Assembly: GCA_964536745.1 (NCBI GenBank)
Contig: CAZHYL010000003.1
Location: forward strand, 1,001 to 65,000
Source of the DNA: an uncultured Candidatus Saccharibacteria bacterium
GTDB taxonomy: Bacteria; Patescibacteriota; Doudnabacteria; UBA920
DNA: 64,000 nt
Reading direction: 5' to 3'
Shown: positions 1 through 64,000 of the stretch, piece by piece
How positions within the stretch are numbered: position 1 is the first letter of the stretch
Layout of the letters: each line of letters opens with the position of its first letter
Notes under the pieces: generated by a model
The model's input: the letters and a program-made list of their open reading frames with translations, nothing else
Databases searched by the model: none
What the model was told of the DNA's origin: nothing
Translations under genes and position numbers: made by a program

Positions 1-7638: not shown

Positions 7639-9467
7639 CTGGGTTCCAGTCTATGGGTTATTCAAGCTATAACACAGCGATTAGCGAACTAGCTGCTTCA
7701 GAAGCAAATGTTTATGCCATAGATTCAACTGGTGCAGCGTTGCGTGATGCTAATCACTGGAGTTATGCTGGACTTAAGACAGTTACCTCAAGCATGGTCA
7801 CTGTAACCAAAAATGTATTGGGGTTAAATTACCCAGGTTTACCTACAAGTTTATCTGCGACTCCTAGTAGTTCTTCTGTGGCGCTTTCATGGACAGCTCC
7901 AGTAGCAAATGGTGGCTCGGCAATTACTGATTATGTTATCCAATATAAAACTAATGCCGCTTCAACGTGGTCCACATTTAACGATGGAACTTCTACTTCC
8001 ACATCTGCTACAGTAACTGGACTAAGCGGTGACACAGCATATAACTTTAGGGTAAAAGCTGTTAACTCAAATGGCGGTGGTAACTATACAACTGTGAATG
8101 CAACCACTACTGACGGTTCGGCTCCAACAATTTCATCAGTTACTGTTTCTGTTAATCCAAATAATACTCAAGCCACGATCTCTTGGACGACTGATGAATT
8201 GGCTTCTAGCTTGGTAGACTATGGAATTAGTTCATCCTATGGAAATTCTACTGTCGAATCTGATACTTCTCCTAGGGTCTTGAACCATTCAGTTACAATT
8301 TCATCATTATCACCATGTGCAATCTATAATTATCGGGTAAAGTCCACCGATGCGAATAGCAATTTAGCCACGGGTTCTAATGGACAATTCCAGACTGATG
8401 GTTGTACGTCAGAAGTTTTAGAATCTGGTTCGTTTTTTGTGGATGATTCTACAGGTATGAGTGTAGGTGCCTCTGGTACCCCAGGTGTTCGTTTGGGTGT
8501 TCCAGCAGGAGCTGCCGGGGTAGACGCAAGTTTTCAAGTTATGAAAATTGACTCTGACAGCGCGGTTGATGCCGTAGGGTTACCTTCCGGATTTTCTTTA
8601 GTAGGTGATCATACTTATGAGTTAAGAGCTTATGAAGATGTTGGCAGTGCAATTTCATCTTTTAATAGTCCGATTACTGTTGTGATTGAGTATGAAGACG
8701 CCGATGTCGCTGGTCTAAATGAATCTAATTTAGTTATTTACCATTACACTGGAGGTAATTGGACTTCTCTCGCTCCATGTACTGTTAACACCAGCGCTAA
8801 CACTGTAACCTGTTCTACCACCAGTTTCTCTTTGTTTGGTCTTATGGGTACTGCAAGCGCATCTGGTGGTTCTTCTGGCTCACAAACCAAACACCCAGTA
8901 GGCACAAACATTGTTACCGATGATGGAACAATTTACACACTTACAGCTGATGGCAAGCGTAGACCATACACTTCTGCTGGTGCGTTCTTAAGTTATGGTT
9001 TTAACTCTTTTGCTACCACAGTCAAAGCTTTGAAAGGGGACTTAGCCATCCCCGTAGGCTCATTCATTCCTCCTCGTGACGGCTCTATTACTTGTTCTGA
9101 CAGGGGAGAAGACAGAGGCACCTGCTATCTCATTACCGATGGTAAAAAAGCTGGCTTTACCTCTGCTACTGTATTTACATCCTTAGGGTTCTCCTTCCTA
9201 AATACTCAGTACGGTGATGTCTCCTTCATGGAATCAGCACCTAATATTTCCACCGCCCAGCAGGCTCATCATATTGGCACCCTTATTAACAACGAAGGCA
9301 CTCTTCAAATTATTGCCTCCCAAGCCTTAGTTGGTATTCCATCCATGTCCGTCTTAACCTCTTGGGGCTACAACCCTGCAACTGCTGTCTTAGCTAATAC
9401 TTATGACAAGCTCCTAGAACAAACCCAAGTGCTGACTACCAGACTAGCTGGAGTGCTAGATTTTTAA
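7635..9467 (+). CDS. C-terminal part (610 aa) of the same surface protein. It holds the rest of the SGNH esterase domain (block V 'DANHWS'), FN3 and PAP-N-like FN3 modules, a Cys-containing domain and three copies of the shared ~38-aa C-terminal repeat.
   Basis: Begins '…GFQSMGYSSYNTAISELAASEANVYAIDSTGAALRDANHWS' (SGNH block V D-x-x-H). Frame 0 is open back to 7614 and overlaps the end of the upstream ORF in another frame. The C-terminal repeats match those at 1140-1861 and in 41138-41821. Confidence 0.7.
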   Translation: MTGFQSMGYSSYNTAISELAASEANVYAIDSTGAALRDANHWSYAGLKTVTSSMVTVTKNVLGLNYPGLPTSLSATPSSSSVALSWTAPVANGGSAITDYVIQYKTNAASTWSTFNDGTSTSTSATVTGLSGDTAYNFRVKAVNSNGGGNYTTVNATTTDGSAPTISSVTVSVNPNNTQATISWTTDELASSLVDYGISSSYGNSTVESDTSPRVLNHSVTISSLSPCAIYNYRVKSTDANSNLATGSNGQFQTDGCTSEVLESGSFFVDDSTGMSVGASGTPGVRLGVPAGAAGVDASFQVMKIDSDSAVDAVGLPSGFSLVGDHTYELRAYEDVGSAISSFNSPITVVIEYEDADVAGLNESNLVIYHYTGGNWTSLAPCTVNTSANTVTCSTTSFSLFGLMGTASASGGSSGSQTKHPVGTNIVTDDGTIYTLTADGKRRPYTSAGAFLSYGFNSFATTVKALKGDLAIPVGSFIPPRDGSITCSDRGEDRGTCYLITDGKKAGFTSATVFTSLGFSFLNTQYGDVSFMESAPNISTAQQAHHIGTLINNEGTLQIIASQALVGIPSMSVLTSWGYNPATAVLANTYDKLLEQTQVLTTRLAGVLDF

Positions 9468-9487
9468 AATTACTTTGTTCAGATTTA

Positions 9488-9511
9488 ACCACTCAAGAAG
9501 AGTGGTTTTTT
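9488..9511 (+). terminator. Rho-independent terminator (ACCACTC-AAGAA-GAGTGGT-TTTTT).
   Basis: 7-bp stem plus T5 directly after the 9467 stop. Confidence 0.6.
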
Positions 9512-9512
9512 C

Positions 9513-9566
9513 TTGACAGGGGAGTTTGTTGTGCTATTCTAAATGTAACCCCCCATGGGGGGGTAA
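9513..9566 (+). promoter_or_regulatory. Sigma70-type promoter (TTGACA, 16-nt spacer, TATTCT). A C6-AT-G7 palindrome at 9549-9562 (CCCCCCATGGGGGG) follows between promoter and start codon and is a candidate CsoR/RcnR-family operator.
   Basis: -35 TTGACA at 9513-9518 and -10 TATTCT at 9535-9540. The G/C-tract inverted repeat flanked by TAA/TAAT resembles the RcnR/CsoR operator style (TACT-G6-N-AGTA type). Confidence 0.55.
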
Positions 9567-9844
9567 TGATAAATAATATGACAGAACAACAAAAGCAAAT
9601 AATCAAAAGAATTAAAACTGCCCAAGGTCACCTTGGTGCTGTAGCAGACATGGTGGCAAAGGATAATTATTGCATGGATATTATTAACCAGAACCATGCT
9701 GTTATCGAAGCCTTACGGAAAGTGAATAATCTTATCTTGGAGGGCTATTTGGGTGAGTGTGCTTTGGATGCTGTGAACCATAAAAGTGCAGCAAAGCGTA
9801 AAGCAGCAGTTCAGGAATTAGTAAAAATTTACAGTAAGAAATAA
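9566..9844 (+). CDS. CsoR/RcnR/FrmR-family (DUF156) metal- or thiol-sensing transcriptional repressor. The sensing residues are Cys36, Tyr61 and Cys65, i.e. the Cu(I)-ligand His is replaced by Tyr.
   Basis: 92-aa all-helical protein. The 'AQGHLGAVADMV…C…H/Y…C' layout matches the CsoR fold. Residues counted directly from the translation (C36 … Y61 … C65, with H44 also present). Confidence 0.6.
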   Translation: MINNMTEQQKQIIKRIKTAQGHLGAVADMVAKDNYCMDIINQNHAVIEALRKVNNLILEGYLGECALDAVNHKSAAKRKAAVQELVKIYSKK

Positions 9845-9845
9845 T

Positions 9846-10778
9846 ATGAACGAAGTATATAAAACAATCATTATTGGGTCTGGTCCATCAGGCCTTACCG
9901 CTGCCATTTATGCAGGCAGGGCAGAGCTTGCACCGTTAGTAATTGCTGGTCTCCAACCCGGAGGTCAGTTAACTATTACCACAGACGTAGAAAATTTTCC
10001 TGGATTTCCTGAAGGAATTCAAGGGCCAGAGTTAATGCAGAAAATGACCGAACAAGCCACGCGTTTTGGTGCCAAAATAGTTCAAGAAAATGTATCTAGT
10101 GTAGACTTTTCATCTAAGCCATATAAGGTAAAGACTGATAATAATGAGTACCACGCACAGAGTGTGATTATTGCTACTGGCGCAGAAGTTAAATGGCTAG
10201 GCTTAGAAAATGAAACTCGTCTTCGTGGTAGAGGAGTGACTGCTTGTGCGACTTGTGATGGATTCTTCTTTAAGAATTTAGATATCGTTGTAATAGGTGG
10301 TGGTGATAGCGCTATGGAAGAAGCTTTGTTTCTAACAAAGTTTGGGAAAAGTGTTACTATTGTTCACAGGCGAGATGAATTTAGAGCTTCGAAAATTATG
10401 TTAAAGCGCGCTCAGGACAATCCAAAAATCAAATTTATAACCGATGTAACTATCTTGGATATTTTAGGAGAGGATTCTTTCTCTGGCATTAAAATTAAAG
10501 ATAACAAAACCGGAGAAGAGCGAGAGATTCCCGCGCAGGGGTATTTTGTAGCCATTGGACACAGTCCAGCTGTGAAAATTTTTGCGGATGCAGGAGTAGA
10601 ACTGGATGAAAAAGGCTATATCGCTCAAAAAGAATTTACCCAAACTAATATTGAAGGAGTGTTTGTAGCAGGCGATGTTCACGACCATCGGTATCGTCAA
10701 GCTATATCTTCTGCAGGGGAAGGCTGTAAGGCGGCGCTTGATGCGGAAAAATATTTAACTGAATTAAGTTTAGAATAA
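9846..10778 (+). CDS. trxB: Thioredoxin reductase (NADPH, low-Mr type).
   Basis: FAD motif IIGSGPSGLTAAIYA, redox-active CATCDG, NADPH motif VVIGGGDSAMEEA. 310 aa. The start lies 2 nt after the csoR-like stop. Confidence 0.85.
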   Translation: MNEVYKTIIIGSGPSGLTAAIYAGRAELAPLVIAGLQPGGQLTITTDVENFPGFPEGIQGPELMQKMTEQATRFGAKIVQENVSSVDFSSKPYKVKTDNNEYHAQSVIIATGAEVKWLGLENETRLRGRGVTACATCDGFFFKNLDIVVIGGGDSAMEEALFLTKFGKSVTIVHRRDEFRASKIMLKRAQDNPKIKFITDVTILDILGEDSFSGIKIKDNKTGEEREIPAQGYFVAIGHSPAVKIFADAGVELDEKGYIAQKEFTQTNIEGVFVAGDVHDHRYRQAISSAGEGCKAALDAEKYLTELSLE

Positions 10779-10779
10779 T

Positions 10780-12009
10780 ATGAATAATCCATTTGAAAGT
10801 GCAAAAAAACAACTTCAAGCTGCTGCCGATGCAGCCAGTCTGGATTCAGATAAAATTCAGAGGTTAATGAACCCAGATCGTTATATCGAGGTTTCTATAC
10901 CTGTAAAAATGGACGATGGGTCTCAGAAGATTTATACAGGTTTTCGATCGCAGCATAACGACTCTCGTGGTCCTTATAAAGGCGGAATTCGATATCACCA
11001 AGATGTTAACTTAGACGAAGTTCGCGCTTTGAGTTTCTGGATGACTTTTAAGAACGCGGTAATAGATGTGCCTTTTGGTGGCGGTAAAGGCGGAATTATA
11101 GTGGATCCTAAGGGATTGTCGACTGGTGAGCTCGAGAGGCTCTCTAGGGGTTATATGAGACAAATGTGGCGTAATTTTGGGCCCTTGGTGGACGTTCCTG
11201 CTCCAGATGTTAATACAAATGGGGTGATTATGGGTTGGATGAGGAACGAGTATGAAAATTTAACTGGTAACTCGGCGCCTGGTGTGATTACGGGTAAATC
11301 CGTGGAGGATGGTGGTAGTGAAGGTCGTACAGAGGCTACAGGTTTTGGTGGTGGCTATGTACTTCGCGAAGCTCTTAGCGCTGGTTTGGTCACGAGTCCA
11401 GCAGCAGAAAAAAAGACGATTGCTATCCAAGGATTTGGTAATGTTGCAACGTATTTAGCAGAGTATGCAAAAGAGCATGGCTTTAAAGTTGTGGCTTTAT
11501 CGGATAGTAAAGGCGGAGTTTATAACGAAGCCGGTATAGATATTTCTGCAGCCGAACAGCACAAGAAAGAAACTAAATCCTTGAAAGGATTAGCGGGTGC
11601 CAAAGAGATTACAAATGAAGAACTGCTGGAGTTAGATGTAGATGTATTAGTGCCTGCAGCATTAGAAAATGTTTTAACTGCAGATAATGCTGAAAAAATT
11701 AAAGCTAAATTTATTTTAGAAATGGCTAATGGGCCAACTACACCAGAAGCAGACGAAATTTTTGAAAAGAATGGTGTTGTGGTCGTGCCAGATATCTTGG
11801 CAAATAGTGGAGGAGTTTGCGTAAGTTATTTTGAGTGGTATCAGAACATGCATAATGAGAAGTGGAACAAAGATGAGGTGTTAAAAAAACTTGATGAGCA
11901 TATAGTGTCTGCGTTCAATGCAGTAAGGGAGGCTCAAAATAAATACCAATGCTCAATGAGAACAGCAGCATATATAATAGCTGCTCAAAGAATTCTGGAA
12001 AAGATGTAA
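10780..12009 (+). CDS. gdhA: Glutamate dehydrogenase (Glu/Leu/Phe/Val dehydrogenase family).
   Basis: Contains KGGIRYH…FGGGKGG and GFGNVA Rossmann motifs. 409 aa. Translationally coupled to trxB. Confidence 0.8.
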   Translation: MNNPFESAKKQLQAAADAASLDSDKIQRLMNPDRYIEVSIPVKMDDGSQKIYTGFRSQHNDSRGPYKGGIRYHQDVNLDEVRALSFWMTFKNAVIDVPFGGGKGGIIVDPKGLSTGELERLSRGYMRQMWRNFGPLVDVPAPDVNTNGVIMGWMRNEYENLTGNSAPGVITGKSVEDGGSEGRTEATGFGGGYVLREALSAGLVTSPAAEKKTIAIQGFGNVATYLAEYAKEHGFKVVALSDSKGGVYNEAGIDISAAEQHKKETKSLKGLAGAKEITNEELLELDVDVLVPAALENVLTADNAEKIKAKFILEMANGPTTPEADEIFEKNGVVVVPDILANSGGVCVSYFEWYQNMHNEKWNKDEVLKKLDEHIVSAFNAVREAQNKYQCSMRTAAYIIAAQRILEKM

Positions 12010-12018
12010 AGATAAAAA

Positions 12019-12041
12019 GCCAGTCAACATTGACTGGCTTT
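12019..12041. terminator. Bidirectional hairpin terminator (GCCAGTCAA…TTGACTGGC + TTT) between convergent gdhA and the 12024 gene.
   Basis: 9-bp perfect inverted repeat followed by T-run. Confidence 0.5.
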
Positions 12042-12383
12042 GGCGTATATAAGTTCACTAATTTCCGAAATGAATCTTGCTAAACGGTTGCGCTCATCTG
12101 GGTCTATGTCCCAGAACGATAAACTATTTTCTCTTATGAGGTACGGGCTGTTTAGCCAAGAGTGGTATTCCATGCGGTGACCAGCATGGATGAGAATGAT
12201 TTTTGTATGGCCATCTTTCATTGGCTGGAACCAAAATAGACAATTTTCCGAACGATAGCTCGCATGCTTTACCCTATTCGTATCAGTAAATCCTATCTTG
12301 AGTGCGTCATGATTTTGCCTGATTACATTTGGGATGTCACTTAAACTTACATAATTAGTGCTTCTCGCGATTAACATAAACAC
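12024..12383 (-). CDS. Hypothetical cytoplasmic protein (119 aa), co-transcribed downstream of the serine protease.
   Basis: ORF with no recognisable motif and no signal peptide. Lies 15 nt downstream of the 12398 gene. Confidence 0.4.
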   Translation of the reverse strand: MFMLIARSTNYVSLSDIPNVIRQNHDALKIGFTDTNRVKHASYRSENCLFWFQPMKDGHTKIILIHAGHRMEYHSWLNSPYLIRENSLSFWDIDPDERNRLARFISEISELIYAKASQC

Positions 12384-12397
12384 CTCCTTACAATATT

Positions 12398-13960
12398 CTA
12401 TACGGCAGTTGCTTGAGTCGTCTGAATTGGCTCAATTTTTCTGGTTTTTCTAAGAAAAAATATAACTCCTACAGTGATTATAACAAAAACTAATCCACCA
12501 GCCCAAGCGTAAATTGGGATGTTTTTAACGAATTCAGTGGCTTGATAGAGTTTCCCATCCTTAGAGCTACCAGCAGAAATTAACTCGTTACATCTATCTA
12601 TATATTTTTGTAGACCGGGATTGCTTAAACTTTCTGAGCTAGTTTTACTTAAGGCAAACTGTTCGTTTGCTTTTCGACATAGCTTGTTTTCTGATAACTG
12701 GAGACCTAAAATGAAACTACTTAAGTACGGATTAGTTGTTGGATTTACTCCATTGTCATTCATTAAAGTCAAGGCGTGTTCGATTGGGACCGCGTATCCA
12801 AAATTATCTCCAACTGCACCATTATTTAGAAAAGAGATAATACCAATCACTTCACCTTTTTCATTCAACATTGGGCTTCCACTAGATCCTGGTGAGATTT
12901 TTGCATCTGTTTGATAGATCTGTGTTTCGTCTAAATCCTTTAAGGAGTTTATACTTCCTTGTGTCATAGTCCTGCTAAAAAGATCCGAAAGATTGACTTC
13001 GGCGTTGGCAGGAAAGCCAATTACAAAGATTTGCTGACCTGTACTTGGGTTGGCGTTAGGGTTTAGATTTAAGAACGGTGTGGTTTCTTTTTGGATTTTA
13101 ATTAGGGCAACGTCTTTATGACTCTTAGCATAATCTGGGCGCCAGTCTACAATTCTGGCGGGAAATCCCTCACCTGCAAGCTTTTTAAGATCTTCTTCGG
13201 TTTTAATTTTTTTACCAATACCAGAAGGGTCTAACACTGTGATAGTTTGCTCGGCGTCAATTTTTGCTCGTTCAGTGATGTATTTATATACTGCCTCCAA
13301 GACATCATAGGCAAATTTATCTGCAGCTTGCATCGGGTCATCTCCATAGGTGGTTGTGATTTTTTGTTCGAGAGCTGTGAGTTCATCTGGATTTAGATTT
13401 AAAATTTGATCTCTGATTGCTTCTCCGTAGTATATCAAGGCCTTTTGTGTGAATTCCTCTAAAATAACCCCTTTGTCTATTACATGTGAATTGGTTACTA
13501 TATGACCTTTACTATCAACAAAAAAACCTGTGCCGGTTACAAGCGAGTCCAGTTTTTGAGAATAAGTTGTAGTAGTTGGTACTAAGTTGAAATTCAGTAA
13601 ATCTACTGTAAACTCTGGAAAACTTACAGTCCCAGATACTCTGTTAAAGATTCTTATAACAGCAGGAGTGCTAATATCTGCAATTTCTTCTTGGTTTAAC
13701 TGTGATTCGGTGGTTGCACCAGCAACTATTCCAGTTGACGGGATTGGGACATCAAAGATTTGCGACATTATTTCGCGACTCACTAGTTTGGCAGTATCCA
13801 GAGAAGGACTTTGTTGTTTGATATGCGGAATTTGTAATTCTAAAGCAGTCTTAGTAGCTTGCTGGCCAAGTTGATGCTCAAAAATTGCAGTTCCAAGTAT
13901 CACAATGCCAATTAAAGCTGTCGAGGTTAACCATCCCAGTAAGATTGATTGTTTTTTCAT
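12398..13960 (-). CDS. Membrane-anchored trypsin-like (S1/HtrA-type) serine protease with an N-terminal signal-anchor and a C-terminal TM helix.
   Basis: 'TGFFVDSKGHIVTNSHVI' (His), 'DVALIKI' (Asp) and 'GSSGSPMLNEKGEVIGIISF' (Ser) form the catalytic triad blocks of the Trypsin_2 fold. Hydrophobic N- and C-terminal segments. Confidence 0.65.
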   Translation of the reverse strand: MKKQSILLGWLTSTALIGIVILGTAIFEHQLGQQATKTALELQIPHIKQQSPSLDTAKLVSREIMSQIFDVPIPSTGIVAGATTESQLNQEEIADISTPAVIRIFNRVSGTVSFPEFTVDLLNFNLVPTTTTYSQKLDSLVTGTGFFVDSKGHIVTNSHVIDKGVILEEFTQKALIYYGEAIRDQILNLNPDELTALEQKITTTYGDDPMQAADKFAYDVLEAVYKYITERAKIDAEQTITVLDPSGIGKKIKTEEDLKKLAGEGFPARIVDWRPDYAKSHKDVALIKIQKETTPFLNLNPNANPSTGQQIFVIGFPANAEVNLSDLFSRTMTQGSINSLKDLDETQIYQTDAKISPGSSGSPMLNEKGEVIGIISFLNNGAVGDNFGYAVPIEHALTLMNDNGVNPTTNPYLSSFILGLQLSENKLCRKANEQFALSKTSSESLSNPGLQKYIDRCNELISAGSSKDGKLYQATEFVKNIPIYAWAGGLVFVIITVGVIFFLRKTRKIEPIQTTQATAV

Positions 13961-14002
13961 AAAAGTTAGGATTTATTTAATTATATCATGGTAAAATGAA
14001 GT

Positions 14003-14917
14003 ATGTACGATTGCATTATCATTGGAGCTGGACCTGCAGGGATGACTGCAGCGATTTATACAGCTCGTAAAAAATTAAAAACTCTTGTGCTAGCTAAAGA
14101 AGCAGGGGGCCAAATGGTGTGGAGTAGTGATGTAGAAAACTATACGGGATTTTCTATGATTAGTGGCGCAGATTTAACCGCTAAGTTTCAAGACCACTTA
14201 AATACTTTGAAAGAAGATTTAGAAGTTAAGATCGGTGTCGAGGTGGTTAATGTTGAAAAAAATATTACTAGTTTTACTATTCAGGATAGTCAGGGTGGAG
14301 AATATTATTCAAAGACAGTTATCATTGCCGCGGGGAAAGTTCCTAGGCATTTGGGAATCGTAGGGGAGAAGGAATTTTACGGCCATGGGGTTTCCACATG
14401 TGCTACTTGTGACGCTCCTCTGTATAAAGGTAAAAAAGTAGCTGTGGTTGGTGGTGGGAATTCCGCGATGGATGCTGTTGTTGCTTTATCAAAGCTGGCA
14501 AGCCAAATTACTTTGGTTAATATTAATCATAGCTTGGCTGGTGATGAAATTTTAAAACAAAAAGTTTTGAGCTTGACCAACGTTAAAATTTTGAATAACT
14601 CAAAGGCAGTAGAAATTGTCGGCAACAAATCTGTGGAGAAGCTACGTTATCAGCCGTATGCCCAAGATGAACAAGAAATAAATGTGGATGGTGTATTTAT
14701 AGAAATAGGTTATGAGCCAGCATCGGGGTTCGATTCACTTGTTGATAGAAATCAGCACCATGAAATTAAAGTTGGCAAAAATCTGCAAACAAGTGTAGAC
14801 GGACTTTTTGCAGCTGGGGATATAAACGACCTTGGGAGTGAGCAAATTATCATTGCAGCCGGTGAAGGAGCGCAGGCAGCTTTATCGGTAAGTGAGTACT
14901 TGAACAAACAAAAATAG
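14003..14917 (+). CDS. Second thioredoxin-reductase-like FAD/NAD(P) disulfide oxidoreductase (paralog of trxB).
   Basis: IIGAGPAGMTAAIYTA…CATCDAP…VVGGGNSAMDAV. 304 aa. Confidence 0.7.
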   Translation: MYDCIIIGAGPAGMTAAIYTARKKLKTLVLAKEAGGQMVWSSDVENYTGFSMISGADLTAKFQDHLNTLKEDLEVKIGVEVVNVEKNITSFTIQDSQGGEYYSKTVIIAAGKVPRHLGIVGEKEFYGHGVSTCATCDAPLYKGKKVAVVGGGNSAMDAVVALSKLASQITLVNINHSLAGDEILKQKVLSLTNVKILNNSKAVEIVGNKSVEKLRYQPYAQDEQEINVDGVFIEIGYEPASGFDSLVDRNQHHEIKVGKNLQTSVDGLFAAGDINDLGSEQIIIAAGEGAQAALSVSEYLNKQK

Positions 14918-14951
14918 TTTGCTAACATACTTGTTCTAGGAGGAACCAATA

Positions 14952-15338
14952 ATGAGGAGAGAATATCTTTCGCGTAATCTGGGCATACTCGGTAAAATTT
15001 GGGCATTTTCCACAGTCGTGGCGTTATGTGTTCTCTTAATACGTACTACTACGGACCCTGGGATGATTGTCCTTTCTGTTGCCATCGGATTTGTGTTTAC
15101 TTGCTTGGCTTGCGAAAAATTGAATTCGCTTACAGGGGTGAAGGATACTAGGTTTATGTTGCATTCAATATTTTGGATGGGTTGCATTGGCTTTGGTCTT
15201 GTAACTTTATTTGCCTCGAACTATTTTAGCATGCTAACAAGCCTAGTTTTACAAGGATTTTTTAATGCACTTTCACTGAGTCTGGTGGTTTTCTATCACA
15301 CTGGTACTCAATCCCAATATCAAAAAACTCTGGAATAA
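14952..15338 (+). CDS. Small integral membrane protein (about 4 TM), hypothetical.
   Basis: AGGAGG RBS 7 nt upstream of ATG. Highly hydrophobic translation. Confidence 0.5.
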   Translation: MRREYLSRNLGILGKIWAFSTVVALCVLLIRTTTDPGMIVLSVAIGFVFTCLACEKLNSLTGVKDTRFMLHSIFWMGCIGFGLVTLFASNYFSMLTSLVLQGFFNALSLSLVVFYHTGTQSQYQKTLE

Positions 15339-15355
15339 CCCAGAGCTTTTTATTT

Positions 15356-15916
15356 TTAGCTATTTACTCGTTCAACATAGCTACCATCGCGAGTATCAAT
15401 TCTGATGATTTCACCTTCTTTGATAAACATTGGTGCTTGAACCATTAGGCCAGTTTCAACTTTAACAGGCTTGGTAACGTTACCACCGCTGTTACCAGTG
15501 ATACTAGGAGGTGATTCAACTACTTTAAGATCAACTTTAATTGGTAATTCAATTGACACAGGTTTTCCATTAAATCTTAGGATCATAACTTTGGTCCCTT
15601 CGATTAGAAATGGTTCTTGCTCCGCAGTGATTTCTTTGTCAAAATCTATGGTTTCAAAAGTTTCATTATTCATGAAGTGAGTACCACTTTCATCCGCGTA
15701 TAAGAAGTTGGCGTTCTCTCGGGTGACATCGGCCGCCTCTACTTTTTCACCAAATTTAAAGCTGTACTCAAGAACTTTACCAGTAATTACGTTGCGAAGT
15801 TTTGCTTGCATTACAGGTTTTCTTTGCGCAGTGCGCATGCGGTTAGACCAGATTACTTGAAATGGTTCACCATTCATCAGTACGATGGCGCCTAATTTTA
15901 CGTCATTTAAATCCAT
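15356..15916 (-). CDS. efp: Elongation factor P.
   Basis: 186 aa with KOW-like N-terminus (…GAIVLMNGEPFQVIW…) and EF-P OB domains. Overall similarity to EF-P. Confidence 0.8.
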   Translation of the reverse strand: MDLNDVKLGAIVLMNGEPFQVIWSNRMRTAQRKPVMQAKLRNVITGKVLEYSFKFGEKVEAADVTRENANFLYADESGTHFMNNETFETIDFDKEITAEQEPFLIEGTKVMILRFNGKPVSIELPIKVDLKVVESPPSITGNSGGNVTKPVKVETGLMVQAPMFIKEGEIIRIDTRDGSYVERVNS

Positions 15917-15949
15917 AAGGTCTTGTTGTTAGTTTAGTTTTTTAGAATA

Positions 15950-16204
15950 CTAAGCAGCCACAAAAGGCAAAAGAGCCATGTGGCGAGCGCGCTTAAGTGC
16001 AGTAGTAATTAAGCGTTGGTGCTTTGGGCAAGATCCTGTTCGAGTACGAGAAAGGATTTTAGCGTGTGGGGACATAAATCGACGCAAGGTTTGCGTATCT
16101 TTATAATCTACTGTGCTTATTTTGTTTGCACAAAAATAGCAGACTTTTTTAACCACTGGAGCATTGTTGTCTCTGCGGTTATTGTTATTATTTTCTCTTG
16201 GCAT
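15950..16204 (-). CDS. rpsR: 30S ribosomal protein S18.
   Basis: '[53 protein letters not shown]' is a canonical S18 sequence. Confidence 0.9.
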
Positions 16205-16223
16205 AGTTATATATTAGAAAGAA

Positions 16224-16691
16224 TTAAAATGGAATATCATCGACATTGATATCTTCGCCTCTGTCTTGTTGAATAGTTGGTAGTTCTTCTTCAACAAAAG
16301 GTTGGCTAGTAGTACTGGATTGAGAAGATGGGGCAGAGCCCATAGGAGCCATGTCGCCACGTCCGCCATCTAACATGATCATATTATCTGCAACTATTTC
16401 AGTTCTGTAGTTTTTCTTACCATCTTGGCCATCCCAGCTTCGGGTTTGTAGACGACCTTCAATGTATACCCGTTGTCCCTTTTTAAGATACTGGGAAGCG
16501 ATTTCTCCTAGTTTTCTCCAGAGTACAACATTGTGATACTCAACTTGTTCAACTTTTTGACCGCTTTGTTGATTGGTGTAAACGAAATTAGTAGCGAGTC
16601 CAACTTGGCAAACACTTACACCACTTGGAGTAGTCTTTAGTTCTGGATCACGAGTCAGACGACCGATGATCATGGCTTTATTTAAATCCAT
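16224..16691 (-). CDS. ssb: Single-stranded DNA-binding protein.
   Basis: OB-fold N-terminus (NKAMIIGRLTRDPELK…HNVVLWRKLGE), Gly/Ser/Pro-rich linker and acidic C-terminal DDIPF tail. Confidence 0.9.
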   Translation of the reverse strand: MDLNKAMIIGRLTRDPELKTTPSGVSVCQVGLATNFVYTNQQSGQKVEQVEYHNVVLWRKLGEIASQYLKKGQRVYIEGRLQTRSWDGQDGKKNYRTEIVADNMIMLDGGRGDMAPMGSAPSSQSSTTSQPFVEEELPTIQQDRGEDINVDDIPF

Positions 16692-16839
16692 ATTATTAGT
16701 GACGGCTTTATGGACTTGCCCAATAGCTGTGTTATTTTCTTTCGCAACTCGTTTGCGTAACTGTAGTACGTGTCACTCGTTGCTCAAGAAAATGCCTTGC
16801 TTTTGGCCAAACCATAAAACCTTTTATTAATTATTTAGA

Positions 16840-17316
16840 CTATTGAACTTCTTCTGTTAAAGCCTTCTCAATTTCTTCGTCAAGCATTTCGTTGCTTACA
16901 GGCGCTGCTGGCTTTTTAGCTGGCTTTGGTTTGCTGTCTGTAGTGCTTGTTGGTACTTCTGCCTCTTCAACAGGGCGACGTTTTATTTTAGATTGCGCAA
17001 TGCGATCTTTTTCTAAACGTGCTAAATGTTCATCTAGATTTACAATCAGATGGCGAATGATGTTCGCTTTTTGAGTACGAATCTTTGCTTCTAGGGCTGC
17101 AAGGCTTTTGCCTTCCATGTCGAAGCGGATTACACCGTAATGACCATTACGGGTTTTACCGATCTGGTAGGCAAGTTTCTTCTTACCCAACATTTCGTGA
17201 TTTAAATTGCTGCCACCAAAATCGGCAACATATTGTTCAACCTCTTTAGAGGTTTGTGGTACCTGATCATCAGATACACTAGACGCGAGAATATACATTA
17301 ATTCATATCGCGGCAT
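16840..17316 (-). CDS. rpsF: 30S ribosomal protein S6 with a C-terminal Lys/Pro/Glu-rich extension.
   Basis: MPRYELMYIL…GKKKLAYQIGKTRNGHYGVIRFD is a canonical S6 sequence. It sits in the rpsF-ssb-rpsR operon arrangement. Confidence 0.85.
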   Translation of the reverse strand: MPRYELMYILASSVSDDQVPQTSKEVEQYVADFGGSNLNHEMLGKKKLAYQIGKTRNGHYGVIRFDMEGKSLAALEAKIRTQKANIIRHLIVNLDEHLARLEKDRIAQSKIKRRPVEEAEVPTSTTDSKPKPAKKPAAPVSNEMLDEEIEKALTEEVQ

Positions 17317-17539
17317 AAGGTCCTTTCTATAGCTCCTTGCTTTGCAAGGTAGGCCTTATCTCTGCCCTCGTAAGGGCTTAAATAGCCCAAGGTGGGGTAG
17401 AGAATATTAATTATGTATTTTGAGTCTAATTGAAGCTTAGCAGGTCTCAGAACAAGTCCTGTTTAATAAAACCTCAATATTTCTTCAAAATTTACTTAAT
17501 TTTAGTATAAAATAGCCCTTTTGGCAAGGGGTGTTATGA

Positions 17540-17569
17540 TTGACAATAACTCGATCGTAAGCCTATACT
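17540..17569 (+). promoter_or_regulatory. Sigma70-type promoter (TTGACA, 18-nt spacer, TATACT) for the 17593 gene.
   Basis: Consensus hexamers read directly. AGGAGG RBS at 17582-17587. Confidence 0.5.
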
Positions 17570-17592
17570 TTTGAGCATAAACAGGAGGAAGT

Positions 17593-18042
17593 ATGCACAA
17601 AATTGAAGTGTCATTTGAGGTCCCAAATTGGTGGGGACGGAAAAAAATTCCAAATGGACCTGCTTGGTTTCCATTAATTGATGACGAGGTGGTAGATACA
17701 ATACCACCTTCGTCTCATTTGTCCGTGGGTAATCAGGTAAGATACATGCTTTTCTACACTGGACGAGAACTCAAGCCTAATGAAGTTGAGCAGGAGAGAA
17801 AGAAGTTAGGCTTGGTGCAGGACATACCCGCGCTAATGTTATATCTTGATCTCAATAAAGATTTTTGCAAATACCGTGGCGTTGGTGATAGTTGGCAAGG
17901 ACCAGATGGTAGGTGGTACTATATTTACCTTCAGTATAGATTAAATGTACATCTTAATAAGATGGGGCATATCTTTGGCGGTAAATGCGATGGAACAAGT
18001 TGGTCATCCAATACTTGGTTCGGTGGTCTAATAGTAACCTAG
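17593..18042 (+). CDS. Hypothetical protein (149 aa), Trp/Gly-rich, with no recognisable family.
   Basis: ORF with strong promoter and RBS. Followed by a terminator-like hairpin (GTGCGATTTGTTTCGCAC-TTTTTTT) at about 18052-18076. Confidence 0.5.
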   Translation: MHKIEVSFEVPNWWGRKKIPNGPAWFPLIDDEVVDTIPPSSHLSVGNQVRYMLFYTGRELKPNEVEQERKKLGLVQDIPALMLYLDLNKDFCKYRGVGDSWQGPDGRWYYIYLQYRLNVHLNKMGHIFGGKCDGTSWSSNTWFGGLIVT

Positions 18043-18075
18043 AATTTATAAAGTGCGATTTGTTTCGCACTTTTT

Positions 18076-19161
18076 TTAGACATTAAATAGGAAGTGAACT
18101 ACATCACCGTCTTGAACGACGTACTCTTTTCCTTCGGTTCGTAGCCATCCTTTTGCTCTAGCATTTGCGTATGAGCCTGCTTCTAATAGTTTATCCCACG
18201 CGATTGTTTCAGCTCTAATAAATCCGTGTTCAAAATCGGTGTGAATAACACCTGCTGCTTGTGGAGCTTTGGTTCCGCTTGGGCAAGTCCAAGCCTTGCT
18301 TTCTTTTGGCCCTGCGGTAATAAATGTAATTAGCCCTAAAGTTTTATATGCTGCTGTTATAATTCGGTCGAGGCCGCTTTCAGTTAATCCTAAATCCTTT
18401 AAATAATCATCACGATCGCTATCTTCTAATTCAGCAAGCTCACTTTCTAATTTGGCATCAACGATTAATGCATTTTCTGGAATTGGATTTGGAACATTTT
18501 GGTATTGGTGAGTGTTAAGGTCGTAAGTTGAATTAAACGCATACAAAAATGGTTTTGTGGTAAGTAGTTGTACATCTTTTGAAGCATCTTTTTCTTCATC
18601 GTTTAAAATTACTGTGTTAGCCATTTGCCCATCCTCTAAAGCTGCTTTGTATTTTTCTAACACACCCATTTTAATTTTCGCAATTCTATCACCAGACTTA
18701 ACTAACTTCGCATTTGATTCAATTCTTTTCTCCACATTTTGCAAATCTGCTAACTGAAGTTCTATAGCAATCGTTTCCATATCTCGTTTGGCATCTACAT
18801 TTCCGTTTACGTGAATAATGTCGTCGTTGTTAAATACACGAGTCACTTCCAAAATTGCATCAACTTCACGAATATGCGAAAGAAATTGATTACCTAAGCC
18901 TTCGCCTTTATGAGCGCCAGAAACAAGTCCGGCAATATCTACAAATTCTATAGAAGTCGGCACAATTTTTTCACTTTTTTCTTGCTCTGCTAACTTTGCA
19001 AGACGATCGTCGGGTACAGCAACAACACCAACATTGGGGTCAATGGTGGCAAAGGGGTAGTTCGCAGCTTCAACCTGCGATTTAGTAATGGCGTTAAATA
19101 ATGTTGACTTGCCAACATTTGGCAAACCAACAATTCCGATGGTCTGTTTTGAACCCGACAT
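18076..19161 (-). CDS. ychF: Ribosome-binding ATPase YchF (Obg-family GTPase with C-terminal TGS domain).
   Basis: P-loop 'IGIVGLPNVGKSTLFNA'. C-terminal '…VVQDGDVVHFLFNV' matches the TGS domain. 361 aa. Confidence 0.85.
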   Translation of the reverse strand: MSGSKQTIGIVGLPNVGKSTLFNAITKSQVEAANYPFATIDPNVGVVAVPDDRLAKLAEQEKSEKIVPTSIEFVDIAGLVSGAHKGEGLGNQFLSHIREVDAILEVTRVFNNDDIIHVNGNVDAKRDMETIAIELQLADLQNVEKRIESNAKLVKSGDRIAKIKMGVLEKYKAALEDGQMANTVILNDEEKDASKDVQLLTTKPFLYAFNSTYDLNTHQYQNVPNPIPENALIVDAKLESELAELEDSDRDDYLKDLGLTESGLDRIITAAYKTLGLITFITAGPKESKAWTCPSGTKAPQAAGVIHTDFEHGFIRAETIAWDKLLEAGSYANARAKGWLRTEGKEYVVQDGDVVHFLFNV

Positions 19162-20743
19162 AATTTGAATTAGTTAATGGTAAATATCCAGTGACTTGCA
19201 GCTGGTTCTTATCGCTTACAACCTTTTCGACAGTATTGAGTATTATTGCCCTTTTAGGTTCAAATTTCAAATCCTGTAAGGTCTTTTTAGCTTTCTCGGC
19301 AAATGCTTTAATCTCACGTTGGCTGGGTGCTTCCAAGAGCGTTTGGTTCGCTTGGTCGGTAGCGTTTGTGACTTGTGCTTCAAGTTTAGTGATTTTATCT
19401 CGAAGCGGGACAGTATATTCTTTAAGTTGCTCTAAAGTAAATGCTCCAGCTCCGTAGCCTTTATTATATCGTTCAATCTGTCCGTTTAATTTACTGATTT
19501 CCTTTTTGGTAGCTTCGACATCGACCAAAGTAGATTTTGCTTTGGTTTGTCGGTTCTTGAGCCAACGTTCAACCTGTTCGGCTAATAGCTTGGGGGAGCT
19601 CATTAAAGCAGAAACCTTTTTCCATACCAGTTCATCAGCAACTCTTGCGTTGATACCTCGTTCCTCACATTTGGGCGGTAAGGGAAAACTCAATGTTCTA
19701 TCGGTGCAGCGGTAATATAGGTTCGGTTTATTATAATAGCCTTCACCCATTCGCTTTCTACCGCATACGCAATCAATTTTCCCAGACAGTAAATACTCAT
19801 TTTTCTTGTTGCGTTTACACAGAGCGAAATTCGCTTTTAATTGTTGTCCAGCTTTTTCAAAAACTTTTGGTTCAATGATTGCGGGAATGGGTATTGTTAT
19901 CCATTCTTCGGTAGGTCGTAATCTACGGCTGGTTTTTTTCTGCTTTTTATACTTTTCGTGTTTGAGTGGTCTTTCTGGAACAACAGCGTAAGAAGCTCCG
20001 TAGTGCGCTTCACCAATATAACCCTTGTGTCGCAGCATAGTGCTTAAGGTGCTGGTGCTCCATACACCTCTTTTGCTGTTGCGTGGCCTAATACCAAGCT
20101 GTTGCAACTTCCTGACTATGGCTCGCAGCGTCATTCCGTCATCGGCTACCCAAGAGAATATCATTTTTACAACTCGTGCTTCCTCTGGATGGACTTCATA
20201 ATAACCGTGTTTCTTATCCTGCTTCGGAATGTAGTTGTAACCGTAAAGAGGATGTGTGGTAAGAATATGCCCTTCTTTTACCTTTCGAAGTTTGCCAAGC
20301 CTAAATCTTTCGGCGATTTTTGCACGCTCATATTCAGCAAACAACCCTCTAACGCCGTGCAGGATTTTATCTTCGCTGTTTTTAGGAGCAGGGACAGTAA
20401 CGAATATAACTTCAACGCCAGCTTCTCGTAACTCATCCATAACCAATTCTTGATAGGAATAACGGCGAGCCAAGCGGTCAGGGTCGTAGATAAGCACGGC
20501 TTCCCAAACTCTGTCTTTGCTTTTCGCATCCAATCGAAGTCTATCCAGCGCTGGGCGTTCCAAAATATCGCCGCTCCAGTCATCGTCCTTATACTCCTGA
20601 ATTATCTGCCAGTTATTCTTTTCAGCCAGCTCGTTGAAAGTCATTATTTGATTTTTTATAGTCCGTTCTTCTTCGTCAGGATTTTCAGATACACGAGCGT
20701 ATGTAGCGATTAGCTTAAATTGGTTGTCAGTTGCAAAGTTCAT
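19094..20743 (-). CDS. Large serine recombinase (resolvase/invertase catalytic domain, recombinase domain, zinc ribbon and coiled-coil). Its last 68 nt overlap the 5' end of ychF.
   Basis: N-terminal 'LIATYARVSENPDEEERTIKNQ…' carries the catalytic Ser motif. 'DRLARR' is present, as is a C-terminal Cys cluster (CVCGRK…YYRCTDR). 549 aa. Confidence 0.8.
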   Translation of the reverse strand: MNFATDNQFKLIATYARVSENPDEEERTIKNQIMTFNELAEKNNWQIIQEYKDDDWSGDILERPALDRLRLDAKSKDRVWEAVLIYDPDRLARRYSYQELVMDELREAGVEVIFVTVPAPKNSEDKILHGVRGLFAEYERAKIAERFRLGKLRKVKEGHILTTHPLYGYNYIPKQDKKHGYYEVHPEEARVVKMIFSWVADDGMTLRAIVRKLQQLGIRPRNSKRGVWSTSTLSTMLRHKGYIGEAHYGASYAVVPERPLKHEKYKKQKKTSRRLRPTEEWITIPIPAIIEPKVFEKAGQQLKANFALCKRNKKNEYLLSGKIDCVCGRKRMGEGYYNKPNLYYRCTDRTLSFPLPPKCEERGINARVADELVWKKVSALMSSPKLLAEQVERWLKNRQTKAKSTLVDVEATKKEISKLNGQIERYNKGYGAGAFTLEQLKEYTVPLRDKITKLEAQVTNATDQANQTLLEAPSQREIKAFAEKAKKTLQDLKFEPKRAIILNTVEKVVSDKNQLQVTGYLPLTNSNYVGFKTDHRNCWFAKCWQVNII

Positions 20744-20919
20744 TTGATTTTATGTTTTTCTAAAAACTTATTGACTTCGGCTTTGGGAATGCGGAGCAGG
20801 GAAGTCTTACCATCACCAAGCTTATAACCTTTGAGCGAGCCACTTTTAAGCCAGCGCAATATGGTGCGCTTATGAACTCTTAATTCTTTTGCTACTTCTT
20901 CCAATGTGAGAAATTCCAT
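20740..20919 (-). CDS. Excisionase/MerR-like HTH DNA-binding protein (59 aa), not in the ORF track. Its stop overlaps the recombinase start (ATGA).
   Basis: Manual translation of the minus strand gives MEFLTLEEVAKELRVHKRTILRWLKSGSLKGYKLGDGKTSLLRIPKAEVNKFLEKHKIK, an HTH_17/excisionase-type motif ('…TI.RW…G.L…K.G…'). Confidence 0.6.
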   Translation of the reverse strand: MEFLTLEEVAKELRVHKRTILRWLKSGSLKGYKLGDGKTSLLRIPKAEVNKFLEKHKIK

Positions 20920-21064
20920 AAGTTTATTATAGTCTTAATTGTCATCAGTTGTCAAATCGCCATATTTCAATAACGTTTCTTCAAATAAAAGGTCAAAGGC
21001 ACTTTCAATCAACCCATTGGTATCTTCTACGGGTTGGTATCGCACTGAAGGCTGACTTCGTTTT

Positions 21065-22231
21065 TTAGTCTTGGTTGAAGTCATACCTTTCGAATTTTTC
21101 TAATGCTGATTGAATTTCACTGATAGCCAGCGATGGTGGCGTTCCTCGTAAGGTAGTTGCTGCAACCTTTATTTTAGGTGATAGACGTGTCCAGCTTTTG
21201 CTTGTCCAATTTTTCTCAATTTTATCTCTGGTTTTCCTAACCCCGTATTGGTTGATGAGTGTATAGAGACCAAGACTGGCGAGTGCAGCATTAAGTGAGT
21301 GCGCTTGCTTCTTCTTTTTGGAAGTTAATCCAGCAATCATTGCATCAAACACTTCTTCTGTTGGTCGTTCCAGTTTGAAAGCGAGTTGGCTGGCAGGTGA
21401 CTTGATTATTTCTGACCACTTGGTAAGTAGGGTTTTTTGCCAGAGTTCTTTGTTGAATAGCTCCTCAAAAGCAACTTCCTTAACTTTTTCGCCTTTTATT
21501 TTGGACAGGAACGCAGTCAGGCTTTGCTGTTTCGCCAGCCTGATTTCAAAACGTAGAATTTCAGGTTTCTGTTCATCGTTCCAAATATCTGTAAAAAGTC
21601 GTTCCAGATAGAGCTTGTCTTTATCGATGGCCTTCGCTTTTGGTGTCTGAATATCTTTGAGCTTGTCGTAAAAAATGATATTGGCCGAAGAAGCGTAAAA
21701 ATATAAGGCTTGGCCGTTATTGCCGTAGTGCCTCACATTCACGTCTTTTGTTTTGCCAATGTCTGCTTTGTAAAGCGTTGAAATAGCATCCTGCACGGTC
21801 ATTGGAGCAGGTAGCACGATATTCTTACCAAAGTGTGCTTTAACAACTATCGCTTTACGAAGTAATGCCTTGAAAATTTTAATTCCCATTTGGGAAAGGC
21901 GAGCTTGGAGTTCTTCTACAACCCTGTCAAAGTCTGTGTCGTTGTATTCTTGAACACTATTGCCGTTCAAGAGTTTGGGAACAGAAAATTCAATGTGCAG
22001 GTCGTATCTAACCTTAAAATCCTCAAAACGCTGATATACGGTCAGTCTTGGTAAGTAAATACCAGCCTGCTTATCTGCGAACGTGGCGTTCTGGGTGAAC
22101 TTTTGGAACTTATGGCGGCCGTAGTTAAAATCAGTAGTTTTGTCGTTGATAATTAACGCAGGAGTAAAAAGGTTGGGGTTTCCAACCATAAAGTTCGGAT
22201 ATGTAATTCTGATAGCAACTGTATCCAGCAT
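21065..22231 (-). CDS. Putative replication-initiator/relaxase-like protein (Rep_trans or phage CRI-like). Tentative.
   Basis: 388-aa protein. The position directly upstream of xis-recombinase and loose resemblance to rolling-circle Rep proteins (…RHYGNNGQALYFY…, …ILRFEIRL…) support the call. Not verified. Confidence 0.3.
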   Translation of the reverse strand: MLDTVAIRITYPNFMVGNPNLFTPALIINDKTTDFNYGRHKFQKFTQNATFADKQAGIYLPRLTVYQRFEDFKVRYDLHIEFSVPKLLNGNSVQEYNDTDFDRVVEELQARLSQMGIKIFKALLRKAIVVKAHFGKNIVLPAPMTVQDAISTLYKADIGKTKDVNVRHYGNNGQALYFYASSANIIFYDKLKDIQTPKAKAIDKDKLYLERLFTDIWNDEQKPEILRFEIRLAKQQSLTAFLSKIKGEKVKEVAFEELFNKELWQKTLLTKWSEIIKSPASQLAFKLERPTEEVFDAMIAGLTSKKKKQAHSLNAALASLGLYTLINQYGVRKTRDKIEKNWTSKSWTRLSPKIKVAATTLRGTPPSLAISEIQSALEKFERYDFNQD

Positions 22232-22261
22232 AACGCCTGCGTTTGTCTGCCTTTCGGCTGT

Positions 22262-22549
22262 TTATTTCTGTCTCGGTGTCCGATTTTTGTTGTCCCGAAA
22301 TTTCGGGGAATACTCCAAGACGTTGTGTGGATACTGGTCTGCAATCATTTGCGAAACCAATATCCAGCCTCGACCTTTACAGTTATCACAAGGCAAGTAA
22401 TCAGTGCCGACCATAGTAAAATCGTCGAACCTGTCGCTGTGCCAAATGATATTTTGGGGAACTTCAATTTTGCCAGTGCATTCGCACAGTAAGCACTTGT
22501 ATTTAACCGACGGCACTGAACAGTGATGGCATTGTTTTGATTGGTTCAT
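22262..22549 (-). CDS. Cys-rich zinc-finger protein (95 aa), hypothetical.
   Basis: CHHC…CLLCEC…CDNC cluster. Confidence 0.45.
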   Translation of the reverse strand: MNQSKQCHHCSVPSVKYKCLLCECTGKIEVPQNIIWHSDRFDDFTMVGTDYLPCDNCKGRGWILVSQMIADQYPHNVLEYSPKFRDNKNRTPRQK

Positions 22550-22558
22550 AAAATTTCC

Positions 22559-22891
22559 TTATTCGCTGTATAATCTGTTTTTAAGCATTTTGAGGTTATC
22601 GAAAAACGACCTCGCTTTAACTTCGAGGCGGTCAGCCCAATAGTCGTCTACGACCCGTTCTATCCCTGCTTGTCGCAGGAAAGCAAACTGGACTTTGCGT
22701 GGGTTGGTTTTATCAAGCAAGGCAAGCTGAAAGCCAGCCGAAACCAGTGCTGCGGCTGCACCTAAATCGAACGTGTATAAGTAATTGTGGTAATCTTCGG
22801 CAGAACTTTGGGTGTCTGCCTGACCCTTTGGTAATTTTCTGGTCATTGATTTTTTGTTAATGGTAATATTTTGGCGAAAGAAAAAAGCCAA
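22559..22891 (-). CDS. Hypothetical protein (110 aa).
   Basis: ORF in the element operon. No motif recognised. Confidence 0.4.
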   Translation of the reverse strand: MAFFFRQNITINKKSMTRKLPKGQADTQSSAEDYHNYLYTFDLGAAAALVSAGFQLALLDKTNPRKVQFAFLRQAGIERVVDDYWADRLEVKARSFFDNLKMLKNRLYSE

Positions 22892-22994
22892 AGCGTATTG
22901 TGCTTTGACTTTATCCTTTTATTATTCAGTTATGGACGGAAAGAATGTGCGATTATTGTGGTTGTATTATGGGATGTATGTGCTTCAGTTGTGC

Positions 22995-23450
22995 TTAAAC
23001 TATCAGCTTGTATCCGTGTTGTTTGATATTTTCTATGCAGTCTCGATTTTTGGCTTGTCCTTTCGGCAAAATACCCAAAATTTCTTTGATGTTTCTAATG
23101 ATAAAACCAAGCTTGCGTTTAGCATCTTTTGAGGGGTTTTCTCCAAGTAAATCGGTATAAGTCGCTAAATACTCATCGCTGCTCATTAACGTGTGCAGGA
23201 TTGCAAATTCTTGGGTCTGTGGGTTAATGTTGGCTTTCACTTCGTTGAGTTGCACCGAGCCTGCGCTTTCGTTAAGTGTTAAAAGCCCGTGCTTTAACTG
23301 AACACTTAAAACCTTATTTTTTGGCGTTGGCAAAGCCTCAATTTTCGGCTGTGGTTGCACAGGGGGTGCACTGCCCAAAACTCTTTCTTTGTATTGATTA
23401 TACCGATCTTCGAAATCTTGCGGGAATTGGATTGTGAGAATACTGCTCAT
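22995..23450 (-). CDS. Hypothetical protein (151 aa).
   Basis: ORF in the element operon. The next upstream gene ends 4 nt away. Confidence 0.4.
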   Translation of the reverse strand: MSSILTIQFPQDFEDRYNQYKERVLGSAPPVQPQPKIEALPTPKNKVLSVQLKHGLLTLNESAGSVQLNEVKANINPQTQEFAILHTLMSSDEYLATYTDLLGENPSKDAKRKLGFIIRNIKEILGILPKGQAKNRDCIENIKQHGYKLIV

Positions 23451-23454
23451 ACAA

Positions 23455-24081
23455 TTACCTTGCTGCTCCTATAATTCTGAATTTTGAAATAAGACCTGCT
23501 TGTTGAAGCAAATTTAGTATGTTTTCGAGCTCATACCAATCGGTAATGCCGCATTCTCTCATCCAAGAATGATATTTTTGGGTTGATATTTTAGTCTCGC
23601 CCGTGCTTGGGGTCAGAGCCCATTCTTCTTTGAGCTTTTCAAGTATGAATAACTTTTTTTGGTCTGCTGCGGACAGGTTGGTCTTTTTTGGTTCAGACGG
23701 CTTATTGGCCGACTGACTTAATACTTGAACTTGCTTGGTAAGAAACTTTATTTGGTCGGCATTATACTCTTTGGTAAAAATACTTTCGTATAGTGCGTAG
23801 ACTTCCTCAAATCTCGGAAGTATAGGCTCAACCTTGTAAGCATTGGGTCTGGTATGCACTCCATTCAGCTGTTGTATGCTTCTAAAAGTGGCCAATAAGG
23901 ATGATTGGTATTCTAATGCTTTAAGGCTGCCCGTTTTGGCAATCATCCTAACAGCTCGTTCTCTGACATCAGCGTTAGTATCAATAATAATCCACTGGTC
24001 ATTAGGTGTGGCGAGCTGTTCTTGCTGGATTTCGCATAAGATTTGCCAAGCAGTTTTGTGTAATTCTTCAATAGGGGACAT
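23455..24081 (-). CDS. Hypothetical protein (208 aa), first gene of the element's minus-strand operon.
   Basis: ORF. No motif recognised. Confidence 0.4.
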   Translation of the reverse strand: MSPIEELHKTAWQILCEIQQEQLATPNDQWIIIDTNADVRERAVRMIAKTGSLKALEYQSSLLATFRSIQQLNGVHTRPNAYKVEPILPRFEEVYALYESIFTKEYNADQIKFLTKQVQVLSQSANKPSEPKKTNLSAADQKKLFILEKLKEEWALTPSTGETKISTQKYHSWMRECGITDWYELENILNLLQQAGLISKFRIIGAAR

Positions 24082-24101
24082 TTATAATAATATGGTAATT
24101 T

Positions 24102-24117
24102 AGCTTAATTTTAAGCT
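24102..24117. promoter_or_regulatory. Inverted repeat AGCTTAA-tt-TTAAGCT in the divergent promoter region between the element operon and the erm-like gene. Candidate operator.
   Basis: 7-bp perfect inverted repeat with a 2-nt spacer in a 115-bp divergent intergenic region. Confidence 0.3.
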
Positions 24118-24196
24118 ATTTGCGCTCGAACATCAATCTTGTGGGCAAATACGAGAACTAACCGATTATGGTATTATTCTAATAATAGGATAACTA

Positions 24197-25078
24197 ATGA
24201 ACTTACAACATTCCCAAAATTTTTTACGAGACCCCAAGCTCGTTCAGGAGCTGATACAGAAGTCGTCTTTGCGTAAAGAGGATACAGTTCTTGATATTGG
24301 GGCAGGAAAAGGGATTATTACAGAGTTATTAGCCAAGTCTGTTAAATCGGTGATTGCCATTGAACCCGACACAAACCTTTATAGTTATTTGCAGGATAAG
24401 TTCAAAGAGTATAGGAATGTTCACATACAAAAAATTGACTTTCTTAAATCCGATTTGCCCAAAGAGCAATACAAGGTTTTTTCTAACATACCGTTTGGCA
24501 TAACTGCCGATATAATTAAAAAGTTGTTGGGAGCACAAAATTCACCCGAAGATAGCTATTTAATCGTGCAGGAAGAAGCAGCTAAAAAGTATGCTGGCAA
24601 GCCATACGCAAGAGAAACATTATTGTCCATTCTGCATAAGCCGTGGTTTAATTTTAGCGTGGTTTACAACTTTAAACGCAACGATTTTACCCCAATACCA
24701 CAAGTAAATTCTGTATTGCTACGAATAGAAAAATTGAAAAAGCCGCTTATTTCACAACACACTGCGACTGTGTTCAAAGATTTTGTTGCGTTTGGTTTTA
24801 CGTCAGTAAGACCAAACCTCAAAAAGGGCTACAAGAATGTATTTGGCCATATTCAATTTCTAAAATTAGCAGACGAATTTAATTTTAGCCCTGATGCCAA
24901 GCCAACAGACCTCGACTTTGAACAGTGGTTGGGTATATTTAATTACTTCGTTATTGGGGTAGAAAAAAGAAGGCAAAAACAAGTTACGGGTGCAATAGCA
25001 AAGTTGTCCGAACAGCAGAAATCTTTAGATAAAATTCATAGAACCCGCACAGCCAGAAATTGGCAAAATAAAAAATAA
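24197..25078 (+). CDS. Erm-like 23S rRNA (adenine-N6)-methyltransferase (RsmA/Erm superfamily, with Erm-type motifs).
   Basis: 'HSQNFL', the SAM-binding motif 'LDIGAGKGIIT', 'AIEPD' and 'SNIPFGITADIIKKLL' match the Erm signature (GxGKG, NIPY) rather than the KsgA signature (GPGxG, NLPY). 293 aa. Confidence 0.55.
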   Translation: MNLQHSQNFLRDPKLVQELIQKSSLRKEDTVLDIGAGKGIITELLAKSVKSVIAIEPDTNLYSYLQDKFKEYRNVHIQKIDFLKSDLPKEQYKVFSNIPFGITADIIKKLLGAQNSPEDSYLIVQEEAAKKYAGKPYARETLLSILHKPWFNFSVVYNFKRNDFTPIPQVNSVLLRIEKLKKPLISQHTATVFKDFVAFGFTSVRPNLKKGYKNVFGHIQFLKLADEFNFSPDAKPTDLDFEQWLGIFNYFVIGVEKRRQKQVTGAIAKLSEQQKSLDKIHRTRTARNWQNKK

Positions 25079-25085
25079 GCCCATC

Positions 25086-26021
25086 TTACGATAGGGCTAA
25101 TTCCAAAGTTCTTTTTGTGGTAAGTTCAAGGTCTTTCCAGTTGTGTTTGAAAGCGTTATAGCTCATTCCATTAAGACCAATGCTTATTTCGTAGCAACGT
25201 AAACGTTCTTCAAAATTAGGCACTTCCAAGCCTATTTTTTTGTAGTGTCTTCGGGCTTCTTCTGCCCAGTTTATATTCTGCATCGCAGGATACCACGGCG
25301 ACCATACGATAAGCCCAGCTAACTCATATAGGAAATCGCCATACATCGCATTACCCCAATCAATGACAGCACTGATTTCATTGCCCTGAACCAACACATT
25401 GTAATGCAAAAGGTCGGTGTGAAGTAGATAGCGTTCTTGGGGACATTTGTCTACGAGAGATTTTAAGACATCAAAAGCCTTATTAAAGGGTGCTTCGCCC
25501 ATTGGCGAGTTTTTTAGTGAAGCACGCCAACCATATGTTCTGCTGGTCACTGGGTCATTCCAAACATCTAATAGACATTCTTGCCAAGTTGGATATGGAG
25601 CAACTTTTTCGGTATTCCAATTACCATATCCAGAGGTAGAGCTTATGTCAGTCATCCTCATAGCATCCAGCATTTGAAAAACAGCAGGAACTATTTGAAC
25701 CATTTGTGGCTCGTCTAAACCATCCAGCATATTACCAAAAGCCCTTTCCGAAATAGCGAAACTTCGACCCAAAGCTTGCCCAATTTCTACTACCTTTGGT
25801 ATTGGTAAGTCGGATGCGGTATAAGCGGCAGCTATTTGGTCTTTCTTAAAATCATCGCTATATAAGCCAAACCGAATAACGTAGTCCTTTCCTAAATGAC
25901 GAAACGAAAAAGCTTGAGACCATACACCTTGCCCCAAATGTGCTACATCACTTACTGTTTGTTTGAAGCGAGTGTGTAAAAAGTTTTCTATCTCTGTGAT
26001 TTCTAAAGGTTTTAATTCCAT
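25086..26021 (-). CDS. Aminoglycoside/macrolide phosphotransferase-family kinase (APH fold).
   Basis: The catalytic loop 'HTDLLHYNVLV' (HxDxxxxN) and 'VIDWGNAMYGDFLYELA' (DWG/DxxxDLA) are the APH Brenner-type motifs. 311 aa. Confidence 0.55.
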   Translation of the reverse strand: MELKPLEITEIENFLHTRFKQTVSDVAHLGQGVWSQAFSFRHLGKDYVIRFGLYSDDFKKDQIAAAYTASDLPIPKVVEIGQALGRSFAISERAFGNMLDGLDEPQMVQIVPAVFQMLDAMRMTDISSTSGYGNWNTEKVAPYPTWQECLLDVWNDPVTSRTYGWRASLKNSPMGEAPFNKAFDVLKSLVDKCPQERYLLHTDLLHYNVLVQGNEISAVIDWGNAMYGDFLYELAGLIVWSPWYPAMQNINWAEEARRHYKKIGLEVPNFEERLRCYEISIGLNGMSYNAFKHNWKDLELTTKRTLELALS

Positions 26022-26402
26022 ATGGCTTATACGGGAACAGAGCGAACTATCTGCCCTTGTTTATTTCTGGCCACGATAGCCCTTTTATACTGCGGTGGCG
26101 GCAGTTTAATCGTAAAGTTAAATGGTATGAGCTTGGTCGTTTCTTCTATAATAGGATGTCTGGTTGTGTTCACTCCATACCAATTTGAAATGACATATAT
26201 TTAAAGCTTTTGTTTTCAGACAACATTACTTAGAAAACTGTCTTAAAAACAAAAGCTCAGAAAGTTTACTTACTTGCTATATTTTATAGAAAAATAGCCT
26301 ATTTGTCCACTGTGCGATTGACACTTTTCCCAAGATTCTGTAACATGCTTAATACAGTTGCAGTTTAACTGAATTCAAGTCGAAGGAGAAAATAATAGCA
26401 AG

Positions 26403-26762
26403 ATGAGTTTTTCAACAGCGCGTAGCGACTCAGAGCGCTTAAAGCGCAAGCGAATGAAGCGGGATACACGAAGCTCGGAAAGAACGCCCAATTCTTTCTA
26501 CAAGAAGGAGCCGAAGTACCTAACGTACGAGGATCTCACCGACAATCAAAAGTCGCGTTTGCGAGATGCATTGATTGATGCTCTCAAGAATGGCATTCAG
26601 CACATCAGACAAGTGTACAACGCGCTTGTCGGTAGGCTGACGGAGATGATCCAAGGCAAGCGGCTCGAAGCCAATCATTTGGTCCTTGGGATCCGCAACG
26701 GCAAGCATACTAAGCAGTATGCGCTCACGCTTGAAGATTTCCAAACTCTCTGCAGTGCATAG
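26403..26762 (+). CDS. Hypothetical basic protein (119 aa) in a GC-rich (about 50%) island within the element.
   Basis: GC visibly higher than the flanks. A candidate promoter TTGACA…TAACAT lies upstream and a terminator follows at 26771-26805. Confidence 0.45.
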   Translation: MSFSTARSDSERLKRKRMKRDTRSSERTPNSFYKKEPKYLTYEDLTDNQKSRLRDALIDALKNGIQHIRQVYNALVGRLTEMIQGKRLEANHLVLGIRNGKHTKQYALTLEDFQTLCSA

Positions 26763-26770
26763 CACAACGA

Positions 26771-36162: not shown

Positions 36163-38073
36163 GTGTTTTAAAATCTGTTCGGCTTTTGCTTTGCCAACTA
36201 GTTTTTCTAACTCACGAATCGGTGTCTGTTTAATATTTTGAACAGTACCGATTTTTTGTTTTAACAATTTTTTAGTCTTGGGGCCAATTCCAGGAATGCT
36301 ATCAAGAGCAGATTTTACTGCTTGTTTACTGCGTAGGGATTTATGAAAAGTTATTCCAAAACGGTGAGCTTCGTCGCGAAGTCTTTGTAGCATTTGCAGT
36401 ACTGGATTGTCATGAGGTAATACAATCGGGTTAGGATTATTTGGTAAAAAGATTTCTTCGATTCGCTTGGCTAAACCAATAACAGGAATTTTCAGCTTTG
36501 CTTTCCTTAGTACTTCTACTGCAATACTAAGTTGACCTTTACCACCATCAATAACGATTAGGTCGGGGATAGGCCAATATTCCCCTCCTTTAAAGGAGGG
36601 GTTAGGGGAGGTTTTTACCCCCTCCATCTCCCCCTTAGAAGGGGGAGAGATCCGAGCCAAACGGCGTTGGAGCATTTCTCTCATCATGGCAAAGTCGTCC
36701 GGAGTGTTTTTACTGGTAATTTTGAATTTTCGGTATTCCGATTTCGCGGCTTGGCCATCTTTTATAACCACCATGCTGCCGACAGGGTTTGTTCCTTGGG
36801 TGTTACTAATGTCATAACCTTCAATTCTTCTTGGGGTATGGGGAAGTTTGAGGAGAGTTTTTAGCTCTTCAAGTATTTCTTTTAATAAATCTAAATTAGC
36901 GGCTTGAGAACTCTGCCACTTTCTTAAAAATTCTTCGGCATTGGTTTTACCCATGCCAATTAATTTCAGTTTATTTCCTCGACTAGGAACACTAATCTTA
37001 ATTGTGTTTTTGCTTCGAGACTTAAGTAATAGCTGAATCAACTGTATTTCTTCTGGTGCTTCTTCTATGAAGATTTCTTTTGGCAAGTCTGTAGTTTGGG
37101 AGTAATAATTTTGAAGGAAACTATTAAGAACGGATTTAATTCTGAATTCTGGTGCAAAACCTAAAATATTATCAAAGATAAAAGTTTCGTTATCTTTTAG
37201 TTTGCCCTCTCGGACTTTAAATAGATTTACCCCCGCGGATAATTCATCCGTGAAAACAGAAATAAAATCCCAATCTACTTTTTGAGCAAACATAGTGAGT
37301 TGCTTTTCGTCTAAAATTTCAATCGCATTTAATTGATCTCTAAGTCTGGCGGCTAGCTCGAATCGTTTTTTCTTTGCTGCTTTTTTCATTTCTGCGTGAA
37401 GCTCTTTTTTAATTGGCGCGGTCTTGCCAGAAAGAAAAAGAGTGATACGGCCTAGTTGTTCTTCATATTCTTTAAGAGTAATTTGGCCAATACAAACACC
37501 AGGACAGCGATGTAAGAAATAGTAGAAACAAGGTCGTTTGCCAATTTCCTTGTTTGCGCAGAAAGGAAAGATGCGGCGAGTTAAATCTAAAGTTTGACGA
37601 ATTTTTTTTGCTGATGAATATGGTCCGAAGAATTTACTTCCCCTCCTTTTTAAGGAGGGGCTAGGGGAGGTTTTAACCCCACCCACCCTCCCCTTAGAAA
37701 GGGGAGGGGTACTTTCAACTTTTCGAGCATAAGTAATCTGAGGAATTTCTGAAGAGTAATCGATTTGAATGAACGCATAATTTTTATCATCACGGAGCAT
37801 TATGTTGTACGGTGGCATATGCTCTTTGATGAGCGTGTTTTCCAAGAAGAGACTTTCAAGCTCGGTTCTTACTACTATGTATTCAAAATCTACAGCCTCG
37901 GCCATAAGGAAGGGGAGCTGGGCACGGTTGTCGGACTTTCCGAAGTACTGACTAATTCTTGATCGTAAATTTTTGGCTTTGCCTACATATAAAACAACCC
38001 CTTCTTTATTAAGGAATTTGTATACACCGGGTTTTCGGGGGACATCTTTTAATTTAGTTCTTAGCTTGTCCAT
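36157..38073 (-). CDS. uvrC: Excinuclease ABC subunit C carrying two in-frame inserted palindromic elements.
   Basis: GIY-YIG N-terminus (PGVYKFLNKEGVVLYVGKAKNLRSRISQYF), 'FFGPY', 'PDLIVIDGGKGQL' and a C-terminal HhH. Two segments, …SPPSKGEMEGVKTSPNPSFKGGEY… and …TPPLSKGRVGGVKTSPSPSLKRRGS…, are not part of the UvrC consensus. Confidence 0.85.
   Translation of the reverse strand: MDKLRTKLKDVPRKPGVYKFLNKEGVVLYVGKAKNLRSRISQYFGKSDNRAQLPFLMAEAVDFEYIVVRTELESLFLENTLIKEHMPPYNIMLRDDKNYAFIQIDYSSEIPQITYARKVESTPPLSKGRVGGVKTSPSPSLKRRGSKFFGPYSSAKKIRQTLDLTRRIFPFCANKEIGKRPCFYYFLHRCPGVCIGQITLKEYEEQLGRITLFLSGKTAPIKKELHAEMKKAAKKKRFELAARLRDQLNAIEILDEKQLTMFAQKVDWDFISVFTDELSAGVNLFKVREGKLKDNETFIFDNILGFAPEFRIKSVLNSFLQNYYSQTTDLPKEIFIEEAPEEIQLIQLLLKSRSKNTIKISVPSRGNKLKLIGMGKTNAEEFLRKWQSSQAANLDLLKEILEELKTLLKLPHTPRRIEGYDISNTQGTNPVGSMVVIKDGQAAKSEYRKFKITSKNTPDDFAMMREMLQRRLARISPPSKGEMEGVKTSPNPSFKGGEYWPIPDLIVIDGGKGQLSIAVEVLRKAKLKIPVIGLAKRIEEIFLPNNPNPIVLPHDNPVLQMLQRLRDEAHRFGITFHKSLRSKQAVKSALDSIPGIGPKTKKLLKQKIGTVQNIKQTPIRELEKLVGKAKAEQILKHL
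36577..36648. repeat. GC-rich palindromic element copy A (about 70 nt) inserted in-frame in uvrC. It encodes SPPSKGEMEGVKTSPNPSFKGGEY.
   Basis: 'cccctcctttaaaggaggggttaggggaggtttttaccccctccatctcccccttagaagggggaga' is made of nested inverted repeats (CCCCTCC-TTTAAA-GGAGGGG; TCTCCCCCTT-CTAA-GGGGGAGA). About 60% GC against an about 38% GC background. Confidence 0.75.
37636..37710. repeat. GC-rich palindromic element copy B inserted in-frame in uvrC. It encodes TPPLSKGRVGGVKTSPSPSLKRRGS. It is about 85% identical to copy A, with the same orientation and frame.
   Basis: 'cccctcctttttaaggaggggctaggggaggttttaaccccacccaccctccccttagaaaggggagggg' aligns to copy A with few substitutions. Confidence 0.75.
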
Positions 38074-38154
38074 ATTGGTATTGTACCAAAGACTTGAAAG
38101 GAGTGAATTAATATGCTAGCGTAATAGAAGTTCAATATTATAGAGAAGAGATTA

Positions 38155-41046
38155 ATGCCTAAGAAATCAATATCAAAACCGAGCACAAAGTCCTCTAAGA
38201 CAAGCGCAAATAACGAACAGAAAATTGTTATTCGTGGTGCTCGTGTTCATAATTTAAAAAATGTGGACCTAGACTTACCTCGTCACAAATTAATTGTGAT
38301 GACAGGTTTGTCTGGGAGCGGAAAGTCTTCCCTTGCGTTCGATACTATCTATGCCGAAGGTCAACGTCGTTATGTTGAGTCTCTTTCTGCGTATGCGCGA
38401 CAGTTTATTGGGTTAATGGATAAGCCAGACGTAGATAAAATAGAAGGACTTTCTCCAGCAATTTCAATCGATCAGAAGTCCGCCTCTCATAATCCTCGTT
38501 CTACTGTTGGTACTGTCACAGAAATTTATGATTACATGAGATTGCTTTACGCCAGAATTGGTATTCCTCATTGTCCAACTTGTGGTGAAAAAGTTGAAGG
38601 TCAGACCCTTCAGGCTATTGTCAATCAATTGTTAGAAATGGCAGAGGGCACTCGAATTATGTTACTGGCCCCTGTTATTCGTGATCAAAAAGGTGAACAT
38701 AAATTAGTCTTTGAGCAACTTAAAAAGTCTGGTTTTTCTCGTGTAAGGGTAGATGGTACAGTAATGGATTTAAATGAAGCTAGTTCTTTGAATTTAGATA
38801 AGCAAAAGAAGCACAGCATTGAAGTTATTGTTGATAGAATTGCTATCAGTAAAGATGACCGTGCACGGCTTAGCGAAAGTTTAGAAAAGACTTTAGATTA
38901 TGGCGATCAGCTGGCTTTAGTTTTGGTAATGGATGGCGATAAGATAAAAAGTGAACTTCCATTTTCACAAAAGTTTGCTTGTCCTAATGGGCACTCAATT
39001 GCTTTAACCGAACTAGATCCTCGCGAATTTTCATTTAATAGCCCTCATGGTGCTTGTCCGGAATGTAAAGGTCTTGGTACAAAGTTAACTGTTGAACCAG
39101 ATTTAGTTATTCCAAACCCAAAGTTAACTTTAGCCGAAGGTGCTATTAGGCCATGGAGCAAAACAACCGCACGAATCTCTTGGTATAGTAGAGTTTTGGA
39201 AATTTTAGCGGAAGAATATGGTTTTTCTGTAAACACGCCTGTTAAAGATTTGCCAAAGAAAGCTTTAGAGATTGTATTGTATGGTACTGGCGGCAAAAAG
39301 ATTACTATGCCAGCAGATTCAGGGCGAACTTATCAGGCAAATTTTGAAGGAGTAATCGCCAATTTGGAACGTAGATACGTTGAAACAGACTCCGATTATA
39401 TGCGAGGCGAGATAGAAAATTACATGAGAATTCGCAAGTGTGGCACTTGTGGTGGTCGCAGATTAAAACCAGAAGTGCTCTCTGTTACAGTTGGCGGGGA
39501 AGGTATTGTTGATGTTTCTAGTAAGTCGATTGAAGATGCTAGTACATTTTTTGAAAACTTACCGAAACAGCTAAACGCTAAAGAGATGGCTATCGCGAAA
39601 TTGATTCTTAAAGAAATTACAGCACGGCTTCAATTCTTGCTCGATGTCGGATTGTCTTATTTATCTTTGGATCGTGGTGCAGACACTTTGAGTGGTGGGG
39701 AAGCACAGCGTATTCGTCTAGCTACACAAATTGGCTCTGGTTTAACCGGCGTACTTTATATTTTAGATGAACCTTCAATTGGTTTACATCAGCGCGATAA
39801 CTCACGCTTATTAACCACGCTTAAGAATCTGCGCGACTTAGGAAATACTGTAATTGTTGTTGAGCACGATGAAGAAACAATTCGAGAAGCCGATTATGTG
39901 GTAGATATTGGTCCTGGTGCTGGTAAACATGGTGGGGAAATCGTTTCAGAAGGAACTCCTGAAGAAATAGTTAAGGATAAAAATTCAATCACTGGTATGT
40001 ATTTAAGTGGGAAGGAAGAGATTGCTGTCCCTAAGAAACGCCGTAGCGGTTCTGGAAAAAAGTTGGAAATCTATGGGGCTACAGAAAATAATCTAAAGAA
40101 CGTTAATGCCACAATCCCACTTGGGAAGTTTGTTTGCATTACCGGTGTGTCTGGAAGTGGGAAGTCTACTTTGTTAAATGATATTTTAGCTAAAGCACTG
40201 TCCAAATATTTCTGGAATAGTAAAGATGAGCCTGGTGAACATAAAAAACTTCTTGGTATCGATCATATAGATAAAATGATTAATATCGATCAATCTCCAA
40301 TTGGTCGGACACCACGTAGTAATCCAGCTACCTATACTGGCATTTTTACCTATGTTCGAGATTTATTCGCTGAAACCAGAGAGGCAAAAATGAAGGGTTA
40401 TAAAGCTGGTCGGTTCAGTTTTAATGTAAAAGGTGGTCGTTGTGAGAAATGTCAGGGCGATGGTGTTATTAAAGTAGAAATGAATTTCTTGCCAGACGTC
40501 TATATTACTTGTGAGGAATGTGGTGGTAAGCGTTACAACCGAGAAGCTTTAGAAATCCATTACAATGGCAAAACAATTTCAGATGTCTTAGAAATGACAG
40601 TGGATGAAGCCAAGGTATTTTATGCGAACATTCCTCCTGTAAAGAGAAAGTTAGATACTCTTTCTGAAGTCGGTTTGGGTTATATGCACTTGGGTCAAAA
40701 TGCTACAACACTATCTGGTGGAGAAGCTCAGCGTATTAAACTTGCAACCGAATTGTCCAGGGCTTCTACCGGACGAACTTTATACATTTTGGATGAGCCA
40801 ACTACTGGACTTCACTTTGCGGATGTAAAAAGGCTGATTCATGTGTTAAATCAATTGGTTGAAAAAGGTAACACAGTAATCGTGATTGAGCATAATTTAG
40901 ACATGATTAAAACAGCAGACTGGATTATTGATCTTGGTCCAGAGGGAGGGGATAAGGGTGGCCAGATTGTTGCTAGTGGTACTCCAGAAGACGTAGCGAA
41001 GATAAAAAATAGTTTTACAGGACAGTACTTAAAGAAGATGTTGTAG
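38155..41046 (+). CDS. uvrA: Excinuclease ABC subunit A.
   Basis: Two ABC ATPase modules (Walker A '[12 protein letters not shown]' and '[12 protein letters not shown]', signature 'LSGGEAQR' twice) and zinc-finger Cys clusters. 963 aa. Confidence 0.9.
41016..41045 (+). repeat. Direct repeat copy 1 (last 30 nt of uvrA, TACAGGACAGTACTTAAAGAAGATGTTGTA). Copy 2 is at 41847-41876.
   Basis: Identical 30-mers 831 bp apart that bracket the 41138-41821 gene. Confidence 0.7.
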
Positions 41047-41137
41047 ACCCCCCCGAGCAATTCGAAGATGGTTTTATTTCTGAATGAAGTAAAATGGAGT
41101 ATAATGATACCGGGTTTAAGATTTTAGAAATAATACT

Positions 41138-41821
41138 ATGAAAAAATATATTTTCGGGTTTCTAGCAATGACATTATTGCTACCAAGCACTATTCACGCA
41201 GCAACTCACCCCGCTGGCACTAATATCAAGAATGCTCAAGGGACAGTTTATAGGATTGAGACCGAACTGGACATTAGCGCATTGCCGTACAATTCTGCAA
41301 ACGCATTTTTATCTTATAAGTTTAATTCTTGGAATAATGTGGAAGAAGCCAATAGCGAAGATTTAAATTTGATTAGCGCCTCATCAGGGGTCATTCCACC
41401 ACGACCAGGTTCATTGATAAATGACAATGGTACGATTTATCAAATCCTTCTTGGTTCTAAGGTTGGTTTTATTTCCGAAGAAGTATTTACAGGCTTGGGT
41501 TATTCATTTACAAACGTTTATCCGGCCGACGTCTCATTTATGAATGCCGATGCACCGATTGATTCGATTGAACAAAGACATCCGCTAGGCACTTTGGTCA
41601 ATGATAATGGCACGCTCTTTATTAATTTGATTACTAGTAAAATCGGGGTTCCATCCATGGCAGTCTTAGATTCTTGGGGGTATTGGGTTGAGGATGCTGT
41701 ACCAGCGAATAATTTTGATCGGTCATTTATGATGTCTGCTATCGCACGAGAACGCAAACCTAGCGAATTAACAATTTTTGATACTGAATTTGGTCAGATC
41801 GTGGCTAATGGAGCCCTCTAG
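41138..41821 (+). CDS. Secreted protein (227 aa) consisting of a signal peptide plus the shared ~38-aa repeat seen at the C-termini of the giant FN3 proteins.
   Basis: Signal peptide MKKYIFGFLAMTLLLPSTIHAA. Repeats 'GSLINDNGTIYQILLGSKVGFISEEVFTGLGYSF' and 'GTLVNDNGTLFINLITSKIGVPSMAVLDSWGYW'. Confidence 0.65.
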   Translation: MKKYIFGFLAMTLLLPSTIHAATHPAGTNIKNAQGTVYRIETELDISALPYNSANAFLSYKFNSWNNVEEANSEDLNLISASSGVIPPRPGSLINDNGTIYQILLGSKVGFISEEVFTGLGYSFTNVYPADVSFMNADAPIDSIEQRHPLGTLVNDNGTLFINLITSKIGVPSMAVLDSWGYWVEDAVPANNFDRSFMMSAIARERKPSELTIFDTEFGQIVANGAL

Positions 41822-41846
41822 GATATCCCAAAAATTTGAAACATTC

Positions 41847-41905
41847 TACAGGACAGTACTTAAAGAAGATGTTGTAAAAAAAACGGGCTTAGCCCGTTTT
41901 TTATT
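41847..41905 (+). repeat. Direct repeat copy 2 of the uvrA 3' end (41847-41876), followed by a rho-independent terminator (AAAAACGGGCTTAGCCCGTTTTTT).
   Basis: The sequence is identical to 41016-41045 except that the stop-codon base becomes TAA. The hairpin CGGGCT-TA-AGCCCG is followed by a T-run. Confidence 0.7.
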
Positions 41906-42269
41906 TTCTGTAGTTTAAGTATATTAAGGAAATAATTTTTGATAAGTTAATTCCGATGAGCGCGATTAAAAGCCAATAGTCTATTTGATGGTGAGCAAAT
42001 AATTGATATAGAACGCCGACAGATAGCATGACTGTGCCAGTAATCATGGCTACTCTGTTTGCAATCTGTCTGTGATAGCTTTCTCTTTCATCTTCTTTTG
42101 GACCTTCTCCAACCAAAGACATGGCTGTAACGTAAACAACTAAAGCAGCACTAATTCCAAGCATTGTGGTCATTTCCATATTTCCGGTTGTTTGTCCTTG
42201 CGAGAGTAAAAAGCCAGTGACAATAGCTAAAAATACAAGCAGAGATAAATAATAGATGATTAATTTCAT
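41901..42269 (-). CDS. Small integral membrane protein (about 4 TM), co-transcribed with the XRE regulator.
   Basis: Hydrophobic 122-aa ORF starting 18 nt downstream of the HTH gene. Confidence 0.45.
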   Translation of the reverse strand: MKLIIYYLSLLVFLAIVTGFLLSQGQTTGNMEMTTMLGISAALVVYVTAMSLVGEGPKEDERESYHRQIANRVAMITGTVMLSVGVLYQLFAHHQIDYWLLIALIGINLSKIISLIYLNYRK

Positions 42270-42286
42270 AAGGTTATTGTAACATT

Positions 42287-42478
42287 TTATAAAGAAAAGA
42301 TTTCTTCGACGGATTTATTGAAATATTTTGCGATTTGCATAGCAAGCAGGAGTGATGGAACATAATTACCTTTTTCTATTGCGATAATTGTTTGTCTGGA
42401 CACGTTTAAAATATCAGCCAAGTCTTCTTGGGTGATATTTTTATCTAATCTTAATTGCTTAATAGTATTTTTGATCAT
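42287..42478 (-). CDS. XRE-family helix-turn-helix transcriptional regulator.
   Basis: 'LRLDKNITQEDLADILNVSRQTIIAIEKGNYVPSLLLAMQIAKYF' is a canonical Cro/C1-type HTH. Confidence 0.75.
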   Translation of the reverse strand: MIKNTIKQLRLDKNITQEDLADILNVSRQTIIAIEKGNYVPSLLLAMQIAKYFNKSVEEIFSL

Positions 42479-43530
42479 TATCCGAAAGTAAAGGTAAAGA
42501 TTTGTGTGCCACTATTTGGGAGCTCTATTTCTAGTGTGTGCTGACCACCATTAGGTGATTCGTATAAAGGGTATAAGTCGGATTCCTTTATTGTTACTCC
42601 TTTTTCTAATTTTCCATCAATGTATATCTTTGCTGTGATTGGTTCTGGACTTTGCGCAACCATAAATACTTTAGCTGCATTAAAGTTTAGTCTTAATCTA
42701 CCAAAACCTTGCGAGTGAACCACTGCTTCTTGTTCAAAACTCCATCTACCTTCTAACGCAAATTTGTTTTTGGCTAGTTTACTTGGGAAGGCATAAATTT
42801 GTTGCTCGGTGCTAGGACTTTCGGTTCCACCAAAATTGGCAAGTCTGGCAAGTCCCAGATAGATTTCTGGTGTTGCTGCCTGATTTGTTTCCGAGGCTTT
42901 CGGGGTTTCAAAATCTCCCTCGAGCCCTAACAAAGTTCTAATAGCTAACTCGGTTTGTTCGTAATTTCCTTCGCCAAAATGGGTGTAAACAATTTCGCCA
43001 TTTTTATCAATTAAATAGTGTGCCGGCCAGAATTGGTTTTTGTAGGCACTCCAAGTTTTGTAATTATTATCTTGTGCAACAGGGTAAGCAATGCCGTAGC
43101 GCTTAAGAGCTGTTTCAACATTGCTCGTAACTTTTTCAAAAGCGAATTCAGGCGTGTGAACACCTACTACAACAAATCCTTGATCTTTGTATTGGTCATA
43201 CCATTTTGTTATGAAGGGGAGAGTGCGAATGCAATTTATACACGAATAAGTCCAAAAATCTACCAAGACAACCTTACCTTGTAGTTGCGCTATGGTTAAC
43301 GGTTCGGTATTTAGCCATTTTGTAATCCCAGTAAATTCTGGCGCTGCTCCTTGGTTTACAAACTTCAGTTTTTTATCTTCAGGCGCAGGCGTAGTGTTGT
43401 TAGTGGTGATAGGTTTTTTCTCGAAGATTGCATTAAGCGCACCGTCTTCTCCTTTTCTGTATTCGATAAACAGACCAGCAGCAAGTACTAGTAAAACTAA
43501 AATAGAAACAAGTAAGATAATCTTTTTCAT
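42478..43530 (-). CDS. Secreted thioredoxin-fold thiol:disulfide oxidoreductase (TlpA/ResA/DipZ-like redoxin). It has a CxxC variant 'CINC' and a ~150-aa C-terminal extension domain.
   Basis: N-terminal TM segment. 'VVLVDFWTYSCINCIRTLP' is a thioredoxin-like active site. Adjacent to ccdA. Confidence 0.55.
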   Translation of the reverse strand: MKKIILLVSILVLLVLAAGLFIEYRKGEDGALNAIFEKKPITTNNTTPAPEDKKLKFVNQGAAPEFTGITKWLNTEPLTIAQLQGKVVLVDFWTYSCINCIRTLPFITKWYDQYKDQGFVVVGVHTPEFAFEKVTSNVETALKRYGIAYPVAQDNNYKTWSAYKNQFWPAHYLIDKNGEIVYTHFGEGNYEQTELAIRTLLGLEGDFETPKASETNQAATPEIYLGLARLANFGGTESPSTEQQIYAFPSKLAKNKFALEGRWSFEQEAVVHSQGFGRLRLNFNAAKVFMVAQSPEPITAKIYIDGKLEKGVTIKESDLYPLYESPNGGQHTLEIELPNSGTQIFTFTFG

Positions 43531-44250
43531 TTATTCGGTGGGGATAATTTTACTTTCTAGGCTTCCAAAATCGTAGAATTCCAAAAGTTTGGATTGAATC
43601 ACTAAATCATATTGGAAATACATAGTAATCGCTAGTGCGATAATTATTAAGCCAAAGATTTGTTGGATTCTATTTGTGTAAGGGGCAATTGCTCTAACTT
43701 TGTTAGAAATTAATTGTCCACCATAAGCAATTACCAGCATTGGAATACCTGCACCTAGTGCATAGGCAGTAAGGAGTATTCCGGATTCAGCTGAACTGCC
43801 TTGTGTTGCGATTAAAGTTAAGATTGATCCTAACACTGGCCCTGCACATGGTGTCCAAATTAAGCCAAGCATAATGCCCAAGATAAACCCACTTAAATTT
43901 CCTGTTCCTGCTTTTGAAGATAAGCTAGTGGCTTTGGTGGTGAAGGTACTTAAGTATGCTGTAATTTTTTCGAAGGGCGTTGGCCAAAGTGTAAACAGTC
44001 CAAAAATAGCTAGGGCGACTACTGCAATATCACGAACTAGGTCTGGTGATATGTTTAGCGAGATGGTTATCCAAGACAAGGTTAGACCTACAATCGTAAA
44101 CATCACAATAAAACCTAGCGCAATGAATAAGGGTCTAGTTTTAGAACTGGTTCCAACCGAACTACCAAGTAAGATTGGGAGAAGGGGGAGTATGCAAGGA
44201 GCGCCAACGGTTAGTACCCCTGCTAATATCGCAAAAAGAATTTCTAACAT
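43531..44250 (-). CDS. ccdA: CcdA/DsbD-family transmembrane thiol-disulfide electron transporter.
   Basis: 'TVGAPCILPLLPILLG' and a second 'TPCAGPVLG' are the two conserved Cys motifs of CcdA. About 6 TM. Confidence 0.7.
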   Translation of the reverse strand: MLEILFAILAGVLTVGAPCILPLLPILLGSSVGTSSKTRPLFIALGFIVMFTIVGLTLSWITISLNISPDLVRDIAVVALAIFGLFTLWPTPFEKITAYLSTFTTKATSLSSKAGTGNLSGFILGIMLGLIWTPCAGPVLGSILTLIATQGSSAESGILLTAYALGAGIPMLVIAYGGQLISNKVRAIAPYTNRIQQIFGLIIIALAITMYFQYDLVIQSKLLEFYDFGSLESKIIPTE

Positions 44251-44801
44251 TATTTTAAATTCTTTTTAAGTGCGTCAATGTCTCCGCCGCTCCATTTAGA
44301 AATCATATTTCCTTCGCTGTCAATTTGTACAAAAGTATGTTGATAGGTTATACCATATTTCTTTTTTAAATCAGAGCTGTTGTCGTAATCAGTTTTGATT
44401 ACACTCACACCTTGTGGTATTTGGTCTATGTTATTTAAGAATGCTGTGTTGGCAGTTTTACAGGTAGGGCACCATGCTGCGTGGAAGAAAAGCACCACTG
44501 TTCTGCCTGCTTTTTGTTGTTCTGCTACAAGTTCAGGAGAATAATCTAAGTATGCCCCTTTTCCTGCCCATAAATCTGAACTAGATTGTGCATCTTCTTT
44601 ACTCATCATCTTTTCATCAGCAGTCATTTTTTCAACAGGAATTTCCTGAGGTTTTGCTGGGGCTTTTGTCTGTCTAGAAGAAGCTTGTTGACTACTATTA
44701 TTAATCAGATAGACCCCAATGCTTATGATTACAGCTGTCATGATAATTAAAGGGAGCAAGATTTTTTTGTTCATTTTCGTTAGTTTAATTCTTGTAATCA
44801 T
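44250..44801 (-). CDS. Membrane-anchored thioredoxin-like protein (WCPTC active site).
   Basis: 'VVLFFHAAWCPTCKTANTAF' is a canonical thioredoxin CxxC. N-terminal TM segment. Confidence 0.6.
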   Translation of the reverse strand: MITRIKLTKMNKKILLPLIIMTAVIISIGVYLINNSSQQASSRQTKAPAKPQEIPVEKMTADEKMMSKEDAQSSSDLWAGKGAYLDYSPELVAEQQKAGRTVVLFFHAAWCPTCKTANTAFLNNIDQIPQGVSVIKTDYDNSSDLKKKYGITYQHTFVQIDSEGNMISKWSGGDIDALKKNLK

Positions 44802-44894
44802 ACTAAACTAGTCAAAAAATAATGTCAAGTTAACTTTACATTGTGTTTTATTTAAGTTCTTTGTATGATTTAGGAAATATTTGAAGGAGGCAAA

Positions 44895-45485
44895 TTGATG
44901 GGACATGAGTATGGTAGCTGGTATCTTGCTATTTTAGTAGGAACCAAGAAAGTCTCTGTGAAAGGAACCAGAGGAAAACATTTTGCTCAGCAATTAATCA
45001 TTAAGAAGTGGCGATACGGAACAGAGAAGGAAGCGTGGGAGTCCGCAGCCGAAACCAGTCGCTTAGAATTATTGAGCGGGGATGAATACGTCACAGATAT
45101 TCGGATAGAAACGATGCGTTGCTTACCTGAATCAAACGGTGAGTTTACAACTCTGTATAATGCGTACAAGCCCATGGTATCGAAGTACTTAGATAAGACG
45201 ATCGATCAGCTCACTACACAAGAACAGTTCAAGCGACAAATTGAATTTGACGACGTTGCAAGTCTGGGAAGAGCGGCAGCGTTTGTAACTCAATTTTTGT
45301 TGGCGAACAATGCTGCAACTAATATGGAGAATATTCGTAAGTCTCGTCCAGGTATCCAATTTTGGGTTAATGATTTGGACTTGAAGGCTATGATGAAGGC
45401 TTGCGTTGCAGATGAGTTATTTTTGCGGCTTGGGTTTGGTTGGCATAAGGTTCAGACCGAAGAGATGGCAATGGGAGCGGTTTAG
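44895..45485 (+). CDS. Hypothetical protein (196 aa).
   Basis: GAAGGAGG RBS upstream. No family recognised. Confidence 0.4.
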   Translation: MMGHEYGSWYLAILVGTKKVSVKGTRGKHFAQQLIIKKWRYGTEKEAWESAAETSRLELLSGDEYVTDIRIETMRCLPESNGEFTTLYNAYKPMVSKYLDKTIDQLTTQEQFKRQIEFDDVASLGRAAAFVTQFLLANNAATNMENIRKSRPGIQFWVNDLDLKAMMKACVADELFLRLGFGWHKVQTEEMAMGAV

Positions 45486-45506
45486 GAGATGGAGATACAT
45501 AGAATA

Positions 45507-45533
45507 TTAGCACTCGACTTGACAGAGTGCTAA
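45507..45533 (+). promoter_or_regulatory. CIRCE operator (TTAGCACTC-N9-GAGTGCTAA), the HrcA binding site upstream of hrcA-grpE-dnaK.
   Basis: Perfect match to the CIRCE consensus, with both 9-nt arms exact and a 9-nt spacer, 44 nt upstream of hrcA. Confidence 0.85.
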
Positions 45534-45576
45534 TTTTTTTATACATTTGAATTAGCACTATTTATTAAAGGTCAGC

Positions 45577-46329
45577 ATGAAAAGCAATCCTAAAATTACT
45601 CCCCGACAAGCTAAGGTTTTGGCCTGTATTGTGAAAATAAATTCCGAGACAGGGAAGCCGGTGGCGTCTAAGGATTTAATCGAAAAAGGTTATTTTGACG
45701 TCAGTGGAGCGACCTTGCGTAACGAGATGCAGGCTTTGGAAGAATCAGGACTGATAACTCATCCACATACTTCAAGTGGTAGGATTCCTACCGACGAAGG
45801 ATTCCGGTATTTTGTTAACCAGCTTATGGATAGGGTTCAGTTGTCTGTTAGAGAGCAGCAAACTTTGCGCCAAGAAATTTTGCGCCTTCAAGCTGTGAAT
45901 GCAGAAATCGGTCGTAGGTTGGCAAAAATTCTTTCCATGCATTCTTCACAAGCTTCTTTTGCTATTTTGCCGGAAGAGGTTTCATCTACAGGCATTTCTA
46001 ATATTTTGGAAAGTGATCAGTTGCCTGTCGAAGATGCAAGAGAGATTGCTAAGTTCTTCGATAACTTAGACGATTACGCAGATCAGATTATGGCAGATTA
46101 TTCGGATAAATCACCACAAACTTTTATTGGCAAAGAGCTAACTTTATCTCGCGGCAGTGATTATTCGATGATTGTGTCTGGCGTACAACTCCCTTCAGGT
46201 AAAAAAGGGGTGATCGGATTAATTGGGCCAAAGAGTATGAAGTATCCTAAAAATATTTCACTGATGGAATATATTTCTAAATTCCTAGGTGGTGGCTCGG
46301 CAGTAATATTAATTTCACTAATTACATAA
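45577..46329 (+). CDS. hrcA: Heat-inducible transcription repressor HrcA (short form).
   Basis: N-terminal winged-helix 'LTPRQAKVLACIVKINSETGKPVASKDLIEK…ATLRNEMQALEESGLITHPHTSSGRIPTDEGFRYFV'. Genomic context fits. Confidence 0.8.
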   Translation: MKSNPKITPRQAKVLACIVKINSETGKPVASKDLIEKGYFDVSGATLRNEMQALEESGLITHPHTSSGRIPTDEGFRYFVNQLMDRVQLSVREQQTLRQEILRLQAVNAEIGRRLAKILSMHSSQASFAILPEEVSSTGISNILESDQLPVEDAREIAKFFDNLDDYADQIMADYSDKSPQTFIGKELTLSRGSDYSMIVSGVQLPSGKKGVIGLIGPKSMKYPKNISLMEYISKFLGGGSAVILISLIT

Positions 46330-46820
46330 TGGACAACGACGAAAAATTAGAGTTTGAAGAGAGTGATTTAACTCGCAAGCTCGAAGAATCACAAGAAGAA
46401 GCCAAGACCAATTTAGCAGGTTGGCAAAGAGCTCAAGCAGACTTTGAAAATTATAAAAAGCGTGAAGAGGCAAAGCAATCAGAAATTCTAGAATTCGCTA
46501 AAGAGGTGACGATTGTAAAACTATTACCAACTCTCGATGCTCTGCATCAAGGGTTAAGGCATGCACCTGCGGGGGTTGATGAAAAATGGCTTGCAGGAAT
46601 TAATGGCACATTAACACAGTTGGATAAAGTTTTAGCTGAAATGGGTGTAAAAAAGATTGAGGCCTTGGGGAAACCGTTTGATCCACACTTCCACGAAGCA
46701 ATTCGGGAAGTTGCAGGGGATGAAGATGGGATTATTGTAGAAGAGATGCAAAGTGGCTTTGAGCTTAACGGTAAGGTTATAAGACCAAGCCAAGTAGTAA
46801 TAAGTAAGAAAGGGAATTAA
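46329..46820 (+). CDS. grpE: Nucleotide exchange factor GrpE.
   Basis: Coiled-coil N-terminus, 'LLPTLDAL' and a C-terminal β-domain. 163 aa, in the operon. Confidence 0.75.
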
Positions 46821-46824
46821 ACAT

Positions 46825-48720
46825 ATGTCAAAAATTATTGGAATCGATTTAGGAACTAGTAACAGTGCAGCTTCTGCAATCGAAGCAGGAAAGCCTGTTA
46901 TCATTCCTGCTGCCGAAGGTACGTCTATCGGTGGTAAGGCGTTTCCATCTTACGTCGCATTTACAAAAGATGGTCAACTATTAGTAGGGGAACCAGCACG
47001 TCGCCAGGCTGTCACTAATCCAGAAGGAACGGTTTTTGAAGCTAAGCGTAAAATGGGAACTAGTCACCGCTACACTATCAATGGTAAGGAGTACTCCCCA
47101 GAACAAATTAGCGCCTTTATCTTGCAAAAGATTAAGCGTGATGCAGAAGCCTATCTGGGCGATAAAGTAGAGAAAGCAGTTATTACTGTACCTGCGTATT
47201 TTGATGATGCCCAGCGTCAGGCAACCAAGCAGGCCGGTGAAATTGCAGGACTAGAAGTTGTTCGTGTCATTAATGAACCTACCGCAGCTGCTTTTGCTTA
47301 TGGGATCGATAAAACTGGAACTCAAGATCAGAAGATTTTAGTGTTTGACCTTGGTGGTGGAACTTTGGATGTTACCATTATGGAATTTTCGGAACATGAA
47401 GAAGATGGTAAACAACAAGCGACCTTCGAAGTTAAATCTACTTCTGGTGACACAGCACTAGGTGGTAAGGATATGGACGCAGCTTTAATTGACTATATTA
47501 CTAGTGAATTTAAATCACAGAGCGGAATAGATATCACTGCCGATAAAATGGCAATGAACCGTGTTCGTGAAGCAGCAGAAAAAGCAAAGATTGAACTATC
47601 GACAACTTTAGAAACTGATATCATTTTGCCTTTCATCGCTCAGAATGATTCTGGTTCCCAGAACTTAGAAATGAAGTTAACCAGAGCTAAGTTAGAAGAT
47701 TTAGTTAAGCCGATCGTTGCGAAGATGCGTGCTCCAGTAGAACAAGCAATAAAAGATGCAGGCTTAACTCCACAGAGTATCGACAAGATTATTCTAATTG
47801 GTGGTCCAACTCGTATGCCAGTTGTTCAAAAATTTGTTGAAGACTATGTTGGTAAGCAGGTAGAACGTGGTGTAGATCCTATGGAAGCAGTAGCAAAGGG
47901 TGCTGCGGTACAAGCAGGTGTATTGGGTGGTGAAGTCCAAGGTAAGGAAATCCTTTTGTTGGACGTTACGCCATTAACTTTAGGTCTTGAAACCTTAGGC
48001 GGTGTACGTACTCCACTAATCGATAGAAACACAACTATTCCAACATCTAAATCACAAGTGTTTTCTACAGCTGCAGACAATCAAACTTCGGTTCAGATTC
48101 ATGTTTTGCAGGGAGAACGAGAGTTTGCTGCAGATAACAAATCACTCGGAACCTTTAATTTAGACGGTATTCCTCCAGCACCACGTGGTGTTCCTCAAGT
48201 TGAAGTAACTTTTGATATTGATGCAAATGGTATTTTGAAGGTTACTGCAAAAGATAAGGCTAGCGGTAAAGATGCACATATTACAATCCAAGGTTCAACT
48301 AATCTTTCCAAAGAAGACGTTGAGCGTATGAAGCAAGAGGCAGAAGCTCACGCTTCGGAAGATCGTAAGCGCCGCGAAACAGTTGATGCTCGTAATGAGG
48401 CTGATACTTTAATTGCCGTATCAGAGAAGACTTTAAAAGATGGAGGCGATAAAGTAAAACCAGAAGATAAAACAGCTGTCGAAACCGCTATTTCAGAATT
48501 GAAGGAAGTACGAGATAAAGATGATGTAGATGCTATCAAATCTAAGATCCAAGCACTTTCTACAGCAATTCAAAAAGTAGGTGCAGCTATGTATGAACAA
48601 GGAACCCAGCAACCTGGTGATGCAGGAACAGTAGATCCTAAAGAAAAAGAGATTTCTGATGAAGAGAAACCAGTAGATGCAGAATTTACAGAAGTTCCAA
48701 AAGACGGAGAGCAGAAGTAG
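46825..48720 (+). CDS. dnaK: Chaperone DnaK (Hsp70).
   Basis: '[13 protein letters not shown]', '[11 protein letters not shown]', '[11 protein letters not shown]' and the '[15 protein letters not shown]' linker. 631 aa. Confidence 0.9.
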
Positions 48721-48937
48721 GCAATAAAAAAGAGCATCATCGAAGGGGTTTCGGTGATGCTCTGTTGCGCGTTTGGGCAGGGTTAGGTCTGTAACATTGA
48801 AGTGTTAGTTTAGAGTCGTTACAGATGAAGGAATGTGGTTATACAAACAACTGTTTTAGGATAAGCTGCTTGAAAGAAGGTGACAACTGAATGATTTTCC
48901 TACTCTCCAAAGCGGGATGGTAGAACAACTCTAAAGA

Positions 48938-49003
48938 TTAGAGCGACCAGTAGGAGAGTAGAGGTGAGTACTCTCCGAGATCAATGTTTTCTGCCATAGG
49001 CAT
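48938..49003 (-). CDS. Tiny ORF (21 aa, MPMAENIDLGEYSPLLSYWSL) with a strong GAGGAGG RBS, antisense to the dnaK-dnaJ transcript. Speculative.
   Basis: Manual translation. RBS GAGGAGGAAA directly upstream of ATG. Lies in the GC-rich insert 48721-49355. Confidence 0.2.
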   Translation of the reverse strand: MPMAENIDLGEYSPLLSYWSL

Positions 49004-49093
49004 TTTCCTCCTCAAGGATATAAACAAACGAGAGTTTTCCGTTCTCTCAAAACCTGAAGGCTCCCTTAAACCTTCTTATATGGATCACCTCCG

Positions 49094-49282
49094 TTAGGGA
49101 ATGGGCGCAAGGTTGATTCTGCGTATTGGTTTACCAGAATTGTCGTATTGGTTGATTGGTCGTTTTCTTTTGAGTTCAATTTTCCAACCAATGGTTTCGC
49201 GGCTCATGATTTTTAGAGCCTCTATGTCGGAATCAGAAAAAACTTTAGGAAAGTTCTTTCTGGCAGGCAGTGCTGAGCCCAT
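49094..49282 (-). CDS. Small ORF (62 aa) antisense within the dnaK-dnaJ intergenic insert, with a GGGAGGG RBS. Possible small DNA/RNA-binding protein. Speculative.
   Basis: ORF-track entry. RBS GGGAGGGAAAAATCT-ATG. Confidence 0.25.
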   Translation of the reverse strand: MGSALPARKNFPKVFSDSDIEALKIMSRETIGWKIELKRKRPINQYDNSGKPIRRINLAPIP

Positions 49283-49355
49283 AGATTTTTCCCTCCCGTA
49301 AATGTAATATAGCTTACATTTAAATTATACTCCTCAAAATATTAATAAACAAATT

Positions 49356-49652
49356 ATGAACAATAATAATCCACAGCAGAACCAGATTCAAATTAAAGCT
49401 GATGACGTTAAGTTAGCAGGTAGTTATGCTAATATGATGCAGGTATCTCATACCAAAGAGGAGTTTGTACTAGATTTCGTAAGTCTATTTCCTCCTTCTG
49501 GGCAATTAGTATCACGCATTTTGGTTAGTCCGGCTCATGCCAAGCGAATCATGTTGGCTCTAGAGGAAAATATTAAAAGATATGAATCACAGTTTGATAA
49601 AATTAAAGATACCGAAGAGGAAAAACCAGCCTTTGGTTTTAAGACAGAATAA
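49356..49652 (+). CDS. Conserved-looking small hypothetical protein (98 aa) between dnaK and dnaJ.
   Basis: ORF starting 9 nt upstream of dnaJ. No family assigned with confidence. Confidence 0.45.
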
Positions 49653-49660
49653 CATTTATA

Positions 49661-50821
49661 ATGGCGCAAAATTATTACGAGACATTAGGAGTAGATAAAT
49701 CTGCAACAGCCGATGAAATTAAAAAGGCTTATCGCAAATTAGCTCATAAATATCATCCAGATAAAGGAGAGGGGAACGATACAAAGTTTAAAGAAGTCAA
49801 CGAAGCGTATCAGGTACTATCTAATCAGGAAAAACGCAGTCAGTACGATCAGTATGGACAGACTTTTGATCAAGCTCAACGAAACGGTCAGGCACACCCT
49901 GGTGGTGGTTTTGGTGGTGGTCCGTTTGGGGCTGGCGGATTTGATTTCTCTGGTTTTAGTTCTGGCGGTGGGGTTGAATTTGATTTAGGCGATATCTTCG
50001 GTGATATTTTTGGCTCACGTTCAGCACGGCAAGCTCGTAGAGAGCGTGGGATCGATTTAGAAATGCCTTTGACGATAACTTTTGAGGAAGCGGTTTTTGG
50101 TGTTGAAAAGAGCATCACTTTAGAAAAGAAAGATGCGTGTAAGACTTGTGAGGGTACTGGAGCAAAAGCAGGTACAAAAGTAGTCACTTGTAGTGTATGT
50201 CATGGTCAGGGTCAGATTCGTTCACAGCGTCAAACCATATTCGGTAATATGGCTACCAGCACAATTTGTGAGAAATGCGAAGGCAGTGGTCAACTTCCAG
50301 AAGATCCTTGTGAGACATGCAAAGGCAGTGGAATTAAGAGACAAGAGAAAACTATTGAAGTAAAAGTGCCCGCTGGTATAGACGATGGTCAACGTGTAGC
50401 TGTACGAGGTGAAGGAGAAGTGGGGTATAGAGGGTCCAAAGCCGGCGACTTGTTTTTATCTATAAGGGTAAAGCCTCATAAGGAATTTAGCAGGCGTGGA
50501 TACAATTTGTACAAAGATTTACCGATTAGTTTTACTCAAGCTGCTTTGGGAGCAAAGGTAAAGGTTGAAACCCTCGATGGGGCGATAGAATTAAAAATCC
50601 CTAGTGGAACTCAATCTGGGCAAGTTTTTAGGGTTGCTCATAAAGGGGTTCCGGTAATTAATTCAAGTAAGCGGGGAGATTTATACATCACTGTTCGCGT
50701 GATTATCCCTAATAAACTCTCTAAACAAGAAACAGAATTACTTAAAAAGTTGGGCGAGTTAAATGGTGAGACCGTCGAGGTTAATAAAAGTTTTTGGGAA
50801 AACATCAAAGACAGTTTTTAG
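49661..50821 (+). CDS. dnaJ: Chaperone DnaJ (Hsp40) with J domain, G/F region, four CxxCxGxG zinc-finger repeats and the C-terminal substrate-binding domains.
   Basis: '[31 protein letters not shown]', a Gly/Phe-rich region, and 'CKTCEGTG…CSVCHGQG…CEKCEGSG…CETCKGSG'. Confidence 0.9.
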
Positions 50822-50891
50822 GACTTGATTAGATTCAGGGGTGGTGGTAAGCTATCGAGGTTGGAAAAAGTTGAACTATCCAGGAGGATTT

Positions 50892-51167
50892 ATGCTGAGA
50901 ACCGATGCGGAAGAAATAGAGAGACAACTACAGATCTTAGACAAAACAGGAACAGACCACAGAAAATTACGGGAGGAAGCAATTGCCGAAGGTTATAAGG
51001 ACGAAAGGTGTCCGGGAGAAGGATGTGGTCGTTTGTATTTAGCCCACGCTCATTTTGTTTATTGTGAATTACAAGGTGAGTGTCCAATGGTCTCTAAATC
51101 ACTTCGTCATGAGGATGGAACACCAAAAACCATGCTAGACATGATGGTAGAAGGTCAGCCTGCTTAG
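50892..51167 (+). CDS. Hypothetical Cys-rich (zinc-ribbon-like) protein. The start was chosen after the AGGAGG RBS.
   Basis: 'CPGEGCGR…CELQGEC'. A terminator-like hairpin follows the stop. Confidence 0.4.
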   Translation: MLRTDAEEIERQLQILDKTGTDHRKLREEAIAEGYKDERCPGEGCGRLYLAHAHFVYCELQGECPMVSKSLRHEDGTPKTMLDMMVEGQPA

Positions 51168-51224
51168 CAGGCTTTTTTTATGCTATAATTAAACAAATTT
51201 CGTTTTAGAAATTAAAATAAAAAA

Positions 51225-51773
51225 ATGGACAGTTTTAGTGATTTGCAAGTTTTTATTAGAACCTTCAATTGGCATTCTCCATCGTGGGATTTGTTTATAA
51301 TTCTGTTTTGGTTAGTAGCAAGTGTTATCTATGCACTTTCTGCAGGGAGGGGCAGGATTCTAACAATCTTGGTAAGCGTGTATATGAGCCAGTTGTTAGT
51401 TAAAGAAATGCCATTTTTGTCTGAAGCGGTTTCTGGAAAATTAGACGTTGCTACACCGACCTTGCAACAGCTCTTGGCTTTCGTGGTAATTTTTGTGATC
51501 TTATTTATATTTCTTGGTCGCTATGCTTTTAAAAGTTCTGCGGATGGAAAGCAGTTTAGCGCAGTCGCATTTTCTTTAATATTTGCAGTCTTGCAAGTTG
51601 GTTTGTTAGTGAATATAGTTTTGAATTATCTACCAGATCAGGTAAAGAATGCGTTTTCTCCTCTAATATCATTTATCTTCCTGCATCCATACAGTAATTT
51701 TGTATGGTTATCACTGCCAGTTTTATTCCTAGTTATCGTTGGCAGATTTATTTCAGACCGACACGAAGTCTAA
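51225..51773 (+). CDS. Integral membrane protein (about 5 TM), hypothetical.
   Basis: Hydrophobic ORF. Confidence 0.45.
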   Translation: MDSFSDLQVFIRTFNWHSPSWDLFIILFWLVASVIYALSAGRGRILTILVSVYMSQLLVKEMPFLSEAVSGKLDVATPTLQQLLAFVVIFVILFIFLGRYAFKSSADGKQFSAVAFSLIFAVLQVGLLVNIVLNYLPDQVKNAFSPLISFIFLHPYSNFVWLSLPVLFLVIVGRFISDRHEV

Positions 51774-51786
51774 TTAATCCATTTAT

Positions 51787-52104
51787 ATGAAAAAGATTTT
51801 AGAACAAAGTCCAGATATGACCATAAAGCTATGGTTGGTCGGAATTATTATGTTGATTATTGGGGTAGGTTCAGGAGTGGGCTTATCTAAACTAAAAGGA
51901 ATGGAGTCAAGCGCAAGCTCTCCTTGCAGTAGGGAACGGGCCTTTGTATTGGGTTTTGTTAATCAACTTATTTCTCAATATACTAGTCATGGTGTTGCAA
52001 TTCCAGATTACAAGATGGTTTTACTCGAGGATGCATATGCTAACATGGTCTCCATCTGCGATGAAAACAGAATGGCAAGTAATTTTATAAATATTAGGCT
52101 TTAA
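51787..52104 (+). CDS. Small membrane-anchored protein, hypothetical.
   Basis: N-terminal TM (LWLVGIIMLIIGVGSGV). Confidence 0.4.
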   Translation: MKKILEQSPDMTIKLWLVGIIMLIIGVGSGVGLSKLKGMESSASSPCSRERAFVLGFVNQLISQYTSHGVAIPDYKMVLLEDAYANMVSICDENRMASNFINIRL

Positions 52105-52189
52105 ACAAAACTTTAGAGCTCATTAATTGACAAATAACTAAAAAATAGCTAAAATAATAAGCTATTTTTTTTATTTATTAGATACATTT

Positions 52190-55100
52190 ATGGAAGAAAA
52201 TCATAATCAATTTTCGGCTAAAACAAGCCTAAATTACAGGTTTGTAAGTTACTTCTTGAACAACCCGCAAATTACATTGTTGTTGTTTTTGAGTTTGTTA
52301 ATTACAGGTGTTGCTGCTTTTTTTCAGCTTCGAGTTGAAGGGTTCCCAGAAGTAAAAATACCTGTTGCTGTTGTGACTACCGTTGTGCCAGGTGCTGGTC
52401 CAGAAACAGTAAGAACTACTGTGAGTGAGCCGCTTGAAAATAGTCTGAAAGACTTAAAAGGTCTAAGTGAAATTAGTTCTACTTCGCAAGCTAATTTTTC
52501 TGTGCTAGCTCTAACATTTGAAGAAGGTGTGGATATTAATTTAGCAGTTCAGGATGCAAGAAATAAGGTTGCGAGCGCAGACTTACCAGATGGAATCCAA
52601 CAACCGAACATAGTTGTCCCAGAAACCGGTAGGGCACCATTTTATATTGCAGTAACTGGAGGAACAGATTTGTTGTCTTTGCGAAAAGCTTCACAAAATT
52701 TAAAAACTGAAATTTTAGCATTAGATGGAGTAAAATCTTTTACAGAAATTTCTGGAATTGATGAAAAGATCTATATTGATTTACCCCCACAGTATCAGCT
52801 GCCACAGGTAGTAGAGCAGATTAAAGCCAGTAACATTGGTTTTCCATTGGGAGAAGCTGTAATAGATGGAAGGCAAATTCCTGTAGTTGCTTCTACGGAT
52901 GTTAAATCCTTGGAGGATGTTAGAAATATCAGGATTACCCTGCCAGATGGACAGCAGAAATTACTCGCGGATATAGCGCAGGTTTACAGGGGTGTAGATT
53001 ATGCAGATAAGGTTCATCGAGTGGGGTACTTTGATGAGCAGTTTAATCAATTCAAAATTCAGCCAGCAGTATTATACGAAGTTAGCTTGAAAAAGAACGC
53101 TGATTTATTAGATCTTACAAATGAGGTCGAGAAAGTTGTAGAAACTGTAAAGCCCTCCGATAATAAAGTTGATTATGCAATCGTCTTAAATTCTGGGAAG
53201 CAGTCCCAGCATCAAGTTAATGAAATTGTAGAGGCAGCTATTGGTGGGAAGTGGGACACAAACAGTCCAATAGGCTATATTGGCTTATTGTTTGGTGGTG
53301 TTTGGCTGTTAGTGTTGGGGATGCTTCTATTGCTTGATTGGAAGACTGCTCTTATTTCTGCTTTAGCAATTCCATTATCATTTTTAACCACTTTCTTAGT
53401 TTTGTACGTCACTGGTATTCAGATGAATACTTTGGTGCTGTTTTCTTTTATTTTAGTGCTTGGTTTAATTGTTGATCCAGCAATAGTTGTGTTGGAATCT
53501 ATACGTCGTTACGTTGATATTGGTTATCAGGGTAAAGAAGGTGTCTTGCGTTCTGTAGAAGTTATTGGTTTAGGTTTATTTATTGCTGTTTTAACTTCCA
53601 TGATTGTATTCATACCTTTTGGTTTGGTTTCTGGTACTTTTGGACAACTTATTAGTTATATTCCTTGGACTGTGCTTCCTGCGTTAATTGCTTCTTATTT
53701 CGTGCCGTTAATTTTCTTAACTTGGTTAGGGTCAAAGTTTATTAAGCCTGAAAAAGAAACTCACTTACGAGACGAAGATGATGTTCATACTTTATGGCCA
53801 ATTGCGCAGTGGTTTATTAAAGCTAATAAGTATGTGTTGCAAAGAAAGGGTTTGCAAATTCTTGTTGTTCTTCTTGGTTTAATTATCCCAATTGGCGTTA
53901 CTGTACTTTTGTTCGCTACCGATCAGGTAAGACAAGTGCAGTTTGCTCAACCAGATGACAGCAACTATATTCAACTATCCATACCTCGTCCCACCAACCA
54001 GACATATCGAGAGTTACTTATTCAATCCACTGATACTGAAAACATTCTAAAGAAATACGCAGGCGATATTAATAGCTTCTTTTATCAATCCTTAAACGAA
54101 TCTACTGGTGGTTCTTCTACACTTAGTGTGTTTATAGAGCTTAAGCCTATCGCAGAACGTGATGAAAAATCTTCTGAAATAGTGAAGAAAATTCAAGCAG
54201 ATCTCCAAGGTAAGTTTGGCGAACGGGCTTTGGCCAGTGAGATTGCAGCTGGTCCTCCAGGGGCGTCTTACCCAGTGAGTGTAAAGGTGTTTGAAAACGA
54301 CAATAATAAGTTGGCTGTTGCTTCAGAAAAAATTGCTCAAGAACTCCGCTCTTATAAAGAGGTAAGTTTGGTAGTAACAGATTTTCAAAGCCAAAGCAGA
54401 GAGCTTGTTGTGAAGGTGGATTCTGAACGAGCAGTTTCAAAGGGACTATCTGCGCCACAAATATATGGTCAAGTGGCTGGTTTATTAGGGGAAAGCACCT
54501 TATTCCGTTTAGAAGAGACAAGTGTTGTGTTGAGGGTCCCAGACGACACCAAGCCAACAACCAAAGAAGCATTACTTGCAAGTTTAATTTATGGGCCAAC
54601 AGGACCAGTAGTCCTGGGTGATGTTGCTTCTGTAGCAGAGTCGCAGGTAGCTTCTTCAATTCGCAGCTTAAATGGTGAGAGATACGCAAGTGTAAATGCA
54701 CGCGTTAAGGATTCTAGGGATGCGATTAATGTTCAGCGTAAAATCGATGACTGGGCCAACAATAACACCTCCGCATTGGGAGTAAATGAAAGAGCGTTTG
54801 AGCCACGCTCTGGAGTTAACGAATTCGAAAAGTCATTCCAAGAGTTGTTCATTGCTATCTTTTTATCAATCTTGGTAACTTATATGGCATTTGTAATTTT
54901 CTTCCGTAGCTTTGCTCAACCGTTTATCATTCTATTTGCTATCCCGTTAATTTTAATTGGTGTGTTCCCAGCCCTTGCAATATTTACAGGTGGCCAATTT
55001 GGGTTCTTGGAAACCATTGGAATATTAATGGTGATTGGTATCGCAGAAAATGTTGGGATTTTCTTAATTGATTATGCTAACAGAAAAGTTAAATCTGGGA

Positions 55101-55423
55101 TGGATAAAAAAGAAGCCATTGCGATCGCTTCTGGTATTCGACTTCGTCCAATTATCTTAACCAAGGTTACTGCACTCGCAGGGTTACTTCCTTTGGCTGT
55201 CTTTTCTCCGTTCTGGCGAGGCCTTGCTCTGGTGGTGATTTTTGGAATCTTAAGTTCTGGTATATTATCTTTGTTTACAACCCCAGTTTTGTATAATTGG
55301 TTTACTAGAGTTAAGAAAGAAAAACCTGAAGAATCATCTGTTGGTCAGGATGAGCCTGTACAGTTTGGTTATGCTAATGGTTCAACAGAGCCGACTACCT
55401 TACCACCGAATTTACCTATATAG
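52190..55423 (+). CDS. RND-superfamily efflux transporter permease (AcrB/HAE1-like, 12 TM plus two periplasmic loops). No adjacent membrane-fusion partner.
   Basis: The AcrB-type N-terminus '…FPEVKIPVAVVTTVVPGAGPETVRTTVSEPLENSLKDLKGLSEISSTSQANFSVLALTFEEGVDINLAVQDARNKV…' is present. 1077 aa with two 6-TM bundles. Confidence 0.8.
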   Translation: MEENHNQFSAKTSLNYRFVSYFLNNPQITLLLFLSLLITGVAAFFQLRVEGFPEVKIPVAVVTTVVPGAGPETVRTTVSEPLENSLKDLKGLSEISSTSQANFSVLALTFEEGVDINLAVQDARNKVASADLPDGIQQPNIVVPETGRAPFYIAVTGGTDLLSLRKASQNLKTEILALDGVKSFTEISGIDEKIYIDLPPQYQLPQVVEQIKASNIGFPLGEAVIDGRQIPVVASTDVKSLEDVRNIRITLPDGQQKLLADIAQVYRGVDYADKVHRVGYFDEQFNQFKIQPAVLYEVSLKKNADLLDLTNEVEKVVETVKPSDNKVDYAIVLNSGKQSQHQVNEIVEAAIGGKWDTNSPIGYIGLLFGGVWLLVLGMLLLLDWKTALISALAIPLSFLTTFLVLYVTGIQMNTLVLFSFILVLGLIVDPAIVVLESIRRYVDIGYQGKEGVLRSVEVIGLGLFIAVLTSMIVFIPFGLVSGTFGQLISYIPWTVLPALIASYFVPLIFLTWLGSKFIKPEKETHLRDEDDVHTLWPIAQWFIKANKYVLQRKGLQILVVLLGLIIPIGVTVLLFATDQVRQVQFAQPDDSNYIQLSIPRPTNQTYRELLIQSTDTENILKKYAGDINSFFYQSLNESTGGSSTLSVFIELKPIAERDEKSSEIVKKIQADLQGKFGERALASEIAAGPPGASYPVSVKVFENDNNKLAVASEKIAQELRSYKEVSLVVTDFQSQSRELVVKVDSERAVSKGLSAPQIYGQVAGLLGESTLFRLEETSVVLRVPDDTKPTTKEALLASLIYGPTGPVVLGDVASVAESQVASSIRSLNGERYASVNARVKDSRDAINVQRKIDDWANNNTSALGVNERAFEPRSGVNEFEKSFQELFIAIFLSILVTYMAFVIFFRSFAQPFIILFAIPLILIGVFPALAIFTGGQFGFLETIGILMVIGIAENVGIFLIDYANRKVKSGMDKKEAIAIASGIRLRPIILTKVTALAGLLPLAVFSPFWRGLALVVIFGILSSGILSLFTTPVLYNWFTRVKKEKPEESSVGQDEPVQFGYANGSTEPTTLPPNLPI

Positions 55424-55489
55424 TGTTTATAAATAGCGCACAAAACTTTGTGCGCTAGAATGTGACCGCTATTTAAAGGAGGAATAATT

Positions 55490-55891
55490 ATGTCTGCTGA
55501 AACTGATGAAAAGGGTAGATTCTACTTAGATTTCGAGATTCATGAATGCTGGCCTGGCGAAACAGCATCCCTAAGGGTCTATGCTGACTCAATGATTTCA
55601 GGTTTATTTTTTAATCAACGAGGTGAGTTTGTTGGGCACAAGGATCGTCATCTTAAGAATGTTGTCGTATTGAGAGCTAGACAAGCTGACGGTGAGCTTC
55701 ATACATTTGAGGTCAGTATGGAGAGTTGGTTGAATGCCGTGATTTACACACTTATGGCAACACCGTTGATAGAGAGTGATCCAAGACTAGTGTTTATCGA
55801 ACAGATAAGGACCAGTATTATTGAAGAGGATAACGGCTTTAGCTACTTACAGTTCCACAATATTAATCTGCGAAAAGGACGTCCAGATTAA
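55490..55891 (+). CDS. Hypothetical protein (133 aa).
   Basis: AAGGAGG RBS. A strong hairpin (AGCGCACAAA-AC-TTTGTGCGCT) upstream terminates the RND gene. Confidence 0.4.
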   Translation: MSAETDEKGRFYLDFEIHECWPGETASLRVYADSMISGLFFNQRGEFVGHKDRHLKNVVVLRARQADGELHTFEVSMESWLNAVIYTLMATPLIESDPRLVFIEQIRTSIIEEDNGFSYLQFHNINLRKGRPD

Positions 55892-56745
55892 TTTTGCCAC
55901 CTAGCGAATATGCCAGTCGATATTAATCGGCTGGTTTTTTGTTTTAAGACAAGTTCCCCGAATTCAATAGAACCGCCTTTGTGTGCAAGAGCATCTTCCA
56001 TTATGTTGTTTAGGGAAAGAGCCGAAGAGTTTGTAGCGTAGCCATTAACAAGCAAAAATTTTGCTTTCGGACTTAAGAGGTTCACACAATCTGTTAGGAG
56101 TTTTGGTAGATCGCGATTAAACTTCCAAGTTTTGCCAGTTGGTGAGTGGCCGAATGCAGGAGGATCCATAATTATGCCATCATATTTTTGACCTCGTTTT
56201 AATTCTCTCTCTACAAATTTCAAAGCATCGTCTAAAATCCAACGAATACTATCGGAAGGAAAGACATTAGCTTCTTGATTTTCTTTGGCCCAAGCAATAC
56301 TAGGTTTACTAGCATCTACATGAGTTACAAAATGACCGAGCTTGGTTAGTACCATAGTGGCACCACCAGTGTATCCAAAAAGGTTTAATAGTCTTAGCTC
56401 CTGACCTTTTGGCGCAACTTCTTCCAGCCATTCCCAGTTAGCAGCTTGTTCGGCAAAAATCCCAGTGTGCTTAAAAGGGGAGAGTTTGGCGACTAAAATA
56501 ATATCTTTCACTCGAACAAACCAAGATTTTGGAACCTTAGTTTTGATTACCCATTTCCCACGTTCCCCAGTAGACTCAAATTTAGCATCCGCTTTGATCC
56601 ATTCACTTTGAGGGAGGGACTGTGGCCAGATAATTTGTGGATCTGGTCTGGCAAGGCGATATTGACCCCATTGTTCTAGGCGCATACCATTTCCTGTATC
56701 TAGCAGTTCGTAGTCTAAAAAGTTTTTGAAGGATTCAAGTTTCAT
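55888..56745 (-). CDS. Class I SAM-dependent methyltransferase of the RlmI/RlmK/RsmD type (DPPxF motif), probably an rRNA methyltransferase.
   Basis: 'LNLFGYTGGATMV' (SAM-binding Gly motif) and 'GIIMDPPAFGHS'. Confidence 0.55.
   Translation of the reverse strand: MKLESFKNFLDYELLDTGNGMRLEQWGQYRLARPDPQIIWPQSLPQSEWIKADAKFESTGERGKWVIKTKVPKSWFVRVKDIILVAKLSPFKHTGIFAEQAANWEWLEEVAPKGQELRLLNLFGYTGGATMVLTKLGHFVTHVDASKPSIAWAKENQEANVFPSDSIRWILDDALKFVERELKRGQKYDGIIMDPPAFGHSPTGKTWKFNRDLPKLLTDCVNLLSPKAKFLLVNGYATNSSALSLNNIMEDALAHKGGSIEFGELVLKQKTSRLISTGIFARWQN

Positions 56746-64000: not shown

What the first reader, a model, noticed from the sequence alone, without database searches (positions are those of the whole stretch)
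9513..12009. CsoR-family regulator with Cys-Tyr-Cys sensing set and G/C-tract palindromic operator heading a trxB-gdhA operon
The 92-aa DUF156 regulator keeps the CsoR spacing C36-x24-[H→Y]61-x3-C65. The Cu(I)-ligand His is replaced by Tyr, as in thiol/persulfide-sensing CstR-like paralogs. A near-perfect C6-AT-G7 palindrome (9549-9562), flanked by TAA/TAAT, lies between its -10 element and its start codon, in the style of RcnR/CsoR G/C-tract operators. The regulator is translationally coupled to thioredoxin reductase (CATC) and then to an NAD(P)-glutamate dehydrogenase. This implies a redox- or thiol-stress-sensed derepression of TrxR. Its potential NADPH supplier (GDH) sits in one transcript. 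I have not seen this gene arrangement described.
Basis: partly seen in the sequence, partly recalled or inferred. Interest (0 to 1): 0.65.

Follow-up and report, generated by a model that had tools for sequence, protein, structure and literature searches.

The report
CsoR-type repressor controlling thioredoxin reductase operon
A small copper-sensor-type repressor in an uncultured ultra-small (Patescibacteria) bacterium has lost its copper-binding histidine and, with a conserved G/C-rich operator, heads an operon for thioredoxin reductase and glutamate dehydrogenase, which makes it a good candidate for a so far undescribed redox-stress switch in this regulator family.

Summary
Window 9566-9844 encodes a PF02583 (CsoR/RcnR) protein with Cys36, Tyr61 and Cys65; Tyr61 aligns with the Cu(I)-ligand His of five solved CsoR-family proteins. 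It is followed at 1-nt gaps by a bona fide thioredoxin reductase and a glutamate dehydrogenase, between two terminators. The palindrome (best read as ACCCCCC-ATG-GGGGGGT, 9548-9564) is unique in the window (0.03 expected) and lies just after an extended -10 promoter.

In 38 Patescibacteria genomes the regulator is followed by trxB in 37/37 informative loci and by gdh in 32/35. An intact operator is the only such palindrome in 36/38 loci. It lies at a fixed distance from the -35 in 38 of 39 promoters, counting two degenerate copies.

Corrections: the clade is closer to Cu(I)-type CsoRs than to CstR and keeps their second-shell Tyr35/Glu84 and type-2 operator. Eleven of 38 orthologues still carry His, with the same regulon, so His-to-Tyr (coupled to Glu64) came after the regulon change.

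Most likely it is an autoregulated dithiol-switch repressor of the thioredoxin system. The inducer is inferred, not shown. No published description was found. Verdict: new variant of a known kind, moderately high interest.

The parts
9487..9507 (+). Intrinsic terminator of the upstream surface-protein gene. It isolates the operon from read-through.
   Evidence: 8-bp stem (4 G-C pairs) followed by TTTTTCTT.
9513..9540 (+). Sigma-70-type promoter: TTGACA (9513-9518), 16-nt spacer, extended -10 TGcTATTCT (9532-9540).
   Evidence: 10/12 matches, TG present. The same promoter-operator geometry is seen in 38 of 39 orthologous promoters.
9548..9564 (.). Type-2 CsoR-family operator ACCCCCC-ATG-GGGGGGT, covering roughly +1 to +17 of the transcript.
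   Evidence: Unique in the window, 0.03 expected. An intact copy is the only such palindrome in 36/38 orthologous loci, always upstream of the regulator. The motif also sits next to unrelated CsoR genes, including a CsoR-CopA locus. Matches the type-2 definition in PMC3902906.
9566..9844 (+). CsoR-family repressor (92 aa; alternative start 9578 gives 88 aa). Sensing site is Cys36 / Tyr61 (+Glu64) / Cys65. Second-shell Tyr35 and Glu84 are retained.
   Evidence: PF02583, 69 bits. (Tyr opposite His in 5 structures). (C36 and C65 invariant, Y61 in 113/121). (three-helix model, pLDDT 88; top 20 PDB matches are all CsoR family).
9846..10778 (+). Thioredoxin-disulfide reductase (CATC redox centre; HRRDEFR NADPH motif).
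   Evidence: TIGR01292, 406 bits, above the 343 cutoff. Motifs read directly. Follows the regulator in 37/37 informative loci.
10780..12009 (+). Hexameric-type glutamate dehydrogenase (GGGKGG motif). Cofactor preference not assignable.
   Evidence: PF00208 + PF02812; closest solved relatives are 2tmg, 1b26, 1gtm and 1euz. Present downstream in 32/35 informative loci.
12016..12041 (.). Bidirectional intrinsic terminator that closes the three-gene unit.
   Evidence: 11-bp stem; T-runs on both strands.
14003..14917 (+). Second TrxR-like flavoprotein (trxB2; CATC, but no HRRxxxR motif). In many relatives it directly follows gdh in the same orientation. In the window it is separated from gdh by two minus-strand genes, so it is linked by synteny only.

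Best explanation
The 92-aa protein is a CsoR-family tetrameric repressor. In its reduced (dithiol) state it binds the G/C-tract palindrome at 9548-9564, which overlaps the transcription start. This blocks transcription of its own gene, trxB and gdh.

Thiol-reactive stress (peroxide, disulfide or sulfane-sulfur species; which one cannot be told) attacks Cys36. A cross-link then forms to Cys65 of the partner subunit. This releases the repressor and raises thioredoxin reductase, together with a dehydrogenase that can regenerate reduced nicotinamide cofactor.

The induced thioredoxin system would in turn re-reduce the repressor and close a homeostatic loop. Tyr61 and Glu64 replace the Cu(I)-ligand His. 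They probably tune Cys reactivity instead of binding metal.

Status of each step:
- Shown: family membership, fold, site residues, promoter/operator/terminator anatomy, and conservation of the operator and gene order.
- Inferred: repressor action at the operator (very likely, about 0.9), a thiol-based inducer (about 0.6), Trx-mediated feedback, and GDH as the reductant supplier (speculative).
For: Family and fold.

DNA-contact residues known from S. lividans CsoR (the R of the RLxR motif, Gln in helix 2, basic residues in helix 3; PMC3902906) correspond to R15, Q42 and R78. R15 and Q42 are invariant in the clade and R78 is nearly so (120/121).

Operator:
- Unique in the window.
- An intact copy is present once per locus in 36/38 species-level genomes; two more have degenerate copies.
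- The spacer sequence varies while the tracts and the A/T flanks are fixed.
- It lies 35-41 nt from the -35 in 38/39 promoters, while its distance to the start codon varies from 22 to 339 nt.
- The same motif is adjacent to other CsoR genes, including a CsoR-CopA locus.

Regulon: trxB follows the regulator in 37/37 informative loci and gdh in 32/35. trxB2, and often riboflavin kinase plus an EamA transporter, lie in the same string.

Thiol switch:
- The protein has only two Cys, both invariant in 121 sequences.
- The Cu ligand is lost in the window protein.
- Precedents for a dithiol switch in this family are CstR (PMC8643695) and TTHA1953, which loses DNA binding on disulfide formation (PMC10318464).
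- There are no copA/copZ or sulfur-detoxification genes in any of the 38 neighbourhoods.
Against: - No experiment exists; the inducer is inferred only from the regulated genes and the site residues.
- Eleven of 38 orthologues keep the complete Cu(I) set (C-H-C plus Tyr35/Glu84), so Cu(I) sensing is chemically possible for them.
- The nearest relatives are Cu sensors.
- No cytoplasmic thioredoxin gene lies in the operon or in the 64-kb window.
- Gene order around the locus is conserved more widely (efp, rpsR and ssb next door). Part of the gdh/trxB2 linkage could therefore be inherited synteny and not co-regulation.
- GDH cofactor preference is unknown.
Confidence: 0.55

Rival explanations
1. 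It is still a Cu(I) (or other soft-metal) sensor. Metal binding to Cys36/Cys65 releases it from the operator, and TrxR/GDH are induced to repair metal-caused thiol damage.
For: The clade nests among C-H-C CsoRs (133/150 nearest representatives). It keeps second-shell Tyr35/Glu84. It uses the same operator as a CsoR-CopA locus. Eleven of 38 orthologues keep His61.
Against: The window protein and 113/121 clade members have Tyr where the allosterically essential His sits. Loss of that His abolishes the Cu(I) response in CstR (PMC8643695). No copA or copZ lies in any of the 38 loci. His and Tyr forms share one regulon, which argues for a signal that does not need the His.
Confidence: 0.12
2. It is specifically a persulfide / reactive-sulfur sensor (a functional CstR analogue), and the TrxR it induces serves as a persulfide reductase system.
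For: The x-C-x-C site matches CstR. Some uncharacterised CsoR-family lineages also have C-Y-C. This is a sub-case of the thiol-switch model.
Against: No rhodanese, sulfide:quinone reductase, persulfide dioxygenase or CoA-persulfide reductase lies nearby, and those genes are what define CstR neighbourhoods (PMC8643695). The Asn wedge is absent. Sequence similarity to CstR is low (26.5 bits).
Confidence: 0.15
3. The palindrome works mainly as an RNA element (a 5' hairpin that stabilises the mRNA or masks the start region) and not as a protein operator.
For: It lies downstream of the -10 and so is transcribed. It folds as a 7-bp G-C hairpin, -13.8 kcal/mol. In the window and in L003/L004 the G tract lies 2-7 nt from a candidate start codon.
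Against: The fold is not better than shuffles (z = -1.54). Distance to the start codon ranges from 22 to 339 nt, whereas distance to the promoter is fixed. In L016 the palindrome sits between the -35 and -10 and would not be transcribed. The tracts and flanks are conserved as sequence, without compensatory change. The same motif is a known protein operator type.
Confidence: 0.05
4. The regulator controls only itself and trxB. The gdh, trxB2 and riboflavin-kinase linkage is conserved gene order in small genomes, without a functional NADPH-supply meaning.
For: Flanking housekeeping genes (efp, rpsR, ssb) are also syntenic. gdh is missing in 3 informative loci, and in 12 loci it is separated from trxB by 1.4-1.8 kb of other genes.
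Against: In the window the gaps are 1 nt, no terminator lies before 12016, and all genes are co-directional in all loci. TrxR carries the NADPH motif HRRxxxR.
Confidence: 0.2

Closest known systems
Cu(I)-sensing CsoR (M. tuberculosis CsoR 2hh7, G. thermodenitrificans 4m1p, S. lividans 4adz; SSN cluster 1/23 of PMC8643695)
   Same: Best sequence and fold matches. Same Cys36/Cys65 spacing and same second-shell Tyr35/Glu81(84). Same type-2 operator with A/T-flanked C and G tracts, placed at the promoter. Autoregulated.
   Different: The Y-position His is Tyr (with Glu at position 64) in most members. The G/C tracts are longer (6+6, 13 bp between the flanking AC/GT against TAC-X9-GTA). It regulates trxB-gdh and not copZA. 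No copper genes are nearby.
CstR persulfide sensors (S. aureus, E. faecalis, S. pneumoniae 7mq1-3)
   Same: x-C-x-C site without the His. The expected mechanism is an intersubunit Cys-Cys (di/tri/tetrasulfide) cross-link that releases the DNA. The operator is of the same type (S. mitis ATATACCCTTATGGGGTATAT).
   Different: Only 26.5 bits and about 20-25% identity. Tyr replaces the Asn wedge. Tyr35/Glu84 are retained. The neighbourhood lacks all sulfide-detoxification genes.
TTHA1953 of Thermus thermophilus (CsoR-family regulator of the Sox pathway, PMC10318464)
   Same: A non-metal, two-Cys CsoR-family repressor whose DNA binding is lost when the two Cys form a disulfide. Its regulon includes a thioredoxin-like gene (soxW).
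   Different: Different operator (TACNNTACNNNNGTANNGTA, not G/C-tract). Different regulon (sulfur oxidation). Different lineage.
Thiol-switch control of trxB in other families (my own knowledge, not tested here: Spx in Firmicutes, sigmaR-RsrA in Streptomyces, OxyR in Proteobacteria)
   Same: Logic: oxidation of regulator cysteines induces trxB/trxA, and the induced thioredoxin system resets the sensor.
   Different: Unrelated protein folds. Those are activators or an anti-sigma factor. Here it would be a simple CsoR-fold repressor acting by steric block at +1.

Membership tests
CsoR/RcnR superfamily (PF02583, DUF156) | Significant match to the family HMM | tested here: met
   69 bits, E = 4.8e-19, cutoff 22.8, covering residues 9-89.
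CsoR/RcnR superfamily (PF02583, DUF156) | Three-helix protomer with the family fold | tested here: met
   helices 7-31, 36-71, 75-90, pLDDT 88; the top 20 PDB matches are all CsoR-family, best 2hh7 (TM 0.70/0.75).
CsoR/RcnR superfamily (PF02583, DUF156) | Dimer-of-dimers tetramer | not testable with these tools
   Only a monomer could be modelled.
CsoR/RcnR superfamily (PF02583, DUF156) | G/C-tract pseudopalindromic operator at the regulated promoter (type 2: two tracts, 2-4 nt spacer, A/T-rich inverted flanks; PMC3902906) | tested here: met
   Actual binding was not tested.
Cu(I)-sensing CsoR (x-C-H-C) | Cys at X and Z | tested here: met
   C36 and C65, invariant in 121/121 sequences.
Cu(I)-sensing CsoR (x-C-H-C) | His at Y (Cu ligand and allosteric link) | tested here: not met
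   Tyr61 aligns with the His of 2hh7, 4m1p, 6ahx, 4adz and 5fmn. Tyr in 113/121 clade members. His is kept in 11/38 orthologous loci.
Cu(I)-sensing CsoR (x-C-H-C) | Second-shell Tyr35 and Glu81 | tested here: met
   Y35 in 120/121 and E84 (= MtCsoR E81) in 118/121.
Cu(I)-sensing CsoR (x-C-H-C) | copA/copZ in the neighbourhood | tested here: not met
   None in the window operon or in the 38 loci. Present in the outgroup locus L110.
CstR (persulfide sensor, x-C-N-C / x-C-x-C) | Two conserved Cys and no His at Y | tested here: met
CstR (persulfide sensor, x-C-N-C / x-C-x-C) | Asn wedge at Y (Firmicutes CstRs) | tested here: not met
   Tyr61 here. The Asn wedge is described in PMC11672702.
CstR (persulfide sensor, x-C-N-C / x-C-x-C) | Neighbourhood of sulfurtransferases or persulfide/sulfide-detoxifying enzymes | tested here: not met
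   the neighbours are trxB, gdh, trxB2, riboflavin kinase, an EamA transporter and an HtrA-like protease.
CstR (persulfide sensor, x-C-N-C / x-C-x-C) | Reaction with persulfides giving di- to tetrasulfide cross-links | not testable with these tools
   Needs protein chemistry.
RcnR / InrS (Ni/Co sensors) | His at W (N-terminus), His at Y, and His (RcnR) or Cys (InrS) at Z | tested here: not met
   The N-terminal 8 residues are variable with no conserved His. Y is Tyr. RcnR model scores only 17 bits against a cutoff of 138.
FrmR (formaldehyde sensor, P-C-H-x) | Pro2 at W and His at Y | tested here: not met
   The window N-terminus is MINNMTE / MTE. Pro at position 2 occurs in only 16/121 sequences. 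FrmR model scores 25.8 bits against a cutoff of 133.
Thioredoxin-disulfide reductase (low-Mr TrxR) | Equivalog HMM above cutoff, CxxC redox centre, and NADPH motif HRRxxxR | tested here: met
   TIGR01292 scores 406 bits, above 343. CATC and VHRRDEFRA were read. The meaning of the motif is from my own knowledge of E. coli TrxR.
Glutamate dehydrogenase (hexameric ELFV family) | Both ELFV domains and the GGGKGG catalytic-Lys motif | tested here: met
   NCBIfam equivalog cutoffs were not reached (513 against 750), so no subtype or cofactor is assigned.

The most novel reading that the evidence does not exclude
This Patescibacteria clade is the missing oxidant/disulfide-stress sensor of the CsoR family. 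It is a former Cu(I) sensor that first captured the thioredoxin-reductase operon while keeping its operator. It then remodelled the metal site (His61 to Tyr, residue 64 to Glu), giving a minimal one-protein homeostat in which the induced TrxR/Trx system resets its own repressor, with GDH co-expressed to feed it reducing power.
Probability: 0.35. Interest if true: 0.75.

Novelty: new variant of a known kind. Interest (0 to 1): 0.6.

Why it matters
- Known inducers of the CsoR family are Cu(I), Ni/Co, formaldehyde and persulfides. A 2024 review states that no H2O2-specific CsoR-family sensor has been characterised, which limits understanding of oxidant specificity in this fold (PMC11672702). A clade whose conserved regulon is the thioredoxin reductase operon is a direct candidate to fill that gap.
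- The natural His and Tyr/Glu variants share one operator and one regulon. That makes a ready-made comparison for studying how the site tunes reactivity.
- It would be one of the few regulatory circuits that can be read in Patescibacteria (CPR), organisms with very small genomes and almost no characterised regulators.
- It points to how these epibionts cope with oxygen or host-derived oxidants.
- The linkage of TrxR to GDH, a second TrxR-like flavoprotein and (in many species) riboflavin kinase plus a transporter suggests a compact redox-maintenance module.

Tried and rejected
1. Further operators in the window: none within 3 mismatches of ACCCCCC-N1-6-GGGGGGT. The only other C5-N-G5 hit (36630) lies inside a uvrC-like ORF.
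2. Regulon discovery by scanning metagenome contigs for AGACCCCCCNNNGGGGGGTA. Of 79 stretches, 5 were clade loci (regulator + trxB) and about 10 were other CsoR-like genes. The rest were G+C-rich contigs with no recognisable CsoR gene, probably chance. No second target gene class emerged.
3. ORFs in the long leaders of L008, L034, L035 and L038 (operator 210-339 nt from the start): no credible ORF; the sequence is low-complexity.
4. RNA-structure reading of the palindrome: a hairpin is possible but not better than shuffles, and it is positioned relative to the promoter, not the start codon.
5. GDH cofactor assignment: the nearest solved relatives (2tmg, 1gtm, 1euz) do not settle it and NCBIfam equivalog cutoffs were not met. 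Left open.
6. Supplementary neighbourhood tables of the CsoR SSN paper: not held.
7. Literature searches for CsoR plus trxB, Patescibacteria, Saccharibacteria or CPR: nothing relevant.
8. A cytoplasmic thioredoxin in the window: none found by CxxC motif scan. Only a membrane-anchored WCPTC protein next to a DsbD/CcdA-like gene.
9. NJ tree of regulators: suggests that the His forms are basal and the Tyr forms derived. With 80 residues and no support values it is only indicative.
Full report
**What is in the sequence**

Between an intrinsic terminator that ends the upstream surface-protein gene (9487-9507) and a bidirectional terminator (12016-12041) lie three co-directional ORFs separated by single bases (TAA-T-ATG): 9566-9844, 9846-10778 and 10780-12009.
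- The first is a PF02583 CsoR/RcnR-family protein (69 bits; cutoff 22.8).
- The second passes the thioredoxin-disulfide reductase equivalog model TIGR01292 (406 bits; cutoff 343). It carries CATC and the HRRDEFR NADPH motif.
- The third has both ELFV glutamate dehydrogenase domains and the GGGKGG motif.

A near-consensus promoter precedes them: TTGACA, 16 nt, then TG-c-TATTCT, ending at 9540. Eight bases later comes the palindrome.

The reading that fits the orthologues is a perfect 7-3-7 inverted repeat, ACCCCCC-ATG-GGGGGGT (9548-9564). The pattern C5-N1-6-G5 is expected 0.03 times in a shuffled window. The only other hit (36630) is inside a uvrC-like ORF.

**The sensing site**

phmmer alignments to five solved family members (MtCsoR 2hh7, GtCsoR 4m1p, 6ahx, SlCsoR 4adz, InrS 5fmn) all put Cys36 on their X Cys, Tyr61 on their Y His and Cys65 on the Z position. 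The protein is therefore x-C-Y-C.

There are no other cysteines. The N-terminus has no conserved His or Pro, so the RcnR and FrmR fingerprints fail.

An AlphaFold model (pLDDT 88) shows the three-helix protomer. Its top 20 PDB matches are all CsoR-family chains, with Cu(I)-CsoRs first.

Orthologues mostly begin at the equivalent of the second ATG (9578). The numbering depends on the start chosen, but the spacing does not.

**A discrete, conserved clade**

A search of 5.8 billion proteins gave 135 hits at E <= 0.001, of which the best 120 cluster representatives (59-93% identical) were analysed. Among those 120 plus the query:
- C36 and C65 are invariant.
- Y61 is present in 113/121 and His in 6.
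- Clade-specific residues N41, H44, G60 and G63 are invariant or nearly so.

In the 1.84-billion-representative library the clade collapses to two full-length representatives, at 118 and 100 bits. Scores then drop to 70 bits.

Of the 150 nearest representatives, 133 are C-H-C with Tyr35 and Glu84, the Cu(I)-sensor pattern. Known CstR scores only 26.5 bits against 42.8 for MtCsoR. By descent the clade is a branch of Cu(I)-type CsoRs, not a CstR.

**Comparative genomics**

A scan of one genome per GTDB species returned 38 loci. All are Patescibacteria MAGs, labelled Saccharibacteria, Doudnabacteria or Patescibacteria group.
- trxB follows the regulator in 37/37 informative loci.
- gdh follows in 32/35: directly in 20, and after a riboflavin kinase (PF01687), usually together with an EamA transporter, in 12.
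- A second TrxR-like gene often follows gdh.

- 36/38 loci contain exactly one C5+-N-G5+ palindrome in 5-10 kb, always upstream of the regulator. The other two (L020, L024) have degenerate copies.
- The consensus is (T)A(G/T)ACCCCCC-NNN-GGGGGGTA(T). The spacer sequence is free and the tracts and flanks are fixed.
- The C tract starts 35-41 nt after the -35 in 38 of 39 promoters. In L016 it sits between the -35 and -10.
- Its distance to the start codon ranges from 22 to 339 nt.

That geometry is what a repressor site needs and what an RNA element does not. The hairpin it could form (-13.8 kcal/mol) is not better than shuffles.

The motif fits the published type-2 CsoR operator: two G/C tracts, a 2-4 nt spacer and A/T-rich inverted flanks (PMC3902906). 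A metagenome scan found the same motif next to unrelated CsoR genes. One of these is a C-H-C CsoR in an operon with a 724-aa HMA-domain P-type ATPase (L110).

The clade therefore kept the ancestral operator and DNA-contact residues: R15 and Q42 are invariant and R78 is nearly so (120/121). What changed is the genes placed behind the operator.

Eleven of the 38 orthologues have GHLG[AVIS]C, with His at Y and a non-acidic residue at 64. The other 27 have GYLGEC. The covariation is perfect, and both forms have the same operator and the same trxB neighbour.

An NJ tree, indicative only, places the His forms basally. The trxB regulon therefore predates His-to-Tyr. The substitution is a later remodelling of the site, not the mark of the functional switch.

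Tyr at Y also occurs sporadically in other CsoR-family lineages that lack Tyr35/Glu84. Characterised CstRs have Asn there (PMC11672702).

**Mechanism**

Very likely (about 0.9): the protein binds the operator over +1 and represses its own three-gene transcript.

Likely (about 0.6): the signal is thiol chemistry at Cys36/Cys65'. The reasons are:
- The window protein lacks the His that couples Cu(I) to DNA release (PMC8643695).
- The two Cys are the only invariant reactive groups.
- The regulon is the disulfide-reducing system itself.
- No copper or sulfide-detoxification genes are nearby.
- Dithiol switches are established in this fold (CstR; TTHA1953, PMC10318464).

Which oxidant is sensed cannot be decided. 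Feedback through Trx, and GDH as a supplier of reduced cofactor, are plausible inferences. The TrxR has the NADPH motif, but the GDH cofactor cannot be assigned.

Rival readings are a Cu(I) sensor (especially for the His forms), a persulfide-specific sensor, an RNA hairpin, and gdh linkage as mere synteny.

**Novelty**

Full-text searches linking CsoR with trxB, Patescibacteria, Saccharibacteria or CPR found nothing. The main SSN paper does not mention thioredoxin. A 2024 review notes that no H2O2-specific CsoR-family sensor has been characterised.

The parts are all of known kinds: a CsoR fold, a type-2 operator, trxB and gdh. The combination is new: a CsoR clade dedicated to the thioredoxin reductase operon, with a C-Y(E)-C site derived from C-H-C. 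I rate it a new variant of a known kind, with interest 0.6.

Noticed in passing
L008 4623-4636, L034 4721-4734, L035 2836-2849 and 16 further loci (not in the window): In 19/38 orthologous loci there is a perfect palindrome TTGACA-NN-TGTCAA; in 18 of them it contains the -35 of the regulator promoter (in L002 it lies about 315 nt upstream of the operator). A TATACT-like -10 lies 17 nt away on the opposite strand as well, so these look like back-to-back divergent promoters with overlapping -35 boxes. The divergent gene is a ~90-aa small membrane protein with no Pfam match.
   Followed up: partly
L011 2828-4155; also L008, L012-L014, L019, L020, L026, L030, L034, L035, L037: A stand-alone riboflavin kinase (PF01687) and an EamA/DMT transporter (PF00892) sit between trxB and gdh in 12 loci that have gdh, and are also present in some loci without gdh. 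This suggests flavin supply is co-located with the two TrxR-type flavoproteins.
   Followed up: partly
window 14003-14917 (+): A second TrxR-like protein has CATC, but the NADPH motif HRRxxxR is replaced (VNINHSLAGD). It scores below the TrxR equivalog cutoff (298 against 343). Its best solved match is 4zn0. In many relatives it directly follows gdh on the same strand. It may use a different reductant.
   Followed up: partly
regulators of L001-L038 (residues 61 and 64): Perfect covariation: Tyr61 always occurs with Glu64 (27 loci), and His61 always occurs with Ala/Val/Ile/Ser64 (11 loci).
   Followed up: yes
L110 5628-8736; L043 1711-2020; L070 648-940: Low-G+C contigs carry C-H-C CsoR genes (41-44% identical) immediately next to the same ACCCCCC-N3-GGGGGGT operator. 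In L110 this is followed by a 724-aa HMA-domain P-type ATPase. If such a pair co-exists with the trxB regulator in one genome, the identical operators would allow cross-talk.
   Followed up: partly
window 43531-44801 (-): A DsbD/CcdA-type membrane protein (PF02683) is followed by a membrane-anchored thioredoxin-like protein with WCPTC (PF00085). This looks like an extracytoplasmic thiol-reducing pair that would draw on the cytoplasmic Trx system.
   Followed up: partly
window 36618-36645: CCCCC...CCCCCTTAGAAGGGGG lies inside the uvrC-like ORF 36157-38073 (-). It has a 6-nt spacer and no A/T flanks, so it was judged a chance match and not an operator.
   Followed up: yes
window 19094-24081 (-): A 549-aa ORF that looks like a large serine recombinase (judged from its N-terminal sequence only) is followed by several unannotated minus-strand ORFs, next to a GTPase-like gene (18076-19161). 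This may be an integrated mobile element.
   Followed up: no
window 218-9467 (+): Three very large co-directional ORFs (547, 1364 and 610 aa) contain repeated ~90-aa units with the motif 'GGSAITxYxV...', presumably surface proteins. The last one ends at the terminator just before the operon.
   Followed up: no
L030 6662-7030: A 23S-rRNA-intervening-sequence-protein homologue (PF05635) is inserted between the riboflavin kinase and the EamA gene of the otherwise conserved string. L024 has an ORF of the same length (122 aa) at the same position, which was not scanned.
   Followed up: no

What the first reader, a model, noticed from the sequence alone, without database searches (positions are those of the whole stretch)
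36577..37710. Two copies of a GC-rich palindromic mini-element inserted in-frame into uvrC (RPE-like)
Two ~70-nt segments sit inside the uvrC coding sequence: copy A at 36577-36648 and copy B at 37636-37710. Each is built of nested inverted repeats (CCCCTCC-TTTAAA-GGAGGGG, TCTCCCCCTT-CTAA-GGGGGAGA) and is about 60% GC in an about 38% GC genome. The two copies are about 85% identical, in the same orientation and reading frame. They add the peptide segments '…SPPSKGEMEGVKTSPNPSFKGGEY…' and '…TPPLSKGRVGGVKTSPSPSLKRRGS…' at two linker positions, before the conserved 'FFGPY' block and before 'PDLIVIDGGKGQ'. The uvrC frame stays open and all catalytic blocks are retained. This is the behaviour described for Rickettsia palindromic elements, which are selfish repeats tolerated as in-frame insertions. 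I am not aware of an equivalent family in a CPR-like or low-GC small genome. No further copies were seen elsewhere in this 64-kb window.
Basis: partly seen in the sequence, partly recalled or inferred. Interest (0 to 1): 0.85.

Follow-up and report, generated by a model that had tools for sequence, protein, structure and literature searches.

The report
Palindromic repeat pairs inside uvrC
Two copies of a 70-base GC-rich hairpin repeat sit in frame in two floppy loops of the DNA-repair gene uvrC of a candidate-phyla-radiation bacterium; this kind of insertion is already known, but this repeat family occurs in many bacterial phyla and is unusually well conserved inside the gene.

Summary
uvrC (36157-38073, minus strand) carries two 66-70 nt elements, at 36582-36648 and 37640-37709. 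They are 82-85% identical, share orientation and reading frame, and each folds into three GC-rich hairpins. No other copy occurs in the window.

Close orthologues lack them. They map to linkers that AlphaFold models as disordered and that solved UvrC structures lack.

Each element is an inverted dimer of a ~31-nt unit, CCCCTCCTT-loop-AAGGAGGGG-YTA-GGGGAGGT. Its 20-nt core gave more than 120 loci in at least 15 phylum-level groups, intergenic or in frame in housekeeping genes.

Filled and empty uvrC alleles are scattered over the gene tree. Sliding-window identity shows mosaic genes, so recombination, not repeated insertion, best explains this.

Third-codon positions are 83-88% identical inside the element but about 45-50% in the adjoining 45 nt, so it is constrained, not decaying.

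The closest precedents are in-frame REP dimers in uvrA/uvrB (Di Nocera 2013) and Rickettsia RPEs. It is a new member of a known kind. The mobilising enzyme and the reason for the constraint are unknown.

The parts
36157..38073 (-). uvrC coding sequence (638 aa), the host gene of both elements.
   Evidence: ORF. Pfam domains of the homologues are GIY-YIG, UvrC_M, UVR, UvrC_RNaseH and HHH_5. PDB matches are 1YD6, 2NRT, 3C65 and 8B0Q.
36582..36648 (+). Copy A (site A), a 67-nt inverted dimer. With its flanking codons (36577-36648) it encodes residues 476-499, SPPSKGEMEGVKTSPNPSFKGGEY. It lies just before PDLIVIDGGKGQ in the RNase H-like endonuclease domain.
   Evidence: It is absent from P0004-6 and from the PDB UvrC structures. 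pLDDT is below 50 for residues 477-497.
36582..36612 (+). Copy A conserved 31-nt unit: hairpin H1 (36582-36601, CCCCTCCTTT/AAAGGAGGGG), a 3-nt linker TTA, and the G-arm GGGGAGGT.
   Evidence: It matches the cross-phylum 20-mer exactly. nhmmer gives E = 3e-8.
36605..36625 (+). Copy A hairpin H2 (GGGGAGGT-TTTTA-CCCCCTCC). This is the junction of the two inverted units, with a minimal spacer.
   Evidence: Fold. The spacer is variable in other genomes and longer in P0015 and P0047.
36627..36648 (+). Copy A hairpin H3 (TCTCCCCCTT-AG-AAGGGGGAGA). It is part of the diverged inverted unit.
37640..37709 (+). Copy B (site B), a 70-nt inverted dimer. With its flanking codons (37636-37710) it encodes residues 122-146, TPPLSKGRVGGVKTSPSPSLKRRGS. 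It lies between the GIY-YIG domain and the FFGPY block.
   Evidence: It is absent from P0004-6 and most homologues. pLDDT is below 50 for residues 122-143.
37640..37671 (+). Copy B conserved unit: hairpin H1 (37640-37660), linker CTA, and G-arm GGGGAGGT.
   Evidence: nhmmer gives E = 4e-11.
37664..37684 (+). Copy B hairpin H2 (GGGGAGGT-TTTA-ACCCCACCC); pairing is weak.
   Evidence: Fold.
37686..37709 (+). Copy B hairpin H3 (CCCTCCCCTT-AGA-AAGGGGAGGG).

Best explanation
Each segment is a REP/REPIN-like inverted dimer of a ~31-nt GC-rich unit: a 9-10 bp hairpin, a 3-nt linker and a G-rich arm.

The unit belongs to a family spread over many bacterial phyla. The family is stop-free in four of six frames.

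One dimer was inserted into each of two flexible linkers of uvrC in an ancestor within this Patescibacteria clade. The sites are after the GIY-YIG domain and inside a loop of the RNase H-like domain. In the frame used, each dimer adds a 23-25 residue Pro/Gly/Ser/Lys-rich disordered loop, and UvrC stays intact.

Homologous recombination between lineages later shuffled filled and empty alleles, which gives the patchy distribution.

The hairpin stems are held nearly constant by a nucleotide-level constraint while loops, the linker and flanking synonymous sites drift.

Shown: the anatomy, the insertion status, the loop location, the family distribution, the mosaicism and the constraint.

Inferred: original mobilisation in trans by an enzyme that acts on hairpin DNA and is not encoded nearby. 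Also inferred is that the constraint reflects selection on DNA or RNA structure.
For: Anatomy:
- Three hairpins per copy.
- Unit plus diverged inverted unit, about 68% identical by direct comparison of the sequence.

Insertion status:
- Empty sites in close orthologues have the widely conserved linkers DKKSK and RVNPxNxxDxW.
- The PDB UvrC structures lack the site-A segment.
- pLDDT is below 50 and the model is coil exactly at residues 122-143 and 477-497.

Family:
- The 20-mer core gave more than 120 loci in at least 15 phylum-level groups. The complementary left arm was present although it was not part of the pattern.
- There are in-frame copies in RarA, Lgt, EpmA, SufS, MnmA, GltX, CysS, HisS, IleS, TruB and MmeI-like genes, in all four open frames.

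One event per site:
- A-type and B-type copies keep site-specific signatures across lineages. Four of the six A copies share the same boundaries (net +48 nt), as do all B copies (net +60 nt).
- P0047 still has the ancestral linker downstream of the element.

Recombination:
- P0010 against P0032 is 75.3% identical inside alignment columns 1200-1860 and 93.7% outside (p = 2e-27).
- For the window, informative sites shared with P0004 against P0002 are 23:46, 160:80 and 44:73 in the three gene segments (p about 1e-6).
- DprA is encoded in the window.

Constraint:
- Third-position identity is 0.83-0.88 inside the element and 0.45-0.50 in the adjoining 45 nt.
- Variable third-position columns are 8/22 against 79/97 (p = 6e-5) for A and 4/23 against 60/100 (p = 3e-4) for B.
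- There are two in-situ compensatory closing-pair changes.

Precedent: REP dimers encoding 20-30 aa inside uvrA/uvrB, often the only REP-tagged genes in a species (PMC3733652).
Against: - No target-site duplication was found, and the filled alleles seem to replace 12-27 nt of linker rather than add cleanly. The insertion chemistry is therefore unknown. The P0047 allele suggests insertion followed by trimming.
- No transposase is present in the window, and no recurrent neighbour gene appears near 134 family members.
- Only two copies occur in 64 kb and none outside uvrC in 192.6 kb of this clade. That is odd for a selfish repeat.
- The step-like conservation could also come from very recent element-limited events or from reduced mutation in hairpin DNA.
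- Near-identity of the unit across phyla is unexplained.
- Only 8-9 uvrC copies were compared and they are phylogenetically related, so the p-values overstate independence.
Confidence: 0.62

Rival explanations
1. Active site-specific 'homing'. The element, or a trans-acting enzyme, repeatedly and recently inserts into the same two uvrC positions in different lineages. The copies would be young and the flanks old.
For: - Filled alleles are scattered over the UvrC tree next to empty sisters that are 93-95% identical.
- Conservation drops abruptly at the element edges.
- The element is seen only in uvrC in 192.6 kb.
- P0015 and P0047 have slightly different boundaries at site A.
- A second, unrelated palindromic family also occupies site A in P0003 and P0029.
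Against: - Mosaic recombination tracts explain the patchiness.
- B copies in three lineages and A copies in two subgroups share site-specific derived features. Independent draws from a genomic pool would not reproduce these.
- No endonuclease or transposase lies nearby.
- The flanks differ at synonymous sites right up to the boundary, so no co-conversion is visible.
Confidence: 0.12
2. A neutral scar with no selection. The stems look conserved only because hairpin-forming DNA mutates less: it is shielded from single-strand deamination or corrected against its own complementary arm.
For: - Conservation is concentrated in stems, while loops and the 3-nt linker vary.
- Compensatory changes occur at closing pairs.
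- The genome is AT-rich (39.8% GC), so GC-to-AT pressure should otherwise erode the element.
- The P0002 copy A has lost its 5' hairpin without harm to the ORF.
Against: - Arm-against-arm correction fixes the mutant half of the time, so it should not slow divergence much (inference).
- A drop in variable third positions from about 80% to 36% at site A (and 60% to 17% at site B) is large for a purely mutational effect.
- The same 31-nt sequence, not just a structure, recurs across phyla.
Confidence: 0.15
3. A host-beneficial functional module. The conserved unit could be a protein-binding or structure-forming DNA/RNA signal kept inside uvrC. Possible roles are a translation pause at domain borders, control of mRNA stability, or a signal for DNA uptake or recombination.
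For: - In-situ nucleotide constraint.
- Both copies sit at domain or linker borders.
- Sequence identity across phyla.
- Recombination tracts span the sites, and DprA is present.
- The literature notes REPs concentrated in repair genes.
Against: - Most orthologues do well without it.
- Density is far too low for an uptake signal: 2 copies in 64 kb.
- There is no orientation or position preference relative to genes.
- There is no Rfam family.
- A Shine-Dalgarno role was tested and not supported: 11 of 134 against 4 in the control.
Confidence: 0.1
4. Ordinary lineage-specific linker expansion, such as slippage or low-complexity growth, with no mobile element involved.
For: Both sites are length-variable linkers, and other homologues carry unrelated extra residues there (P0007, P0057, P0101, P0116).
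Against: - The two sites share 82-85% DNA identity.
- The same sequence occurs in more than 120 unrelated loci.
- The hairpin stems are perfect.
Confidence: 0.01

Closest known systems
Intragenic REP dimers (GTAG- or CGTC-tagged palindromic repeats) in excision-repair genes; Di Nocera et al. 2013, PMC3733652
   Same: - Units of 20-40 nt that form a stem-loop.
- Mostly inverted dimers.
- In-frame dimers encoding 20-30 aa.
- Found twice within one uvr gene, for example R. conorii uvrB and Thioalkalivibrio uvrA.
- Often the only REP-tagged coding sequences in a species.
   Different: - The tag next to the hairpin is CTAR/YTAG, not GTAG or CGTC, and it varies in situ.
- The stems are purine/pyrimidine runs.
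- The unit is nearly identical across at least 15 phylum-level groups.
- No RAYT was seen.
- The host is a CPR bacterium and the gene is uvrC.
Rickettsia palindromic elements (RPE); Ogata et al. 2000 and 2002, as summarised in PMC10969869
   Same: Palindromic repeats inserted in frame into unrelated housekeeping genes, compatible with protein fold and function.
   Different: - RPE-1 is about 100-150 bp, AT-rich and confined to Rickettsia, with tens of copies per genome.
- Here the element is 66-70 nt and GC-rich, with two copies in 64 kb and none elsewhere in 192.6 kb of relatives.
- No sequence relationship was tested.
REPINs mobilised by RAYT transposases; Bertels and Rainey 2011, PMC3116915 and PMC3337134
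   Same: Two inverted REP units separated by a spacer and forming a larger hairpin. The spacer length varies between genomes.
   Different: - REPINs are lineage-specific, vertically inherited, extragenic and tied to a single-copy RAYT.
- This unit crosses phyla, about a quarter of copies lie inside ORFs, and no RAYT link is shown.
Optional GC clusters in yeast mitochondrial genes such as var1 (from memory, not checked here)
   Same: GC-rich palindromic mini-elements in an AT-rich genome. They are optional in-frame inserts in a coding gene and are passed between alleles by recombination or gene conversion.
   Different: They occur in a eukaryotic organelle, the sequence is unrelated, and biased conversion has been demonstrated there but not here.

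Membership tests
Rickettsia palindromic elements (RPE) | In-frame insertion into protein-coding genes that leaves the ORF and the conserved motifs intact. | tested here: met
   the ORF is intact at 638 aa, the catalytic blocks are retained, and close orthologues lack the inserts.
Rickettsia palindromic elements (RPE) | Many dispersed copies in the same genome. | tested here: not met
   There are two copies in 64 kb, both in uvrC. None occurs outside uvrC in 192.6 kb from this genome and nine relatives. The whole genome was not available.
Rickettsia palindromic elements (RPE) | Sequence homology to an RPE consensus, and the Rickettsia lineage. | not tested
   No RPE consensus library was available. 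The organism is a Patescibacteria/CPR bacterium. The size (66-70 nt) and GC content differ from RPE-1.
REP / REPIN (GTAG- or CGTC-tagged, RAYT-associated) | A short unit of 20-40 nt that forms a stem-loop. | tested here: met
   The unit is 31 nt with a perfect 9-10 bp stem.
REP / REPIN (GTAG- or CGTC-tagged, RAYT-associated) | An unpaired GTAG or CGTC tetranucleotide at one end of the palindrome. | tested here: not met
   The tag is CTAA or CTAG when read 5' of the hairpin. In the uvrC B copies it varies: TAGC, TGCC, TGAC.
REP / REPIN (GTAG- or CGTC-tagged, RAYT-associated) | Units arranged as inverted dimers separated by a spacer. | tested here: met
   The second half is a roughly 68% identical inverted copy of the unit (sequence). 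Doublets with spacers of variable length, up to roughly 40 nt, occur in other genomes.
REP / REPIN (GTAG- or CGTC-tagged, RAYT-associated) | An associated RAYT (Y1 HUH transposase) gene. | tested here: inconclusive
   Pfam scans of 46 of the 59 window ORFs of at least 90 aa (the 13 skipped include the 1364-aa ORF at 3544-7638) show none. No recurrent neighbour family appears in 120 loci. A RAYT is single-copy per genome, so absence from 64 kb says little.
Classical MITE | Terminal inverted repeats. | tested here: met
   The outer hairpins H1 and H3 are inverted, related sequences. In one Methylococcales-like genome the units cap a longer conserved repeat (L016, L021, L033, L053 and L079).
Classical MITE | Target-site duplication flanking the element. 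| tested here: not met
   Copy A has none. Copy B is flanked by TACTT on both sides in the window, but the orthologous copies in P0002 and P0003 do not show this, and empty sites do not fit it.
Classical MITE | A related autonomous IS with matching ends. | not testable with these tools
Nothing was found in the loci held.

The most novel reading that the evidence does not exclude
The 31-nt unit (CCCCTCCTT-loop-AAGGAGGGG-YTA-GGGGAGGT) may not be passive selfish DNA. It could be a sequence-constrained nucleic-acid module recognised by a factor that is conserved, or horizontally shared, across at least 15 bacterial phyla. Selection would keep it intact even inside essential coding sequences. Its concentration in excision-repair genes would then reflect a functional link with repair or recombination, for example as a recombination or uptake signal, or as a structure that tunes UvrC expression.
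Probability: 0.2. Interest if true: 0.8.

Novelty: new member of a known kind. Interest (0 to 1): 0.5.

Why it matters
- It extends in-frame palindromic repeat insertion, and the previously noted bias of such repeats towards excision-repair genes, to the candidate phyla radiation.
- It identifies a repeat unit that seems to be unnamed in the searchable literature and that is nearly identical across many phyla.
- It gives a clean natural test case. The same insert sits in alleles whose flanks are saturated at synonymous sites, yet its stems are preserved. One can therefore ask directly whether such repeats are junk, are mutationally protected, or are functional.
- The mosaic uvrC alleles are evidence of homologous exchange between fairly divergent CPR lineages.

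Tried and rejected
- Rfam: no family matched at gathering thresholds in the window or in 16 family loci. At E up to 10 only chance microRNA-like hits appeared.
- Intrinsic terminator: no T-run follows any hairpin on either strand (read).
- Shine-Dalgarno or standby-site role of AAGGAGG/GGAGGT: a start codon with an ORF of at least 80 aa lies 3-12 nt downstream in only 11 of 134 copies, against 4 in a shifted control. Most of these use weak start codons in GC-rich genomes.
- Target-site duplication: not supported.
- Driver gene next to the repeat: all-against-all clustering of 997 ORFs from 120 loci gave only MmeI-like restriction-modification genes as a recurrent family, and these are hosts of multiple insertions.
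- Phage or plasmid vector: 4 viral contigs, 2 Dolichospermum plasmids with half-length matches, and no phage record.
- Preference for convergent gene ends: not seen (35 codirectional, 11 convergent, 11 divergent).
- Compact-dimer pattern in JGI metagenome contigs: 0 hits.
- Literature string searches for the core sequence and for the encoded peptide: nothing. Two possibly relevant cyanobacterial papers (Elhai 2008, Wolk 2010) are not held.
- A recombination hotspot centred on the element: rejected as the cause of its conservation, because third-position identity shows no gradient in the flanks.
- A formal covariation count on the MAFFT alignment A3 was not run, because loop-length differences shift the arms. 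Compensatory changes were read directly from the sequences.
Full report
**Observation.** uvrC is a 638-codon ORF at 36157-38073 on the minus strand, divergent from uvrA at 38155-41046. Two GC-rich segments lie inside it. Copy A is at 36582-36648 and copy B at 37640-37709 (plus-strand coordinates).
- They are 82% identical over 66 ungapped nt and 85.5% over 69 nt by blastn. They share orientation and reading frame.
- A 23-nt shared core matches only these two places, against 0.00 expected by chance.
- blastn-short, pattern searches and an nhmmer profile find no further copy in the 64 kb.
- Each copy folds into three consecutive hairpins (-43.9 and -46.2 kcal/mol; z = -2.5 and -3.5). They are the strongest-folding GC-rich 70-mers in the window.
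- GC is 53-57% against 39.8% for the window.
- With their flanking codons the segments encode residues 122-146 (TPPLSKGRVGGVKTSPSPSLKRRGS) and 476-499 (SPPSKGEMEGVKTSPNPSFKGGEY).

**They are insertions in flexible loops.** The closest homologues are UvrC proteins from Patescibacteria (CPR) metagenome genomes.
- Close relatives that are 81-86% identical (P0004-6), and most others, have short linkers at both sites: DKKSK before FFGPY, and RVNPxNxxDxW before PDL(I/L)VIDGGKGQ. These linkers are conserved far beyond this clade.
- Solved UvrC structures align on both sides of site A and skip it: 2NRT residues 80/82, and also 3C65 and 8B0Q. The GIY-YIG domain (1YD6) ends at residue 99, upstream of site B.
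- An AlphaFold model built from 32 homologues gives pLDDT below 50 and coil exactly at residues 122-143 and 477-497, flanked by confident elements.

**Anatomy.** Each copy is an inverted dimer.
- The better-conserved half is a ~31-nt unit, CCCCTCCTT-loop-AAGGAGGGG-YTA-GGGGAGGT.
- The other half is a roughly 68% identical inverted copy, ACCCCCTCC-nnn-CTCCCCCTT-loop-AAGGGGGAG.
- The spacer between them is minimal (TTTTWA).

- The first 80 titles name Patescibacteria (Andersen-, Doudna-, Uhr-, Magasanik-, Parcubacteria), Nitrospirota, Methylococcales and other Gammaproteobacteria, Hyphomicrobiales and Cyanobacteria.
- They also name Poribacteria, Armatimonadota, Bacteroidota, Binatia, Planctomycetota, Chloroflexota, Actinomycetota, Omnitrophota, Methylomirabilota and Nitrospinota.
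- In nearly all 134 instances the left hairpin arm CCCCTCCTT is present although it was not in the pattern.
- Many instances continue, after a variable spacer of up to roughly 40 nt, into the inverted unit.
- Near-exact variants sit in the same loci.
- About a quarter of the copies in loci with GC of 55% or less lie inside ORFs.
- All four stop-free frames are used: TSP[NS]PSL.RRG (the uvrC frame), PLL.KEGLGEV, PPY.GGVRGG and PPL[AT]PP.
- Recognisable hosts include RarA, Lgt, EpmA, SufS, MnmA, GltX, CysS, HisS, IleS and TruB. MmeI-like restriction-modification genes carry several copies each.
- No Rfam family matches. The literature library holds neither the core sequence nor the peptide.

**Distribution among relatives: recombination, not repeated insertion.**
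- On a UvrC tree built without the linker columns, filled alleles are scattered. Each has empty sisters: P0003/P0006 at 95% aa identity, P0010/P0032 at 94%, P0012/P0025 at 93% and window/P0004 at 87%.
- Copies at the same site share site-specific sequence signatures. Four of the six A copies share boundaries (net +48 nt) and all B copies do (net +60 nt). P0015 and P0047 differ slightly at site A.
- Sliding-window nucleotide identity on a codon alignment shows mosaic genes.
- P0010 is 93.7% identical to P0032 outside alignment columns 1200-1860 but 75.3% inside, spanning site A (p = 2e-27). There it is as close to the filled P0012.
- The window's gene resembles filled P0002 around both sites and empty P0004 in the middle. 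Informative sites are 23:46, 160:80 and 44:73 (p about 1e-6).
- The simplest reading is one insertion per site, followed by exchange of allele segments between lineages. The window also encodes DprA.
- P0047 carries an A copy with all three hairpins and still has the ancestral linker downstream (…GGG-TKTQNSPMKDNW). The apparent replacement of 12-27 nt of linker in other alleles therefore looks like later trimming.

**The element is rare in this clade.** In 192.6 kb from the window and nine related contigs it occurs only at these two uvrC sites. No transposase is encoded in the window. The only recombinase is a large serine recombinase in an unrelated island.

**Nucleotide-level constraint.**
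- Among filled alleles, third-codon-position identity is 0.83 (A) and 0.88 (B) inside the element. It is 0.45-0.50 (A) and 0.49-0.60 (B) in the adjoining 45 nt on either side, comparable to or only slightly above empty alleles, with no gradient.
- Variable third-position columns number 8/22 against 79/97 in the flanks for A (p = 6e-5), and 4/23 against 60/100 for B (p = 3e-4).
- The stems are almost invariant, while loops and the 3-nt linker vary.
- Two closing pairs changed on both sides: the P0010-type H3 and the P0015 H1.
- One copy, the P0002 A 5' half, has decayed.
- B copies in three lineages share B-specific features while their flanks are saturated. These copies have therefore been in place as long as the flanks diverged, so the conservation is in situ.
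- Its cause is not established. It could be selection on DNA or RNA structure, protection of hairpin DNA from mutation, or something else.

**Comparison with what is known.**
- Di Nocera et al. (PMC3733652) described REP units and dimers inside genes that encode 20-30 aa. Some occur twice in one gene, with an excess in uvrA/uvrB and other repair genes. These genes are often the only REP-tagged coding sequences in a species.
- Rickettsia RPEs are the classical in-frame case (PMC10969869).
- The present elements work like these. They fail the defining GTAG/CGTC tag, show no RAYT, no target-site duplication and no multi-copy state in the sequence available, and are not shown to be related to the RPE families.
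- I file them as a new member of the known kind "in-frame REP-like palindromic dimers".
- Two features are worth follow-up: near-identity of the unit across phyla and in-situ constraint.

**Verdict.** Interest is moderate.

Noticed in passing
L123:11454-11515 and L123:3212-3279; half-sites at L123:15400 and L133:17134: A second, unrelated palindromic family (GTCATYCTGAG…CTCAGRATGAC, 62-68 nt) occupies uvrC site A in P0003, where it encodes …HPEALAEGSQTKILRSAQNDN…. P0029 has it at the same site. An intergenic copy lies in the same contig. The same linker has therefore been colonised by at least two repeat families.
   Followed up: partly
Protein P0021, site B (alignment A2): A different 25-30 residue insert (TTPALRATPPRKRGGENLDSLTSSRREEKTRD) sits at site B in another CPR UvrC. 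It may come from a third repeat family.
   Followed up: no
Proteins P0027, P0028, P0034, P0037, P0038, P0046, P0049, P0057, P0062, P0101 and P0104: Many CPR UvrC homologues carry a conserved 65-140 residue N-terminal extension (…TIYIVKREGKTVFVGRLKQIRRRF…). It resembles a second, degenerate GIY-YIG half-motif.
   Followed up: no
L008, L064 and L114 (cyanobacterial chromosomes): MmeI-like type IIL restriction-modification genes carry up to about six in-frame copies of the same repeat family, in both orientations. Related genes near the repeat recur in Nitrospirota, Gammaproteobacteria and Chloroflexota loci.
   Followed up: partly
window:19094-24081: A large serine recombinase (Resolvase plus Recombinase domains, 19094-20743, minus strand) is followed by several ORFs with no or only weak Pfam matches (DUF5659). 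It lies next to ychF, in a stretch with strongly negative AT skew. This is probably an integrated element.
   Followed up: partly
window:62696-63781: DprA (DNA processing protein A) is encoded in the window. This fits a capacity for natural transformation and the mosaic uvrC alleles.
   Followed up: no
window:218-9467: Three large ORFs in a row (547, 1364 and 610 aa); the two scanned (547 and 610 aa) have fibronectin type III repeats, the 1364-aa one was not scanned. They include a GGC/GGA-rich stretch with 70% GC at about 1050-1195. They are probably surface proteins.
   Followed up: no
window:35408-35731: A 107-aa ORF with no Pfam match lies downstream of uvrC. An ORF of the same length occupies the same position in relatives L121 and L122, so it may be a conserved hypothetical gene; its sequence conservation was not checked. 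A spurious 86-aa ORF overlaps it on the other strand.
   Followed up: no
L016, L021, L033, L050, L053 and L079 (bacterium CSMAG_207); L017 and L020: In a Methylococcales-like genome the 31-nt unit forms the end of a longer repeat of about 100 nt or more, with a conserved AT-rich interior. This looks like a classical MITE whose ends are this unit.
   Followed up: no

Follow-up and report, generated by a model that had tools for sequence, protein, structure and literature searches.

Organization of the uvrA-ORF227 locus

The window, by which we mean the whole 64-kb stretch of DNA analyzed, contains an intact uvrA gene followed by a gene for a 227-residue protein (ORF227), a hairpin terminator, and a convergent gene for a 122-aa membrane protein (Table 1). 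An exact 30-nt direct repeat, TACAGGACAGTACTTAAAGAAGATGTTGTA, occurs exactly twice in the window, once at the end of uvrA and once after ORF227; the chance expectation for a repeat of this length in 64 kb is none, even with 3 mismatches allowed. Copy 1 takes in the final nine sense codons of uvrA together with one base of the codon ahead of them and the TA of the stop codon; copy 2 leads into TAA and then into the terminator. A terminator scan and folding both placed a hairpin behind copy 2 and none between uvrA and ORF227, in agreement with a preliminary description of this DNA, which had assigned a terminator to the second copy only. The same description had proposed that uvrA originally ended in QYLKKML and a stop directly before this terminator. 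Syntenic relatives bear this out: equivalent hairpins directly follow their uvrA stop codon, with the convergent neighbor behind.

Table 1. Features at the uvrA-ORF227 locus (positions in the window)
Feature	Position	Strand	Evidence
uvrA, 963 aa, intact, stop TAG	38155-41046	+	ORF list; UvrA Pfam domains in L001, where the gene is identical
d1, active uvrA tail stretch (19 residues) with a degenerate downstream copy	40960-41015	+	identity to 41792-41846
c1, exact 30-nt repeat, copy 1	41016-41045	+	repeat search
91-nt spacer without terminator hairpin	41047-41137	+	fold z = -1.55; no terminator called
ORF227, 227 aa, signal peptide and three ~55-aa repeats	41138-41821	+	ORF list, homologues, AlphaFold2
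d2, degenerate uvrA-tail relic (GQIVANGAL*DIPKI*NI.)	41792-41846	+	alignment to uvrA tail
c2, exact 30-nt repeat, copy 2, plus the A completing the old uvrA stop TAA	41847-41877	+	repeat search
Bidirectional hairpin terminator, common to the uvrA/ORF227 unit and the convergent 122-aa gene	41878-41902	.	terminator scan, fold
m122, convergent 122-aa membrane-protein gene, conserved right-hand neighbor	41901-42269	-	ORF list; synteny in relatives

ORF227 is predicted from its sequence to be a secreted, surface-type repeat protein. Its AlphaFold2 model (pLDDT 91.4) consists of three repeated beta-beta-beta-alpha units, and the best PDB matches to this model are the EccB periplasmic repeat domains, a weak match with an E value of ~3e-4 but a TM score of only ~0.2. 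No Pfam match was found for the protein, which belongs to a multi-copy family encoded mostly in Doudnabacteria-type (Patescibacteria) genomes; the nearest homologue is 57% identical and does not adjoin uvrA. The core homologous to this family ends near position 41791. The last nine codons of ORF227 (GQIVANGAL) and its stop codon are the first 30 nt of the relic d2, and this terminal peptide is absent from all 67 ORF227 homologues. The C-terminus is recycled uvrA sequence, which calls for caution in annotation.

The spacer between the two genes contains a 31-nt fragment (41061-41091) that resembles the ORF227 codons for SKVGFISEEV. Alignment of the spacer with ORF227 scores 35, compared to 17.8±2.2 for shuffled sequences, none of 500 of which reached 35. 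The spacer also carries a consensus TATAAT (41100-41105), 32 nt before the ORF227 ATG and accompanied by a poor -35 element, and the region shows no promoter homology to the sequence upstream of the nearest ORF227 homologue. The gene had been described as a promoterless passenger read through from uvrA. Because no terminator lies between the two genes, the read-through part of this proposal remains plausible, but the TATAAT leaves the term "promoterless" unproven. Transcripts of ORF227 may plausibly originate upstream, as uvrA read-through, at the gene's own -10 element, or in both ways, and are predicted to end at the old uvrA terminator.

ORF227 is an insertion behind uvrA

In sister lineages, the order of uvrC, uvrA, terminator, 122-aa gene, HTH, and thioredoxin genes is the same as in the window but without ORF227, which is absent from the syntenic loci L188/L189, L196, L112, L108, L109, and L115/117. 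The gap between uvrA and its neighbor is 855 nt long in the window; in syntenic sister lineages, where the site is either empty or taken up by other sequence, it spans 33 nt (L188/L189), ~450 nt (L196), 513 nt (L190), and 578 nt (L192). Since syntenic sister lineages lack ORF227, one of them with a gap of 33 nt, ORF227 is an insertion into a variable hotspot. These empty sites, found by comparing the uvrA 3' regions of relatives, substantiate the earlier suggestion that the secreted-protein gene arrived later.

Within the species, no empty allele was seen among contigs carrying the exact UvrA or the exact 122-aa neighbor: every such contig that runs past the end of uvrA or of the 122-aa gene enters the cassette. 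Tracts of divergent SNPs within the species stop at both cassette ends. One strain (L028) has 11 SNPs at 40758-41010 and then none, and in other strains SNPs begin at 41910. Such boundaries are expected if the recombination partners lack the cassette.

The second copy of the uvrA tail

The repeat is a genuine feature of the locus. More than 20 contigs, assembled from different samples by different programs (MEGAHIT and SPAdes assemblies in ENA, and Logan), show the same arrangement at 99-100% identity, and contigs from several assemblers span both copies, so that an assembly artefact can be ruled out. Similarity to uvrA extends ~56 nt upstream of copy 2, in register at an offset of 832 nt, with 32 of 55 positions identical between d1 and d2 (~58%, z ~5.4; 9079 random windows gave 14.2±3.3 in-register matches, with a maximum of 28). 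Because the repeat continues in register past 30 nt, the duplicated unit is ~87 nt of the uvrA 3' end (41792-41877), a vestigial copy of which only the last 30 nt are perfect. The preliminary description had regarded a longer duplication of the uvrA 3' sequence as a sign of faulty assembly; the longer duplication is indeed there, but nothing indicates an artefact.

The two parts of the relic differ sharply in their state of preservation. Compared with uvrA, the upstream 56 nt lack 1 nt and are interrupted by two stop codons; differences at codon positions 1, 2, and 3 number 6, 4, and 13, a marginal third-position bias (chi-square P ~0.055). No nearest allele could be assigned to d2, which is 55-67% identical to every uvrA tail tested. 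The probability that a uniform rate of change would leave 0 differences in 30 nt beside 23 in 56 is ~1e-7. In the codons of the 30-nt block, 5-6 of 9 third positions are different between the window and sister species.

Displaced uvrA tails recur in the clade. Relics of 21 nt (L121), 33 nt (L123), and 115 nt (L120) flank unrelated inserts in three other Doudnabacteria contigs, and together with the ~87-nt relic of the window these lengths, which differ by lineage, reveal no fixed crossover site. Such tails are present at 4 of 23 uvrA loci of the clade, compared to none of 63 uvrA loci of other phyla (P = 0.004) and to 3 of 357 other long ORFs (P = 3e-4). The 115-nt relic retains an intact reading frame, with 5, 2, and 24 differences at the three codon positions, and the 33-nt relic shows 2, 0, and 5. 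This synonymous type of divergence indicates that one of the copies in L120 and L123 came from another lineage. The small inserts in L120, L121, and L123 were also considered as repeated MITEs, and no meaningful second copies were seen among the fetched loci.

The collinear arrangement of the two tail copies, in the same orientation, could be accounted for by a local tandem duplication of the uvrA tail through replication slippage or unequal crossing-over, with ORF227 inserted later between the copies and the second copy decaying in place. The ORF227-like fragment in the spacer, a second small scar, implies that the locus was rearranged more than once, as this scenario would have it. However, uniform neutral decay cannot yield 41% divergence in 56 nt beside 0% in 30 nt, and the overwhelmingly synonymous differences in L120 and L123 imply that those copies were working genes while they diverged in separate lineages. 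The scenario also calls for two rare events, independent of each other, within the same few bases, and we regard a tandem duplication as distinctly improbable.

Routes of insertion

The hallmarks of mobile elements are missing from the locus. No terminal inverted repeats pair the ends at 41046 and 41846, and no transposase, integrase, or recombinase is encoded in the 831-bp unit, of which ORF227 is the sole gene, or among the annotated genes within 10 kb. Inspection disclosed no attC with RYYYAAC/GTTRRRY cores, only a weak 9-bp hairpin at 41815-41852, and no integrase among the annotated neighbors that would point to IntI with an attI site and a cassette array. The 831-bp unit is single-copy in the 64 kb, where the 30-mer has no copies beyond the flanking pair. 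Judged against transposons, insertion sequences, and MITEs, the locus thus has neither inverted ends, nor a transposase or multiple copies, nor a duplication confined to a staggered cut; judged against integron cassettes, it has neither attC nor the combination of IntI, attI, and array. The Rfam search offered no support for a structured RNA, returning only terminator-like matches below threshold, and a pairing of copy 2 with sequence past the terminator is disrupted by strain SNPs at 41910 and 41919.

These observations bear directly on the proposal of the preliminary description that a promoterless cassette inserted here with a 30-bp target-site duplication, by a transposase-like, cassette-type, or template-switch mechanism. 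An exact 30-nt repeat does flank a single-gene unit of ~830 bp, and no terminator separates this unit from uvrA. Yet the homology runs in register past the 30 nt, which makes the right-hand copy the end of a longer relic rather than a fresh duplication, and the inverted ends, attC-like core sites, transposase, and IntI of a transposon or cassette are missing. The single-copy state of the unit, the rarity of flanking repeats in the ORF227 family (see below), and the TATAAT upstream of the gene count further against it. A target-site duplication of this kind now seems highly improbable.

We favor, with moderate confidence, a model in which the conserved 3' end of uvrA anchored a recombination event that placed ORF227 behind the gene, with no part for a transposase or a cassette integrase. 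A foreign Doudnabacteria fragment, comprising a uvrA tail with its TAG stop, the spacer, and ORF227 minus its last few codons, would have paired with the resident uvrA tail. Integration would have been additive, either through a single (Campbell-type) crossover of a re-circularized fragment or through homology-facilitated recombination of a linear fragment that displaced the old 3' end downstream. This would leave uvrA intact and followed, in order, by the imported spacer and gene, a leftover piece of uvrA tail (~87 nt), and the original TAA and terminator; ORF227, having lost its own end, would now finish in the leftover tail (GQIVANGAL-stop). As additive integration or 3'-end displacement predicts, the insert lies between two copies of a segment of its target gene, and that gene remains intact.

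No one-step model gives 0 of 30 differences beside 23 of 56, and an extra step, either conversion or refreshing, must therefore be assumed. We infer that the relic is chimeric: the upstream 56 nt, with their saturated third positions, stops, and frameshift, would be foreign or old, and the last 30 nt would be the resident tail. The perfect stretch could then represent a crossover or heteroduplex-conversion tract. Alternatively, ongoing recombination with alleles that lack the cassette, and whose homology stops exactly at that point, may keep the 30 nt identical. The search for a donor of the ORF227 fragment yielded none, the nearest homologue lying away from uvrA. The arrangement that a donor would have, uvrA followed by a family gene, occurs in L007, but at only 39% identity to ORF227.

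Two known processes resemble the proposed event. Single crossovers of re-circularized molecules carrying part of the target locus duplicate 109-950 bp around the insert, as observed at the end of lacZ in E. coli (PMC3240628). The likeness lies in the direct duplication flanking the insert, the intact target gene, and the lack of an element-encoded enzyme; here, in contrast, the shared segment is only ~87 nt, the copies are unlike in one part and identical in the other, and the donor circle is hypothetical. The second process is the displacement of effector 3' ends (C-termini) at Rhs, CDI, and T6SS loci, in which incoming DNA, anchored by a conserved coding region upstream, brings in a new 3' end and the gene behind it and leaves the former 3' end orphaned downstream. 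This homology-anchored displacement has been proposed for Rhs and T6SS loci, and attributed at Rhs, CDI, and T6SS loci to homology-facilitated illegitimate recombination (PMC5361080 and references therein). L120 and L123 match it closely. It differs from the present case in that uvrA is a housekeeping gene with no apparent selective reason for a tail swap, the displaced piece is tiny, and the passenger is an unrelated secreted protein instead of an immunity gene. A point against the model is that classical homology-facilitated illegitimate recombination usually deletes recipient DNA and does not duplicate it.

Site-specific integration provides a rival explanation. In this scenario the uvrA 3' end would be the attB of a tyrosine or serine recombinase, the 30-nt block an att core restoring the gene, and ORF227 the left-over cargo of a remnant or satellite element whose integrase was lost or acts in trans. 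Elements that supply a replacement 3' end include tRNA- and tmRNA-targeting islands and, in icd, phage 21 and e14, and elements that reconstitute the gene they enter, such as those integrating into tRNA genes and icd, typically have an identity block reaching as far as the stop codon. The locus resembles them in that its direct repeats contain a conserved gene's 3' end, the identical stretch stops precisely at the stop codon, and relatives have an empty attB-like site. The enrichment of uvrA-tail duplications in the clade and a family gene flanked by tRNA-His sequence (L084, see below) would also fit a site-specific integrase acting in trans. Against this, no integrase is encoded within the unit or within 10 kb, the insert measures only 831 bp and carries a single cargo gene, and the crossover position is not constant across independent insertions, since duplication boundaries vary among lineages (21, 33, 87, and 115 nt) around unrelated inserts. 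Furthermore, the arm upstream of the 30-nt block is decayed uvrA coding sequence and not a recombinase-binding arm, and neither the ORF227 family nor the 30-mer was found in IMG/VR viral contigs, which also speaks against phage carriage. We consider an integrative element unlikely. Integron gene cassettes are comparable in being single-gene units of less than 1 kb, possibly without their own promoter and expressed from upstream, but they possess the attC hairpin with R''/R' cores, IntI, attI, and array that are missing here, and the flanking repeat at this locus is host coding sequence.

The locus looks like an ordinary recombination scar rather than a new kind of mobile element. Recombination anchored on uvrA would make it a clean and dated case of gene gain in an ultra-small, gene-dense Patescibacteria genome that leaves the neighboring genes unharmed, the conserved end of a housekeeping gene serving as the landing pad and the displaced tail as a record of the event. 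Because displaced uvrA tails recur in one clade, the data suggest that its members regularly gain genes through homology-anchored uptake of foreign DNA, plausibly by way of natural competence, which is possible in Patescibacteria (PMC10187176, PMC10633639).

The wider ORF227 family does not behave as a family of mobile cassettes. One member (39% identity, E = 3e-39) lies 98 nt behind a uvrA gene in L007; none of the family genes at 79 GTDB loci has uvrA within 6 kb. Among 89 family matches, exact flanking repeats of at least 20 nt were found only in the window (30 nt), L084 (27 nt), and L053 (20 nt), where the flanked genes are tandem paralogues; a further member (L058) is flanked by a low-complexity 14-mer. 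The repeats around the gene in L084 are 154 nt long in all and contain the 3' part of tRNA-His, which is a classic att signature. A speculative extension of these findings would be that Doudnabacteria harbor tiny, non-autonomous "tail cassettes", single surface-protein genes that travel from genome to genome by attaching to the final ~30 nt of highly conserved genes (uvrA in the window, tRNA-His in L084) through host recombination or an unrecognized trans-acting recombinase, the perfect 30-mer being kept as the attachment site as the rest of the tail decays. We think this distinctly improbable.

Repeats of 30 nt of this kind break k=31 assemblies at the uvrA/ORF227 site. The P0188 contigs behave as a k=31 graph would predict, ending on the first base of copy 2.

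The 30-nt repeat and the putative uvrA relic

A search of the window allowing up to three mismatches located the 30-mer TACAGGACAGTACTTAAAGAAGATGTTGTA at two sites and at no third; shuffled sequences yielded none. The first copy forms the 3′ end of uvrA, and the second is followed by an A, completing a TAA stop, and by a terminator. Between them lies ORF227, which encodes a secreted-type repeat protein (see table). The identical layout was present at 99-100% identity in more than 20 contigs from differing samples and assemblers, which excludes an assembly artefact. Three Logan contigs built at k=31 (L025, L194, L195) terminate no more than 5 nt from a repeat boundary, as a 30-nt repeat causes such a graph to break.

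Features of the uvrA-ORF227 locus and of related loci (window coordinates unless a locus is named)
Feature	Position	Description
uvrA	38155-41046	963 aa, stop TAG
Repeat copy 1	41016-41045	
Repeat copy 2	41847-41876	
ORF227	41138-41821 (+)	227-aa ORF between both 30-mer copies (ORF list)
Terminator	41878-41902	hairpin
m122	41901-42269 (-)	convergent 122-aa membrane-protein gene
Spacer fragment	41061-41091	31 nt
uvrC inserts	37638-37706, 36580-36647 (-)	~70 nt each, in frame, GC-rich
Large repeat ORFs	278-9443, 1160-1828	fibronectin-III-like repeats
L120	2060-2429	uvrA, 145-nt insert, then second uvrA tail of 115 nt
L121	4387-4487	77-nt insert, then 21-nt relic identical to active tail of L120
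L123	3484-3566	52-nt hairpin insert, 33-nt relic encoding consensus TGQYLKKIL-stop, then terminator
L084, whole	5030-6381	
L084, ORF227-family gene	5257-6180	307 aa
L084, intact tRNA-His	6308-6381 (-)	
L190, filling	5392-5852	between m122 and uvrA
L192, filling	5395-5915	between m122 and uvrA
L007, ORF227-family gene	1674-3122	482 aa

The likeness to uvrA continues upstream of the 30-mer at an 832-nt offset, where uvrA 40960-41015 and 41792-41846 are identical at 32 of 55 positions (flank alignment), compared with 14.2±3.3 and a maximum of 28 in random windows (n=9079). Over the 19 upstream codons, the downstream stretch differs from uvrA at 6, 4, and 13 first, second, and third positions, respectively, with synonymous-only differences in 8 codons; in the uvrA frame it contains two stops and a 1-nt deletion. 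This in-register likeness beyond 30 nt, together with the uvrA-frame reading, indicates that the sequence 3′ of ORF227 is a vestigial uvrA 3′ end of ~87 nt that has retained the original TAA stop together with its terminator. The family-conserved core of ORF227 stops near “...ELTIF,” where many homologues end, and its remaining tail (GQIVANGAL-stop), peculiar to this gene, is translated from the relic.

The relic is chimeric, with 23 differences in 56 nt followed by 0 in 30 nt, a split that has a probability of ~1e-7 under a uniform rate. Sister species share the peptide TGQYLKKML exactly but have a different base from the window at 5-6 of its 9 third codon positions, so an old or foreign tail would be expected to differ within the 30 nt as well; that it does not suggests that the 30 nt were homogenised. 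Homogenisation could have taken place during integration, the 30 nt being its heteroduplex or crossover tract, or afterwards through recombination with cassette-free alleles, for which homology would end exactly at both copies.

The exact direct repeat reported in the preliminary description is thus real, and it does belong to a longer uvrA 3′ duplication, although not as the assembly artefact that this was taken to imply. The proposed cassette mechanism with a 30-bp target duplication is unsupported, as the repeat is the end of the apparent relic and hallmarks of a mobile element are missing: we found no terminal inverted repeats on the insert, no Pfam domain in ORF227, no Rfam match, and no integrase or transposase among the genes within 10 kb (RNase J, SecG, UvrC, thioredoxin/DsbD, HrcA-GrpE-DnaK-DnaJ, and similar). 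IMG/VR contains neither the ORF227 family nor the 30-mer. None of the 79 ORF227-family loci in GTDB genomes has uvrA within 6 kb, and flanking exact repeats are no general trait of the family.

Displaced tails and the uvrA-m122 junction in relatives

Displaced uvrA tails occur at 4 of 23 clade loci (the window counted). Such tails were absent from all 63 uvrA loci of other phyla (P=0.004), and among 357 additional long ORFs from Doudnabacteria-type loci, 3 showed the equivalent (P=3e-4). The inserts of L120, L121, and L123 are short and mutually unrelated, some forming hairpins, and relic boundaries vary from 21 to 115 nt. These differences argue against one site-specific enzyme and favour homology-anchored recombination that would add a fresh tail with its downstream DNA and displace the old one. 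The second tail of L120 has an intact reading frame, with 24 of 31 differences at third codon positions; the mostly synonymous divergence in L120 and L123 indicates that the two tails diverged while each belonged to a functional gene in a separate lineage.

Relatives were retrieved via the UvrA C-terminus and via the fast-evolving m122. Their gene order is conserved (uvrC, uvrA, terminator, (m122, HTH), thioredoxin-like genes), but ORF227 is absent, which supports the earlier proposal that the gene was inserted between the uvrA stop and its terminator. The empty site sought in relatives was found: uvrA and m122 are only 33 nt apart in L188/L189, with a terminator inside the gap, and the terminator immediately follows the uvrA stop in L108 (UvrA tail 94% identical), L109, L112, and L115/117. 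In L196, the closest relative by m122 (80%), the uvrA stop is followed by a terminator, ~370 unrelated nt, a second terminator, and m122, while L190/191 and L192/193 have a 513-578 nt gap with two small ORFs. Such empty or differently filled sites mark the junction as a variable hotspot. The combination of ORF227 and relic was restricted to this species among the retrieved relatives, and no empty alleles turned up among its strains.

At the same site, the sister lineages L190 and L192 carry a filling other than ORF227, each with a 71- or 76-aa ORF co-directional with uvrA, a 60- or 83-aa ORF on the opposite strand, and a terminator between. In L084, an ORF227-family gene lies between 154-nt direct repeats (~88% identical, 27-nt exact stretch), in each of which a remnant of the tail of the upstream gene (NYEYGGLLR-stop) is combined with a terminator and the 3′ portion of tRNA-His; this locus constitutes a second mini-island with att-like ends. 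The two uvrC inserts are mutually 85% identical, each folds into a run of three hairpins (dG about -44 to -46 kcal/mol), and they lengthen UvrC by peptides such as PPLSKGRVGGVKTSPSPSLKRRG; they are reminiscent of palindromic elements that integrate in frame within coding genes. L119 has similar GC-rich motifs 3′ of uvrA.

Proposed recombination at the locus

Two published routes yield the architecture of this locus. When a re-circularised molecule that includes a segment of the target locus undergoes a single crossover with the chromosome, the insert becomes flanked by duplicates of that segment; in E. coli such duplications spanned 109-950 bp, whereas true homology-facilitated illegitimate recombination gave deletions (PMC3240628). 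The model put forward for Rhs and T6SS effector loci is a homology-anchored insertion by which the old 3′ end is moved downstream (PMC5361080). Natural competence has been demonstrated in Patescibacteria (PMC10187176, PMC10633639). The most fitting reading of the locus is a recombination scar belonging to a familiar general type, its clade-wide recurrence being modestly interesting.

In L007 (UvrA 85% identical), an ORF227-family gene (39% identity) starts 98 nt after uvrA, directly after the terminator, and is followed by a 1624-aa multi-glycosyltransferase. This arrangement makes plausible a donor fragment consisting of uvrA tail, stop, spacer, and ORF227, from a true donor that is unsampled.

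Strain L028 carries an 11-SNP tract (40758-41010) stopping just short of copy 1, and in most other strains SNPs restart at 41910, just past the terminator, with 0 in between. This pattern is compatible with refreshing of the 30 nt by cassette-free alleles, which is suggestive, not proof. Strains L002, L004, L014, and L020 show mosaic divergence from window 34819-37906 and 41910-44577, with 0.8-2.4% SNP tracts alternating with SNP-free multi-kb stretches, indicating frequent homologous recombination within the species. The spacer fragment resembles ORF227 codons SKVGFISEEV (27/32 identical, two 1-nt gaps, versus 41455-41485; z ~7.6) and probably derives from another ORF227-like copy, a scar suggesting that the locus was remodelled more than once.

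Expression and product of ORF227

No terminator separates uvrA from ORF227, making transcription by uvrA read-through plausible, as proposed earlier; the accompanying term “promoterless” is unestablished, since a consensus TATAAT lies 32 nt 5′ of the ATG, albeit with a poor -35. The N-terminus resembles a Sec signal peptide (MKKYIFGFLAMTLLLPSTIHA followed by AT), a call made by inspection only, the LPAM match being sub-threshold. The protein comprises three repeats of ~55 aa each. Its AlphaFold2 model is confident (pLDDT 91.4), with EccB repeat domains of type VII secretion as top PDB matches (E ~3e-4, TM low), and a cell-surface or wall-associated role may be envisaged. The family is multi-copy and found mostly in Doudnabacteria-type (Patescibacteria) genomes. 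The window also encodes FN3-repeat proteins that end in paralogous domains: the large repeat ORFs, whose DNA repeat families have a ~1.2-kb period, share 44% (8892-9443) and 28% (1160-1750) identity with ORF227 in their C-terminal parts.

What the first reader, a model, noticed from the sequence alone, without database searches (positions are those of the whole stretch)
48721..49355. GC-rich ~630-bp insert between dnaK and dnaJ with antisense small ORFs bearing strong RBSs
The hrcA-grpE-dnaK-dnaJ operon is interrupted between dnaK (ends 48720) and the small gene plus dnaJ (49356 onwards) by a segment of clearly higher GC. On the opposite strand it encodes a 62-aa ORF (49094-49282, RBS GGGAGGG) and a 21-aa ORF (48938-49003, RBS GAGGAGG). 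It also contains stable hairpins (GGAGAGTA-N8-TACTCTCC) and, on the plus strand, a GGATCACCTCC motif. Antisense expression inside a heat-shock operon could act as a convergent regulator, or the segment may be a small inserted element.
Basis: seen in the sequence. Interest (0 to 1): 0.55.

Follow-up and report, generated by a model that had tools for sequence, protein, structure and literature searches.

The report
Antisense small-gene/RNA cassette beside dnaK
The 635-bp gap between dnaK and dnaJ is not an insert: it looks like a conserved, separately transcribed unit on the opposite strand that encodes a 62-residue protein and a folded RNA with a perfect ribosome-binding sequence that has no gene behind it, in a bacterium that otherwise hardly uses such sequences.

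Summary
All 19 close relatives examined (Patescibacteria, dnaK 72-89% nt identity) have a 317-719 bp dnaK-DUF3467 spacer. Read on the minus strand, these spacers share: a TATAAT -10 box beside the DUF3467 start; an intrinsic terminator with its T-run on the minus strand, abutting the dnaK stop; and, in 15 of 19, one copy of GGAGGTGATCC (at most 1 mismatch), the complement of the 16S rRNA 3' tail.

In the window this 11-mer has no start codon. It lies in a loop closed by a covarying pseudoknot and is followed by a second covarying hairpin (module 1). Downstream lies a second conserved domain with alternative pairings (module 2).

The 62-aa ORF behaves as a gene (pN 0.014, pS 0.12; five syntenic variants). 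The 21-aa ORF is not conserved. Nothing matches Rfam or Pfam. The clade's housekeeping genes lack Shine-Dalgarno sequences, whereas the cassette's ORFs all have strong ones.

Best reading: a dual-function antisense RNA whose orphan extended Shine-Dalgarno sequence docks 30S subunits, as STAB-SD does. The function is inferred, not shown.

The parts
49324..49352 (-). Sigma-70-type promoter of the minus-strand unit: -35-like TTGTTT (49347-49352), a 17-nt spacer, and -10 TATAAT (49324-49329). It lies directly beside the DUF3467 start codon.
   Evidence: Read. A perfect TATAAT sits at the same position in 14 of 19 related spacers, and the others match 5 of 6. The tool's own promoter scan did not list it because its -35 is weak.
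49300..49321 (-). 5' stem-loop of the transcript (AAATGTAA...TTACATTT).
   Evidence: Inverted repeat I10. L161 keeps a hairpin here with different stem bases (ATGC...GCAT).
49094..49297 (-). Shine-Dalgarno GGGAGGG (49291-49297) and the 62-aa ORF (49094-49282): a basic, orphan small protein.
   Evidence: Against L161, pS is 0.119 and pN 0.014 in this frame. Homologues: P0123 (57% identity, same synteny) and P0124-P0126. No Pfam or PDB match. The AF2 model has pLDDT 63.5 and a single helix, residues 17-39.
49096..49101 (-). 5' strand of the pseudoknot (TTCCCT). It pairs with AGGGAG in the loop of hairpin 1 (49060-49065).
   Evidence: Complementarity between each sequence's own flank and loop exceeds non-matching combinations: 6 of 5040 permutations reach the observed value.
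49082..49092 (-). GGAGGTGATCC, an orphan extended Shine-Dalgarno sequence and the perfect complement of the 16S rRNA 3' tail GGAUCACCUCC. There is no start codon at initiation distance (AUA UAA follows).
   Evidence: No intramolecular partner beyond chance. The 16S tail sequence is taken from established knowledge, not from this genome.
49056..49075 (-). Hairpin 1 of module 1 (GAAGG / CCTTC). Its loop carries the 3' strand of the pseudoknot.
   Evidence: Found by model R1/R2. 5 pairs, 4 of them with changes on both sides, 100% of cells paired.
49030..49055 (-). Conserved linker AGGTT, then hairpin 2 (GAGAG / CTCTC) with a conserved loop, AACNGAAA.
   Evidence: 5 of 5 pairs have changes on both sides. 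Alignment A4.
48938..49013 (-). Second Shine-Dalgarno sequence, GAGGAGG, and a 21-aa ORF. An SD+ATG at this place also occurs in the L162/L164/L165/L169 group and in L003, but the peptide is not conserved.
   Evidence: The 81-nt indel in L161 changes the peptide after residue 5.
48900..48976 (-). Module 2 switch. Segment 1 is GGAGAGTA (48969-48976), segment 2 is TACTCTCC (48953-48960), and segment 3 is GGAGAGTAG (48900-48908). Segment 2 can pair with either segment 1 or segment 3.
   Evidence: Repeats I7, I16 and D12. RNAalifold selects the long-range 2:3 helix. On the model R3 alignment, 96% of cells pair, with one compensatory pair (C-G to U-A) and one G-U. All four lineages have a hairpin that covers segment 2.
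48885..48900 (-). Conserved unpaired stretch, GGAAAATCATTCAGTT.
   Evidence: Nearly invariant in the six module 2 sequences. No complementary target elsewhere in the window.
48844..48872 (-). Hairpin 3 (CAAGCAGCT / AGTTGTTTG), with a loop containing TCCYAAA.
   Evidence: 9 of 9 pairs have changes on both sides. G-U pairs are present and there are no A-C cells, which favours the minus strand.
48789..48824 (-). Hairpin 4 (CTGTAAC / GTTACAG).
   Evidence: Repeat I13. In L161 the stem is kept while the loop diverges.
48723..48763 (-). Intrinsic terminator of the minus-strand unit (AGAGCATCA...TGATGCTCT, then TTTTTTATT), ending 2 nt from the dnaK stop codon.
   Evidence: I2. A hairpin followed by a T-run on the minus strand only is seen in all 19 relatives. 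The tool's terminator scan missed it because the stem has a mismatch.

Best explanation
The spacer is an independent minus-strand transcription unit, about 600 nt long. It runs convergent with dnaK and divergent from DUF3467-dnaJ, and it produces a dual-function RNA.

Its 5' half is the mRNA of a 62-aa basic protein found only in this clade. Its 3' half is a structured non-coding domain.

The centre of that domain is an 11-14 nt sequence perfectly complementary to the 3' tail of 16S rRNA. It is held single-stranded in a loop closed by a pseudoknot and has no start codon behind it.

I infer that this orphan extended Shine-Dalgarno sequence docks 30S subunits without initiating translation. Known examples are STAB-SD of cryIIIA and the very strong SDs of hbs and yrzI in Bacillus. 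Docking would protect the downstream RNA from 5'-to-3' decay. It would also tie the RNA's fate to ribosomes whose anti-SD is free.

Translation of the upstream small ORF ends at or within about 50 nt past the 11-mer in every relative that has module 1. The ORF runs through the 5' strand of the pseudoknot, so translation would open the pseudoknot each time.

Shown: the anatomy, its conservation, the covariation, the coding signature, and the lack of SDs in the surrounding genes. Inferred: transcription itself, 30S docking, stabilisation, and any link to the heat-shock response.
For: Strand and boundaries:
- Perfect TATAAT in 14 of 19 relatives, and a terminator T-run on the minus strand in all.
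- 6 G-U cells against 0 A-C cells in module 2.
- Window z-score -3.15 on the minus strand against -0.99 on the plus strand.

The 11-mer:
- Present in 15 of 19 spacers, at 157 times the background density.
- No intramolecular partner beyond chance.
- No start codon in the 8 module 1 loci. It does serve as a true SD, 8-9 nt before ATG or TTG, in L002, L004, L005, L010 and L172.

Structure:
- Module 1: 98.5% of cells paired, 9 of 10 pairs with changes on both sides, 0 of 500 shuffles reach this.
- Pseudoknot permutation test: 6 of 5040.
- Module 2: 97.2% of cells paired, and hairpin 3 is compensatory at 9 of 9 pairs.

Constraint:
- Against L161, the flanking genes have pS 0.45-0.61. Module 1 plus its linker is 113/113 identical, and ORF62 has pS 0.12.
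- Other pairs show spacers about as conserved as dnaK.

SD-poor background:
- DUF3467 0 of 11, dnaJ 0 of 11, the 182-aa gene 0 of 10 and the transporter 0 of 8 have an SD. All 5 called minus-strand small ORFs have GGAGG.
- In the window, 8 of 49 long ORFs have any SD core, which is about the chance level.

Precedent: ribosomes bound to an 11-of-12 SD block RNase J1 on the yrzI small-peptide operon (PMC12067863), on hbs (PMC5737220), and at the SD-like STAB-SD.
Against: - There are no expression data, so neither the transcript nor 30S binding has been observed.
- In the window the 11-mer is internal, 3' of ORF62. Classical STAB-SD lies in the 5' UTR. Only the L165/L169 group carries it at the 5' end.
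- This organism's 16S 3' end and its RNase J were not available to check.
- Hairpins 1 and 2 contain only Watson-Crick pairs, so they do not identify the strand. Folding z-scores in the relatives are similar on both strands.
- The near-identity with L161 could reflect recent recombination rather than constraint.
- Stabilisation alone does not explain why the element sits at this locus, nor what the module 2 switch is for.
- Both covariation alignments were fitted to the tested structure by the covariance model, and they hold only 6-7 distinct sequences.
Confidence: 0.45

Rival explanations
1. A cis-antisense or convergent-transcription regulator of the heat-shock operon. The strong minus-strand promoter fires against read-through from dnaK into DUF3467-dnaJ. 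RNA polymerase collision, promoter occlusion or duplex formation would then set the dnaK:dnaJ ratio, and the RNA's internal features are secondary. This is compatible with the best explanation rather than exclusive of it.
For: - The only CIRCE operator is upstream of hrcA (45507-45533, a perfect match). There is none in the spacer.
- dnaK has no plus-strand T-run after its terminator hairpin.
- No convincing plus-strand promoter was seen for DUF3467. DUF3467-dnaJ therefore probably depends on read-through across the spacer.
- The position between dnaK and DUF3467 is fixed in all 19 relatives.
Against: - Interference needs only a promoter. It does not explain the invariant 11-mer, the covarying pseudoknot and hairpins, or purifying selection on ORF62.
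- Read-through of the sense strand has not been shown.
Confidence: 0.22
2. A small-peptide toxin-antitoxin or similar selfish small-ORF cassette, in the manner of spyTA/yrzI. On this view, several strong-SD small ORFs on one stable RNA are swapped between lineages by recombination.
For: - There are two or three strong-SD small ORFs per transcript.
- Cassette 'types' are replaced between genomes that share about 80% dnaK identity, while being 94-100% conserved within a type.
- The yrzI operon shares the very strong SD and the stable processed RNA (PMC12067863).
Against: - ORF62 is hydrophilic and basic, not a membrane peptide.
- The second ORF is not conserved even in the closest relative.
- In the window, module 1's 11-mer has no ORF behind it.
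- The locus is fixed in position and single-copy.
- The PADLOC defence library was not searched.
Confidence: 0.1
3. The functional RNA is the plus strand: a structured intercistronic segment of a dnaK-DUF3467-dnaJ mRNA. It could be a processing or stability element or an RNA thermometer. Its GGAUCACCUCC would act as an anti-SD mimic that masks SD sequences.
For: - Helices made only of Watson-Crick pairs fold on either strand.
- The relatives' plus strands also give z-scores of -1.3 to -4.7.
- On the plus strand the motif equals the 16S tail. OLE RNA uses an SD/anti-SD mimic to bind bS21 (PMC12054373).
Against: - DUF3467 and dnaJ have no SD to mask, in 0 of 11 loci each.
- The G-U pairs in module 2 would be A-C mismatches on the plus strand.
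- The -10 box, the terminator T-runs, the ORF62 coding signature and the use of the motif as a real SD in five relatives all point to the minus strand.
- The window's plus strand gives z = -0.99.
Confidence: 0.08
4. A remnant of an inserted mobile element or of a decayed gene.
For: - GC content like that of coding sequence.
- Mosaic content between lineages.
Against: - No terminal or flanking repeats, no other copy, and no transposase or any Pfam hit.
- The same promoter and terminator frame is present in every relative.
- Strong purifying selection.
Confidence: 0.04

Closest known systems
STAB-SD of cryIIIA, and the very strong SDs of B. subtilis hbs and yrzI/spyTA mRNAs (30S bound at the SD blocks RNase J1)
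   Same: - Extended complementarity to the 16S 3' tail: 11-14 nt here, 11 of 12 in yrzI.
- In STAB-SD, as here, there is no start codon behind it.
- yrzI is likewise a roughly 500-nt transcript carrying several small ORFs and ending in a protective terminator (PMC12067863, PMC5737220).
   Different: - Here the element is internal, following ORF62, and it sits in a loop closed by a covarying pseudoknot. In Bacillus it is an unstructured 5' UTR site.
- The host is a Patescibacterium that hardly uses SDs.
- Neither RNase J nor any stabilising effect was tested.
Extended SD of rpsU in Flavobacteriales (a sensor of ribosomes with a free anti-SD)
   Same: A lineage in which housekeeping genes lack SDs, the anti-SD is presumably retained, and one locus carries an unusually long SD (PMC9976891, PMC13000453).
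   Different: - The ORF here is not bS21: BLASTP, Pfam, a PDB profile search and hhalign were all negative.
- In the window the long SD is not in front of any ORF.
- Sequestration of the anti-SD in Patescibacteria is not known to occur.
Dual-function bacterial sRNAs (SgrS/SgrT, RNAIII/hld, SR1/SR1P)
   Same: One transcript with its own promoter and terminator carries both a small ORF and a conserved structured non-coding domain.
   Different: - No seed region or trans target was found.
- There is no sequence or structure similarity to any Rfam family.
OLE RNA P6 SD/anti-SD mimic that binds bS21
   Same: A structured non-coding RNA that carries a sequence taken from the SD/anti-SD pair and is linked to stress adaptation (PMC12054373).
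   Different: - OLE pairs its SD-like and anti-SD-like strands with each other. Here the SD-like strand has no internal partner.
- Size, structure and host phylum all differ, and the Rfam OLE model gave no hit.

Membership tests
Any Rfam 15 family | Covariance-model score at or near the family threshold | tested here: not met
   In the spacer region the best E-value is 0.25, with bits far below the gathering scores. Across the whole window only tRNAs reach the gathering threshold. Seven related loci give nothing in their spacers.
STAB-SD-type ribosome-docking stabiliser | SD-like sequence with extended complementarity to the 16S 3' end | tested here: met
   GGAGGTGATCC(A) gives 11-14 nt complementary to GGAUCACCUCC(UU). 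The 16S tail is taken from general knowledge; this genome's 16S is not in the window.
STAB-SD-type ribosome-docking stabiliser | No start codon at initiation distance | tested here: met
   None of the 8 module 1 loci has a start codon there. AUA UAA follows in the window.
STAB-SD-type ribosome-docking stabiliser | Located in the 5' UTR, upstream of the RNA it protects | tested here: inconclusive
   In the window it is internal (49082-49092), after ORF62 but upstream of the structured 3' domain. In L165 and L169 it is within about 15 nt of the -10 box.
STAB-SD-type ribosome-docking stabiliser | 30S binding that blocks a 5'-to-3' exonuclease (RNase J) and lengthens the half-life | not testable with these tools
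   This needs toeprinting and half-life assays. RNase J was not looked for outside the window.
Ribosomal protein bS21 (PF01165) | Sequence or profile similarity of the 62-aa ORF to bS21 | tested here: not met
   A resemblance seen by eye was not borne out. BLASTP gave no alignment, Pfam nothing at E up to 10, the PDB profile search no bS21 chain, and hhalign a probability of 0.04%.
RNA thermometer (ROSE / fourU type) | The SD is base-paired to an internal anti-SD stretch | tested here: not met
   The best internal duplexes for the 11-mer are no better than shuffled controls, with z between -1.85 and +2.2.
Leader-peptide transcription attenuator | Small ORF with alternative hairpins, controlling a terminator in front of a gene on the same strand | tested here: not met
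   The alternative pairings exist (segments 1/2/3). However, the terminator is 140 nt away, and the next gene, dnaK, is convergent.
Type I or small-peptide toxin-antitoxin | A small hydrophobic or toxic peptide with a conserved partner (an antisense RNA or an antidote peptide) | tested here: inconclusive
   ORF62 is basic and hydrophilic, and the second ORF is not conserved. Toxicity cannot be tested here.
Insertion sequence / MITE | Terminal inverted repeats, target-site duplication, multiple copies or a transposase | tested here: not met
cis-antisense RNA | Transcript from the opposite strand that overlaps a sense transcript | tested here: inconclusive
   The minus-strand promoter and terminator are predicted and conserved. 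Sense read-through is inferred from the single CIRCE site and the lack of a plus-strand T-run, but it has not been observed.

The most novel reading that the evidence does not exclude
In this SD-poor Patescibacteria lineage, the cassette may be one of the few clients of SD/anti-SD pairing, acting as a sensor or sponge for ribosomes whose 16S 3' tail is exposed. The pseudoknot presents an orphan 11-14 nt SD. How much of it is occupied by 30S subunits would set the stability and conformation of the RNA (the module 2 switch) and the output of the 62-aa basic protein. Because the cassette is wired antisense into the dnaK-dnaJ cluster, this would couple the state of the translation apparatus to chaperone expression. 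That would be a second, independent case, outside Bacteroidia and not involving rpsU, of a retained anti-SD being used for regulation rather than for general initiation.
Probability: 0.12. Interest if true: 0.85.

Novelty: new variant of a known kind. Interest (0 to 1): 0.55.

Why it matters
If this reading holds, it adds an unannotated structured RNA and small-protein locus to the poorly charted non-coding repertoire of CPR/Patescibacteria.

It would also be a clean natural example of an 'orphan' extended Shine-Dalgarno sequence kept invariant while everything around it covaries or is replaced, in genomes whose housekeeping genes do not use SDs.

That bears on an open question: why SD-poor lineages keep the anti-SD. 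It also gives a concrete element to test with 30S binding, RNA half-life and ribosome-composition experiments.

Finally, it suggests that the dnaK-dnaJ cluster in this clade is split by a convergent transcription unit, which would affect how the heat-shock operon is expressed.

Tried and rejected
- Known RNA families: Rfam scans of the spacer, the whole window and seven relatives gave nothing. ARAGORN found no tRNA or tmRNA in the spacer.
- 16S fragment: only 12 nt plus AACCTG resemble the 16S 3' end, and there was no SSU hit.
- ORF62 homology. The word-indexed search, a full phmmer scan of 1.84 billion representatives and a profile search found only five variants, all from this locus. Pfam and PDB gave nothing. 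The AF2 model was low-confidence (pLDDT 63.5), so no fold search was run.
- bS21 idea: I saw a resemblance by eye (DI.AL..M.R ... G...EL.R.R), tested it four ways and rejected it.
- Programmed frameshift at the 11-mer: L001 has A AAA AAG after it. The other loci have no slippery site, and the position of the ORF stop relative to the motif varies.
- A downstream ORF starting at a non-AUG codon behind the 11-mer: no consistent frame.
- An internal anti-SD partner, i.e. a thermometer or OLE-like mimic: none beyond chance.
- A trans target of the conserved stretch GGAAAATCATTCAG: none in the window.
- blastn and nhmmer of the whole spacer against relatives found nothing. Conservation only became visible motif by motif.
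- Module 1 outside this locus: model R2 found no further copy in 1.15 Mb of 173 related loci plus the window.
- Strand assignment from folding energy in the relatives was uninformative.
- A metagenome scan added only one close relative.
Full report
**Context**

The window comes from a Patescibacteria (CPR) genome with GC 0.40. The closest public records are labelled variously Saccharibacteria, Doudnabacteria or 'Patescibacteria group'. The local gene order is:
- a perfect CIRCE operator at 45507-45533
- hrcA at 45577-46329 and grpE at 46329-46820 (Pfam)
- dnaK at 46825-48720
- the 635-bp spacer at 48721-49355
- a 98-aa DUF3467 gene at 49356-49652 (PF11950)
- dnaJ at 49661-50821

**Checking the observation**

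Two descriptive claims fail.
- The spacer is not GC-richer than its flanks: 0.403 against 0.415 for dnaK and 0.420 for dnaJ (window mean 0.398).
- Nothing marks it as an insert. It has no terminal or flanking repeats and no second copy in the window.

**Relatives**

I used the DUF3467 protein as an anchor to fetch loci. These came from species-representative genomes, from metagenomes, and from exact-protein look-ups of close homologues. Nineteen distinct loci share 72-89% dnaK nucleotide identity with the window, and all have a dnaK-DUF3467 spacer of 317-719 bp.

Whole-spacer blastn and nhmmer found no similarity. Read on the minus strand, however, all the spacers share a frame:
- A -10 box next to the DUF3467 start. 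It is a perfect TATAAT in 14 of 19, usually with a TTG-containing -35 at 16-18 nt.
- A GC-rich terminator hairpin (typically -14 to -25 kcal/mol) directly against the dnaK stop codon. Its T-run is on the minus strand and not on the plus strand.

Transcription from about 49317 to about 48725 on the minus strand is therefore predicted. It has not been observed.

**The 62-aa ORF**

Database searches found only variants from this same locus. These were a word-indexed search of 5.8 billion proteins, a full phmmer scan of 1.84 billion representatives and a profile search. The variants are:
- P0123: 57% identity, also 62 aa, lying between DUF3467 and a convergent, unannotated gene at the position of dnaK
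- P0124 (L168), P0125 (L001) and P0126 (L004/L171)

They share an N-terminal motif, [KR]-x-[FL]-P-[KR]-V-F-S-x-x-D-I-x-A-L-x-I-M.

Against the closest relative, L161, the ORF has 5 synonymous and 2 non-synonymous changes (pS 0.119, pN 0.014). Against L168 the pN/pS ratio is 0.46 in this frame and 1.0-1.5 in the two other minus-strand frames. The one plus-strand frame that scores similarly contains a stop codon. So it behaves as a protein-coding gene.

It has no Pfam or PDB relative. AlphaFold gives a low-confidence model with one long helix. A resemblance to bS21 that I noticed by eye was tested four ways and rejected.

Other relatives carry unrelated small ORFs at the same place (L003, L167, L170, L173), each with a strong SD.

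The 21-aa ORF is not conserved. In L161 an 81-nt indel rewrites it after residue 5, and its counterparts in L162-L169 share nucleotides (TACTCTCC) but not amino acids.

**The 11-mer**

It is therefore complementary to the near-universal 16S 3' tail; that tail sequence is established knowledge, since this genome's 16S is not in the window.

With at most one mismatch, it occurs exactly once on the minus strand in 15 of 19 spacers. That is 157 times its density elsewhere in the same loci. With flanking bases, the complementarity reaches 12-14 nt in several loci.

Its role differs between loci:
- In L002, L004, L005, L010 and L172 it is a true SD, 8-9 nt before an ATG or TTG.
- In L165 and L169 it lies at the very 5' end of the predicted RNA.
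- In the window and seven other loci (L161, L001, L003, L167, L168, L170, L173) it has no start codon behind it.

RNAduplex scans found no internal partner better than shuffled controls. It is therefore most simply a single-stranded site for a trans partner.

**Module 1 (49102-49025)**

The 11-mer is followed by hairpin 1, a conserved (C/T)AGGTT, and hairpin 2 with an AACNGAAA loop.

A covariance model built from the window sequence alone recovered all eight instances (E 1e-26 to 6e-4). All were in the same spacer and on the same strand. A model rebuilt from the eight found nothing else in 1.15 Mb of 173 related loci plus the window.

On that alignment 98.5% of cells pair. Nine of ten pairs have changes on both sides. 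No shuffle out of 500 reaches this, and slid controls give 24-52%. One caveat applies: the alignment was fitted to the structure and holds only seven distinct sequences.

The 4-6 nt just upstream of the 11-mer pair with the loop of hairpin 1, for example TTCCCT/AGGGAG, TGCCTA/TAGGCA, CCCTG/CAGGG and CCGG/CCGG. Each sequence's own flank and loop are more complementary than mismatched combinations: 6 of 5040 permutations reach the observed value. The 11-mer therefore sits in a roughly 20-nt loop closed by a pseudoknot.

The upstream ORF always ends close to the motif, between just before it and about 50 nt after it, and in varying frames. The conservation is therefore at the RNA level. Translation of that ORF would unwind the 5' strand of the pseudoknot.

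**Module 2 (48979-48837)**

A third segment, GGAGAGTAG at 48900-48908, can pair with the same TACTCTCC.

A third model found this domain only in the window, L161, L162/163, L164, L165/166 and L169. Pair counts on its alignment:
- 97.2% of cells pair.
- The long-range helix is mostly invariant, with one compensatory pair and one G-U.
- Hairpin 3 (48872-48844) is compensatory at 9 of 9 pairs.
- There are 6 G-U cells and no A-C cells. This favours the minus strand, because G-U pairs would be A-C mismatches on the plus strand.

A nearly invariant unpaired stretch, GGAAAATCATTCAGTT, follows segment 3. I found no complementary target for it in the window.

**Constraint**

Between the window and L161:
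- dnaK, DUF3467, dnaJ and the next gene have pS 0.45-0.61.
- ORF62 is 96% identical.
- Module 1 plus the linker to module 2 is 113/113 identical.
- The module 2 core is 117/121 identical.
- The 3' 150 nt drop to about 75%.

Other close pairs show spacers about as conserved as dnaK (L162/L164 0.937 against 0.920; L006/L083 0.897 against 0.885). Pairs at about 81% dnaK identity can have unalignable spacers (L003/L005 0.42).

So the locus is strongly constrained within a cassette 'type' and is replaced between types. The extreme identity with L161 may also include recent recombination.

**SD-poor background**

In the gene calls of eleven close loci:
- No SD: DUF3467 (0 of 11), dnaJ (0 of 11), the conserved 182-aa gene (0 of 10) and the transporter (0 of 8).
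- dnaK has only a weak AAAGGA.
- All five called minus-strand small ORFs have GGAGG.

In the window, 8 of 49 long ORFs have any SD core, which is about what chance predicts. The four with strong SDs have no Pfam domain. The cassette carries three strong SD-like sites within 300 nt, so it is exceptional for this genome.

**Interpretation**

The best-supported description is an independently transcribed, antisense-oriented, dual-function RNA: the mRNA of a small basic protein, joined to a structured 3' domain whose invariant feature is an orphan extended SD presented by a pseudoknot.

The closest mechanistic precedents are STAB-SD and the very strong SDs of hbs and yrzI/spyTA in Bacillus. There, 30S subunits bound at the SD block RNase J1 and yield a stable RNA carrying small ORFs (PMC12067863, PMC5737220). 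I therefore favour 30S docking as the role of the 11-mer, with moderate-to-low confidence in the mechanism.

A convergent-transcription effect on dnaK to dnaJ read-through is plausible. There is a single CIRCE site and no plus-strand terminator tail. This effect is not exclusive of the favoured explanation.

A plus-strand element, a toxin-antitoxin cassette and a mobile-element remnant are less well supported, for the reasons given under the rivals.

In an SD-poor lineage, the parallel with the Flavobacteriales rpsU extended SD (PMC9976891, PMC13000453) and with the OLE RNA SD/anti-SD mimic (PMC12054373) allows a more novel reading: a sensor of ribosomes with a free anti-SD. The present evidence neither excludes nor supports that reading.

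**Novelty**

No Rfam family, Pfam family or paper in the searchable library describes this locus. It is a new, narrowly distributed RNA and small-protein cassette that uses a known principle (an SD-like ribosome docking site) in a new architecture and host.

Noticed in passing
window 45507-45533: A perfect CIRCE operator (TTAGCACTC-N9-GAGTGCTAA) upstream of hrcA. It is the only one in the 64-kb window, so heat-shock control of DUF3467-dnaJ would need read-through across the spacer.
   Followed up: partly
window-wide; L161-L173: The clade is SD-poor. DUF3467, dnaJ, the 182-aa gene and the ACR transporter never have an SD, and dnaK has a conserved weak AAAGGAAAT. The four window ORFs with strong SDs (starts at 14952, 17593, 44895 and 55490) have no Pfam domain.
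   Followed up: partly
L002 about 4875-4965, L004 about 565-660 (= L171), L005 about 4820-4920, L172, L081 (minus strand): A different conserved, structured 5' UTR lies upstream of the extended SD and an ATG: GTTCTG..ATTGACA..CCCCGGA..CTAGAAC..GGGGATAATTCCGG..GGAGGTGAT. By eye it shows compensatory changes (CCGG/CCGG against CCAG/CTGG; AGTTGC/GCAACT against TTTGTA/TACAAA). In L004 it precedes the ORF62 homologue. It has no Rfam hit, so it may be a riboswitch-like or protein-binding leader.
   Followed up: partly
L161 about 2560-2640 (minus strand), against window 48983/48984: An 81-nt insertion or deletion lies inside the otherwise 97-100% identical core, between the second SD/ATG and segment 1 of module 2.
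   Followed up: partly
window 49356-49652 and more than 500 related loci: A DUF3467 gene lies between dnaK and dnaJ across many Patescibacteria lineages (224 hits in genomes and 357 in metagenomes). Its function is unknown, and only one paper in the library even mentions the domain.
   Followed up: no
window 51225-51773: A 182-aa ORF directly after dnaJ is conserved in all close loci and has no Pfam domain. It is followed by a roughly 1077-aa ACR_tran/RND-type transporter at 52190-55423.
   Followed up: no
L164 265-555: One relative has a 96-aa GIY-YIG domain ORF inserted between grpE and dnaK. This may be a homing-endonuclease-like insertion in the same operon.
   Followed up: no
L026 about 4582 (minus strand); L006 1157 (plus strand): Further near-perfect copies of the 11-mer outside the close clade or outside the spacer. 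In L026 (dnaK 52% aa identity) one lies in the dnaK-DUF3467 spacer, followed by a terminator. In L006 a perfect copy lies upstream of the operon, next to a second GGAGGTGG-N7-ATG.
   Followed up: no
window 49101-49301 (+): A 66-aa plus-strand ORF lies antisense to ORF62. It has no Pfam hit. The plus-strand frame whose third codon positions coincide with those of ORF62 contains a stop codon, so the 66-aa ORF is most likely a shadow of the minus-strand gene.
   Followed up: partly
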